DNA of 64,000 nucleotides, taken from Octopus bimaculoides. Lineage: Eukaryota. Shown here one piece after another: positions 1 to 64,000 of this stretch. Each line of letters opens with the position of its first letter. Position 1 is the first letter of the stretch. The stretch lies in contig NC_068990.1 of the NCBI RefSeq assembly GCF_001194135.2, positions 16,319,660 through 16,383,659 of the forward strand, read 5' to 3'. The position numbers and the translations under genes were made by a program. The notes beneath the pieces were generated by a model that was not told the DNA's origin, did not search any database, and saw nothing but the letters and a program-made list of their open reading frames with translations.

Positions 1-1929
1 GCTTTGATGAAAACGTTTTACCTTGGTAGCATTATAAATATATACTGCTGTTTCTTTAATCTAAATCTGACACATTTTTCACCTGTAAAGTAATGATATA
101 CGTACTCAAAGAATGCCATTACTATATCAGCCTGGATTTTCTTTATGGAAGTCTTGTTTTATTCATGTTTTCTCCTTTAATTCATATTCTATAATGAGTG
201 CCATAAAATTTTATCATATATTATGTTTCATGCCATTTCATTTATATTTTGTTAGAAATTATTGTCATTATACTGTTCATGTTCTGATTTCAAATCTCAC
301 TGAAGTTGATTACGCCTTTCATCTTTTGGGGTTGATAAAATACAATACTAGTTGAGCACTGGGGGTCAATGTAATCAATTTCTTCCCTCCACTCAAAATT
401 GCTGGTCTTGTGCTGAAATTTGAAACCATTTTTATTTAGGTGGTGAACTGACCCATTAGAACGTCAGACAAAATGCTTAGCAATATTTCTTCCCACTCGT
501 TACATTCTGAGTTCAAATTCTGTCAACACCAACTTAAATTTTATCCTTTTGTGGTTGATAAAAGAAAATACCAGTCAAGTAATAAGGTGAATGTAATCGA
601 CTAAGCCCCGCCTCCAAAACTGCTGGCTTTGTGCTGTCAAAATTTGAAACCATTATTATTATTTGCTCAAAAATACATACCAATTATCACTTTTAACAAT
701 GGTTTTCTATTTACAGATTGCATCATATACTGTGATAAAGATGGCTATATTCAGCAAAAGTAGTATTTCAGAGATGATGTGAAAGCAGTCTCCTCATATT
801 CTAACAAACAATTGTTATTAGTAGAGAAAGAACTCTGCTGTCATACGATTCAACCATTCTTTATACAGGTTTTAGAAATGTCAATTTAAACTCAACTCCT
901 CTATCATACCCCATTGTTACTCCCACTCAGGAAGACTCATCTAATTGTCATTATATTCTTTGTAACAGAATTATTCTCTTCATTTAGAATTTAAAAAATC
1001 TTTTTTCTGTTTTTGTAAAGGAAACAAACCATTGTTGTCTTTTGGTTTGATTCCAATACAATTGGTTTTTAAAATACATAGATTTTTCTTCCTTACAGAT
1101 CATATCCTACTGTCTGATTTATCATCTTTCCTGAGCCACTGCTCTCTCTCTCAATCACAGCTCCACTCTTATTCATCATTCATTACAGCTACCTTCTTTC
1201 ACACCCTTATAAAATTACCCCCCCCCCACTGTCCATACTCTCTATTGTACCTTCAGAATTTGTCCTGGCATCTAGACACCACCATCTTTATATTACTCCC
1301 AACTACTCTCACCCACCCTTGTATGATGCAGAGTAGCCTTGTATTTCCTCTGTAACAAGACCCCTGTGCTTGTCCTTCAGTCATACTTTAGCCTCTCAAC
1401 ACCTGGCATAAGACCACCTCTCGTTCTCTCACATTCATCCCCCTATTACTTGAGGGACTTTTCCCTTTCCTTTTCTTGTCATGCAACTTACTCTGCATCC
1501 TAGCTACTACCAGTTATATGACAAACTGCGCCCAGTACACACTGTAAAGTGACTGGTGTTACAAAGAGCATCCAGCCATAGAAACCATGCTCATAGCCGA
1601 CATTTGACTTTGATCAAACTGTCCAACTCATGCCAGCATGAAAAGTGGACATTAAATGCTAGTTGAGGCAACATTTTTAACATTATAACCCTTGTTAGGC
1701 TCCTTTTGCTTTGACCAAATTAAAACTATTATTATTTTGGCAGAATTGTTAGCTTGCCAAACAAAATGCCTGGTTACGCAAGTTGACTCATAGAATCCCA
1801 TACTAATATGAAAATGATCAAGTCTAGAATTTTATCAGTTTGATAATAATCCTGGTATAAGATTAATGTATTCCTCCTGGTTACTAAAATTATATCTTTG
1901 TTCAACTAGAAATATTTCTAATGAAAATA

Positions 1930-2300
1930 AACAGCTATGGCTATGTGGTTGCTTCCCAACCACATGGTTTCAGGTTCAGTCCCACTGTGTAGCACCTCGG
2001 GCAAGTGTCTTCTATTATATTCCTGGGCTGAGCAAAGCCTTTGGAGTGGATTTGGCAGACAGAAACTTAAAGAAGCCTGTCATATACATCATGTATGTGT
2101 GTCAGTTTCTTCTTGTTTTGAAATTGTGTGATTGTTGTAAATGAATGTTGTTCATTTTCAATTTTCTGTGAAAACTTGTGCAGCCATAGGGAACTATTAC
2201 TTTTCTTGGAAACAGATGAGGGTTGGCAATGGAAGTGTATCCACCTGTAAAAAACTGTCTGGCACAAGTAAGCATGGAAATTTAGATGTTAAGTTAATGA
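1930..2300 (+). mobile_element. CORE-like SINE, representative of a family with many copies in the window (e.g. 5260-5570, 8760-9120, 10120-10570, 33110-33470, 34700-35280, 42330-43110, 44040-44225, 57550-57770)
   Basis: Recurrent GGTTCAGTCCCACTG..CACCTTGGGCAAGTGTCTTCTA..ATAG core, with GCATGGAAAA..GATGTTAA(ATG)n tails. Confidence 0.75.
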
Positions 2301-3112
2301 TGATGATATTTAGAAATGAAATACAAAAGAATACTAGTTATTAATAGCAAACTGAATGACAAAGTTTTAGGTGTTTCTTTTGTAATCTAACAAACCATTC
2401 TGAATTGTATTCTGTAGGGATAATTTCATTTTTGGTTATTATATTGTTTCAGAAACCACTCTTTGATATGCTATATGTCTGATCCCCAGGAGCTTATGTG
2501 TCTAATAGATGGGTTTTCATCTTTGATGTAAGCTGAAAGAGATCCAGCTTAGTAGCTAAATTAGGTTCAATAATTTATATGCCTTATTTTATATTGTTTA
2601 AATAATTTCCTAGCTTTTCTTTTTAAGTAATGATTAACTCCCTTGTGATAAGTTCATATTTTTCTTTGTTTATTGTATATGTACATATGTGTATATACAT
2701 TGGTATATGTTTGTGTGTGTATGGTTTACATATATACTTACATACATACAAATGTATGTTTATGTATGTGTGTTTTGTGATGTCATCAGATGGTGCAAGG
2801 GTGGTTCTATAGACTACAACCTTTAAAAGGCAGGATCCGCCAATGGACAGTTATTAGGATGTCTGAGGTTATAGGTTGGAATGTAAAATGAAGACTGCAT
2901 GCATGTGTGCTTGCTTCGTTTGTAGCATGCAATATTGTCTTTGCATGATTAGCTTACTCTGACATTATGGGAATTTAAGATTTTATGATATGTCACAAAC
3001 ATCTAGATTGCATAGAGGGTTAAACCAGATTGTCTTTCTCTTTCTAACTATCTTCAGGTTTGGGTATTGGAAATCCTTCACATACACCAATCAGTAAAGC
3101 CACATTTATGTA

Positions 3113-3330
3113 CGAGGGCATGCTGAGAAGTTCCTGGCTTTAGGTAAAAGAAAATACAGGAGGGGCAGTTTATTATGATTTTATGTAACATATTCCCCTC
3201 TCAGATTGACACACTTATTACAGTGGTCCTTCAGTTTTTCTAAGCCTTGTAAAAGAACTTGGAAGGTTGGGGCTCCAGCCAGGCATTTTGTCATACCCTT
3301 AAAGCCAGGAACTGTTGTTCAGCACCCTCT
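3113..3330. mobile_element. Mariner-derived MITE
   Basis: TA|CGAGGG...AAGTTCCTGGCTTTA at left and its degenerate reverse complement TAAAGCCAGGAACT...CACCCTC at right. Confidence 0.65.
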
Positions 3331-3385
<55 letters not shown>

Positions 3386-3599
3386 GAGGAGAAAAAGAAA
3401 GATCTTACATAACTTGCCACTGTAAGGTAACTTGGGTTGTGGTGGGGCCTGACCTACCTCCCCTCCAAAAGAGGCAGAGAATTTTGTGTTATAGTGCAGG
3501 GCACTAGCCCAGCATATGAACATTAAAGTCACTGGAGTAACTGCAACCCTACTGAATTACCTCATCAATAATATCTGGATTGACATCTGCTGCTGGTGT

Positions 3600-4300
3600 A
3601 AACTTCCAGCAAGGGTTAAAAGGAACTTCATTGTGCATAGCAGCAGAATGTTTCCCCTCCTATTTCCTGATAAAGACTCACAAACAGGGACTTAATCTCC
3701 AAATCAGACCCATAGCCTCTGGTTTAGAATGGCCCTTTTATGAAGCCTCATGGCTCCTAGCAGTTCAGATAAACTTCATGCAGTGGCTACAATGATTTAA
3801 ATCCATTATCCTTAGATGCAACAAGCATGTCATCAGCCTGGACGTGGTCTCACTCTACACTTTAGTGCCTGCACTCCCCTTTGTTAACTTGACAACAGAC
3901 AGCATCACTTCTGATACACCAGCTATTGTCAGTCATTGTCACCAACATGACCATTGACTTCCTCAGCAATACATGCAATGTTCCAGCCTGCCTAAGTGGT
4001 CCAGTCTCTTAGGTCTACTGGCCATTATTTACTTGAACCAGTTGAAGTACAGAAGCACTCAGTACCTACTGCTCATACTGTTTTTTCACCAGGTCCATGG
4101 ATGACATCCTCATACTCATCTTCCTGAGAGGAGTCCATCACAATACTGAATACCTTTAACAATCTAAAGCAGCACATTATCAAGTTCACAATTGAACACC
4201 CTGACAACATGAATCCCTGTCTCTGCTTGACTTTTGATTAAGCATTGGAGACAAGGAAAAAAATCAGCATGGTATTCTACCAAAATGCAACAAGCTTAGA
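3600..4300 (-). mobile_element. Highly decayed non-LTR retrotransposon RT remnant (possibly R2/R4-like)
   Basis: Minus-strand fragments resembling RT motifs (RQGF..GC..N, DL.K, QADDMLV); many stops. Confidence 0.35.
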
Positions 4301-5110
4301 CCTTTCCATTCACTTCAAGTCAGCTCTTGCCCTCAGTGCCAAAACTGGCTATGTATGGAGTGAGATCATCTGTATTTACTACAGATGCAGTGACAACACT
4401 AGCCAAGTTAACCTGAACCATTCAGTTCCCCTGGGAAGGAATTAGTGTGTACCCAGCATCTGTTAACACTCTCTATAAATACAAGCTAGGTAAATGAAGC
4501 AGGAGGAATTTCTCTAGCACCTGTTTCCTGAGGATACCTCATTTAAATTTTACTGACCAATTATATTGATGGCTGGACTTTGGTCAATCCCATTACGGAC
4601 AATAAGTGGTTGGTCTTTATAATATATCAGTAAGTATATTAATGTAATTAATTTATGGGTATGTTATTTGGATAAATATTAATTAGTACTATTTATGAAA
4701 TCTTAAGTACTATTCTTTTTCTAGACCAGTTGGCATATCCCTTTAGACTAAAGTGCTTATTTTTTATCATTTATACATCCTGTTACCCTTAAAGAAACAT
4801 TAACCCACCTATTAATTTTCTAGTTTAGTCATTTACTCAATGGTCTGAAGTGTTACACTGCAAAATGATATGATTCAAATATATTAAGCCTTCTTTCTTC
4901 CTGTCGAGGCCCTCTTTTCTTTTATGTATTTTTCTTCACTCTGATGAAGCTCCATGTACCAGAACGGATGTGCTATAGAATATGATGAATATTATTCTCA
5001 GAATTTTCTTTGGCAGCACTAAGGGAAATTAAAAGCAGAAACGGCTGTTAGATGGGATAAAGTTTTGTATTAAAAAATAATAATCGATGGTAGTCAATTT
5101 GCTGCTTAAT

Positions 5111-5153
<43 letters not shown>

Positions 5154-6383
5154 CACACATACATATTGAGAAGAGGTAAGGTTAAGAAGATAGAAACAAA
5201 TTTGAGTATTTTGACGTGTTAATGAAGAAGAAAAAAATAACTAAAAATAATTTATTTCATTGTTGTATCAGTCTTACTGCATGACACCTAGAGCAAGTCC
5301 TTCTATTCTAACCCTGGGCTGACCAAAACTTGGTGAGTGGATTTGGTAGAAGGAAAGTGAAAGAAGCTCATCACATGTGTTTGTATATATACACAAGAGT
5401 TGTAAGTGAGTGTCACTCTCATACAAGCAATGTTTCATGAAAGTATGTCTGGCAAGGGGGGAAATATTTCCTTGGGGTTTGGCAACAGGAGGGACATCTG
5501 GCTGTAGAAAATCTGCCTCAACGAATTCTTTGTCATCCATGCAAGCATGGAAAAGAGAACCTTAAGACAATGTTGATGCTGACAAGGATGGTGTTGTTGC
5601 TGAGTAGAAGAGACAAGTCTTAAGTCTGCTAGAAACCTAAAAAAACTGATGGGAGAAATTATAGGAACATTTTGTTGAATTCTTTATTGGACATCTTTTA
5701 AATTTAAAATTATTGGGAATTGTTCTTATTTAATTCTCCAGTTTTTCTTTGTAATTTCATGATTTTTCTACAAAGCATCCACAGGCCATACAGTAATGCA
5801 TCTTTTGTTTTATTTTTTTGTTTCTTTTTTTATCTTTCAATTTCACTACTTTTGATACCAACCTGCCTCAGACTGTCCATGCTTCCATGAAAAAAAACAA
5901 AAACTTTTTCAATGAAATCTAAATTTAAACCTTCCATCAAAATTTCATATCAATTCATGTTCCAAACACCATTTTAATAATGGCAAAATTATTTTACTAA
6001 ATTCTTCGTTAACTTCAAAATTAATGGAAACAATAGGAATATGGTAAGATTAGTGATCTAAATTAAAATCATTTATACAATTTTGTGCTAATTTTTGTTC
6101 CAAACAGCAGTTCAATAACGACAGTTATTTTACTAAATTCTTGAAGATTAATTTCTACAAAGACTGTATTTCAACAGAAATATGGTAACAAAAAGGTTAA
6201 ATAACTCCTATTTTACAGTCTGAATTCCATGACTTCTAGTTCCAGTATGTTACTGCTACATATTTGTAAATGAAAATAAAAGATTCTTACAATTGTACTA
6301 AATGTCCTCTCACATACTCCAAATCCTTTTGCTATTATTCTTTTCATTTCATGTATTTCTTTTCTTCTTTTTCTTCTTTCCAG

Positions 6384-6526
6384 ATGGCCCATTTTGTTTC
6401 TGTTCCAACGCCAATAACAACACATACTGGTGTATTCGTACAGTTAATGAGACTCACAACTTCCTCTATTGTGAATTCATCACTGGCTTTATCAGTTATT
6501 ATAACATGCTGGAAGACCCATATCAG
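6384..6526 (+). CDS. Sulf1: Extracellular sulfatase Sulf1/Sulf2-like, C-terminal domain exon ([48 protein letters not shown])
   Basis: Strong acceptor (ttcttctttccag) and donor (CAG|gtaaac); 143 nt, phase 1 to 0. The peptide matches the Sulf C-terminal motif CxCxxxNNNTYWCxRTxNETHNFLxCEFxTGF...DPYQ. Confidence 0.95.
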
Positions 6527-7013
6527 GTAAACACATTAATTTTTTTTTTGTTTCGTGCCAGAATTGATTTGGTTATGAAATGAGAAATGTCAGCTCTGTG
6601 TAAGAATAATTGCAGATATAAATATTGGTCGGTCGGTTGCTGTAGAGAGAGGTGGAGAGAGTTAACATAAGAGGTGCAAAATGAGTGCACATATTAGGCT
6701 TGGTGACAGGCAGTGGGTAAATGAAGGCTGTGCACCCAGTGAGATTAAAATTCATTTAGATGGGAGGAGGAGCAGAGGGAATAAATGATACAGTATTTTG
6801 GAGAAGGGCTATATAAATGAGAAATTTGTTTATTAAAGTTTTATTTTAAGGTAATAAATATATATTTTTTTGTTTATGTGTGCATGATACTGTTTATCAA
6901 AACAATGACTTTTAGATAGAAAAATGAACATTATCAAACATCATTTTACTTTGTGTGTAAACTAGAAAACATCATCACTTATCACAATTAATATCATTGT
7001 GCATATGTATATG

Positions 7014-7050
<37 letters not shown>

Positions 7051-7051
<1 letters not shown>

Positions 7052-7420
7052 GGAGGTGCAATGGCCCAGTGGTTAGGGCATTGGACTCACGGTTTCGATT
7101 CCCAGACAGAGCGTTGTGAGTGTTTATTAAGTGAAAACACTTAAAGTTCCACGAGGCTCAAGCAGGGAGTGGTGATGAATCCTGTTGTACTCTTTCACCA
7201 CAACTTACTCTCACTGTTTCTTCCTGTTTCTGTTGTACCTGTATTTCAAAGGGCCAGCCTTGTTACACTCTGTATCATGCTGAATCTCCCTGAGAACTTC
7301 GTTAAGGGTACACATGTCTGTGGAATGCTCAGCCACTTGCATGTTGATTTCACGAGCAGGCTGTTCGATTGATTGGATTGACTGGAACCCTCATTGTTGT
7401 AACTGATGGAGTGCCATAGT
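7051..7420 (+). mobile_element. tRNA-derived SINE with Pol III A/B boxes
   Basis: A box TGGCCCAGTGG at 7062-7072; B box GGTTTCGATTCC at 7091-7102; inserted after (AT)n. Confidence 0.7.
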
Positions 7421-8165
7421 ATTTATATATACACACACATCAAAAGTGTATAGTGAGCCATAGGCTGATAAGGCTGGTTTCCCAGATTCTGTGGTGTATA
7501 AATTCCCCCACCACCTGGATGAGACACCAGTCCATTGTAGGATTACTCATTTTTGCCAGCTGAGTGAACTGACCAGTCCAGGAATCAAAACCACAATCTT
7601 ACAATCATAATTGCAAAATCCTGACCACTAAACTATGTACCCCATAGATATATATATAAATATATACACACAGACAAACAGAAATTCCTTGTTTATGCAC
7701 TGTGCTTAAATAACAACATCACCGTGCAGGTAGTGTCTTAGTTTACAACCAACCTAAAAACATTTAGTTTGTTGTTCAACAGACCAAGGGTAACAGTGCC
7801 TTAATTCTCTTACTCAGAAACAATTAAGGATTGGCAGCTTCAGTGAACCTTGTTCAACCTATGCTAGTGTAGGAAAAGCAGATTCAAAAACTATGGTGAT
7901 GGTAGCGATGACTATAATGACAACAAAGATGATGACAATGATGACAACACAAATGATGGTTATAATGACAATGTTGATAGGAACAACAACTATGATTAGA
8001 TACAGATTTGAATTCCTACCAAAATTCATGATTGAAAAAATTTTTATCCTCAACACAGACAACATTATATTACAAGGACTGTTTTGTGTATTTGATAGAG
8101 TTTTGAAAACATGTGTTACATATTTCATATGGAAGCATTTTTAATTTGGTTGATTTTGATTCCAG

Positions 8166-8283
8166 TTGAAGAACAGCATCCATGAAATAAATTACGGTGT
8201 ACTGCAACAACTACATGCCAATTTAGAAAAACTCAGAAAATGTAAAGGTGCTAAGGAATGCAGTTATGATTATCTCGATGAAA
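8166..8283 (+). CDS. Sulf1: Sulf exon (LKNSIHEINYGVLQQLHANLEKLRKCKGAKECSYDYLDE)
   Basis: tgattccag| ... GAAA|gtaagt; 118 nt, phase 0 to 1, in frame with the previous exon. Resembles the Sulf continuation L.N.V......L.QLH..L..LRxCxGxKxC. Confidence 0.92.
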
Positions 8284-9810
8284 GTAAGTTCAACTTAGTC
8301 ATCACTGTAGTTTTGTTTTTTTACATTTCATTTTTGTTAAAAATGTCAAAAGAAAGGTTTCATTTTATATCTTCCATTGAATGGAAAATTAATTTTTCAG
8401 TTTTTAAATGACTTTTATGTATTCTGACACCAGAAAAATTCTGTGATGTCAATGGAGTGCATCCAATCATAGAAACCCTGTCAAAGCAGACATTGGAGCT
8501 CAACACAGTCCTCCAGCTCATCAAATTCTGTCAAAACCATCTGCACCATGCTAGAATGGGAGATGAATGTTGAGTAACGATGTTGATGTGTTCTATTATT
8601 ATTATTATTTAAATTCCAGTGTATCACTTCCTATATTTAACTCCATCAAGTGCATATCTCCCTGCTGCAGGTTCAATTTTTACTACTTACAACTCATAAG
8701 CAAAGTCAGTAAATATCAGTTCAGTTTGTTTTGAGTCTTTCAACATATCAGAATGTTGTGTCAAATTTAGAGCCATTTCCAACCACATGATTTCAGGTTC
8801 AGTCCCACTGCACACTACTTTGGGCAAATGTTTTCTATTATAGTCTCAGGCCAATCAAAAAGCCTTGTGAATGGATTTGGTAAATGGAGTGTGTGTTTGT
8901 GTGTGTGTGTACTCTTGTCTTGGCTTTGCATGATAGTTGTAAACAAGTGTCATGGTATTACAAACAGTGTCATTCATTTCCAATATTCTGTGAAAACATT
9001 TCTGGCCATATGGAAATATTACCTTGCTTTGAAATAGGAGAGGATTAGCAACAAGAAGGGCATCAGGTTGTCAAAAATCTGCCTCGGTGAGCATGTAAAA
9101 GTGAATGCTAAAATGATGATGATAATGTGTGTGCATCTGTCCATCTTGACATGACACAATACTTGTGATTGCCATAGAAGTAGTGTCCTAGGTTTCCAGT
9201 CTTTCATGGAAAGATGTCTGGCCATAGAAGAATATTACCTTGCTTGACAACAGGTTAGGGTTGGTGACTGGAAGAGTATCATGCAAGCATGATAAAGTGG
9301 ATGTTAAAATGTCATATATATGTGTGTAGACATGATGTAATGGCTGTAAACAAGTGACACCATCATACAAGCCATGGCATGTGTTTCCAGTCTTCCACAG
9401 AAACCTGTCTAGTCATGAAGAAATATAACCTTGATTCAGAACAAGTGAGGGTTCCTGATGTGACAGTAAAGACATCCAGCCATAGAAAGGCTGCATCAGT
9501 GAATTCTGTCCAACCCATGCAAGCATGGAAAAGTGAGCTTCAAACAGTGAAAATGATGGAACAAACTGAATTGACAAACGAAATAGATGTTAATATATTT
9601 TAACTTCTCAAACCTTCCCTTAAATATGGATCTTCAATTACAAAGGAGTTCTTCTGGACTTGGAAAGATTAAAATGGATGATAGATAAGTTTACATTACT
9701 AACATATACTTGTGTGCGTGTGTGTGTGTGTATGAGTATATATTAATCACCTATATATTTTTCATACTAACATATAATATATTTCTTTCTCTTTTTTCTT
9801 CATTTTTCAG

Positions 9811-9839
9811 AATGGCAGAATATTTTACCTTATATTTGA
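9811..9839 (+). CDS. Sulf1: Candidate short terminal Sulf exon (KWQNILPYI*)
   Basis: Very strong polypyrimidine acceptor (ctttctcttttttcttcatttttcag); the phase-1 join gives TGA at 9837-9839; AATAAA follows near 9850. Confidence 0.4.
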
Positions 9840-12641
9840 TAAACTCTATAAATAAATTAATACTAATTTGAATATACATCTTATTCAATTATTTATTTTA
9901 AAAATTGGTGAGGATTTATTTAAAACTATTTGTTAGTCTATTTAGATTGTTGTCTGGCTGTCTTTGTCATTGTTGACTCACAGTTACATCATGCTCACAC
10001 ACTCTGGCAAAAATCTCCCACAAATCTCTTGCTATGTTATTGGCATCAACTAAGCACTCAACTGCTTTTGGTACAGACTCCCAACAGCATCACCTGCTTC
10101 TAGTTTTCTACTCATCTTTCTATAGCTGGTTGTGAAGTGAACTTCACAGCTGTATGGTTTCAGGTCCAGTCTCACTACATGGATCCTTGGGCTGACCAAG
10201 GTTTTGTGAGTGAATTTGGTAGATGGATAGTGGAAAAAACCTGTTGTGTGCATATGCATGTGTGTGCATATTATATATATATATATATATACACACACAC
10301 CCCACACACACATACATAGGTAATTTATATATCTCTATGTTTGTCTCCAGGTGGTGACATCATGTAACTATTGTAAATAAGTATCACTGTCATACAAGCA
10401 GTGTCATTCATTTCCAATCTTCTGTAAAAACACAATAGGCCTTGGGAGAATAGGATCATACTTGGTAACAGATGAGGGTTGGTGACAGGAATAGCATCTG
10501 GTCATAAAAAATATACCTCAATAAATTCTGTACAATCCATGCAAGTATAGAAAAGTGGATGTTAGAATGATGATGAGGATGATAGTCATGTTCAAACCTT
10601 GCTATGGCCACTATTTTGTAACCCTGGACAAGGTTCAATATTTTATTTTCTTCCAATCCAACAGCCTAACAATAACAGTTTCAACTTCAAATACATAATT
10701 GAAAGGGTTCTTTGAAACCCTCTATCAACTCAGGTCAATAGAATTGTGTTTTCCATGCTGACACGGGTCAGTTAGTTTGACACAATTTGACAAGTCAGAG
10801 GACTGTGCCATGCTCTAATGTCTGTTTTAGTATGGTTTCTGCAACTGGATACTTTCCTGATGCCAACCACTTTACAGTGTGTACTGGCTACTTTCTACAT
10901 GATTCCCAGCACTAGCAAGGTCACCAGCAAAGCAAGGCCCCTAACTCAATAGGGAAGTGGTATTGAGGCAGGTGATTTTGTGTCAGTGGAAAGTATAAGA
11001 GAGGGATAGACACAGGTGTCTTGGAATAGAGGAGATACATTGCTTCCTCAGCTGAAAAAGAAGGAAAGAGAGAAAATGGTTGTGACAATATGTTACAGGA
11101 TGATGAATGACACTTTAAGGTTAATTCTGTGGCCTCATATTCCAGTACCGGTCACACATCATTATGGCACACAAACATTTTGGAATGTATCACCACCTCC
11201 CACCACTTCCACCAAAAATGCCATCTGAGTTTTAAACAAACTTTCACTCATTATGAACAACAATTATTTTCATTTATTATTTCTATTATTACCAGGTGGT
11301 GAGCTTGCAGAATCGTTAGCATGCCAGGTGAAATGCATAGTGGCATTTCATCTATCTTTATGTTCTGAGTTCAAATTCTTCTAGCATCTCTTCTACCATT
11401 CTATCTGCTATTTTGAGCTATAGAATCATTTTTGCTATCCCAACAGTTTCATCTCCAGATCACATATTGATCCTGCTTGAAAGATCTTTCTCCCCACCAC
11501 CACCACCTTGCCTCAATATTTACCCCCATTTCAAAAATTAAACTGAACAAGCTGTACAAACATGCTTATATTTCTGAAAGCAGTTTGGGATGATCTGCAG
11601 AAATTATAGGGGCTGCTCTTTGCTTTATTTGATAAAAGAACAAAAGATACTGTACACATTGAGAGACATACATAAATACTTAGTTCTGCTTCACAATCAC
11701 ATGATGTGGGTTCAATTCCACTGTGCAGCAGCACCTGGAGTAAATGTTTTCTACAATAACCACAGATCAACCAATAGTACAAGAGGTGAAGCTGAAGGAA
11801 GCTCAGTGCATATGTGTATATACACACACACACACATCAATCAGGAATCTTCCCTATGTCCCCAGGCCAACTTGCCTAGACATCCTAGTTCCTTCTCTGT
11901 TGTGCTGTATGTATATAATCAGCCAGGCTCTTATTTCCAGTTCATTCCATTGATGTCATCAGTCCACAAATGTCTTTGCCAATCTCTTACTCTTCTTCAC
12001 ACTTTCCTCCGGGATGGTCTTGGGCAATGACTCATGGTACATTTTATATCCAAAATATGATCAGTTTGTGGACTTGATTCTCAATAATAAGTGTCTTTGA
12101 GCTTTCAGCTTTTCTAGCACTGCAGTATTTGTTATCCTGTCTTTCCAGCTTATCTTGCTTAATCTGTGAAAGATCCACATCTCAAAACTTTTCTTTCATT
12201 TCCCATTACTGTGCACATTGTCCAAGTTCTTGTCCAGTAGAGGAGAATTGGCATAATATAACAGTTTACTAGCCTCACTTTTAGATGCATGTTATCTTTT
12301 CAGGTGAAGATCCTTTTCACTCTTATAAATGTTGTTTTAGCCTTATTTATTCTTATTTGTATAAGTAGCAACTTTCCTGATTTAGTATTTGTTTTAAATA
12401 CTTGTTCCAGCTTCTGCTCATCTACATTTAGATTTGCTTCATTTTGTTCTGTCTTATTAAGAACCATTGTCATTGGCATTTTTACATTCATATTTAGGCT
12501 TTTCTTCTCACTTTGCTCTTTCACATCAACAGTTTCTCATAATTCTTCATTGTTGCCTACCAATAATGCTGTTATTATCAGCATGTCTAATATTGTTTAT
12601 GTTCAAGTTATTGGCTGGGACTCCTTTGACATTTGCACATA

Positions 12642-12690
<49 letters not shown>

Positions 12691-15175
12691 ACATACATAT
12701 ACACAGCTACCTCACTTTGAATGTCGCAGTAGTTAATCATACTAAAACATCAAATATTTTGCTTCTGTAGTTTGTTTGTTTAGTTGTTGTGTTCTGTTTT
12801 TATTGTTTATGTTAATATGGTGTATCTTCAAATATTTCAAGATATCATATTTTTATGAACTGTCTTTTTACTCTCTATTCTTTGTCAGTAAATCTGTACA
12901 AGACAAATTATGATTATGTTTGTGAGACTGATTGTGTATGCGAGAAAGAGAGAGAGAGACCATATGTGTATGCGTTGGTGTGAGAGAGAGAGAGACAGTG
13001 ACTGCATCTGTGTTTGTATGTGTGTGTGTGTTATGTCTGTTTATTTAGTAACGATGATCTATGACTTAAATACTAATACTTATCTATTTATCATTGTTCA
13101 CTCTCCCCTTTGTGAAACAAGAATCTGTGTGCAGATGATAAGGTCTGTGTGCTGATGTCACAAGTGTGCATGAGTGTAATGTGTGTACTCTATACACTTT
13201 ATAACTTACAAACATTTTTTGTATCTTTTTACTTATTTTACACTTCCATTTAACAATTTACATATTTGTCATGTTTACAGTCAGGAAGATTTTGTATGTC
13301 TCATTAACATACACTTAAATGCATACATTAACTGTACTGCAAAATAAACACAGACAAAGGAATCTTGTACATCCAGTAGCCTAAATCCCAGCACTATATT
13401 AGGAAGTTATTTTAATTGATGTAGAAACAGAGCATCATACTTTAATGGTGTTACTGATACCATAGAACCAGTTAGTTGTGATTATACTGGAGATACCCAC
13501 TGTCATCAGCATGAGGGATAATAACTAAGAAGTTTGAGTACAGTGATTGCCTGGTCACATAGCCAAACTTTTCTACATGTTTTGTGATCTACCCATGGAA
13601 ATGAGACATCAGCTTACCTGGACAAAAGATCGAAAAAAAAAAATCACCTGTGCCAGCGCCACATAAAAAGCACCCAATACACTGTAAGGGGGTTGGCATT
13701 AGGAAGGGCATCCAGCCGTAGAAACCATGCCAAAAGAGACAACTGGTGCAGCCCTCCAGCTTTCCATCTCCTATTGAGCCATTCAACCCATGGCAACATG
13801 GAGAATTGATGTTAACATAAACCTTTGCATTCATAAGACTGGAGCTTCATCTGGCTTCCATGGCATATAAGTGACCAAGATTACAATGCTCCACCTGCGA
13901 TGGAACATTGGTTTGTTACAAGGTTAACTTCCCAGCTTTTGCTGGAGCTCATTAACAGATGAGTGGACTCAAGCAAAAAGGGAGTGTTTTACTAGTGGTA
14001 GTAATGGCTCCTTTCAGTGTATGAATGTTATTCTTTTATTATAACTTGAACAACAATTATTTTCATTTATTATTTCTATTATTACCAGGTGGTGAGCTTG
14101 CAGAATCGTTAACATGCCAGGTGAAATGCATAGTGGCATTTCATCTATCTTTATGTTCTGAGTTCAAATTCTGCTGAGGTTGACATTGCCTTTCATCCTT
14201 TCGGGGTCAATAAATTAAGAACCAGTCAACTACTGGGGTCAATATAATCGACTATGCACCTCCTCACAAATTCCAGGCTTTTTATTATTATTATTCAGAG
14301 AGCGCATGGCCTAATAGTTAGAGTGTTGCACTCATGATCGCTAGATCATGATTTCAATTCCTAGACTGGGTGGCGCATTGTGATCTTGAGCAAAACACTT
14401 CATCACATGTTGCTCTGCAATCACTTTGACACCTGGCACATGGTATATAGTGCACCTGTATCAGACAATGTCGGTTTGATGGAGAGAGTGAGCTAATGTG
14501 TGGCATGAACATTTAATCCCTATAAACAAATCATTTGTGCAGGTCATTCAGCAAAAGCTGAACACTTGTACATTGTCTCCAGTGGGAGAGTTCATTATCA
14601 TTATTATTATAATTTATTATTATTATTATTACTAAGGCAGTGAGCTGGCAGAATTGTTAACAAACTGGGCAAAAATGCTTGGCAATATTTTATCCATTTT
14701 TATGTTCTGAGTTCAAACTCTGCTGGGGTTGACTTTGCTTTGCATCCTTCTGGGGTTGATAAACTAAGTACCAGTTGATAAAAATAAGTACGAGTCAATG
14801 TAATTAACTAACCTCTTCCCCCTAGATTCCAGGCCTTGTGCCTACAATAGAAAGGAGTGTCATTTCTCCTGAGATATCTATGTCATGCCTCAGGATGTCT
14901 GTTCCATCCCATGGCTTAGAGGTTATTATTATTATTAAGGTAGCAAGCCGGAAGAATCATTAGCATGGTAGACAAAATGCTGCTGAGCATTTTATAAATC
15001 TTTCCTTTCTGAATTCAGATTCCACTGATGTTGATTTTTGTCTTTCATCCCTTTGAGGTTGTTGAAATAAGTACCAGTTAAGCACTGGGGTTGATGTAAT
15101 GGACTTTCTCCTTCCTCCTGAAACTGCTAACCTCGTACCAAAATTTGATGCTACTATTATTATTATTATTATTAC

Positions 15176-15436
15176 GGCGGCGAGCTGGCAGAATCGTTAG
15201 CACGCTGGGCGAAATGCTTAGCGGTATTTCACCTGTTTTTAAGTTCTGAGTTTAAATTCCGCCGAGGTTGACTTTGCCTTTCATCCTTTCAGGGTCGTCC
15301 TTTCAGGGTCGTCCTTTCAGGGTCGTCCTTTCAGGGTCGATAAAATAAGTACCAGTCATGCACGAGGGCCAATGTAATTGATTTAATCCGTTCCCCCAAA
15401 TCTGAGGCCTTGTGCTTCCAGTAGAAAGGATTATTA
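15176..15436 (+). mobile_element. Young tRNA-SINE (CpG intact) of the family with a GACTTTGCCTTTCATCCTTT.GGGGTCGATAAA.TAAGTACCAG central domain; decayed copies at 300-660, 14085-14290, 14635-15160, 25780-26270, 40000-40230, 44600-44780, 57150-57290
   Basis: GGCGAGCTGGCAGAATCGTTAG head, GTTCTGAGTT.AAATTC B-box-like motif and (ATT)n flanks. The central motif recalls conserved metazoan SINE domains; family assignment needs Dfam. Confidence 0.8.
15284..15339 (+). repeat. 14-bp tandem repeat x4 (TCCTTTCAGGGTCG)
   Basis: Four exact copies inside a SINE. Confidence 0.95.
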
Positions 15437-15468
15437 TTTATTTATTTATTTTTCAATTTCTTCCCCAG

Positions 15469-15635
15469 GTCTCAAAAAACCGAAGCAAGAGAACATCGTC
15501 AATGAATCTCTGGTTGGAAGAAAAGGTGTTCCACCCAGGTTTACAACATTCACTCCTTATCCATTCTCTAAACAAGATGGATTAGTTTCAAATGTAATTT
15601 CTGTAGATAAAAATTTACCCCTTGAACAAGGCTGA
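15469..15635 (+). CDS. Sulf1: Candidate main terminal Sulf exon (SLKKPKQENIVNESLVGRKGVPPRFTTFTPYPFSKQDGLVSNVISVDKNLPLEQG*)
   Basis: Acceptor ttcaatttcttccccag; open for 54 codons in the phase required by the 8166-8283 exon; followed by long AT-rich UTR-like sequence. Confidence 0.65.
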
Positions 15636-18600
15636 TAGGAGAAAGGTTTCAGTATAAGGTGGTGCAATTTATTCTATTTTGTTTGTTAGTTAGTTATTTT
15701 CCCAACTATTCTTGATGCTTCCCATAAACCATAATTGCCTCTTTTACTCTTGGATTTTCATTTCTAAGACTATAATTGTTTTTTTATGCAATAATTTTTT
15801 TTTTTCACTTTTACAGGAGAAAAAATTTCAATTTTTTTTTCTTAATGAAAAATCTTAAAAGATTTCTTCATTGTATATTTTTACAGCATGTCAATATTTC
15901 ATGTTAAAGAAAGTGGTGTAGACAGCTTATAGAGAGGAGAGCACTGGAACTAGATGCTTTACTGTAAATTTGTTTGCTCCATCACTAATATTGTTTAAAG
16001 TTTGAAATCTGAATTTCCACCAGGGCCAACTTTGCCTTTCACCCCTTCTTGAAGGTTGATAAAACAAAGTACCAGTATTAGACTAGAGTCAAATTAATTG
16101 AATTTACTTGGAAAAAAAAAAAAAGCAAGAATTTGATATTTCATATAAGGAGAAGGGGACTGGAAACTAATCTTTTAAAGTCACTCTCTTTTACTCATCT
16201 GCCATCCATCCATTCATTTATCTAGCTATGTCTCTTTTCTCCTTCCTTCTCCCTTGTCATTAAATATTGTGTTGAAATAATGATTGATCAAAACGGTTTT
16301 GTTTGGTATGAAACATTAAGAAAAATCTATTTTTGTTTTTATCAACTTCACTGAAAATCTTTTATTTATTTATTTGTCTTCTTAACCCACTGACTTTTGT
16401 TTATATCCATTATAAAGGGTCTTCAAAATTTACTATCTCTATACAAAATATAAGTTACTTCTGTACCAGTTTATATCTTGGCTGTTCACTCAGAAATTTG
16501 ATATATTCACGGTTACATTCTTGTTAGAAGAAACTATTAGAGTGTGACTCAAGTGACTAAGTTCACCACTTGCTGTTAAATTCGTAGCTGTTTTACTAAT
16601 TATTCTATCTATAAACTACCATAGCTTTAAAACAAAAATTCAACTTCCTCCTTACATATTGTTTAATTCATATCAAAAATACAATCCTTTTGAGAACCAA
16701 CCTACTGGAGAATGTTCAAAGTTCATTAATAAAAAAAACTGCTTGTTTTAAAGTGTTTATATACAAATTAAAACTCATCATTTTTATGCAACTTTTGGTT
16801 ATGTTCCAAACATCAGCTTAATACCAATAAATATTTTGTTAGTAAATCATTCTAGATCCTTTAATTATTTAAAAAAATTAATTATAAAATATTGTCATAG
16901 AAGATTTAAATTTTCTTTCCAGCATACAAATAATTACAATTTAGCAACACCTTTCCAGTAAATTCCATAATTATCTGCCTTAGTTTTATATGTTGGATCA
17001 TAGATTGAAGCTCTAAGAAAAATGAATTATCAAGGAGGAACGTCATCTGTACTCTTTTAAAATTCACAAGACGCTCTTCTTTGTATTCATAATTTTCTGG
17101 CTAAAAGTATCTTTCCCAAGAAATTATATTAATTATATAATATCTAGAGAGTAATATCTGATTGTTGTGTTCTTTAATGGCAACAAACAACAGCAATCAG
17201 ATATACATATTGAATCTGCTAGAACATATTAAGAATGAATAGATGCATTATTGTTTGGATCCACACTGTTCTGCAGGCACCCCATGAATTTTTGTTTGGT
17301 AGACATAAACCAGCAAATGATTTGTTTGCTGATTCCTATGAACAAGAGCTAGTGCTCTTGTTAAATTCATTGGTTCAGTGGGGTAGCTTTGACTGATGAG
17401 ACATAAGGTTGAAACACCAAAGTAATCTCATAGTCCCCTTACACCAGTGAATTGTATGTGCTATGAACACACATTGTCTAAAGGGAGGAGATGTTCCCTC
17501 ATGCCAAACAACAGTAATCAGACATTCACATTCGAATTTGCCAGAACATAAGAATGAATAGAAATTAAGAAAATGATCTAAATTGAAAATTCCATCAAAA
17601 GTTCATGTTAGTTAATATTTCCAAAACCAGTTTATTAATGACAATTATTTTACTAAATTCTTCATTAATTTCAAAATTGATACAAACGCAATGTTTCAAC
17701 AGAAATATGATAACAAAATGCTTACACAGACTTATGTTCAAAGGTATCCCAGCCATGACTATCCAGTCACTTTTTTATCACAGTAAACCCCAGATTACAT
17801 CATCCAGTGATGGTAGGGTTTGGTTTCACCCTTTTGCACAAGATTGCTTGAGATTGCTCCTAGTTCTATGATACAAACTTCCTGTTTTTAAAGTGATTTA
17901 AATTAAACACTTCCATCAGAATTTCATATTAGTTTATGTTTCAAACAAAGTTATTTTAGTAAATTCTTCATTACTGTCAAGATTAATTGATATGGAGGCA
18001 GTGTTTCAAAAGAAATATGATAACAAAAGGGTTAAAGGAAGTTTTAAATTTAAGTACTGTAAAGGTGATGACTGTTTGATCTGAAATCTTCAGATTCTCA
18101 TTTCAGACTTTAGTTTATCTGACGAGATGTTAAAGAAATTAAGATAGTATCAGCACATGACTGAGGCTATATTAAATTCAATATGGTGGAGAGCTATTAG
18201 CTTATAGCTGTGAAGAACTATTCAGATTTATGTTAACAATTTGGTTGCACAAATCATCATACTTAGGAATCCTCAGTAACTCTAAATGTAAAATAATTTT
18301 TTTATAACACTAGTATAATTAGTCTAATATTAGTTTGCTTTAAATAGCAAAACTGAAAAAGAGTTTTCTCTCTGATGGTCTGTTCCTCATTACAGTGCAT
18401 AATGAATGTTTTTAGGTGACAGATTTAAGATTTAAACCAAAATATGATAAAATAAATGAAAAGCAACATCAAAAAATATAATTAAGTCCTAATTACTTAA
18501 TATCAGTAAGTTCTTTGATCTTTCTATTTTTTCAATGATATATATATATATAGCTTTTTGTTTTAAGGTGTCTGTCAAATGATTATTTGAAGCAACCATA

Positions 18601-19730
18601 AAGATAATTGCCATATTAATTAATTGCAAGCATTTTCTTCATCAACATTCAGAAGAAGCTTGATGTAAAAAAACAAAAAAATGTTCACAGTGCAATGATA
18701 AACTAATTATGTGTATTAATGATAAGTATCTGAAAATATATATATTAGCATCTTTTTGTTCCATTTAACTAATTCCAGCTCCTTGGTTACTTTCAAGGAT
18801 TATGTAAATAGTCACTTTTAGGATTGCTGTAAAAATAAAATAAAAGATTCTGCATGACAGATAGTGTATTGGGTTAACGCCAGTTTGGAATTAGAAAACT
18901 GAACAAAAGAAAAAAAGAAGAAAAATTGAAACCAATTGATTAATAATAGTGAATGCCGAACTATCAAAATGTTATGTAATAGGAAGGCTGCTGATTATTA
19001 AATGACGATCTTAAAAATACAAACAAATCAATGATTAGTATGTAATTTGGGGCAAAATGTGGGAGTTTTATAAATATATATACATATATATATTTTTACA
19101 TATACAAATATGCTGTTGATATTTTTTTTTCTTGGTTTCTCACAGCCAATAATTTTTTATATTATATAAATTTTTTTATTATTATTATAATTATTTTAAA
19201 AATTCTGTAAAAATACCATTGTAATTGTTTTTTTTATATTTGTATTTAAATGTGAACTCTACATATCTTTAAAACAAAAGAAATTTAACTTTTTTTTTGC
19301 ATTGCGATATTGAAAATAAAAATGTGATTTTTTTTTTTTAAGAATTCCATGTAATTTTCATTATTGATGTTTGAAGATCTCTTCTTTTTTTTTTGAGTTG
19401 AAAACTACTAAAGATTAATTCAAATGAAATTATTATTTCCAAATGTCTTTGTTTCTTGTTGTTGACGAACTGTGTGAAGGTTGTATAAGAGGTAAATGCT
19501 TTAATATACAAATCCTCACAAATAAAATGGTGCTGATGGCTCCATTCAATTTAATGCTTCTTTTTTTAATATCTTTTGTTCCTTTTTTTCAGTAACAAAT
19601 AATTTTGTTGTTGACTACACTCCCCCTCCCCCCCTGTTTGGTTAACAGATGTATGGATTATATGTTTTGCTTTGTTAGTGGACATGGTCCTGTTTTAAAA
19701 TAATAAAAGCAACTAATGAAGACTAACTTG
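15636..19730 (+). other. Putative long Sulf 3' UTR
   Basis: No ORF, many T tracts, and few recognisable repeats from about 18300; several AATAAA, the last at 19702-19707. Confidence 0.4.
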
Positions 19731-21129
19731 TCAAGCATATTCATGTTAACTTAATTGTCAGTTAAATCCAGAGAATATATTGACAAAAAGTCATTTTCAT
19801 TTTCAGGTTTTCTTCTGATATTTCAAAGTATGGTGTCTGTGTAGATACGTATATGTGTCACCATTATTGCAACGATAGGGGCTAGCATCTTTCCCAATAT
19901 CACTTCTTGCAGTGCTAAGCCATAAATATTGCATTGTACTTTCTATGCACATTTCTCAGCAGCTTTGTATATTTTGCATTTCAATAACAACTTGAGAAAG
20001 CCTCTTCATGTCTGCCTTGGCTCAAGGAGATTTCCTACAGTGAGACAAATACAAATGTTTGCAAGAAAAGTAATATTCCCCCCATGGTCAGGTAAGTTTT
20101 CACAGAAGATGGGGGAATATGCACTATCTGTATAATGACAATACTTATTGGCAACAACAATGTGATGCAAAAACAGAAGACATACAAAAATTATACATAT
20201 ATATAGAAAATGAGAAATAATAGGCTTAATATTGCTTTCAAAAGCATAAGTGGTTCCAAGAAAAGTGAAATAGTTTTGACCAGTGAAAGAATGCTGTGGC
20301 ATTAGTTTTCCCAGAACTTCCTCATGCTTTACAACACTTGCCACATTAAAGTGGTTAATACTAAATTATTTTTTCTTTGTGGATTGATCAACAATAATCA
20401 CAAACAGTTGACCGGTCTATTGATACCAAGACAATGAAAAATGGGAACTGTGACTGACATTCAGACTTTTTCCAAAAAGATAGTAATAATGAAGGGGTGT
20501 TACAAATGATATTAGAAACTGGATTGCAGAATCTGTTCACTGCAAGCTCAGAACTGTTAGAGCTAGAAGTAAAATGTTAAAAGCATAATGTTTGTATTTT
20601 ATGTAAATGTGCCTGCATTGAATAGACATGGGAGGTGAGATGAAATATTTGATATGGTTAAGCAGTTTGCTTACCAACTTACGGTTATAGATTCAGTACC
20701 ACATTTGTCTATCTCTATACTAATTGTTGTTCTTTTTTAAAGTGATGTCAAGACTCTAGAGATGACCGAAATACCATAAGCTTTACTGTACCTACAGCTG
20801 TTGAGGTGGGAATAACATGACGTTAATGATTCCGATCAAGGGAGAGAAGTCCGAAGTTCAAATTAAATATTGAACAGGAGGTGAATACAATGTTGAATAA
20901 ATCTGACCTTAGTCTGATAAAGCAACCACTTATGAGAACTTGGATCTAAGATGGCTTAAACAGAAATTACCTTAGGATGTCTTCTAAATGAAGTCTAGTA
21001 TTTCACTGTTTTGTTTTTAATATCTTTCACTTGGTGTCCACTTTTAAGTGGATAATTCATGCTTCAAATAAAAAAAAAAGGAGAATTTGGTCTGTATTAG
21101 AAAGAAATTTGTAATGAAAGTGGTAGAGA

Positions 21130-21588
21130 TGATGACTTAAAAATTACACAGTAATTAATATATGGGTAGTAACATTAACATCAAGAGGACAAAACAACTA
21201 CACCTTAAAAATTATCGCAGCACTACAGAAGTGAGTTGCCTCCCCTCATTCAGAGTAATTTAGTTATCTCCCATGAAAATATGACTCAAATTACGGGAGA
21301 TAACTGCGTTCGTTACAGTTGCTACTTTCGAGCTAAGTCTTAAAAATGATTAAAAAGCACACTGAATAGAAATACAAGAGAGCCACATCTGGAATACTTT
21401 TTAATCTGTTAGTCTACTCTATTTCTAAAGCATTAAGTCTTTCTTCAATACTTTCATTTGTATTACGTAAGTAAAATTCAGTCTAATTTTCAAGTCTGCA
21501 GAGAAGTAGGTGTTGTCTGGTTCTCGGTGGCTGACTTATGACTAAACAACAACTCTATGCTTCAGCAATTCTGAACATGAAAGTAAGT
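21130..21588 (+). promoter_or_regulatory. Mildly CpG-enriched unique region ending in ATG AAA|gtaagt (candidate first exon)
   Basis: About 7 CG in 400 nt; ATG at 21577 and a consensus donor at 21583. Confidence 0.3.
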
Positions 21589-21689
21589 TTCCAAATATCA
21601 TGGGTCTGCACTATTTTTTCTTGTAGCAACATCAAGGAAGATTAACTGGGAAGATAGCTTTCATGTGCAGCAGATGCACAGGGGCAATA

Positions 21690-22330
21690 AACACCACAGA
21701 TACTCAGAAAACAGATTCCATCACATGCCAGGGGGAGAAACCGGAAGTAGTTGATACCTTCTGCTACCTAGGTGACCAAGTCTGTAGTTGGGGTGGATGC
21801 TCAGAGAATAGCTACTAGAATAAGAATAGCCTGGGCAAAGTTCGGAAAGCTTCTACCCCTACTGGTGACAAAGGGCCTCTTGCTCAAAGTGAAAGGAAGA
21901 TTGTACTATGCATGTGTGCGAACTGCCATGCTTCACGACAGTGGAGCATAGGCCATGACTGCTGAAGACATACATAGGCTCGAAAGAAATGAAGCTAGTA
22001 TGATCTGCTGGATGTATAATGTCAGTGTGCACACACAACAGAGTGTAAGCAGCTCGAGAGAAATGTTGGACATTAGAAGCATCAGATGCGGTGTGCAAGA
22101 GAGACATTTGCGTTGGTATGGTCATGTACTATGGATGGATGAGAAGAGCTGTGTGAAGAAGTGTCACTCCCAAACAGTGGGAGGAATCCGGGGTAGAGGG
22201 AGACCAAGGAAGACATGGGATGAGGTGGTGAAGCATGATCTTCGAACGTTGGGCCTCACAGAGGCAATGACAAAAGACTGAGACCTCTGAAGATATACTG
22301 TGACTGCGAAGACCCGGCAAATAAAGCAAG
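21690..22330 (+). mobile_element. RTE-clade LINE 3' fragment (RT C-terminus)
   Basis: Peptides FCYLGD, RIAWAKF, ERNEASMICWM, LRWYGHVLWM, RGRGRPRKTWDEVV; stops present. Confidence 0.9.
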
Positions 22331-22399
22331 TTCACAGCTGTATCCTACACCAGTTTCGCATAACCAGCTCACTCAAAAGTACCTTGGATCGTAGGGCAA

Positions 22400-22710
22400 C
22401 ATGTTGTACTTGAGGAGACCTATTGAGTCAAGTACATCAGCATCAAAATCAAATGGAAATTGTAGCTGTGATCCCTGTGCCGGTGGCACATAAAAAGCAG
22501 CATCCGAACGTGGCCGATGCCTGGCCCCTGTGCTGGTGGCATGTAAAAAAAGCACCCACTACACACTCGGAGTGGTTGGTGTTAGGAAGGGCATCCAGCT
22601 GTAGAAACACTGCCAGATCAGACTGGAGCCTGGTGCAGCCTCCTGGCTTCCCAGACCCCTGTCTAACCCATACCAGCATGGAAAACGGATGTTAAACGAT
22701 GATGATGATG
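22400..22710 (+). mobile_element. RTE-associated 3' repeat (GGCACATAAAAAGCACC modules, (GAT)n tail); related copies at 1500-1660, 13640-13810, 31980-32160, 33960-34140, 43380-43570, 54230-54420, 61400-61620, 62930-63100
   Basis: Directly follows the RTE ORF end; shared AGGAAGGGCATCCAGC.GTAGAAAC...CCAGCATGGAAAA.GGA.GTTAAA tail. Confidence 0.75.
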
Positions 22711-22744
22711 TCTACAAGTAATAGAAACACTGAATTTAAAAATT

Positions 22745-22960
22745 TTGCCCCAAAGTTGTTATTGGAAAGATAAAGGATAATCTTTTGTACTTCTACAAAG
22801 TCAGCCGCTGGACGTCAACGCTTGAGTGTGTTAACACCTAGACAAGTAAGACGTTCAGAGCAATGGAGGGCATTCATCTGGCTGCACATTTCTGGACAAC
22901 TTCCAGTAGATTGGATATTCTAGACAAGATACTGGTACCAAATGCAAACCATAACTGTAA
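22745..22960 (-). mobile_element. CR1/L2-like LINE RT 3' remnant
   Basis: Minus translation LLEVVQKCAAR*...SERLTCLGVNTLKR*RPAADFVEVQKII resembles LExVQRRAT...ERLxxLGLxTLxxRRLxADLIEVYKII. Confidence 0.65.
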
Positions 22961-23695
22961 ACATACCATAACCATCATTCAACTACAGTAGTAGTAGAAT
23001 AATATTCTTAAGGCTGCAATTTACTCACATGCAGCATCTTTCAGAGCTTGTTGCTCATTCAGTTCTTAACCAAATTGAAAACTTAACATTTTTGAAGATG
23101 GCTGGTCCCCAGCCATTTTGAAAAGCCATATTTTGACGTTAAAAAAAAATTGAGATTTGATCCAGTAAAAAAAAATTTACATAAGAATTTGTAGCAACAT
23201 TATAGGACAGTAAGTAATGCCACCAATCAAGTTTAGATCTAAATAACTTTTTATTTTAAAAGCAAAATATATTTATCTTAGCTTCAAGGATAGAAGAAAG
23301 CATGGAGAATTTTATAGTTTTGGTCTCATGCAACAAAAATTTGTATCAAAAAAGTTGTGAGGTAAAATATCATGAAAAAAAAAATATAAGGAAGAAAAAA
23401 ATATTAAAAATTATTTTAAAAACAAACTATATTTTAATTAAGCTTAAATGATAGAGCTCAATTCAAGGAATTTCATGGCATCAATCTCATGCAATGAAGT
23501 TTTAAAAGAAAAAAGTTATGAGTGCTTGTTTCTGAATCTTGAGGGTGATAATATAGTTCTATGCTTTTTTATGAATATAGTTCTATAAGGGGACTTTTAT
23601 ATATGTCACCGGTAAGGACATAATTATCAATGATATCGCTAATTGACACATTATTAATTACCATAATAGCATAGCCTGGAAAAAAACATGGATTA

Positions 23696-24553
23696 CAAGG
23701 AAAAATGCGAGCAAGAGAAATAATATTCTTAACATTATAAACCTGGAAAATTATAGGACAGGTTATTACACTTGGAAAAGTTCAGGACAACTTATTATAT
23801 CTCATAAAGTACAGAACAAGAAAATTTTTACTTAAAATATTGCAGCTAAGGATAAAATCTGAATATTAAAAATCATTTGATTTTAATTTACAAATTAACA
23901 TTATAGTTAAAAAAAGGTACCATCATTTTGTTAAAATACTGGCACACCAGAATACTTTAAAAAATGAGAGCCAGAAGTACCAGTATAGCTAAAATTTTAT
24001 CCAAAGTAGAAAAGTATATATGGTAGGCAAATTCATTATGTAAAAAAATAGGCATTGGCTCAAGACTAAAAATGTGAAAACTTGGCAATAATTCAAGCAA
24101 ATTTTACTGTGAATTTGTTATAGGTAGATTTTACTGTAATATATAACTAATTTTTGTATTATTCTATTTATTGTACTAACTAATTATGTACAACTATTTT
24201 TTATAACCTATTTTCAAATTTCTGATTATTAATTAATAATTCAAAAACTGAATTTTTTAAAGTGCAAAAAATATTTTGAGTTATTTTTATTAGAAGTAAC
24301 AAGTAATAACAAATAGAAGTAATAACCTGTAATAAAACTTTTAGTTTTAATATAAGCTAATATTTTCTAAATCTAAATATTTTATTTGAAATTTTATTCT
24401 TAGCTGCAATATTTTAAGTAAGAATTTTCTTGTTCTGTACTTTACCAGATGTAATAAGTTGTACTGAACTTTTCCAAGTGTAATAACCTGTCCTGTAATT
24501 TTCCAGGTTTATAATGTTAAGAGTATTATTCCTCTTGCTCACATTTTTCCATG
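23696..24553. mobile_element. 858-bp non-autonomous DNA element with about 165-bp TIRs and TTA target duplication (PIF/Harbinger-like)
   Basis: 23696-23859 is the reverse complement of 24391-24553 (about 90% by eye); TTA at 23693-23695 and 24554-24556. Confidence 0.75.
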
Positions 24554-25472
24554 TTATATAACTTTGAATAGATAGCCAACACACAGTATATAACATAGAA
24601 GCATGGTTGTGCAGTTAAGAATTTCACTTCTCAACTTTGTGATTTCAGAGTTGATTGCATTGAATGGTAGGGAGGTTGAGCAAGTCTCATTGGGACATTA
24701 ACATGAAGTTTTGATGGGCTGTTTTAATTTAGAACACTTTAAAACAGGAATTTTGTATCATAGAACCAGAATAGCATCAAAAAGGCTTACATGATATTTC
24801 AACAAAAGTTTTTAACTTAGATTACTTAAAAACAGTAAGTTTGTATCACATAATCATGGACAAGTTCATGTTAATATAAAAAAAAAAGGGTAAGAGTGAC
24901 ATTTGCTGGATGGAAACTGGAAGCCAAAGAAAGAAACACTGTTTTCCAATGCTTGACTTTATTTAGTGTTTGGTTTAAAGCCACCACCTAACTTTTGGGT
25001 ATCATGAATTTCCTCAACTCTGTTACAAATATCTGAGCCAAATGCCTAGTCTCAGGATAACTTCTTCACACCTCCCATCACTCTTGGAGGCCCTAAAAGA
25101 AGTGTCAAGAATATTAAACCTTCTGACTAAGCCATATCAAAATTTTATGGTTGAGTTTCAAAGCAGAGGTTGCTATAAATATGTAATATATTGGATTCAA
25201 GAACTATCTTAAAGATCAAAAGCTTCCTGCATGATTTCACATTTCATAGGTAGTCTGATCTATTTGCCTTCCAAGGTTTTTTTTTTTTTACCTAATATAT
25301 TTCGTATTCAAATTTTTTTTTATGATGATGATTCCTGAGTTTTATCTATGGTAGCAAAAACATATTACTAAAGTTACCTGTCATAATCAAGCGGTATTAA
25401 CTGCAAAACATTCAGTTGGTTACCTGTTATCAAAACAATATCAAACAAACCAACATACCAAAATCTAAAAGC

Positions 25473-25738
25473 TCAGAGATGGATGGTTGTCGAGGGCCGC
25501 CTCAGAGTAGAGTTATTCAACCTGTGTGACTGTTTCTTAGAATCTGTTTTTGGTCTGCAGTAATCCATTTCCTGTTTCCATCCTGGGATATAGCTGTTCT
25601 TTAACGTCTGCTCAAGGAGTCTTTGCTCTTCAAAAACATTCCGTCCATTAGCCAACCAAAAATGACCAGACTGTAGATTAACATATTTTCCTTCTACACA
25701 TGTTTTCACACCAATCTTGGAATCAGAAGGGATTTCAT
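25473..25738 (-). CDS. Terminal coding exon of uncharacterised minus-strand gene (EIPSDSKIGVKTCVEGKYVNLQSGHFWLANGRNVFEEQRLLEQTLKNSYIPGWKQEMDYCRPKTDSKKQSHRLNNSTLRRPSTTIHL*)
   Basis: Acceptor ttaatcctttttcag; open 87 codons to TGA; phase-1 entry matches the exit of exon 32207-32385. Confidence 0.75.
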
Positions 25739-27110
25739 CTGAAAAAGGATTAATTAAAAAACTAGAACATTATAATTAAGGTGGCACGCTGAGAGAATCA
25801 TTGGAATGGTGGCTAAAATGCTTAGCAGCATTGCTTCTGATTCTTTATATTCTGAGCTGAAAACCTACCCAGGTCATCTTTTATCTTTTTGGGGGCTGGC
25901 ATAATTGACTGGTTTTGTGTCAAAATTTGAAACATTATTATTATTGGCAGAATTGTGAGAGTGTTGGACAAAATTTTTTGTGGTATTTGTTCCAGCTCTG
26001 TACATTCTGAGTTCAAAATACTGCCAAGATTAACTTTGCCTTTCATCCTTTCAGGATTGATAGAATAAAGCATCGGTCAAATGGTGGAGATGATTTAACC
26101 AACCAATGTTCCTGCTTCAAATTTTTGTCTTTTTAACCAAATTAGAAACAATTATTATTTTTATTGGCAGAATCATTAAGTTATCAGGCAAAATGCTTTG
26201 CAGTATTTACTCTGATGCTTTACATTCTGAAATCAAATTCTGCTGAGGTCAACTTTGCTCTTCAATTGCTTGATAGTTCTGTTTGAAAAAAAAAATACAT
26301 ACAAATATGTAAAAGTAAAACCACTAAAACTCTGACAAACAGATTTATTTACCTTTAACCTTTGTCTACTGAGTGCCTGATCAAACAGCTAAAAATTGAT
26401 TTAATATAACTATGCTACACATCTTGCAAAAACATACAACAGTTTGTATCTGCTGGAAGTGAAATGAAAGATAAATTTCCCCAGGATATAATTCCGAATT
26501 AAGTATTCTGGTTATCAATTTTTCACAGGAAATTATCAATGAACCAGAGTGTTACCTGTCAATTGATGTGTAAGTTTGGAAATATATTTTTGCCACGATG
26601 GATAACATCAGGAATTATGACATGAATACAATAATTATAATTTAATTTTTTAAATCAAATTTCTTGGTGCTTATACAAATTAATGAAACGAATATTAATT
26701 CTCGAAATAAAATCTTTATTACCTTAAAATTAGATAAACCAAATTTCTCATGTGTAACTCCTCCCATAACTAGTGTCATTTACTCCCTCTCCACCTCCTC
26801 CTTCCATCTCAATGATTCTTTCTCTCTTGTTGTGCATTTGTGTGTGAGAGAAGAGAAAGAGAAAGGTGTAAAATTCCTTTACTCATTGCATTCATCCTGC
26901 ACCTGTTATGTTAACTCTCTCTTTTACTTTCTCTCTCCTCTCATCCTCTATCATATAAAACATAACCAACCAACCATAAGTCAACATTTTTGGCTATTAA
27001 TATTTACATAGAGAGACCTGAAAGTTTGAAAACTTTTAGTTTTTGATCCAATTCTTGAAAATCAATAATAAAAAAAAAATGTAAATTTATTTATTTGTTT
27101 GTTTGTTTCG

Positions 27111-27374
27111 CCCTTTTGATACCAACCAGTCTGAAATTGTCCCTAGTTTTATGATATAAACATCATTTTAAGAAAATCTAAATGATGCCTATTTTTTTTT
27201 TACTAGTTTCTATTGAAATACAATGCATTTGTTTAAATTAATTTTGAAAATAAGAAAGAATTTAGTAAAACAATCATTTTAAGCTGGTGTTTGGAGCATA
27301 AATTTTGATGGAGGATTTTAATTCAAATTATTTTGAAACAGAAAGTTTGTTATAATAGAATGCAATCAAAAGGG
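27111..27374. mobile_element. piggyBac-like MITE; related AT-rich copies at 5850-6200, 16690-16900, 17580-18035, 45920-46140, 58535-59040
   Basis: Perfect 10-bp TIR CCCTTTTGAT/ATCAAAAGGG; TTAA at the right flank. Confidence 0.65.
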
Positions 27375-27589
27375 TTAAAATCTTCCATCTGTGTTCCACG
27401 TTAATTCATATTTCGTTCACTGGCTTAATAATGACAAAATTATTTTATAAAATTTTTATAATTTTCAAAATTAATTGAAACAAAATAAAGTAACAAAAGT
27501 GTTAAATGAAGAAAAAGTACAGTTGAGAATGTAGACCCTAGAGTACAAAAAGATGGCCACAAATATAACACAGTTTTTTGTTTTCAACT

Positions 27590-28380
27590 GGAGGAAAATG
27601 CTTCTACCACCGTTGCAAGTTCTCTGAGACCTGGGAGACTGACTGTAGGAAATGCTACCCTCATCAGCAGCAAGTTAACAGCTGCAGAAAAAAATAAGCT
27701 ACTGTACTCATGGCTAACTCTCTCCTTACAGACAGCACCCCTGTACAACATGGTGTGTATAGCTCTCACAAGCCTTTCATCTACACTTCCTCAAAGACTA
27801 TCAGACCACAGAACAAGGGACTCTATACTTGGCATTTATTAACCTGGAGAAAGTCTTCAACAAAGGATTACTTTTAACTAAATACTTCTCCTGCAGCTGT
27901 CTTAAGAAGGATATGGCATCAATGGTACAATACCAAACTGCATTGCATATATTCTAACTCTCTTTCTAATTAATTGAACAATAACTCTTACTGTAATTTT
28001 CGTGAACTGGTCTAGCAATTAATACCTCTGTAATTACTTGTAAGGCCATCCTTTATCCTCATAACAGTTGACTATATTGCTGCTACCCCAGTCATTGGGT
28101 ATAGCACCTTCCTGCACAATCTGATTAACTATATGGGTGACTTAGACTATACCCTACTCTGCCAGATAGTTTAAGCATCCCAGCAGTGATTCTTGATAAA
28201 CCAGGGCCTTCCCTTGCTTTCATATCACTGATTCCCTTGTTTACCATATTGCTGTCAACTAGGATAGCTAGTGCCTCTGTTGGGTTTGCACTGGGGAAAA
28301 GCCTTTTACTCCTCCTAAGCATTTTCCATGCTTAATAGTCTTTCATAGCAGCACTTCTCTGCCTCTGTCTTTTAAGAATC
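27590..28380 (-). mobile_element. RTE LINE RT fossil containing an internal 39-bp inversion
   Basis: Minus peptides KAREGPGLSRITAGMLK, AIPNDW, NYRGI, RQLQEKYL, VDERLVRAIHTM. Confidence 0.85.
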
Positions 28381-28487
28381 ACTAAATGCAAGTACAATTA
28401 CGCATCTGCACACACATCTCACCCACAACATCTCATGAGCCTGGCATGCATACATACATAGGTATATACATACATACATTGTATACA

Positions 28488-28582
<95 letters not shown>
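28488..28582. repeat. (GT)n(AT)n microsatellite; other AT/GT/AG/GAT tracts at 3332-3385, 5113-5160, 7020-7047, 12645-12690, 31331-31561, 50265-50397, 52450-52480, 53325-53360, 56460-56640
   Basis: Direct reading. Confidence 0.95.
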
Positions 28583-28585
<3 letters not shown>

Positions 28586-29544
28586 CATCAGTTAATGTCC
28601 GTTTTCCAATGTTTCCAGTATTCTCAAGTCCTCTGCATTCAAGGCCCATGTCTTACTATCATGCAACGTTGCAGTTCTAACACAAGTGTTATACAATCTG
28701 CTTTTCATTCTAAGGGAACAGATCTTAGTTGTGAGCTCCTGTTCTTATTCTGGCCACTATACTTTCAGGGCAACCACATTCCTTGCTAATTACATCTCCT
28801 AGGTAACAGAAGCCATCCAGGCATCCAAGAGAAATTATTTCCAATAGGTTTATAACATGTCCTGTTCCAGTGCATCCATCACCTATAAAGCTTACATTCT
28901 CAGTCTGCCTGGGTTTCCACTATGTTTCTTGTGTCTTGGTACCTTACGTCATCAGGCACAACATATGGTGTTTATGCCTACTCCTTTTCTGAATATCAAA
29001 CAAAGCCATTTCCCTGAAAGTATCATGGGTTCTGTCTTTCTTTCTAACTAAATTCTTCATCACTGCTAGGTTATTTATCTGTAATGATGGGCTTCTTACA
29101 GTTTCTGTCCAACAAATCCACTCACAAGGCTTTAATTAGTGCAGAGTTATAGTAGAAGACACCTTATCAAAGTGTCAGGCAGTGGGATTGAACCCACAAT
29201 TATGTGGTTTGCTTAACCATAGAGTTAAGCAAACTTCTTAACTGGACAGCCATGCCCAAGGGTAGAAGAGAGAAGAAAGAAAAAGAGAGATCTATCAATC
29301 TATCTAGCTCTCGGCACACACACACAGCGGTTTTTGGTTGTGAATTAGTAATCTGTAACAGCTGGTTTCATTGTTCAGTTCCAGTATGTTGTGGATTCAA
29401 ATCCTGTTTTCATCTTCAAATTTTATTATATGTCTAAATGGCCAAGATGAATTATTGCCAATAAAAATATGATATATTGGACCATAAAGTAGTCAAGCTC
29501 CTTACCAATGAAAACATTTTTTATAATGTTAATTAGTTAAATTA

Positions 29545-30105
29545 CAAGGGTTGTACTAAAAGTAATGCAAATGTAAGCATAGCTTCATTAGTAACTGCCA
29601 TTAGTAGTTCAACTTGCACATGCTGATAGAGCATCTCTTCTTTGTGTTCATTGTAGGTAAATAATGGGTTTCAAACAAAAACAACATGCTCATCATTGAG
29701 TTCTTGTTGAAAGAGAGGTGTAGACTGTCTGACATTCAGAGAAGGATACAAATTGTTTACAGAGATGACAACATTGACAAAAGCAATGCAGAACAGATGG
29801 ATGAAGATGTTCAAAGAAGAGGAAACTAGCACTGAAGACAAACTGTGAAGTGGGAGACTGTTGATAATGACCACTGACATGAATTGGCAGTGGAAAGATG
29901 AAGTGATTTGTGTGGACTGAAGAGTCATAATTTGTGAGTTTGCTACTCAACTGGGCTGTGGTCACAGTGCAATATAGTAGACAGTGCATGATTTTGGGTG
30001 CTGGAAAATATGTATAAAGAGTGTACGTCAGTAGTTGATACGCAAAAATGAAGGAGAGAAGATTGAAAGTCATCTCTGATCTACTGGAAGCATTAAGCAC
30101 ATCTT
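29545..30105 (+). mobile_element. Mariner 5' remnant (TIR plus N-terminal HTH region)
   Basis: TA|CAAGGGTTGTACTAAAAGTAATGCA start; decayed YRDDNIDKSNA..WMKMFKEEETSTEDK...SGR and ATQLGCGHSA. Confidence 0.7.
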
Positions 30106-31327
30106 TTTTGTTCATACTCAGTATTTGTTTGTCTTAAGTCTTCATCCTGAATATTTTCAATTGTAAGACTTGAACCTCATTTTTTGCTTTGTTTTTACCC
30201 TGATACTTTCCAGATGAGGGATGCCAACTTTTTACCAGTGTCAAAATTATAATAATTCTAGATAAAAGCTGGTGATGAAATGAGTTATATTTGGGGTTTT
30301 TTTTTGCTTTTTCTTTTCTCTTGCATATCTATAACCTATAAATAAATAAATACACATGCACACACACACACTGAATATTCCTGAGAACTACGTTAAGAGT
30401 ATGCGTGTTTGTGGAGTGATCAGCCCATTAATTTCACAAGCAGGCTGGTTTGTTGATCAGATGAACTTGAGTATTCATTGTTGTAAATGACAAAGTACCA
30501 TTTTTTAATATATATATTATCAAATTTACTATTCACTGTTTAATATAGGAAAGGCAGTTCATAATGGGCTTGCTGTGAATGATGAGTTTGATGTCCATAA
30601 CTGATAAAGTATAAAAATGCAGAAGTCCATGTCCTATAATCTGACAACATTCATAGCTCAGTGGTGTTTTTCACATATATTTTCTATAAGGAAAATTTTC
30701 TCTTGAGACAATTTCTGCAGCAAAGGTCTTTTCATGTTTGAGTGTACACGAATATATTAAATATAATCATACATACACGCACATATGTATACACAACATA
30801 TACACACACACACACACATATGCAGGCATTCACACACAATAAGCTTTTTGCACCATTTCTGTAAACTAAATTTCATTCTTAAAACATTGGTCAGCCCAAG
30901 GCTATAGTGGAAAATCTTGCCCGAATGGAATCAATTTTGAAACCTCCATGACTATGAAACAAATTCCTAATTTGCAATGTGATATTTTTTTTATATATAT
31001 CCTATAAAAAGTGCTAGTTATATATTGGGGTTGATTCAACCAATTTTGAGTTTCCCTTTCAATTTATAGTCTTATAAGAAACCACCAATACATCGCCAAA
31101 ATAATAAGGAGCTGGTAGAGCAGTTGGCTAAACACGGACCCATGCTAGCATGAGTTAGATGAATATATTGTTATGGTATTGTTTTACTGCTAGAAGCACT
31201 TATTGTCTCTAATTTCACACGTTTTCAAAGGAGTGAAGGGAGCAAATGATTCATTGTCAGGAGAACTCACAACAACACTGCTTATAACTTTTGGCTTTTT
31301 TAGAGTGCAGAAGTAAACAAGCACACA

Positions 31328-31375
<48 letters not shown>

Positions 31376-31529
31376 NNNNNNNNNNNNNNNNNNNNNNNNN
31401 NNNNNNNNNNNNNNNNNNNNNNNNNNNNNNNNNNNNNNNNNNNNNNNNNNNNNNNNNNNNNNNNNNNNNNNNNNNNNNNNNNNNNNNNNNNNNNNNNNNN
31501 NNNNNNNNNNNNNNNNNNNNNNNNNNNNN
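31376..31529. other. Assembly gap (others: 40554-40563, 51272-51394, 53361-53456, 56217-56226)
   Basis: Runs of N. Confidence 1.
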
Positions 31530-31563
<34 letters not shown>

Positions 31564-32206
31564 AATCGATCAATCGATACATAGAAAGGGAGGTTTGTAG
31601 GCAGACAGACATACTTCTTTACGTTTCCATTTACCAAATTCATTCACAAAGCTTTGATCAGCCAGGAGTTTTAAGATATTTGTGAAAAGGTGCTGTGGAA
31701 TAGGATTGAACCCAAAACCATGTAGTTTCAAAGCAAACTTCTTAATTACACAGCCATGCCTGCACTTATATTCCTTCTGAATTCAAAGCCATTTGTATCT
31801 TTCACTGAACAAATCATGTGCTAACATTACAACTGTACCTGTGTAAGAAACCTCTGGCTGTTCTTGTCCTTTCTATCATAATTTAACCTTTCCAAAACCT
31901 CATATAAAGCCTCCACCCTTTTTACTATAAACCCTCTCAACTGAGATGATTTTCTAGTCTTTCAAATTACATACCATCCTCACCAGTGCTAATGCCATGA
32001 AAAAGAAAGCACCCAGAACACTCTATAAAATAGTTGGTGCTAGGAAATGCATCCAGCCTTGGAAACCATGTCAAAACTGAGACAGTAGAGCAAGACATGT
32101 TTCTCCAAACAGTTGGATTCTGTCAGACTGTTTAACTCAAGCCAGCATGGATGAAAGCAAAAGTGAAATAAGTGGAGACTTATAAAAGAAACCATTATTT
32201 ACTTAC

Positions 32207-32385
32207 AACCACAAAATATTCCTTGGTGACACTTCTTCATTGAAGAGATTCTCTGTTGTTGTTGTGGTAGAATACTGTTACCGTTTGTTTGAATGTTGGT
32301 TGTTCCATTTGCTATCATTAACAGATATTGATGTAGAATGGCCTTTTCAGAATTTCCTTCTGGAGTATTTACTTCTGAGAAATTC
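32207..32385 (-). CDS. Internal exon of uncharacterised minus-strand gene (NFSEVNTPEGNSEKAILHQYLLMIANGTTNIQTNGNSILPQQQQRISSMKKCHQGIFCG)
   Basis: ttattttttttttag| ... GGTT|gtaagt; 179 nt; only one open frame; phase 2 to 1. Confidence 0.85.
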
Positions 32386-32733
32386 CTAAAAAAAAAATAA
32401 TGCTGATCAAATAAGTAACATTTCAATGTGAGAAGCTAACAGGGAAGTCTATGTAGTCATTAGAAATAGCAGTTAAATTACCCTCAAACCACACCATGCT
32501 ATCTTAAATGCAAAATATACAGGTTCAAAAAAAATAATAGCAGTTGAATCCTGGGGTCACTGTAATTGGCTATGCCCCCTCCACCAAAATTCCAGGCCAT
32601 GTACCTATAGTAGAAAGGGTTACTACTACTACTACTACTGCTACTGCTGCTGGCAGAAATACCACCCTCCAGGCAGTTTCCTGCAAGTGATATATAATAC
32701 TGTGTTAATTATATCCACTTACATAATACTTAC

Positions 32734-32976
32734 CTAAAACATGCTGCTGTTGTAGCAGGTCTGTGATTAAGACTTTTCCTTTGGTCAGTCTTTTGATCAA
32801 CCTTCTTTGGTTTAGAGACAAACTGACTAGTGTGAAGAGGAAATACATTCTTTCTCTCTGATAAATGGTTAACATTTAGAATTAATAATTCCTCTTTATA
32901 ATCAAAGTTTGAAGAATTGTACTTCAGGTTACTGCCAGAGTTCATTTTCACATATTCAGTATTTGGTATATATTTA
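32734..32976 (-). CDS. Internal exon of uncharacterised minus-strand gene (KYIPNTEYVKMNSGSNLKY...HRPATTAACF)
   Basis: catctccatttcag| ... TTTAG|gtaagt; 243 nt open, phase 2 to 2; joins the next exon across a 348-nt intron. Confidence 0.85.
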
Positions 32977-33507
32977 CTGAAATGGAGATGAAAATTGAAA
33001 CCAGAATTAAAAAATATGTAAATTTGATAAAAATGTTACTATGGAAGTATCTCTTGTAATTGGTAGATTTTTATTGGTTGATATCATAGGCATGGTTGCT
33101 ATAGATACACAAATGGCTGTGTGGTTATGGCGTTTGCTTCCTAGATTGGTGTTCAGCCCAAGGCCAATTGAAGCCTTGTAAGTGGATTTAGTAGACAAAT
33201 ATTGAAGAAGTTCATCTATGTATGTATGTATGCATGAGTGTGTATGTATACATGTGTATACGTTTGTGTCCAGTTATCTTTACATCATATGAAGTTGTAA
33301 ATGAGCATCACTGTCATACAACCAGTGTCATTTATTTCCAATCTTCTGTGAAAACATGTCCTGCCATTGAGAAATATTACCTTGCTTGGAAACAGATGAG
33401 AGTTGGCAACCAACCATAGATGATTTGCTTCAACAAATGCCATTTGGCTCTTTATAAAGAGAGCAATGATGATGATATAATTTAGCCTCTGATCAAGGAA
33501 CAAATGT

Positions 33508-33586
33508 ATGAACTAGAGTGTCCTAGCTGTAACCGTTTTGGTTATAAAATAACCAAAACGGTTACAGCTAGGACACTCTAGTTCAT
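33508..33586. repeat. Perfect 38-bp inverted repeat with 3-nt loop
   Basis: 33508-33545 is the exact reverse complement of 33549-33586. Confidence 0.97.
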
Positions 33587-34299
33587 TTCTAGTGTTTAAA
33601 ATATGGAGTGATTTTCTGGTATTGCAGTATTTAGGATATGGAATGGTTGGTATTCCAGTATTCTGATTTCTGTTTCACATTTTAATTGTTGTGGAGTTCT
33701 AGATTGCTTAGCATACAGCTAAAGTTGTTATGCAGTTATATCTGTATGTAATGCTAAAAGTATGATTGTGATATTGCCAGTGTAGAATGTTTTGTAGATA
33801 TTTTAAAGTTGAATTGAAATGCCATGATGGAGAGGATGAAAAAATGTGAAAAGCATTGTTCAATTTATGTCTGTTACTCCATACAAGCATAGGTTAGATG
33901 AACATATTATATGGCATCTTTTTTTTTAATAACCAGATAACATTTTTGTTGTTAACACTTACAGCAGCATCATCATCATTGTTTAATGTCTGTTTTCCAT
34001 GCTGGCATGGGTTGGACAGTTTGACTGAGGGTTCGAGAGCCAGGAAGTTGCACCAGGCTCCAATCTGATCTGGCAATGTTTCTACAGCTGGATGCCCTTC
34101 CTAAAGCCAACTACTCTGAGAGTGTGGTGGGTGGTTTTTACGAGCTAGCAACAATCTAAGAGATAAATGTATCCGTAGACACTACTGGTGTATTACCTCA
34201 CAATGTATATATATATAAGGTAATTGGAAATCAATGGTAAAAAAAGAAAATACATGTGAGTGTTGTTATCAATATATTGTAAAAATAGATCTAACATGA

Positions 34300-34688
34300 A
34301 AGGTTAGCTCTTCAAGTTTCTACCGAGAGTCACAGATGTTCAACGTGGGTTCCCTTTGCCATATGGCAGATGCCTACACCACAGGCTTACTCCTGTAAGT
34401 CCTGTTGAATTTGAGAGTATGAACACTTTGTCTTTCAAATACCTGCAAAGGAACAAGTCACAAGGTGTTAGGTTGGGAGACCTTGAGGGAACCAGACCAT
34501 CAATAGCAAATATATACCAGGATGGCCAATCCAGCATACTGAAAGATGCTGGCTGAGGTAATCACATATGTGTCTATGCCAATGTAATGGCGCCCTGTCT
34601 TGCTGCATGATGAAGTCAGGTACCTCTTCTTCCAACTGGGGCAACAACCAAATGAACAGCATTGTACCTTTTATTTTGAATTATCCTG
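34300..34688 (-). mobile_element. Internally deleted Tc1/mariner remnant
   Basis: QQDRAPLHW...WIGH...RSPNLTPCDLFLCRYLKDKVF; TIR-like TTTTGAATTATCCTG|TA. Confidence 0.75.
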
Positions 34689-35521
34689 TATATATAAAAA
34701 TCATTGTTTTAATCTCCATCTTTTCATGCTTGAATGGGTTAGATGGAGTTTATTGAGACAGATTTTTTACAGTTTGATGCTCTTCCTGTAGTCAACCCTT
34801 ACCCATTTCCAAGCAAGGTAATGTTTCCTCATGGCCAGACATATTTCTGCAGAATATTAGAAGCAAATTACATTTATTTGCAACAGTCAAGTTATGTCAA
34901 GACAAGGAGACACAAAATACACTCACACACACACACACAAAGAGATTCTTTCAGTTTCTATCCAACAAATCCATTTACAAGGCTTTTTTTCAGCCCAGGG
35001 CTATGGTAGAAGACACTTATCCAAGGAGCCATGCAGTGAGACTATGTGGTTGCAAAGCAAGCTTCTTAACCACACAGTCATGCCTCCACATAGATAAACA
35101 AACAGACAGAATGGACTTCTTTTTCAGTTTCTGTCTACCAAACTAATTTACAAAGCTTTAGACACCCCAAGGTTATAGTAGAAACCACTTGCCTGAGGTG
35201 CCACAAAGTAGGACTGAACCCAAAATTATATGGTTAGGAAGCAACCTTTTTAACCACACAGCTATGCCTGTGCCTAGCCTTGCTTATAGCTTGTATTCTA
35301 AATTATCTATTTTATATTTTACTGGGTATTTATAAATATAATATACACAATCTTTTAGTTCTTCTTAAAAAAAGGTATTCAGCACATTAGGTTTCAGTAA
35401 TGAGAGTGTGTCAGTGATAATGAGACTATAAATTATTGTTTTAGCAAACATCAAATGAAGGTTGTCATTATTCTAGCTGAGAGAATTAATGAAATAAATA
35501 ACTAATTAACTAATAAATTAC

Positions 35522-35613
35522 CTGTCAACATTTACAATTATTTTCATTTTACTTTCTTGTTGTGTATCATCTGTATTCAGCTGCTTATCACAGACAGCTG
35601 GGGATATAATTTC
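35522..35613 (-). CDS. Internal exon of uncharacterised minus-strand gene (EIISPAVCDKQLNTDDTQQESKMKIIVNVD)
   Basis: ttctctacag| ... GACAG|gtaatt; phase 0 to 2. An alternative in-frame acceptor would start the exon at 35636 (phase 1). Confidence 0.75.
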
Positions 35614-35702
35614 CTGTAGAGAACAATTATTATTAACTTTAGGAAAGACAAGAAAGAAAAAAAAAATAGCAATAATGACAACAATGACTATACGTATATA
35701 TA

Positions 35703-36519
35703 CAGGATGTGATGGGAAAATTGTTGCCATTTTATATTTTAATTTTGCAAATGCGCATTGTTTTTGATTTTATTGACTACACAATACAGTATACATGATG
35801 CAATTCACTCAGCTAGAAATTTCGAAACAACATGCACTGCTTGGCATTTGCACCAGAAGTACCAATACGAACATTTCAGAGTTTTGGGTGTCAATCTGAG
35901 TCCACAAAACACGAGTGATAAAAATCAAACATTCAGTCAACATCATGGTGTTTGGAGTAATCACTAGTGATGGCAATGTTATGCCTCCATTCATCTTCCC
36001 ACACAGCCTCAGACTCAACACAGAGGCCTACATCAAGGAGGTAGTGCTGTCCTGGGTCAAGAGGGTGGCTAGTGGAAGACCCTATGTCTGGCAACAGGAC
36101 TCTGCATCATGCCACACAAGCAGGAAGACCCAATTATGGCAGTCAGACAATTTCTGCAACCACATCACCCCTAATATCTGGCCACCTAACTCCCCACACT
36201 ACAACTCCCTTGATTATTGTGTGAGGCATAGTGGAGCAAGAGACCAACAAAACTCCTTGTAACACCAAAGATGAACTGAAGGCAAGGATTATGGCAGCAC
36301 TCACCAACTTAAATAAGGAGGCTGTCCAAAAGAGTTGCAGGAGATTCCAAAGTTGTCTGGAGGCAGTGGTCGAAGCCAATGGCAGTTTTATTGAATAAAT
36401 TTACTCTTTAGTATTCCAAGATATTTTTATGCAATTTTAATAAATATATGTTACAACGAAATGTCAGTGTTATTCTCATTTTTGCATAATTTAGACGACA
36501 GTTTATTCACCACACCCTG
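35703..36519 (+). mobile_element. Internally deleted maT/DD37D-like Tc1-mariner element
   Basis: Degenerate TIRs TA|CAGGATGTGATG.. / ..CACCACACCCTG|TA; peptide IMVFGVITSDG...WQQDSASCHT...WPPNSPHYNSLDY. Confidence 0.85.
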
Positions 36520-36874
36520 TATATATATATATATATATGAAGAGAGAGAGAGGAAAAGAGAGACAGACATGATGGGCTTCTTTTTTGGGTTCCACCTGTC
36601 AAATTAATTCACCAAGTTTTAGTTCCAGCAGTGCTATAGCAGAAGATATTTGCTCAAGGTGACACAGTGGGGCTGAATTTAAACTATGTGGTTGGGAAGC
36701 AAGAGGAGGTACAAGTAGGCCTAGAAGTACTTCAAGTTTGGTAAGACTGTCATAAACAAAAATAAAAACCCATGATAAATTACTGAATTTAAATCTCAAA
36801 ACCCATCTACTGACAAGTTAACTCATACAAAGTTTAAATGCATCTGTCAACGCAAAATTTTGTCATCAAAACTA

Positions 36875-38150
36875 CACTGGCCAAAATAAGTTTAAGACCG
36901 ATGATGACAGTTCTATTCCCTCATTAATATATTTTTAACAAAACTATAAAATTATTTTACTTTTTACAGTTTATGTAGAATTTTAATCTCTTTTGAATGA
37001 TACAGGTATTATATATCTTTCTACAATTCGAATAATTTTTATGTGTAATTAATTCAAATGATTAGAAATTGTTGGCAAAATAATTTTAAGACTGTACCAA
37101 GATTATGCAAATTAATAAACCAAATAGGTGGTCATATGACTGGTCAAACTACACTGTTTTGTTTAATAATCGAGCATTGTTACACATTCATTCACTATGG
37201 GAAAGCGTTGTAGTATCAGCCCAGTTACTAGATCAAAGATTGTGTTGCTTCATTAGCAAACTGTGTTTTTCATGAACATTAGCAAGCAATTAGGATGCAG
37301 CAAAACAGCTTGTGTTCAAGCATGGAAGCTTTACCAATACAAAGATTGGCATAGAACAGGTGCTCTGAGAAAAACAACAGTAGAGATGGATCAGTGAATT
37401 CATAAGCTCTCTGGAGGTAACCAAATGCTAATAGCAGTGGACATTTGCAAGCAATTATCTGATGAAACTGACATCAACTTTATAGCACAAACTGTCAGAA
37501 TTTTGATTGCTTGAAAGAAGCTGATAATTTCTGAGACTAACCAGCGGAAGCAGATCAAGTTTGCTAAAAGCCATACTGAATGGATGGCCGAAGACTGGTG
37601 AAAAGCTCTTTGGAGCGATGAATCCCACTAGTGCATCTTTAGGAAAGGCTTACATTGGACATTGTCCAACTGAAGAATTCCACCCTAAGTGTGTCAAGAA
37701 AACGGTGCAAGCAGGAGGTGGGGGAGTAATGGTGTGGGCCACATTCAGCAGCTTAGGTATTGGTCCAATTGTTAAGGTTGATGGCGGACTGAATAGTGTA
37801 GACTATCTGCAATAAGTAAATGAAAATGTGCTGCCATATTTAAATAATCAGAAGGCAGTACAATTGCCCCATTCATAAGGCTAGGAAAGTTTTGCAATAT
37901 TTTGAGTGCAATAATATGGTGGTTATTGAGTGGCCTCCACAGTGCCCGGATTTGAATCCAATAGAAAATTTATGGAATTATGTTTCTAAAAGAGTTCATG
38001 CTAAAAAAACCAACATACTTGTCCCAGTTATATAATTTTATTGAAGAAATATGGCAGAACATTCTAAGTGATTTTTGTGCTCATTTGTCAAACCCCATGT
38101 CCCACCGTTGTAAGACCGTAATTAAAAATAATGGCTATGGAACTAGATAC
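36875..38150 (+). mobile_element. Decayed Tc1-like (DD34E) transposon
   Basis: TA|CACTGGCCAAAATAAGTTT start; KKTVQAGGGGVMVWATFS..G.GP; EWPPQCPDLNPIENLW. Confidence 0.88.
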
Positions 38151-38689
38151 TAATAATAAATTTTTGTTTGTTGATCATTTGTGCCAGGAACATAGTAGTA
38201 GACATTTGAAATCACAACTCATGTGCAAGAGAGATAGTTGAAAATTGGTGGTCAAAAACACCCTGAATGATAAAGATTTATGGAACTGAAAGCTAAAGTT
38301 GCAGTACAGCACCAACAACAATGACAGGTACTAAATCACTGTCATCAGTGAAAGTTTTTAGCAAAAGTGAAAATAGTATGGTAAACAACATAAGCCAAAT
38401 TATTTTTCATTTTAAACAACATAAAAATAACAAATTGTAATATCCTGAAAACATTAAATACAGAAACAATTTTAAATATTTTTTGAAAAATGCACACCAA
38501 ATTCTAATACATCAAAAATTATTAACAAAAAAAATTAAAAGTATAAAATATTGAGATAATCATGTGCTTTAATGACATATAACTGAAATATCAATGAAAA
38601 TGAAACCAACAATAACGATATGAGGGTCATGAGAAGACCCGCCTGCATCAGTGAAGCTGTATTCTAGAAGTGCTGTGTGTTTCATCCAC

Positions 38690-39060
38690 ATGTAGCAAGA
38701 AAACTTTTCACACACCCTACCACAACAAATCAAGCTACATCTCTACATCTCTTCTCTTCCTTACATTTCCTCTCTCATGCACTATGCTTACCTCTCACTC
38801 CCCAATCCTGTCCTCTTGGCCCTGTTTCACTGTATCATTACTGTCCACTAGTCCCCCCCACTCCTGCCTCCCCAATATGTGTGTTCTACCCACACATAAC
38901 AAGAAAACCTTTCACACACCCTACCCTGACAAACCACCCACATGTAATAAGAAAACTTGTCACACACCCTGCCCCCAACAAACCAAACTACATCTCTTCT
39001 CTTCCTCACATTTCCTCTTTCATGCACTATCCTTACCTCTCACTCCTCAACCTCACTCCT
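38690..39060 (+). repeat. Degenerate tandem duplication in a pyrimidine-rich repeat
   Basis: AAGAAAAC.TTTCACACACCCT.CC occurs three times; CTACATCTCTTCTCTTCC...CATGCACTA..CTTACCTCTCACTCC occurs twice. Confidence 0.7.
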
Positions 39061-40180
39061 TCTATATATCCAGGTTTTCACCACTCACTGCATTCACCTC
39101 CCCACTCCCTAATCATGCTTCTTGTCCTGCCACCTATATTATGACCTTTCAACCTCAAGAGCATGCCATGGCACTTGCTTCCATCTACCTCATTCTCTAT
39201 TTTTACTTGACCATCTCATTTATATTCTGATCCCTGTCCCTTGTGAGTATGCTCAGCACTTTGCCACCATCTCTACCCTGCTGTCTCCCATTCTCTCTCT
39301 CCTCTTTCTGCTCTTCCTTCAGGTTGGGTAACCATGTATCTCCTTTACAGTAGCACACCTGTTTCTGTCCTCATTCCTGATCTCTCTCTCTCCCCGACCA
39401 GGTAACCTTGGTTCTAGCTGAACTCAGAGCATAGAGAATCAAAGCAAATGTCACAAAAGTATTCTGGCTAACCCTCTAACAATGAAATATGAACCAAAAT
39501 AAAGTTCTACTTGACAATGCCGCAAAGAACATTAGACCACAACAACAACGATGATGATGATGATGACTATTGCTAACAGCAGCAATGGCAGATGTTAGAG
39601 AGAGTTCCTGCTGTCACCAGAGTTTGCTCTAACTAATGACACCTGATGTTAGTAGAAGTAGCAGAGGAGCATTTGAAGAATATGGCAATAACAGAAAAAG
39701 AGGGTGATAATAGGGTATAAATTCCAGCAGAGAGGCTTGGTAATTCTTTGTGGCAAATCTATGCAAGTCTCCTGTAACACAAACAATAAAGGATCTCAAA
39801 AGTTTCAGAAAAGACAAGCACAGCTGTGACATGCTTACAAACATTCTAGCTAATAAATATATGGAATAACAAAATCAGATGGAGAAGGGTGCCATCTGTC
39901 TATATATTGCCATTGTTAAGTTTAAATTGATCATCAATAATGTTAGCTTTGTCAATTTGAATTAGTTACGGACACTGCCTCTTTAATACAGACTGGTAGA
40001 ATAACAACAATACTTTCTACTATAGGCACAAGACCAGCAATTTTGAGGAAGGGGATAAATTGATTACATCCACTCCAGTGCTCAACTGGTACCTTATTTT
40101 ATCAACATCGAAAGGATGAAAGGTAAAGTTGACCTTGGCAGAATTTGAACTTAAAATGTAAACATGTTTGAAATGATTAG

Positions 40181-41016
40181 CAGCATTTTGCCTGGCAGGC
40201 TAATGACTCTGCCAGCTCACCACCTTGTTGTTGTTGTTGTTGATGGTGATGATGATGATGGTGATAAAATGAGGTGTGAAATAAAAAAGACTGGAAAAGA
40301 GTGCCCTGGTGTATCCCACTTGTAAGGTATCTTGCAAAAGGCTTTACTGTGGCATTAGGGCTGTTAAATAGTTATTGATGAATAACATTTGCTGGGCTAT
40401 GTGTTACAATCAGACATTTTGCATTAAAATTTAATGTGTCATGTTCAACTATCCATGAACATCTCAAGTAAATTAGGAAAATATGCAAAGAGGGAATTGG
40501 GGTCCCACATGAGCTTACACTTGAGAACCGAACACAATGTTTCACAATCTGCANNNNNNNNNNTCATGTAATTGTTTTTTGCCAGTACCAAAAACAAAAC
40601 AAGAACTCCATCCACAAACATACTTGCTCTGTGTTTGGTGAAATATGAAAAGTATTGTCCATTATAAGCCACTGGTACATTGAAGGATCATCAATACAGA
40701 TGTCTATTGCCAATAACCTGATTGTGTAAATGAGAAATTTATGATGAAAGTGGCCAGCTTTGGTAGACAGGAAAGGTGTTATTCTCTATCATGACAGTTC
40801 ACAGCCACACTCTTCAAAACAAACCCAAGAAAAAATAAGATCATTAGGATGGGAAATTCTTCCACATCCTCCATACTCATCTGACTTGCACCTATGGATT
40901 TCTATCTGTTCCAATCACTAGAACATTTTATAAGAGGCAAAACATTCAGAAACAGAGAGGAAGTTGAAAACAGTCTTTCAGACTTTTTTCCAGAAAAAGA
41001 AATAGGTTTCTTTGAA
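40181..41016. repeat. Left arm of long inverted duplication (partner 50744-51750)
   Basis: Identical to the partner outside N gaps over 40181-40873, then about 90%. Confidence 0.92.
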
Positions 41017-41164
41017 CATAGTATAAAAAAGTTACTTCTCCATTTGGCTGCAGTCATTGAAAACGATAGTGATTACATACTTGATTAAAACTATTCAGAT
41101 ATAAGTGGTTTACACTTGTTTTTATATCCTTTCTGGTAAAACCCAATTACTTCCTGAACACCCT
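40380..41164 (+). mobile_element. 5'-truncated mariner with right TIR
   Basis: WVPHELT-like, LYHDSSQPH, HPPYSSDL and DFYLFQSLEH motifs; TIR CCCAATTACTTCCTGAACACCCT. Confidence 0.9.
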
Positions 41165-41388
41165 ATTAAATAACAGTTGAATAAATAGAACAGTATTCAA
41201 GAAATATAAAATGGAATAAGTACAAGTTTTCAATACATAATATACTGAATAGCAATATGAAGACAGTTCATAATTATTAAGAACAAATTAAAGACAAAGT
41301 GCCTGACATAGCTTTGAACATCTCAGACCGTTCCAGGCAGAACAAGTAGAAAAATTGAGAATACCTATCATGGAAGATTCCAACTCAC

Positions 41389-41478
41389 TTGGCTACACAC
41401 CAGTCTGATTGGTTGAGTCATATTTGCATGGTGACAAATTTTTTTGTAACTGGCAGTCTGGTAAGCCATGGTCCTGAC
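41389..41478 (-). CDS. Exon of minus-strand gene (VRTMAYQTASYKKICHHANMTQPIRLVCSQ), with ACCATGG at 41469
   Basis: cttatgtttctcag| ... CAA|gtgagt; 90 nt, phase 0 to 0, compatible with the exons on both sides. Confidence 0.6.
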
Positions 41479-44400
41479 CTGAGAAACATAAGCACTATGG
41501 TTGAAAACTCAGCAGCAACATCACTGCAAGTGATATGAAAGTGCCAAAAATATATATACCTAAATTTTGAGGCTCTAAGCTTCAGCCTACCAATCTATAA
41601 ATAAACCTGGCACTGAATGCAAAACAAGAGAAATTCAAATTACAATAATTCGTTTGGTTTCAGCATTATAGATATTCTGGTCCAAACTCCAAAATCTTTC
41701 AAATAAATAAAAAGTGCATCTGAAGCATATCTAGTCTTTTGAAAATTCTGTTTCCTGCCTTTTTTTTCAAATTGCTATAACTCTCTTATGACCTTATCTA
41801 AAATAAAGTACATTATCCATTATGGATTCAGCAACATAACAAAACCCAACATCATCAAAGCTGGTCTTTGAAACAACTTAGCATGAAAATTATGATTAGA
41901 AGGCTTATACTTAAATACAAACACTTCAAAATGCTCAATTTTGTATTTTTGTGTTACAAGACAAAAGCAGTGTCACACAGGTTGATATCAAAAGAGATAA
42001 GTACACACACATATATAATGTGTGTGTGTGTGTGTGTAAAGAGATGATGCATAAGGTATAAAAAATATATATATTGACAGTAATTGATAGTTCAATTCAG
42101 AATAGATCATTAGAGGCCAGCACATTATAACTGCAGTAAATCCAGTGGAAACAGCTTGTATGTCTACATATAATTAGCTAAAATGTTCTTTAAGAGCAAA
42201 ATATATTTAGAATAAAGGGCAAAAAAAAAAATGGATTTCACAGATAAATCATAAAATAGCTGTTGGAAGTAATTAAATCATGATCTGCGTATGAAATTTA
42301 TACTTTTCTGTATGGCTACGTGGATGAGAAACTTGCTTCCTGACCACTTTATGGCACCTTGGGAAAATGTCTCCTACTGTATAGACTTGGGCTGATCAAA
42401 GCCTTGTGAATGAATTTGGTTGATGGAAACTGAATGAAGCTTATCATGTGTGTGTGTGAGTTGATGTCTCTTTGTCTAGACATTGCATTATTGTCATAAA
42501 TGAGCATCACCATCATACCAGTGGTGACCTTCATTTCTTAACTTCTGTGAAAACATGCTTAGCCATGGAGAAATATTACTTTACTTTGAAACAAGTGAGG
42601 GTTAGTGACAGAAAGAACATGCAACTTTAGAAAATCTGCCTCAACAAATTCTGTCTGACCCATTTAATCATAGAAAGGTGGATGTTAAAATGATGATGAT
42701 GATATCATCTTCAATTTTTTAATATCCACTTTTCTGGAATTTACTGAGGCAAATTTTCTATAGCTGGATGCTCTTCTTATAACCAACACTCACTTGATTC
42801 CAGGCAAGGTAATATTTCCCCATGGTTAGACATATTTCTCATGGGGGAATAGAAAATGCCACTTGTATGATGGTGATGCTTGTTTACACCCATCACATGA
42901 TGTCAAGACAAGGGAACTCAGACACAAATAGACATGAGCACATGCACACACACACACACACACTATGGGTTTCTGTCTACCAAACTCACTCATTAGGCTT
43001 CATCAACCTAAGATTATAGTAGAAGTCACCTGCCTAAGGTGTAGCACAAGAGGACTGAACCTGAGAGCACATGGTTGAGAAGCAACCGCTCAACCACACA
43101 GCCACACCAGTACCTAATATATAACACACACGTGTGCATGTAACTTTACCTACCCATTCACCCTGTCTGATCCTGTTCTGCTTCTCTTATATTTCCCATC
43201 CTGTACCTTATAGGTATATCCTGACACCTTCACCACCATCTTTCTCTCTTTCCTACTGGGATAGTCATGTATCTCCTCTACAACAACACATCTGTTCCTG
43301 TCCCTCTATCATACTTTAACTCTTCAACTCCTACCGTAAAGCCATCTCCCTTAATAATACACTCCATTCAGTTGAGGGGTCTTGTCTTATGAGTTACTTG
43401 ATGACCTCACTAGTGCCAGCAGCACAGAAAAAGCACTTGGTACACTCTGTGGTTGCAATTAGGAAGAGCATGCAGCCATAGAATCTAAGTCAAAGTAGAC
43501 ATTGGAGCTCAGCATAGTTCTCTTAACTCATTGGTTCCAGGCAAATTGTCCAAACCATGCCAGCACAGAAAATGGTGTGATTGATATATAATACTATACA
43601 CTAACCTTGTTCATTCATGCTGGAATACATGCATCTTTTCTTTTCAGGGTGAGGGTGGGAGGGGGGATGGAAGTGAAAAATCCAATTTTAGGTGAAGGAC
43701 AAAAGAAGTTGAGAAACACAGATATAGAGTTTAGATGAATAGCTCTTCAACTAAACAGAAAAACTTTCCTTGTATAATAATAATCTCCTAATATAATAAG
43801 GAGCATAGTGTTTTTATATATTTGTATTCTTTTATTCTTTTTTCTTTTACTTGTTTCAGTCATTTGACTGTGGCCATGCTGGAGCACTGCCTTTAGTCGA
43901 GCAAATCGACCTCAGGATTTATTCTTTGTAAGCCTAGTACTTATTCTATCGGTCTCTTTTTTAAACTGCTAAGTTACAGGGATATAAACACACCAGCGTC
44001 GGTGGTCAAGTGATGTTGGGGGGACAAACACAGACACACACACTCATATATATATACACGATGGGCTTCTTTCAGTTTCCATCTAACAGATTCACTCACA
44101 AGGCTTTGGTCAGCCTGAGGCTATAGTAGAAGACACTTGCCCAAGGTGCCACACTGTTGGACTGAACCTGAAACCATGTAGTTTGGTAAGCAAGCTACTT
44201 ACCACACAGCCACTCCTGCACCTATATTTATATATTTGTCCAAAATCATACAGGATGGTGAAGGGAGAGTTAGAGAAAATAGTAATTCAGTGAAGAAGTG
44301 AGAATAATAGCCATGACTGAGAGGGAGTAAGAGAAAGTAATAGCAACGAGAGAGAGGCAGTGGCAAAGAGAGTGTCATGCGTCTTCTTTCTCTGTCACAA

Positions 44401-45349
44401 CATATGAATGAGAAAGGAAGGGGTGATCTACCGATGGAAGTGGGATGGTGAAAAAGTCAATGGTGAAACAAAAATCAAACAGCGTTTCAACTGTGCGTGT
44501 GTGTAAAAGGGAGGAATGTGAATGTTTGTGTGTGCATGTATTTATGTAAAATATATAATCCTTTATGTGATAAGCATAAGACCTGAAATTTTGGTGGTGG
44601 TGGAGGGGGGAATGCTTGTCGATTACATCAACCCCAGTGCTCAACTGGTACTTATTTCATTGATCCTGAAAGGTTGAAAGGCAAATTCGACCGTGGCAGA
44701 ATTTGAACTTAGATGGACAAAATGCTGGCAAGAATTTTTTCTAGCATGTTAACGATTCTGCCAGCTCACTGTCTTAATGATGATGATAATGATGAGCAGC
44801 TGACTATATAACAGTGTTAAGGTGCCTCACAACTTATCAGAGAAAAAAAAGAGTAAAAGAGAGAGAGAGAGAAAACAGCAGAAAGCAAAGAAAGACAACA
44901 ATGATAGCCAAAAGTACATACATAATATACACAGACAAAAAAGTGAACTTTGAAAGAGCCATAAAGAGGAAAGGATTCATATAAGTGTTAGATGTAGTGT
45001 TGGCAAATATTAGAAAGCATGGAATGTTTGAAGGATGCAGTCTATTAACATCTAACAATTGATACAGGCTGTTTATTCTATACTTCTACAGTTCTGAGTA
45101 TAAAAACATGTTTCTGAAAGCCATGGGTGCCGTGCTGTTTTTTGATTTTATAAACATAGGTGTAGGTGTGGCTGTGTGGCTAAGGTCTGAGTACATCGTC
45201 TCTTCCCTCGAAGCAGCCAAAAAAACAACGTCCAACACAAATGAGAAACCAATTACACTCTGGGTGACGCATGTGCGGGAAGCAAGCTTCTTAGCACACA
45301 GCCACTCTTGCGCCAATAGATATATTTAATCTGATTTTTTTCTCTAACT

Positions 45350-47060
45350 ACATCTCTCCTTGACAACATACTCCTCACCTCAAACCTCTCTGAAGTCATT
45401 GTCTTTGGTAACTTCAATGTCCACAACTTGTCTCAGTTCTCTCACACTCATCTCATACTAATGCTGCCAAAGTAGCAACTAAATTTATCACAATCATTAT
45501 CATCATCATCATTTAACATCCTTCTTTCATGCTGGCATGGATTGGACTCTACAATATTTTTCATTCCTCTCTATACATCTATGACCAACACCACCCAAAC
45601 TGCAGTTAATTGCTTTGGTTCCAACTATGTGGAATCCTCCATCCCATCACTTCTCATCCATTATGTTTCTTCTATAAGCAGTACTCTAAAGTGAACACAG
45701 TTGCAGCTCACTTTACATGCAACTCCACTCTACATATACAAATTTCTCTTACTTTGCAAGGATATAAATTTTTGGAGATATGTATAGTATGTTCCCCTCC
45801 TAAGATAGTCGACTCATTTGATCCTGCCAACTATCATCCAACCATACTCATTCTCAACATCTCATAAGTAATGGAAACACCTATGAACAACAACTTTCAT
45901 CACCTTTAATCTCTCTCCTTAATTCTTTTTATAACAAATCAGTCCAAGAATGTCCTCAGTTCTGTGAAATAAAATTCCTGTTTTAAAGAAATCTAAATTA
46001 ATAGATTCCATCGAAATTTCATGTTAATTTATATTCCAAACATCAACTTAATAATGACAAAGTTATTCTACTAATATCTTCATTATTTTCAAAATTAATT
46101 GAAACAAAGTGTATTTCAACAGAAATATAGTACCAAAAAGTGCATGGAGAGCCAATAAGGCCTTTGTGAAGCTAAATCTCCTTTATGTCAGTCATTAGTG
46201 AGTTCTCACCCTCGAGAAATGTGTTAGGTAGAAACAATATTGTTGGCCTTGACAGTAAAGCTTTTGACCAGGCCTGACACGTAAATCTCTTACTAGAATT
46301 GCATGTCTATGGATGCTGTTCATTTCTCATCTCTTTCATTTGACAGCTTCCTGTCAGATCACACAAGCATGTACTAATTGTACTCACTCCAACCTCCCGC
46401 TATCAACTCTAATGTGTTCAAGATTTGATTTAGTCCCACCCATCCGACATACATCCTTCCCTCAATTCATCAATGACCTTTTTGACATTACTTCCATGAA
46501 CACCTGGTCTTACACAGATAATAATATTCTTCATTCCTCCCTAACCTTTCAAATCCAAGGGTTATCCACACATAACCTAGATACCAGATGCTAAAACTTA
46601 TACAGAAACTGCTAACATATCTTTCAATGGAGTCTTTCACCACCACTAAGACTCTATTGTCCCAAACCTGAAGAACAAGCAACTAGAAAAATACAAGGTT
46701 GCTCCTAATGCTAGATCTTACCATCAATGAGGATTTCTTTCTTAAAGAATGTACATCCTCAACTTAGCAAAGAGTGAATCACTAAGACTTGCCTTTCTCT
46801 TCAGAAATGAAAAGTACTTCTCACAACAACTTCATGACCTTCTACAAAGCTTGGGTGAAACCCAAGGTAAACATTATTCCCACATTTGGGATATATTGCC
46901 AGGATCGCCAAGACAAATTTTGCAAGGTGACACAAGGTTGCTTTTGGGTCCCACCTGGGAAGCAAAGAGATCTCCGCTACTTCCAGTCAGAAATTTACAG
47001 ATAACCCTGCTTTCTTGGATCTGAGTATCAGACCAATAAACAAGCTGAACCCATCTCTCA
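45350..47060 (+). mobile_element. Decayed CR1/Jockey-like LINE ORF2 (endonuclease and RT pieces) interrupted by a MITE
   Basis: EVIVFGNFNVHN; FINDLFDITSMNTWSYTDN (YADD-like); TFYKAWVKPK. Confidence 0.65.
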
Positions 47061-47269
47061 GAGGATTTGATAAAGTACCTTACCAGTCAATACAACCACT
47101 CCCAGAAAATGTGTAACTATGTGTCTACGAATCAATGTTGTATGAAAGACAATCTGGACATGGTTTGTCACTGTAACAAAATGTACCTCACAGTCCTTGC
47201 CATTAAATGTTCAATAATCCTCCAATCATATTTACAACCCCGCTTTTCAGAACATTATTTCACCCCCCC

Positions 47270-47899
47270 CCCCTCGGACAGTAAAGCCAAATATGAAAAT
47301 ATAAAATGTTAAACAAATAATTCCAAAAATATTTTGTTTATTGATCGACCAGATCAAAATAAATAATTAGACGAAGTTTAAAATGGCTGAAGCAACGAAT
47401 ATGTTCTAAAATAAAAAAATAAAAAGGAAAATATGTCATTGAGAAACGCCAGAACGAAGTCTTTATGAACACACGATAATAACGGTTTAACTGTTACAGC
47501 TTAAAACAGGAGAGAAAAAAAAATCTTCGAATTTATTATTTGCATAAAGAATTTATCAACAAATACGTTTAATATTTGGACGATATAAACTTAGTATATT
47601 TAAAAGATTATATGTTGCAGCAAACAAAATGGCGCTAGATTATTTATTACTGATGCCGTATTTAATATCAGACTGCAAAAACAAACTAAAGATTAATTCA
47701 TTTTCACTGTAGAAACTTCTCAAGCGATAAAGTAGTTATCTACAACTACGATAAAATTATGAAATGATTTGACATTTTTATTTAAAACGCTTTTAGTGTG
47801 GGGATAGCGAATAATGGCAAATAGTTCCAAGACAAAGGATTCTATCAGGCATAAAGATAACGCTTCATTTTTCAGTTGTCTGGGCGAAGAACCTTTTCG
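47270..47899. promoter_or_regulatory. CpG-retaining promoter-like region with YY1-type AAAATGGC motifs
   Basis: About 20 CG by eye in 630 nt versus about 8 in 1-1000; AAAATGGCG at 47626-47634 and AAAATGGCT at 47380-47388. Confidence 0.5.
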
Positions 47900-49198
47900 A
47901 TGCTGAAAAAGTTTAAGTTTACACATTTAGAGGTAACAGCAACGAAGTTATCGGAAATTATTAACTATGGCCCAATTACAGAGTTTGATTCTTTTATGAA
48001 GACTCTAGTTAGCCCGGCAGATATTTGCACAACGATTGACTCCAATGGAGAAACTCCTTTACACACTAGTATTCAGAAAAGCAGGATGGAGTGTTTGAAA
48101 AAGATGCTGGAGCTAGACCTCAATATTAAGGCAAGAAATAACAAAGGCTATACACCGTTAAGTTATGCCTTGCTTTATGGACATATGAAAATAGCAAGTC
48201 AATTTATCGAAAAAGGAGCACAAGTTAATGAAATATGTGTACGAAAGACAGGTAAAACACTACTCCAGAAAATGGTAACGATAAATAAACTGGAAGCAGT
48301 ACGGTTCCTTTTAGAAAATGGAGCTTTGGTTAACAAATGCGATGAATCTGGTATGGCACCACTACATATGGCAGTGATTAGCGGTCATAAAACAATTGTC
48401 AGTATTTTGTTGGAATTCGGTGCGAATATCAACCAAATAAATAAATTTGAACAATCTCCTCTTCAACTTGCCATCCAGATGAACCAGCCTGAAATGAGCA
48501 AAATTCTCATAAATAATGGCGCCAACCTTTTGATGAAGGATAAAGCCGATAAAACTATACTCAACGTGTCTGCTTCTGTTGGGAATGCAGAAATATGCAG
48601 GCAAATATTGAGACAAACTTCTGTAAATATCGATACCAAAGAAAAACTGTTGGGTCGTAGTCCATTACACACAGCCTGTGCCGTCAGAAGTTACCCTGCG
48701 GCAAAATTGCTTATCGATTACGGAGCTAACATTAAACTATTGACTAGGAATCGTAAGGCTCCCATCAATATTGCCACACAAGCCGGTAGCGCAGATATAG
48801 TGAAAATGTTGAAAGAAGAGTCAGAATTACTGGAAAGAAAATCACATCGTAAAACTCCATTGCTATTAGCTATTGACCAAGGTCACTTACAAATAGTTCA
48901 ATATATTATTAATTCGAAAGGTAGTGTCAACTCCAAAGATGTGAATGGTGCCACTCCACTCCATTATGCTGCAAAGAATGGTTTGTTTATGTTTGTGAAA
49001 ATATTTATTGAAAACGGAGCCGACGTCAACGCTAAGGACAAAAGAATGAAAACACCACTTCATGAAGCTTTCATTTATGGACATGATAAGGTAGCGAATT
49101 ATCTCGTCGAAGTAGGGGCCGACCTGCATTGTGTGGACGACATTCAAATGTCACCATTCGATTATAAAACATTGCAAAACATGTGGTCAAATAAACAT
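47900..49198 (+). CDS. Ankyrin-repeat protein, large exon with 11 ANK repeats plus a partial 12th
   Basis: ORF with repeated G.TPLH.A...G...IV..LL..GA..N motifs. First ATG at 47900; acceptor-like catttttcag at 47874-47875 opens the same frame at 47876; donor CAT|gtgagt at 49198/49199 (phase 0). The unspliced ORF would end at 49273. Confidence 0.93.
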
Positions 49199-49593
49199 GT
49201 GAGTGATATTTCTAACGAAAACATTTTCATATTTATTCCGCAACCAGTTATGTTGGTTCTATTTACTAACTAATCTCACTTGTAGTGCTTGATTCGAACA
49301 TGTATGGCTAATTAACGCTTAGTTAACTTTTATGCTCCTACAGTCGCTCCTCCAAGTTATGACAGTTTCTCATAACTTCGAAAAAAGCTTCTCAAATTTT
49401 TACTTTCCGAGCTTAGAAGATTAAGATAGATATATTCCTGCAAACCTCGCCCTCCACCTATACATGTATATTATATAATTATTTGAAGGATATAAATACC
49501 TCTGAAAGGGATGTCAGCATCCAAATTCCCCGGTTTTATCCAGTGTATCAATGAAATACTGAAAGATGTTAGCTTCGCATTGATGGATATAGG

Positions 49594-50010
49594 GGTAATC
49601 TTCCAGTTTAGGGAGGTAAAAAAAGTAAATAAAAATACAAGGGAAATAACTTAACGTCTTACTAGTATTATCCGTACTCTCCCCACCCCACCCGTTCGCG
49701 AGCGCGCATTTTTTTCTTCATATTCGTTCACAGCAAGTTCTTTTACACCTATTACACAATTTTTTAATTTTTATTTTTGAGCTCGGGTCAAACGCTTTAG
49801 TTTGACCGTTATTTCCCTATACTGGAAGATTACCATAAGTTGTTGTGCAGCCGGTACAATGATATTCAATCACGTGTGTGATTTATATATAAACAGTTAA
49901 CTTTCAATCACGTGTGTGATTTATTTATACGGATAATACTAGTTAGACGTTAAGTTATTTCCCTTGTATTTTTATTTACTTTTTTTACCTCCCTAAACTG
50001 GAAGATTACT
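49594..50010. mobile_element. 417-bp MULE/Mutator-like MITE with 82-bp TIRs and 9-10 bp TSD
   Basis: 49595-49676 vs 49928-50009 are reverse complements with 1 mismatch; (T)GGATATAGG at 49584-49593 and 50010-50019. Confidence 0.85.
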
Positions 50011-50263
50011 GGATATAGGTATCTTATCGGTGATTGGTAATAAAGTCACAATTAATTTATGGGATCCGGACAAAACCTATGTGACTTTATTACTGTGATT
50101 TTTTTTTTTACCTGGATTCATATTTTCATTTATGTGTAAGAAAATGAAAACGGAGAAATCAATTTATTAAAACAAATGCAATTTCATACAATGAGTTTCA
50201 TATTGTTTGAAACAGGATTTGTTTTAATAAATTGATGTCTATATGTCAATTTCTCTGTTTCGT

Positions 50264-50303
<40 letters not shown>

Positions 50304-50342
50304 TAATGAAAAAATGCATTGTAAATAAATGACATAAAAATC

Positions 50343-50394
<52 letters not shown>

Positions 50395-50396
<2 letters not shown>

Positions 50397-50693
50397 TCTT
50401 CCGGTGCGTCATGTGTCAGCCCAAGGAGACCACCATTAAAAGACAAACAGTGAGCCTCTACAACTTGAAGTCGCATGTCAAGAGGCAACACCCAGTGCAT
50501 GTCATCCAGTTTGAGGAGAGGATCAAGGCCAGCTCTTCCCATAGGAAACACAGGCAATCTTCTTGTAGCTGTGCTTGTAGGCAGTCATCACAGCCATGTG
50601 CAAAGAAAGCACACCAGCCCAGCATTGGTGAGGCACTTGCCCAAACTGCTGGCACTGGTGTCTGTCAGACAGAAGGATTGTAGACCTGTTTAG
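50395..50693 (+). mobile_element. hAT (Tol2/Ac-like) transposase N-terminal BED zinc-finger fragment
   Basis: FRCVMCQPKETTIK...SLYNLKSHVKRQHP (C2H2 BED pattern); after a frameshift DRRIVDLF. Confidence 0.7.
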
Positions 50694-50729
50694 CCTGGAA
50701 GAGATGAAGAATTTTTTGCTTAGGCATAA

Positions 50730-52443
50730 ATTTATGCCACATTCAAAGAAACCTATTTCTTTTTCTGAAAAAAGTCTGAAAGACTGTTTTTAACTTTCTG
50801 TTTCTGAATGTTTTGCCTCTTATAAAATGTTCTAGTGATTGGAACAGATAGAAATCCATAGGTGCTAAGTCAGATGAATATGGAGGATGTGGAAGAATTT
50901 CCCATCCTAATGATCTTATTTTTTCTTGGGTTTGTTTTGAAGAGTGTGGCTGTGAACTGTCATGATAGAGAATAACACCTTTCCTGTCTACCAAAGCTGG
51001 CCACTTTCATCATAAATTTCTCATTTACACAATCAGGTTATTGGCAATAGACATCTGTATTGATGATCCTTCAATGTACCAGTGGCTTATAATGGACAAT
51101 ACTTTTCATATTTCACCAAACACAGAGCAAGTATGTTTGTGGATGGAGTTCTTGTTTTGTTTTTGGTACTGGCAAAAAACAATTACATGATAACCATTGT
51201 TTTCTTTTGTGATGCAAAACCCATTTTTCATCACCTGTAACAATGCACTGCAGAAATAACAGGTTGTTATTNNNNNNNNNNNNNNNNNNNNNNNNNNNNN
51301 NNNNNNNNNNNNNNNNNNNNNNNNNNNNNNNNNNNNNNNNNNNNNNNNNNNNNNNNNNNNNNNNNNNNNNNNNNNNNNNNNNNNNNNNNNNNNNTGTGTT
51401 CGGTTCTCAAGTGTAAGCTCATGTGGGACCCCAATTCCCTCTTTGCATATTTTCCTAATTTACTTGAGATGTTCATGGATAGTTGAACATGACACATTAA
51501 ATTTTAATGCAAAATGTCTGATTGTAACACATAGCCCAGCAAATGTTATTCATCAATAACTATTTAACAGCCCTAATGCCACAGTAAAGCCTTTTGCAAG
51601 ATACCTTACAAGTGGGATACACCAGGGCACTCTTTTCCAGTCTTTTTTATTTCACACCTCATTTTATCACCATCATCATCATCACCATCAACAACAACAA
51701 CAACAAGGTGGTGAGCTGGCAGAGTCATTAGCCTGCCAGGCAAAATGCTGGTTTTGGTGTTGACACTGCCCTCTTGTTACGTGATAACCATTGTCTTTTT
51801 CATTTTCTGTTGTGATGCAAAACCCATTTTTCATCACCTGTAACAATGACTGTAGAAAAAACTGGTTAGAAGACTGCTGCAAATGGTGGAACGTTGTGTT
51901 TGGTTCTCAAGTGTAAGCTCATGGGGAACCCAAATTCCTACTTTGCATATTTTCCCAATTTGCTTGAGATGTTCATGGATAGTTGAACATGACACATTAA
52001 ATTTTTGTGCAAAATCTCTGATGCTTTGACGTAGATCTGATACAACAGTCTCATTCAAAAGGTTGTCCTTCAGAGTGGGTCATTTTCCTGGGCAAGGCTT
52101 GTTGGATGTGTCACTGTTGCCATCTTTAAACCTTTTAAACCCCAGCTGACATGCACAAGCTTTCACTGCATCTAGATACACTTCACAAACGTTTTCATTG
52201 CTTCTGTAGCAGTACTTTTCTTTCAAAACTCATACAGTAAGCAATGACAAATATGTTCTTTCATAAAGTTCTTATTCTCTAAGAGGTTAATTACCGAAAT
52301 AACTGAATGACACTCTACCGGACAGAAGAGATGATATACTATTTCTAGACAGTTCCCACCCATTTGACCTTGGCTCTGATGTGATTAGTTGATTTATATT
52401 TCATAGAGGTGAAAAAACGCAATTACTTTCTGAAAACCTTAAT
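50730..52443 (-). mobile_element. Composite mariner: 5' TIR and N-terminus (52443-51751), templated insertion, 3' catalytic region
   Basis: TIR AAACGCAATTACTTTCTGAAAACCT|TA; VGIWVPHELTLENQTQRSTICSSLL; HPPYSSDLAPMDFYLF. Confidence 0.88.
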
Positions 52444-52488
<45 letters not shown>

Positions 52489-52576
52489 TGCACACACTCT
52501 CTCTCACATACATACATGCTCCATTTATATCATCCATTTATTTTTTAAGAAATAACAATACTCTGCATATTTACAG

Positions 52577-52663
52577 AGAACAACATCCAGCAAAATTCAA
52601 TGTATTATAGACAAATGGAAAAAGAAAACTTTTCTCAACCAAGCAAGAAGTTGGAACATGTAA
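52577..52663 (+). CDS. Probable second coding exon of the ankyrin gene (RTTSSKIQCIIDKWKKKTFLNQARSWNM*); exon continues to a donor at 52673/52674
   Basis: catatttacag acceptor; the phase-0 reading ends at TAA 52661-52663; CTG|gtaagt 10 nt later. A phase-1 frame is also open through the whole exon. Confidence 0.55.
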   Translation, partial: RTTSSKIQCIIDKWKKKTFLNQARSWNM

Positions 52664-53283
52664 AGGACTTCTGGTAAGTTTTGGGATTGTTTTGTATTTT
52701 TTGTTGCTGTCATGCATGTATAATGTGTGTATGTTATGTTAATGCTTGATTTTATTAGAAGATTGAAGCTTTTGTGGTGAAGATGGGGCTAGTAAGAAGA
52801 GAGCTTGGTGTTTGATGACATGAAGCATCTATCTAGGGAATGATGCAATGTGATATCTGTGATGTCATTTGTATATAATGCTGTGTGTCTGTTTTGTGGT
52901 GAGGAGGTGAGGTCCTGAAGGTTAAATTGAAAAGAACAAACAAAAGGATGGCGCCTTTCCATACACATCATCATCATCATCCTCATTGTTACTTTAACAA
53001 TGGTTTGACAGAATTCCTCAAGGCAGATTTGATTTTTTTATGACTAGCTACCCTTCATCCTGTAGCCAATCCCCACTTGTTTCCAAGCAAGGTAATATTT
53101 CCCTGTGGTTGGAATATGTGCATAAAGATTAATATTTTGGGATACATGTCTCATGATTAGAATTTTTTTAGGGTGTGTAAAGAGAGAAAGAACCCTCATG
53201 TGCAATTTTGATGAAATTCGAATCATATCTATTCCAGTTCCTTACAGAATATATAAGAGAAAAGTCTCATCCTTCAATTGCAT

Positions 53284-53316
53284 GTAACACGGTCAACGCC
53301 GGGTATCTCTGCTAGT
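53284..53316 (+). mobile_element. Helitron-like 3' terminus
   Basis: GC-rich ACGGTCAACGCCGGGT followed by CTAG|T. Confidence 0.5.
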
Positions 53317-53318
53317 AT

Positions 53319-53360
<42 letters not shown>

Positions 53361-54828
53361 NNNNNNNNNNNNNNNNNNNNNNNNNNNNNNNNNNNNNNNN
53401 NNNNNNNNNNNNNNNNNNNNNNNNNNNNNNNNNNNNNNNNNNNNNNNNNNNNNNNNTAATAGATACAGACAATTAGTGCCCAGACCAGACCATATACCTA
53501 AAACCCAATGACAGATAAAGGGAGATGGAATCCAGGCAAATTACAAATTGAGTTAATGAAAATACAATAGAACAAGATATAAGATGGACAGGCTGTTGTG
53601 AAATGCATCAAAGCTTTTATAAAATACTTATACAAAAGTGAGTTTAAATTGTATGAACACTCACCCTATTTTCATGTACATTTGCTAATGCTAATCTACT
53701 TCATATATATGTATTTACAATGCACAATACTGCACTTAATGAGCACCAAACCACAGAAACAGCTGTAAAGGTTTACTTGTGTTCTCCACCCTCTTACTTG
53801 TGAGGTTCAAGTATGAACTTTCTTGATATTTACCTGCCTACCCATGAAGAACCACTACAAAGGACTACATGAACTTTTAGGTAGCTTTGCAGATGGTAGT
53901 TGAAATTATGTAAATTTTAAGGAATTCTTTGGTTACAGAAGATATCATATATATCCACTGTGTAAGTTTTTCTGTCCCCACCATAGTGCTACTCACCTCA
54001 CACTTTGAAAGTCCACACATATACCCCATCACCTCTTTTTATCTCTTCTTCACTCAATCCTGAACATTCCTTGCCTCACATCTCAAATGTGAGTAGCTAC
54101 GTGCCCCCCCCCCCACTCTACTACAAAAAACGTGTTCTGCTCTGGCCCTTCTCTCATACCTTAACCCCTCATCTCCAAGCATAAAGCCACCTCTCCTGGG
54201 GTTTGTAATTTTGCAAGATGCACAGTAACCTCACTTGTGCTGGTGGCATGAAAAATACACCCAGTATACTCTGTATAGTGGTTGGTGTAAGGAAAAGCAT
54301 TAAGCATAGAAACCATGCCAAAGTAAGACATTGGAACATGATGCTGTCCGTGGACCAATCCAACAACCCATACCAGCATGGAGGAAATGATGATGATGAT
54401 GATGATAATGATGATGACTAGTGTATTTATTTGAAGCTGGGTATGTTGGTTTTTGATGTAAAAGTTGGAGTCATGAAGCCTTGCCTAGGGAGTGGTGGGA
54501 TGAGATATAAATGTAAGATCATTGTGTAAATTTTGTGAGGAATACAGTGATGTTGTTGAACCAATCCATGACAGCATGGAAAATGATGATGATGTACTGC
54601 AGTATCTACATTTGTATTTTCCTCATGTTGCCAAATGTATTCATAAGAACCTCCATAACCTCTGGTACAAAACAAAGGTGACTTAACACCTGTTTTCATT
54701 TAGTTTCCTGTTTATTTCTGTTACACTCATATCATGTGTGGCTAAACATAATGGCTGTAGAGGTGATAATGGTGATGTCTGTTATTCAAGTCTTCAAATA
54801 TTTATAGAAAATGTTGTTTAATACTTAC

Positions 54829-54972
54829 TTCACTGCTACTTTGCTTAACTAATTCTTTATTGCTTTTATAAATGCAAAGTTTGGATTTGTTGGTTCTTGC
54901 AGAAAAACTTCTAAATGGACTCCTTAGACAGCTTCGCTCTACTTTCTCAAACACTAAACTTTCTGAATATTC
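54829..54972 (-). CDS. Internal exon of minus-strand gene (EYSESLVFEKVERSCLRSPFRSFSARTNKSKLCIYKSNKELVKQSSSE)
   Basis: tttacatttacttgcag| ... GAA|gtaagt; 144 nt open, phase 0 to 0. Confidence 0.75.
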
Positions 54973-55399
54973 CTGCAAGTAAATGTAAATCAGAAATGTA
55001 ACATTACTACTTAGTGTTGCCAGCATGAGATGCCTATGGCAGTAGTAAACTAAGGAAGATGAGCCAGTGAGAAGCTGCCAAATCTCTCACAAAGTCCCAC
55101 TGCTAAAATAACATGTTGGATTATGCAGTTTGGAGTACACTCATCATCATCAATGTTCATTTATCCAGGCTTGCATAGGTCAGACAGTTTGTTGAGACAG
55201 ATATTCTACATCTGAGTGTGCTTCCTGTTGCCAACCTTTACCTGTTTCCAAGCAAACTAATATTTCCCCATAGCCAGACATGTGTTTCACATAAAACTGG
55301 TTGACAACCATCACACAATGTCAAGACATGACAGTGCACACACATGCGCACAACACATGCATGCACACACACAATATAATGACATGGTCTTGGTTATTT

Positions 55400-56470
55400 G
55401 TCATTGCCTCCGTGAAGCCCAGCACTTAAAAGGAGCTTTTCACGTGCTATTAGCTTTGGCCACATTGCCTCCGTAAGGCCCAATGCTCAAAAGGTGCTTT
55501 TTATGTGCCAGTTATGTGACACCAGCATCGGCCACAACTATGTTTTCCCTTGGCTTGATGGGTGTTCTCAAGCATTGCATATCGCCAAAGGTCTCGGTCA
55601 CTAGTCATTGCCTCTGTGAGGCCCAAAATTTGAAAATCATGCTTCACCACCTCATCCCATGTCTTCCTGGGTCTACCTCTATCACAAGTTCCCTCCACAG
55701 TTAGAGATTGGAACTTCTTTACAGAGCTGTCCTTTTCCATGCACATCACATGACCATACCAGTGCAGTCATCTCTCTTGCACACCACAGTCAATGCCTCT
55801 CATGCTCAACTTTTCTCTCAAGATGCTTATATATATATATATATATATGTACACATATCTTTGGGCCTCACCGAGGCGATGACTACTGACCGAGACCTTT
55901 GGAAATGTGCTGTGTGTGAGAAGACCCGGCAAGCCAAGTAAGATCGTTGCCAGTGCCCCTGGACTGGCTCTTGTGCGGGTGGCACATGAGATGCACCATT
56001 TTGAGCGTGGCCGTTGCCAGTACCGCCTGACTGGCTCCCGTAGGATTTTCGAGTTAGATCGTTGCCAGTGCCCCTGGACTGGCTTGTGCGGGTGGCACAT
56101 AAAAGACACCATTTCGAGTGTGGCCGTTTTCGTGCGGGTGACACGTAAAAGCACCCACTACACTCTCTGAGTGGTTGGCGTTAGGAAGGGCATCCAGCTG
56201 TAGAAACTCTGCCAAANNNNNNNNNNCCCCTGGACTGGCTTGTGCGGGTGGCACATAAAAGACACCATTTCGAGTGTGGCCGTTTTCGTGCGGGTGACAC
56301 GTAAAAGCACCCACTACACTCTCTGAGTGGTTGGCGTTAGGAAGGGCATCCAGCTGTAGAAACTCTGCCAAATTAGATTGGAGCCTGGTGTTGCCATCTG
56401 GTTTCACCAGTCCTCAGTCAAATGTCCAACCCATGCTAGCATGGAAAGCGGACGTTAAACGACGATGATG
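55400..56470. mobile_element. Divergently oriented RTE 3' fragments (55400-55830 minus; 55860-56470 plus) joined at (TA)n
   Basis: Both encode LGLTEAMT.DRDLW; the plus copy is CpG-rich and carries tandem modules. Confidence 0.8.
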
Positions 56471-56564
56471 ATGATGATGATGATATATATATATATATAT
56501 ATATGCTATAGCCCCAACCAACCGTGGACTTGGTGAATGGAAACTGATGTAGATATGTGTACAT

Positions 56565-56602
<38 letters not shown>

Positions 56603-57943
56603 GGAAAGCGGACATTAAACGATGATGATGATGATGATGATATGTACACATATCTACATCAGTTTCCATTCACCAAATCCACTCACAAGTCTTTGGTTGG
56701 TTGGGGCTATAGCTGAAGACACTTGCCCAAAGCACCATGCAGTGAGACTGAACCCAAGACTGTGTGGTTGAGAAACAAGCTACTTAATCTCACAGCTATG
56801 TTTGTGTACAGACTTAGAAAAGAACTCCAAAATGACTGGAAGTTTTTTTTTTTTTTAATCTTTTTAATCAGGAGGGAAGGTAGTGCCCTCAACTTTTTAC
56901 AAAGCCTTGGAGACTTTAGGTGGGAGGGAAAGAAGGCGGAAAGTGTCCTTGAACTGGAAGCCTGGCCAGAATGCTTGCAATAGAGTGGATTCTATTAAAG
57001 GTAGCCAAGTAGTGGTGTTAAACTGGGTATTGGGTTAAGTCTGCCACCCAGATAGACCATGGTGGGACTTGAAATCAGACTACAAAAACCAAAACAAATT
57101 TACAAGGCATCTAATCTACTGTTCTTACAATTCTACCAATTGATTGCCTTTGGTTTTGTTTTTTTTTTATCAATCCTGACAGGATGAGACTCAAAGTACA
57201 CCTTGGCTGAATTTGAACTTAGATTGCAAAGTTGAAATAAATATTGGCAGAGCATTCTGTCTGACTCTGCCAGTTTACTGGTAGTTCATAGATCTGCTCA
57301 GTCATGGCTGATTTAGGGACTAAACAACTAACAAAGACTTGGGTGACACAACTGAGAGAGTTCAGAACTAGGAATTCTGAAGAGCTATAAACCCATCCAA
57401 CCCATGTTTATTATGACACTGAGGCCTATCTATTGGAACCTGGATATGACTGGAGAAATTTTGCAAGAATTATTAATCAGACAACTCTACTAATATGGAA
57501 ATGTTATATTTCTGGATGATAATGCTTAGTATTTGTGAAAGAGAGTGACATTATTGTGTGGGTGAGAAGTTCACTTCCTAACCATATGGTTTCAGTTTCA
57601 ATCCCGCAGCATGATACATCAAGCAAGTGACTCTTACTATAACTCTGAACTGATCAAAGCCATGGAAAACAGGAAAGGTTTAGTGTCAGGACAGACACCC
57701 AATTGTAAAAAAGATGCTTCAGATAATAACATATTTGTCCAACCCATGCAAGCATGGAAAAACAAACATAAAACAAAATGAAAAAATTGAATGAATTGGA
57801 TGGTATAAGATGACATGAGGTGACAATAGTAAAGAATAGCTAAGGAAGAGAGATAGCTTGAAGTAGCTTTCTGGCATGAAATACTTATACTAATACATTG
57901 TTCTCTTAATATTTTCACACGTATGTAAATTTCAAATTAAGTT

Positions 57944-57991
<48 letters not shown>
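57944..57991. repeat. (TAC)n microsatellite
   Basis: Direct reading. Confidence 0.95.
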
Positions 57992-58103
57992 ATTCAAAAA
58001 TGCACTTGGGACAACCAAAACACTTCTTGGTGGCCCACATTGCAGGTCTCAGTATGCTGTCAAAATAGTAGCTCTATGCAAATATTAAGGAATCTATGAT
58101 TAA

Positions 58104-58323
58104 CCCCTTAACTTTTAGATTACTCTGTCAAATGTAATGCTTATCTATTCACATTGTTTTGAATTAATTATGCATTATCTTATAGTTTTGAGATGTTGGT
58201 GATGTGATCGTTTATTTTTTTAATGATATTGTAGGGTAGGTATGAGAGGCCAAATCTGGCTGGTTCCAGCATAAAACTGTTGAAATATCTAAGCCACATA
58301 AGGCTAATTTAAATGCTAAAGAG
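58104..58323. mobile_element. piggyBac-like MITE
   Basis: TTAA|CCCCTTA... and ...AATGCTAAAGAG|TTAA. Confidence 0.55.
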
Positions 58324-58367
58324 TTAAAAGAGAAGTTAAAGGAAAATTTAATGAAATAAATGCATAC

Positions 58368-58456
58368 TGATGTCTTTATTCCCTTCACTAATGGAAAAAT
58401 GAATTTGGCAAGATGATCTTCTTTCTTGCCAGCCATAGAGGGAAATAAACAATCAA
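58368..58456 (-). CDS. Internal exon of minus-strand gene (DCLFPSMAGKKEDHLAKFIFPLVKGIKTS)
   Basis: ttattgtaatttttcag| ... TCA|gtatgc; 89 nt, phase 1 to 0, matching 54972. Confidence 0.65.
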
Positions 58457-59716
58457 CTGAAAAATTACAATAAAACATATATTTCACAAATATTTGCAAA
58501 TGTATCTAGTGCATATCATAATTAAGTGATGGGCTTTAACTCTTTTGATACAAATCTGCTTGAAACTAACTTTGGTTTAGTGATACAAATTTCCTGTTTA
58601 AAAGTGATCTAAATTAAAACTTTCCATCAAAATTTCATAGTAATTTATGTTCCAAACATCAACTTAAAATGACAGTTATTTTAGTGAGTTATTTTATTAT
58701 GAACTGAAACAAAGACTGTGTAGTTCAACAAAAATATGGTAGAAAAATGATTGAAGTCATTATGACAAGTCTTCTCAGATCATATAGAGTCGCAGGGCTG
58801 GTTTCCTGATTTCTGTGGTGCATATATTACCCTCTGGGTAGGATGCCAGTCTGTCACAGGAATTAGATACACCAATACAATGTATCTAATGATCTGTATT
58901 AAAAACCTTCCTTCAAAATTTCTTGCTAATTCATGTTCCAAATAGCAGCTTAATAATGAGAAAGCTATTTTATTAAATCTTCATTATTTTCAAAAACGTA
59001 TTGAAATATATACAGTGTATTTACACAGAAATATGGTAAGAAAAAAAAATGGATTTATAAAATGTAACCTAAAATATTTTCATGTTTAGCAAGTGCTGTC
59101 TCTGATATATAAACACACACGCACGCATGCGTGCGCGTGTTTAATGTCCATCTTTTGTTTTTTGAAGGTCTGTAACTACTCAGTGTCCAAATATTTTCTG
59201 ACTCTAAAGAGAAAGTTTAACTTTTATGATACAGTTAAAGCTATGATATTGATGCATGACCACTATAAAAGATTATGAGATTGTAGTACCAAGTATTTAT
59301 AAGTTTTGTTAAGGTTTTTAGTTATGTGTTCTCCATGTTTTTGTTGTTTAGCCTCAGATCAGCACTGATAAGTATAAACCAGTGATTCTCATGCTTTTGT
59401 AACTCAGTCTTTTACAAATACCCTTTTCCAAAAAAAAAAAGAAAAGAAAAGGGTGCTGCGTCTTATCTCTCATATTTTTTTGCACTATCCCATCTAGCAT
59501 ATATTTGGGTTTATTTCATATATTTATGTGGAGAAATCCCATTTATGTTAAATTTTTATGGAAAATACTAAAGGCAAAGACTCTTATTTGGAAATTATAT
59601 TGGATCTTGGTGTATCATCAGTCATGTTTTTTACTCACAAATAACAATGTCAAACTTCTATTTAAATGTTAATAAAGGATTTTTTTGAAAATGTATTTAA
59701 AATATAATTACATTAC

Positions 59717-59736
59717 CTGAGTTAAATATTTTATTT
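59717..59736 (-). CDS. Candidate 20-nt microexon (NKIFNS)
   Basis: cttgttgttttccttag| ... CAG|gtaatg; a phase 2 to 1 reading joins the 58456 exon. Confidence 0.3.
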
Positions 59737-60574
59737 CTAAGGAAAACAACAAGTTCCTATCATTAAGCACTCAGAACCTTACCCCATAGCATAGTCTTGA
59801 CATTTACCACCTTCTTCTGAGCCTATAATACCCCCAAGAAAGTACTTGACCAAGTTCAAAAATAGTGAAGTAGGCCTATGTTCAAAGTATTCTAGCTACA
59901 ACCATCATATCTTATTTTTAGACAGTGTGTCCAGTACTACATTATCTAATATGTCCTTCCTTTTCTAAAGATGTTAAGGTGTGATCTGTCAAAGATTTAG
60001 CTGCTATTTCTAGTTGTTCAAGTAGCAACTCCTTCATTGCCTCAGTGGGGAAGATTTATCTGGAAGAAGTAGTTTAAGTGATGCTTCTGAGAAAGAAGTG
60101 AATCAGGACCAATACAAATGATAGAAAAAAATCAAAAGATATTTGGAAAAATAAATTTGCATTTTTCAGTAATAGATTATTTTCTCTGCTCTTTTCATTA
60201 TAGAACATCTGTTGGAATGGATTAATATTTATGTAAATATTCATTTGAAGCTCTTGTAACAATCTCTTTGTTGGTTCTGCAAGCATTGACTTGTGTAAAG
60301 AATTATATTTGTTCTTTTCATTCAAAAACAAAAAGAAAAAAAAAGGAAAATAGTTACTATGACATATGTGATTTATTAAGAACCAAAATTATTATTAGTT
60401 TTCTAATTAGTTATTGTCCTCTAATTCCACCTACGTATTTTAGTCCTTTTTAGTAACTGACACTTTGCAGTGATATTTATTCCTTTAGTTATCAAAAACT
60501 TTGGCATTTTCCTTTGACACTAGACCATAAATTTATTATGGGGTAGGAGTGCTAAGCAGTGGTGTGTATAAATA

Positions 60575-61123
60575 CAATGTTATGGCCAGTTCAAATATGC
60601 TTGCGGCATGTTTGAACTCGTAAACAAGCCATTCATTGAGAAAAGTTTTCACTGTAGACAAATGGTGTAAATACACCTAAATCAGCTCACAGCACCACCT
60701 ACCCAGACTGTGAGATGCAAGCATTTCAGAGTGGTTATCTCCTCTTCAGTCACAGCAACATGAAAGGGTGCGCTGTGAGCTGACAAGAGAGATAGTCTCT
60801 CTTATGCTATTCCAGGCATCATATGATGACTAGTAGCATTAATCGGTGGCTCACCATAAACAAATTATTGTGTGGGAGTGCTAAGCAGTGATGTGTATAA
60901 ATGTAAAATCACTGTGCACCCTGTTTGGTTTCTGTGACTGAAGAGGAGATAACCACTCCCAACTGCTTGCATCTCACAATCTGGGTAGGTGGCATTGCGA
61001 GCTGATTTAGGTGTATTTACACCATTTGTCTACAGTGAGAAATTTTCTCTATGACAAAACAGTGAATGGCTTTCTTAAAGGTTCGAACATGCCACAAGCA
61101 TATTTGATCTGGTAATAACATTG
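60575..61123. repeat. Fold-back element: about 205-bp inverted arms, 130-bp spacer
   Basis: 60575-60778 vs 60909-61123 reverse complement, roughly 85% by eye, with long perfect blocks. Confidence 0.85.
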
Positions 61124-61379
61124 CACATAAATTTATTGTTAAGAATTATAGCTAATAGAATCAACCACACTATATGCATGGCATTTATTTTGTTGACTTG
61201 TCTTCCCTACTTTCCCTCCAACATCAACTAGCCCTCAACCTGTTCTTCATTATATATGCCACCCCCCCCTCTTTATTCCCCAACTCTAACCAACTCTCAC
61301 TCTCCCCACCAACCTTCACTCTCTGTTCTGTCTCAACCCATATTCACATTCTTGTATCGTAAGGGGGCCATCCTAACAC

Positions 61380-61417
<38 letters not shown>

Positions 61418-63154
61418 TTAAAGTACTTGTTCCATGCAAGCATGGGTTACACTGTTTGATCAGATCCAACAGGACAAAGAACTGTGTCATATTCCAGTGT
61501 CGGCTTTGGCATGGTTTCTATGACTGAATGCTCTTTCTAATGTCAACCATTTTTCAGTGTGTATTGTATACTTTTTTCATGACACCTACACTAGAGAGGC
61601 CACCAAGTAACCTGCAAGACAAGCTAACCCTCGACTAAGTGGGAGTATAGTTAAAAAAGTGGAAGGTGGTTTTATGTCAGGTGTTTAGAGGCTAAAATAT
61701 GACGTGGACAACCACGTGTGTCATGCTATAGTGGAGATATGTGGCTACTGTGCATTATATAAGGGTGGGTGTGAATAGCTGGAAAGAATATAACAATTAA
61801 TCATCACCGTTTTATTTGTTTCTTGCTCCACCCTGGTTACTTCCACCCACTTTTCCATAATGAGAGTAGCCATGTGGCTCCTTTACAGCAAGAAGTCTAT
61901 TTTGTTTTGGCCCTTTGTTTCCTACTTTAACCCTCTCATCCCTCAGCATAAAGCCACCTTCCTCTCTACTTTAACCCTATTCATTTAAAGGGGATCTTAG
62001 TCTTGCAAGCTGCAGGACGACTTTTCTAGTGTTGGTGTCATTGTGTAAAGTGGTGTTAGGAAGGGCAACCAGCTATAGAAACCATGCTAAAGCAGGCATT
62101 AGAGCTCTGTCAAATCATCCAGCATGTTCCAGTATGGGTTGGACATTTCAAAGATGATAATGACATCAAGATGGTTCAAAAAGAAGAGTCATCTTCAGCA
62201 ATATTTAAATTCCAAAAGCTGAGCTGGAAACAAAGATTATAGTTCAATGCTGCTTCACTGTGTTCACCATTTCACAGTTGTAAGTTATTGAAACATTAGT
62301 TTACAGCCAACAGCTATCACCTCTCAACATCTGGCCAACCATAAAAAAGTTTTTATGGTGTTCTTCTAGAATTACTGTTTTGTAACTTTGAAATTTTCTT
62401 TATTTCTTTTGCTTGTTGTTTGTGGAGGTTATAAAAATCCTGTCTGTTTCATATCTAAAGCTGCTTTCCCATATGGAAATACTATAAATTAAAAAAAAAT
62501 TTTAAATAGATAAATAAATAAAACTAATTATCTTGGTGTACACAACTGAAAAAGCATTGAATTAAAATAGCCATTTATGTGTCATACTTGATATCTGAGA
62601 GAAACAAATCTCTTCATAGACTTGTGTTAAAAATTTCATTTACACATGTGAAAAGTAGGTACACATCATTGACAACTCCTAAGAAGGCTGAAACATGCTT
62701 GATATTCCTGTGAGTCACTGTTAGGGTAATATTAATCTCTTTGATATTTATTACATTTTTAATATATGTCTATGAAAAAATTTTCTCTCATACAAAACCT
62801 CAGCATTATGGCTTTCAATGGTTAAGTACAGTACACAGATGACCATTTTAAAAGAAATTATTTTTCCTAATGGTCCCTTATTTAATGCACCCTAAACTTG
62901 TCTGTTTGTCAGTATATATAATCATCATCATCGTTTAATGTCCGTTTTCCATGTTGGCATGGGTTGGACAGTTTGACTGGGGACTGGCAAGCCAGGAGGC
63001 CGCACAAGGCTCCAATCTGATCTGGCAATGTTTCCACAGCTGGATGCCCTACCTAATGCCAACACCTTCAGGAGTGTAGTGAGTGCTTTTTATGTGCCAC
63101 CGTAATAATATTTTTAGATAATGAAATAAATGTTATGCTTTAAAATTATCTTAC

Positions 63155-63207
63155 CGGCCTACTCTGTGCTGCATTTTCATAATGTTCTTTCTGATATTTC
63201 AGGTGAT
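63155..63207 (-). CDS. Candidate upstream exon of minus-strand gene (HLKYQKEHYENAAQSRP)
   Basis: (ctt)n polypyrimidine tract + cgtcaag acceptor; CCG|gtaaga donor; one open frame, phase 1 to 0. The link to downstream exons is not established. Confidence 0.45.
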
Positions 63208-63889
63208 CTTGACGAAGAAGAAGAAGAAGAAGCATAGCAAAAATATTTGAAAATATTGTATTCCTTGCATTGAAGTCTGTGTGGTTTAGAAGTTTTGCTT
63301 AGCATCCACATGGTTCTGAACTGTCTCTCAATTCATGTTATCTTGAAGCATGTGTTTTCTACCAAACCTTTGGCTCAACTCAACTTTTGTGAATGAAGTT
63401 GGATAGATGAAAATCCAACACCACCATCTAACCCTTGGGTTCCTTTAGCAAAATTCACTGTTACAAATATTTGAATTCAGTTCCCATTCTGATGATAACT
63501 TAGTTTATTCGTTTGCTTCTTCCTGCTATTGCAAACTCATGAGTCATGGTTTCTTGCCCCACCCTAGTCTTGGAGGCCTGCCGAAAATGGTGATGAGTTT
63601 CACTCTTCCCCTCTAACCATGCTATAATTAATATTCAGAAAAAACTTCATTTAGGATTTTATCTGCAGCTTTGGCTTAACTTGTGGGGAAGAGGAAAGTC
63701 CATTCAAAAGACTGTGTTCCCTGATTTAAGACCGCCTACTGATCCTTGGGTGCTTTTAGTAAAGTGGAAATGAACCTAGAACCATGAAGTGAATTTCTTA
63801 ACCACACTGCCATACCTGTTCCTAAAGAATAAAAGCATACATAAAAATACAAATATGAGATGTAAAAACAGTTTTGAGTTGCAAGTTTA

Positions 63890-63911
63890 TCTATATATAT
63901 AAAAATGAGAA

Positions 63912-64000
<89 letters not shown>
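63890..64000 (+). mobile_element. Helitron/Helentron-like 5' end with (CTGT)n microsatellite, running off the window
   Basis: A|TCTATATATATAAAAATGAGAATG followed by (TCTG)n. Confidence 0.55.

Follow-up and report, generated by a model that had tools for sequence, protein, structure and literature searches.

Helix-turn-helix repeats of 33 residues, arranged in tandem and following the TPLH / GADVN consensus, make up the membrane-binding repeats of ANK1/2/3, the arrays of NOMPC and TRPA1, and DARPins. A canonical ankyrin (ANK1/2/3) exceeds 1500 aa and has ZU5-ZU5-UPA and death domains after its 24-repeat membrane-binding domain; the ankyrin genes of Rickettsiales, Legionella, poxviruses and giant viruses comprise an intronless, consensus-like repeat array with no accessory domain. 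Metazoan nested genes include complete, small, opposite-strand genes that lie within the span of a much longer one. As for genomic context, methylation in Octopus bimaculoides sits in gene bodies, with intergenic DNA and transposons being little methylated (PMC9476566), and the largest gene class (17,586 transcripts; methylation pattern 4) consists of shorter, unmethylated genes with low or variable expression (Macchi et al. 2022, PMC9476566). Both WGBS and RRBS data are public for this species (PMC9476566).

We analysed a 64-kb stretch (the window) of O. bimaculoides chromosome CM046610.1, in which an ankyrin gene occupies 47900-52663. This gene is real and already present in public annotation. 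Our preferred reading, to which we assign a probability of about three in four, is that it is a bona fide single-copy, octopod-restricted gene for an 11-repeat soluble ankyrin protein, native-looking, and set in an island that has apparently long been unmethylated. The gene and its immediate surroundings comprise the following features:

47240..47899, plus strand: CpG-rich upstream region, candidate promoter/5'UTR (CpG content, O. vulgaris identity)
47900..49198, plus strand: main coding exon, 433 codons, intronless (Pfam, AlphaFold2, 100% identity to XP_014785273.1)
49199..49273, plus strand: read-through tail from the GTGAGT donor, 24 codons + TAA, the C-terminus if the intron is retained
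49199..52576, plus strand: intron of the annotated two-exon model, GTGAGT ... TTTACAG (junction confirmed by protein P0001)
49274..50260, plus strand: downstream stretch of the CpG-rich island, candidate 3'UTR of the unspliced transcript (colinear with O. vulgaris)
49594..50009, no strand assigned: MITE-like insertion, 416 bp (82-bp terminal inverted repeats, 98.8% identical)
50742..51750, no strand assigned: mariner-like copy with an assembly gap inside (inverted, near-identical twin of 40181-41016)
51272..51394, no strand assigned: assembly gap, 123 N, intronic, inside the mariner-like copy
52577..52663, plus strand: small 3' coding exon, 28 codons + TAA (translation equals the C-terminus of P0001)

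The stop-to-stop open frame at 47861-49270 (+) extends for 470 codons (the runner-up in the window has 191), and its first ATG is at 47900. From this start the main exon encodes 11 ankyrin repeats, preceded by a 49-residue N-terminal lead and closed by a partial C-cap; the two-exon splice product matches the public 461-aa model (XP_014785273.1 / A0A0L8I965) at every residue. An earlier note on this DNA had described 11 repeats in one uninterrupted plus-strand exon, and the ORF scan, Pfam, AlphaFold2 and the public model all bear this out. Membership of the Ank clan is defined by tandem repeats of ~33 residues that score above curated Pfam cut-offs, and the protein belongs to it by Ank_2 (2.6e-64; 214 bits, cut-off 27.3) and Ank (9.3e-62; 202 bits, cut-off 21.1), with Ank_3, Ank_4 and Ank_5 also above cut-off; Pfam detects no non-ankyrin domain in the 461 aa. 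The AlphaFold2 model contains 11 consecutive helix pairs (pLDDT 80-95 over residues ~90-410, pTM 0.66), in agreement with the repeat count from manual parsing, and predicts that the protein would fold as an ankyrin-repeat solenoid scaffold.

The best matches among solved structures are to ankyrin-1 (5.7e-86), ankyrin-1/2 chimeras and DARPins, and this likeness to canonical ankyrins and consensus-designed proteins is generic repeat similarity. Although the repeat consensus is shared with ANK1/2/3, NOMPC and TRPA1, the octopod protein has only 11 repeats and is devoid of ZU5, UPA, death, channel or toxin domains. Identity as a canonical ankyrin is ruled out by the 461-aa length, the repeat number, and an ankyrin-1 match that covers the repeats only; for the same reasons (11 repeats, 461 aa, no accessory domains) the database name 'ankyrin-3' is a similarity label, not a statement of orthology.

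Comparison with other octopods places the O. vulgaris orthologue (83.6% protein identity) within flanks that are colinear over 46353-50260 at about 94%; within Octopus, this best match is syntenic and has the same single-exon structure, which is what the earlier note had said would mark an ordinary old gene. A third octopod contig (L003), 79% identical, carries the same uninterrupted ORF, donor and CpG-rich island, and the frame is intact in 3/3 octopod species. Against L003 there are 0 indel columns in the 1299 coding nt, versus 87 gap columns over the ~560-nt segment immediately upstream (47340-47899); against O. vulgaris there is a single in-frame 3-nt length difference. The dN/dS ratio is 0.40-0.45 to the third octopod, at a dS of about 0.25, and rises to 0.80 for O. 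bimaculoides vs O. vulgaris. Word-indexed and exhaustive protein searches found no orthologue outside octopods, an absence that fits rapid divergence and leaves room for lineage-specific acquisition. The same structure in at least three octopus species, two of which are shown to share the locus, argues for an ordinary lineage-restricted gene rather than a demonstrable foreign insertion; on this sequence evidence, the gene appears to be ordinary, fast-evolving (dN/dS 0.4-0.8) and octopod-restricted.

The O. bimaculoides branch carries 36 nonsynonymous and 9 synonymous changes, small counts that sit close to the neutral ratio of 3.75, and so constraint may be relaxed in this species. The dN to O. 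vulgaris (0.080) also equals or exceeds the intron divergence (about 0.065). Taken to its limit, such relaxation would mean that the O. bimaculoides copy is losing function as an incipient pseudogene; we regard this as quite unlikely, because the 433 codons contain neither stop nor frameshift, the predicted fold is confident, the substitution counts are few, and framework residues are kept while variation falls mostly at surface positions. Variable residues concentrate at repeat positions 2, 3, 5, 13, 14 and 33 (29/66 vs 76/300; Fisher p=0.004), which form the binding surface in designed ankyrin repeat proteins, and positions 8, 23 and 27 are invariant between species. Framework positions are thus shown to be kept between species while canonical binding-surface positions vary.

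Another key feature of the locus is its CpG content. With the 416-bp MITE set aside, the island at 47240-50260 comprises 2605 bp and 71 CpG, at an observed/expected ratio (o/e) of 0.93, compared with 0.186 in the rest of the window and 0.20 and 0.14 in the 5-kb flanks; all of the top 2-kb sliding windows by CpG lie within the island, and the TpG/CpA o/e is 1.12 inside it vs 1.34 outside. The claim that the exon and its upstream region are several-fold richer in CpG than their surroundings therefore holds (0.93 vs 0.19), the contrast being unusually sharp because the island sits within a strongly CpG-depleted region. The upstream part, 47240-47899, has an o/e of 1.35 (1.38 in O. vulgaris, 1.4 in the third octopod) and is 96.0% identical to O. 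vulgaris, vs 93.8% for the adjacent CpG-poor intron; we infer that it may function as a promoter. An acceptor-like TTTTTCAG ends at 47875, 24 nt upstream of the ATG. The downstream part, 49274-50260, has an o/e of about 1.1 in both O. bimaculoides and O. vulgaris.

All three octopod species have the CpG-rich island. Between O. bimaculoides and O. vulgaris, 104 of 124 island CpGs are conserved (84%, vs 87% for dinucleotides overall), whereas only 2 of 11 in the left flank are (18%), which marks the flank CpGs as hypermutable. An o/e near 1 together with no CpG hypermutability over time is the signature of germline-unmethylated DNA, and the island displays both; these observations point to long-standing germline hypomethylation rather than a recent landing, and lend support to the earlier suggestion that the inserted DNA 'stayed unmethylated'. 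A recent insertion whose CpGs had not yet decayed might have been read from the five-fold CpG contrast and its sharp edges, but the orthologous gene and island lie in colinear O. vulgaris flanks and in the third octopod (dS about 0.25), and the island's CpGs have been conserved, with no excess loss since divergence, so that this reading is refuted. Only the 416-bp MITE within the island is young: it is bordered on both sides by the 10-bp duplication TGGATATAGG, its site is empty in O. vulgaris, and it holds 16 of the island's CpGs. In being short, with a CpG-rich promoter and body and a long-term-unmethylated signature, the ankyrin gene resembles the pattern 4 class (Macchi et al. 2022, PMC9476566), of which its sequence makes it a putative member. 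Since the CpG-rich unmethylated state is that of the commonest gene class in O. bimaculoides, it is no mark of foreignness.

There is no positive support for the proposed landing of an intronless donor, foreign or retro-copied, in an intron: no donor or parent exceeds 43% identity, the GC is host-like, and no insertion borders are seen. Among 387,646 ankyrin hits, no match outside octopods rises above that 43%, be it to a bacterial, a viral or a native parent sequence. Non-octopod matches all fall at 24-43% identity, whether to bacteria, fungi, insects, metagenomes, canonical ankyrins or artificial DARPins, and hence carry no phylogenetic signal; the consensus designs of DARPins reach scores equal to those of natural proteins. 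GC is 0.38 in the coding sequence, 0.34 in the island and 0.35 in the window; only CpG content departs from host composition, which hypomethylation would explain.

An ancient horizontal acquisition, by which an intronless ankyrin gene passed from a bacterium (e.g. Rickettsiales) or a large DNA virus to the octopod ancestor and later gained its 3' exon, would account for a repeat array without introns and no orthologue found outside octopods; the next-best matches are often metagenomic or bacterial, and the O. vulgaris protein was automatically named after Rickettsia felis RF_0381. We nevertheless judge this origin very improbable: that name is only an automatic best-hit label, the 24-43% identity is the same across all groups including DARPins, the island's GC resembles that of its flanks, neither adjoining foreign genes nor insertion boundaries are seen, and the locus is syntenic in two species. 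While the intronless, consensus-like array without accessory domains is shared with the Rickettsiales, Legionella, poxvirus and giant-virus genes, the octopod gene has no specific affinity to them, is host-like in composition, has a spliceosomal donor in use, and, unlike horizontally acquired ankyrin genes, has been vertically inherited across at least three octopods.

Landing in an intron is a common fate of retrogenes, and the intronless coding region, apparently inside another gene's intron, could be an old retrocopy: mRNA from a multi-exon native ankyrin gene, processed and then inserted before the three octopods diverged, its poly(A) and duplications since lost. We consider this unlikely. 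Both searches, word-indexed and exhaustive, came up without an O. bimaculoides paralogue above the 24-43% repeat background that might serve as parent, and the CpG-rich block takes in 660 bp ahead of the ATG, sequence that would not have travelled with a retrocopy. No poly(A) tract or target-site duplication was seen at the island borders, although, because the gene is old, this is weak evidence against retroposition. A foreign or retrocopy origin is therefore unsupported. The gene may first have arisen, among other routes, from a native ankyrin gene that duplicated and diverged, or by old retroposition, and there is no sign of a foreign source.

The GTGAGT donor at 49199, identical in all three octopod species, joins the exon at 52577-52663 in phase 0, and the sequence of XP_014785273.1 confirms this link, which the earlier note had drawn. 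That exon (87 nt) is CpG-poor (local o/e 0.20), lies outside the island, and is unique within the window; a GTAAGT occurs at 52675, just past it. The intron holds the MITE, microsatellites, the mariner-like copy and the assembly gap. The mariner-like copy has a weak DDE_3 match and is absent from the O. vulgaris DNA examined; the sequences flanking the gap match the twin at 40181-41016 in order and orientation (BLAST 98.2% and 100%), and also match a partial copy at 51777-52022. Because the gap is intronic, inside this copy and off all coding sequence, the frame across it is irrelevant to the ankyrin gene.

The O. vulgaris model CAI9728614.1 and the Logan protein P0003 read through the donor to a nearby stop. 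The read-through tail measures 24, 21 and 14 codons in the three species and so is weakly constrained; retention of the intron in O. bimaculoides would yield a product of about 457 aa, vs 461 aa when spliced. With AATAAA motifs at 50039-50044 and 50226-50231, 49274-50260 is a candidate 3'UTR of the unspliced transcript. That the gene 'recruited a 3' exon' is plausible: the splice is in the public model, but O. vulgaris CAI9728614.1 reads through the donor instead. The unspliced single-exon transcript is probably ancestral, and the splice into the 87-nt exon may be an added or alternative 3' end.

The gene was also said to be nested between minus-strand exons of a host gene, for which the relevant features are:

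at least 37900..62663 within the window, minus strand: annotated host gene, 873-aa product, weak LRR matches (GCA_001194135.2 gene range)
54829..54972, minus strand: proposed upstream host exon (open, AG/GTAAGT borders)
41389..41478, minus strand: proposed downstream host exon (open in O. bimaculoides)

Both segments are open, have good splice-like borders and join in frame, and the annotated 873-aa range spans the ankyrin gene. Among 5.8 billion database proteins, however, none has a word in common with the two segments' joined translation, and the O. vulgaris counterpart of 41389-41478 differs in length by 2 nt and is interrupted by stops in every frame, which suggests that this segment is not a conserved coding exon. 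For 54829-54972, the O. vulgaris DNA examined holds no counterpart. We did not locate exons of the host gene within the window, and the nesting rests only on the annotated range of the 873-aa minus-strand gene. The arrangement is like that of metazoan nested genes in that a complete, small, opposite-strand gene lies within a much longer annotated span; it is unlike them in that no flanking host exons were found and no gene in the O. vulgaris annotation spans the ankyrin gene.

It is possible, though doubtful, that there is no nesting, and that the 873-aa model joins two minus-strand genes with the ankyrin gene between them, head-to-head with a gene that starts near 41.5 kb. In O. vulgaris a 246-aa minus-strand gene does begin just upstream of the counterpart of 41389-41478 (about 41530), using the same CAG|GT boundary as donor; no database protein contains the proposed exons or any of 24 further splice-bounded minus-strand segments; and it takes some additional explaining how an unmethylated island could persist within a gene body that is transcribed and methylated. 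Set against this are the O. bimaculoides annotation itself, in which the 873-aa gene covers the ankyrin gene, and the CpG-depleted DNA on both sides (0.14-0.20) with its hypermutable left-flank CpGs, a combination that in O. bimaculoides is the signature of gene bodies, not of intergenic DNA (PMC9476566).

Returning to a native-looking, octopod-restricted gene as the preferred reading, we envisage that the gene has a promoter of its own inside the CpG-rich island of 2.6 kb (about 47240-50260), and that germline DNA methylation would have spared this island from a time before the three sampled octopods split. The surrounding DNA would be methylated and have lost its CpGs, and most likely it forms the body of a long minus-strand gene with constitutive transcription. 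The ankyrin protein itself may serve as a protein-protein interaction adaptor and, since its island appears long unmethylated, the gene would behave like the O. bimaculoides class of short, unmethylated genes with low or tissue-variable expression.

The gene at this locus is real but already annotated. Its behaviour is that of an ordinary ankyrin-repeat gene, restricted to octopods and evolving fast, in a CpG-rich island that has apparently been unmethylated for a long time; the observation of the earlier note is largely correct. The features concerned are the following:

47900–49198, plus strand: 433-codon exon of the ankyrin gene, carrying the repeat array
52577–52663, plus strand: its spliced 3′ exon
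47240–50260: CpG-rich block around the ankyrin exon (the ‘island’)
49594–50009: MITE-like element of 416 bp; 82-bp terminal inverted repeats, 98.8% identical; 10-bp flanking duplication TGGATATAGG
41389–41478 and 54829–54972, minus strand: host exons proposed in the earlier note

The two-exon model of the earlier note (11 repeats in one exon, then a GTGAGT donor leading in phase 0 to 52577) coincides with the annotated one, because the 52577 splice reproduces the C-terminus of the public protein: the translation is 100% identical to XP_014785273.1 (UniProt A0A0L8I965, ‘ankyrin-3-like’, Octopus bimaculoides), whose locus, CM046610.1:16357559–16382322 (GCA_001194135.2), is identical to window positions 37900–62663. 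The donor directly follows codon 433, and the acceptor, TTTACAG/AGA, opens 28 codons that end in TAA. Stop to stop, the ankyrin reading frame spans 470 codons; the runner-up in the whole window has 191. The only Pfam families that match the protein are ankyrin-repeat families, with scores far over their cut-offs, and the sequence itself can be parsed into 11 full repeats with a partial cap. Exactly 11 helix pairs are also seen in an AlphaFold2 model that draws on the three octopod orthologues described below; pLDDT values are 80–95 through most of the array, and confidence is low for 51 residues at the N-terminus and 27 at the C-terminus. ‘Ankyrin-3’ is a misleading database name for this gene, and a literature search found no mention of the protein accessions.

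Only two other proteins are close relatives: CAI9728614.1 of O. vulgaris (83.6% identity over 433 codons) and a protein from the Logan assembly of run SRR11869384, our third octopod species (79% identity). The next hits have 33% identity or less, and a profile-free exhaustive scan of 1.84 billion representatives, which returned 387,646 ankyrin matches (E ≤ 0.001), placed identities >43% in the octopod cluster only. All three octopods have in common an upstream ATG, an acceptor-like AG 24 nt before the ATG, the uninterrupted repeat array and the GTGAGT donor. Colinearity of the O. vulgaris locus with the window extends over 46353–50260 at about 94% identity and takes in, to the left of the island, 850 bp of CpG-poor intron. 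The sole break in this colinearity is the MITE, which is CpG-rich itself (16 CpG, o/e 1.34); since the O. vulgaris site is empty, the element is a young insertion into the downstream region of the ankyrin gene. Contamination or misassembly of the island is ruled out by colinearity across it in two independent chromosome-level assemblies, from two species. In the 10 kb of O. vulgaris DNA compared for downstream synteny, lineage-specific transposons take up the sequence past the counterpart of 50260: in the O. vulgaris locus sequence, L002, a Tc1/mariner-type element split by a SINE-like insert and then a LINE fragment bearing reverse transcriptase lie 3′ of the orthologue, at 12240–14300 and 14700–16100. 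Synteny is lost beyond 50260 because of these Tc1/mariner-type and LINE insertions, both of which are absent from the O. bimaculoides window.

A further observation concerns CpG content. The earlier note's contrast between a CpG-rich exon with its upstream region and depleted surroundings is borne out: CpG o/e is 0.22 for the whole window, with the block 47240–50260 as the sole sustained exception, and once the MITE is removed the island (2605 bp, 71 CpG) has an o/e of 0.93 versus 0.186 for the rest of the window and 0.20 and 0.14 for the 5-kb flanks. The ratio for TpG/CpA, the product of CpG decay, is 1.12 within the island versus 1.34 outside. Its limits lie 660 bp 5′ of the ATG and about 1 kb past the read-through stop, so that the island takes in what would be a whole small transcription unit and not the exon alone. 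In O. vulgaris and the third species, respectively, CpG o/e is 1.38 and 1.40 upstream, 0.79 and 0.82 in the coding part, and 1.08 and 1.12 downstream. Had the island arrived recently, it should be absent from the sister species or its CpGs should be decaying, and neither is seen. In the alignment of O. bimaculoides with O. vulgaris, 83.9% of island CpGs are kept, which is indistinguishable from the 87.3% for all dinucleotides. Because the island is common to three species and its CpGs are conserved (104/124) when compared with those of the adjoining CpG-poor 800 bp (2/11 common to O. bimaculoides and O. vulgaris), it appears to have been spared methylation-driven decay throughout the time since the octopus species split, and the flank does not.

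In O. bimaculoides, methylated CpGs cluster within some of the genes, in introns as well as exons, and methylation is comparatively scarce in intergenic DNA and transposons; the most numerous class of genes, with 17,586 transcripts, is without methylation, shorter, and silent or expressed at low or variable levels (Macchi et al. 2022, PMC9476566). Since that largest class is unmethylated, small CpG-rich genes are the default here, and the unusual contrast at the ankyrin locus comes from its depleted surroundings. Secondary CpG-elevated spots (o/e 0.4–0.57) occur at 15001–16000, 21000–23000 and 55000–57000. Those at 21.9–22.3 kb and 55.5–56.4 kb coincide with retrotransposon-like open frames that have a common motif, ‘...RGRPRKTWDEVVKHD...’, and also with a duplicated block around a 10-N gap at 56217–56226; these secondary spots are probably younger transposons and not promoters.

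The earlier note had proposed that an intronless donor, either a retrocopy or a bacterial or viral gene, landed in the host intron. We found no positive sign of this, and the inference of horizontal transfer or retrocopying is unsupported. For ancient retroposition, a parent gene should stand out; for ancient horizontal transfer, a donor: word-indexed and exhaustive protein searches found neither above the repeat background. The borders of the island carry no poly(A) tract or duplication, its GC content is host-like, and the window holds no neighbouring foreign genes. The name of the O. vulgaris protein, ‘ankyrin repeat RF_0381’, is an automatic best-hit label. The best solved-structure matches are canonical ankyrins, DARPins, NOMPC, latrotoxins and TRPA1. 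Donor hunting by similarity proved uninformative, in that giant multi-repeat proteins and artificial DARPins outrank meaningful relatives among the several hundred thousand matches. At the amino-acid rate observed (dN about 0.11 for dS about 0.25), one would expect a squid orthologue to be lost by now among background repeat similarity, and the absence of non-octopod orthologues is therefore uninformative. Either ancient origin may apply, but neither has support. We consider it very improbable that the gene was domesticated after capture from a bacterium or large DNA virus by an early octopod, with a protected unmethylated island in a methylated host gene and a rapidly evolving binding surface; if true, that reading would supply a cephalopod example of a captured effector-like protein.

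Selection was assessed among the same three species. Against the third species, the 1299 coding nucleotides contain 0 indel columns versus 87 gap columns in about 560 nt upstream (47340–47899) and 16 in about 260 nt downstream (49199–49460); the coding length in O. vulgaris differs by one in-frame 3-nt change.

Pairwise substitution rates in the coding exon
O. bimaculoides and O. vulgaris: dN/dS 0.80, dS 0.10
O. bimaculoides and third species: dN/dS 0.45, dS 0.24
O. vulgaris and third species: dN/dS 0.40, dS 0.28

By parsimony, nonsynonymous and synonymous changes number 36:9 on the O. bimaculoides branch, 36:16 on that of O. vulgaris and 67:44 on the remaining branch, against a neutral ratio of about 3.75; constraint may be relaxed in O. 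bimaculoides. Ankyrin framework positions 8, 23 and 27 are invariant among the three octopods, and variation is enriched at repeat positions 2, 3, 5, 13, 14 and 33 (variable residues 29/66, versus 76/300 elsewhere; p = 0.004), which we take, from designed ankyrin repeat proteins, to be the binding surface. The picture is of a folded, functional scaffold with a fast-changing surface.

The 3′ end of the transcript differs between models. Neither the O. vulgaris model nor the Logan protein splices at the GTGAGT donor; both continue to a nearby stop, with a read-through tail that differs in length among the three species (24, 21 and 14 codons), and AATAAA signals at 50039 and 50226 lie close to where the island and the interspecies colinearity end. 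The spliced exon at 52577 lies 2.3 kb past the island, in CpG-poor DNA beyond lineage-specific transposons. These features fit an ancestral transcript of a single exon, to which the spliced 3′ end would be a later addition or an alternative. The second AATAAA is closely preceded by an imperfect palindrome (50154–50264; about 87 nt, 80%), which is conserved in O. vulgaris (L002 11689–11798) and could be a 3′UTR hairpin or an old MITE remnant. Microsatellites of the (TA)n/(TG)n type at 50250–50400 and 52430–52500 mark where the island and the colinearity end on the right; arrays of this kind are also present near 5.1, 12.6, 28.5 and 53.3 kb, and a tetranucleotide-type repeat (63739–63999; minus strand reading (DRQT)n) closes the window.

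An assembly gap lies in the intron of the ankyrin gene, inside a mariner-like copy; that gap and copy, and the related copies and other gaps elsewhere in the window, are these:

51272–51394: 123-N gap within a mariner-like copy at 50742–51750
40181–41016: inverted twin of that copy
51777–52022: partial mariner-like copy, also matching the sequence that flanks the gap
31376–31529, 53361–53456, 56217–56226: further gaps, none near ankyrin coding parts

Both sides of the 123-N gap match the twin (98.2% and 100%) in the same order and orientation. Because the gap is intronic and within the mariner-like copy, frame continuity across it has no bearing on the gene. The two inverted copies, 98–100% identical, bracket the ankyrin gene, and gaps (40554–40563 and 51272–51394) fall at an equivalent internal position in both; they could be two young insertions of one family whose core is difficult to assemble, or the result of duplication in the assembly. 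The O. vulgaris DNA compared has neither copy.

In the O. bimaculoides annotation, the entire 24.8-kb ankyrin locus falls within the range of a minus-strand gene, whose 873-aa product has weak leucine-rich-repeat hits, and CpG is strongly depleted on either side of the island, as fits a methylated gene body. The host exons proposed in the earlier note fare less well: their joined translation has no words in common with any database protein, and the O. vulgaris counterpart of 41389–41478 differs in length by 2 nt and has stops in all frames. Just upstream of that counterpart begins an annotated O. vulgaris gene, which uses the same CAG/GT boundary as a donor, not an acceptor:

41479–41530 (L002 242–295), minus strand: 18-codon first exon, start of a 246-aa gene in the O. 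vulgaris annotation

The O. bimaculoides counterpart of this exon has a 1-nt length difference, so the gene models of the two species disagree around 41.5 kb. A composite of 24 further minus-strand segments (splice-bounded or long open) with the 18-residue start of the O. vulgaris neighbour matched 0 database proteins, and neither a regular-expression scan for leucine-rich repeats nor two simple splice-site exon scans gave anything convincing for the host. Since the flanking exons do not hold up, the 13.3-kb intron around the ankyrin gene is putative. The annotated host intron may be longer than 13.3 kb, or the 873-aa model may fuse two genes.

As a gene, an orphan-like ankyrin scaffold that evolves fast and is confined to octopods, the locus is of modest interest; above all it serves as a worked example for reading CpG contrasts in octopus. 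Here, a CpG-rich block in CpG-poor DNA is the mark of a gene escaping gene-body methylation, not of foreign DNA, so genome scans should not take such contrasts for horizontal transfer. Throughout the divergence of the three species the presumably unmethylated island has stayed stable, although it apparently lies inside a methylated transcription unit; the locus also lends itself to testing how nested promoters in invertebrates stay clear of gene-body methylation.
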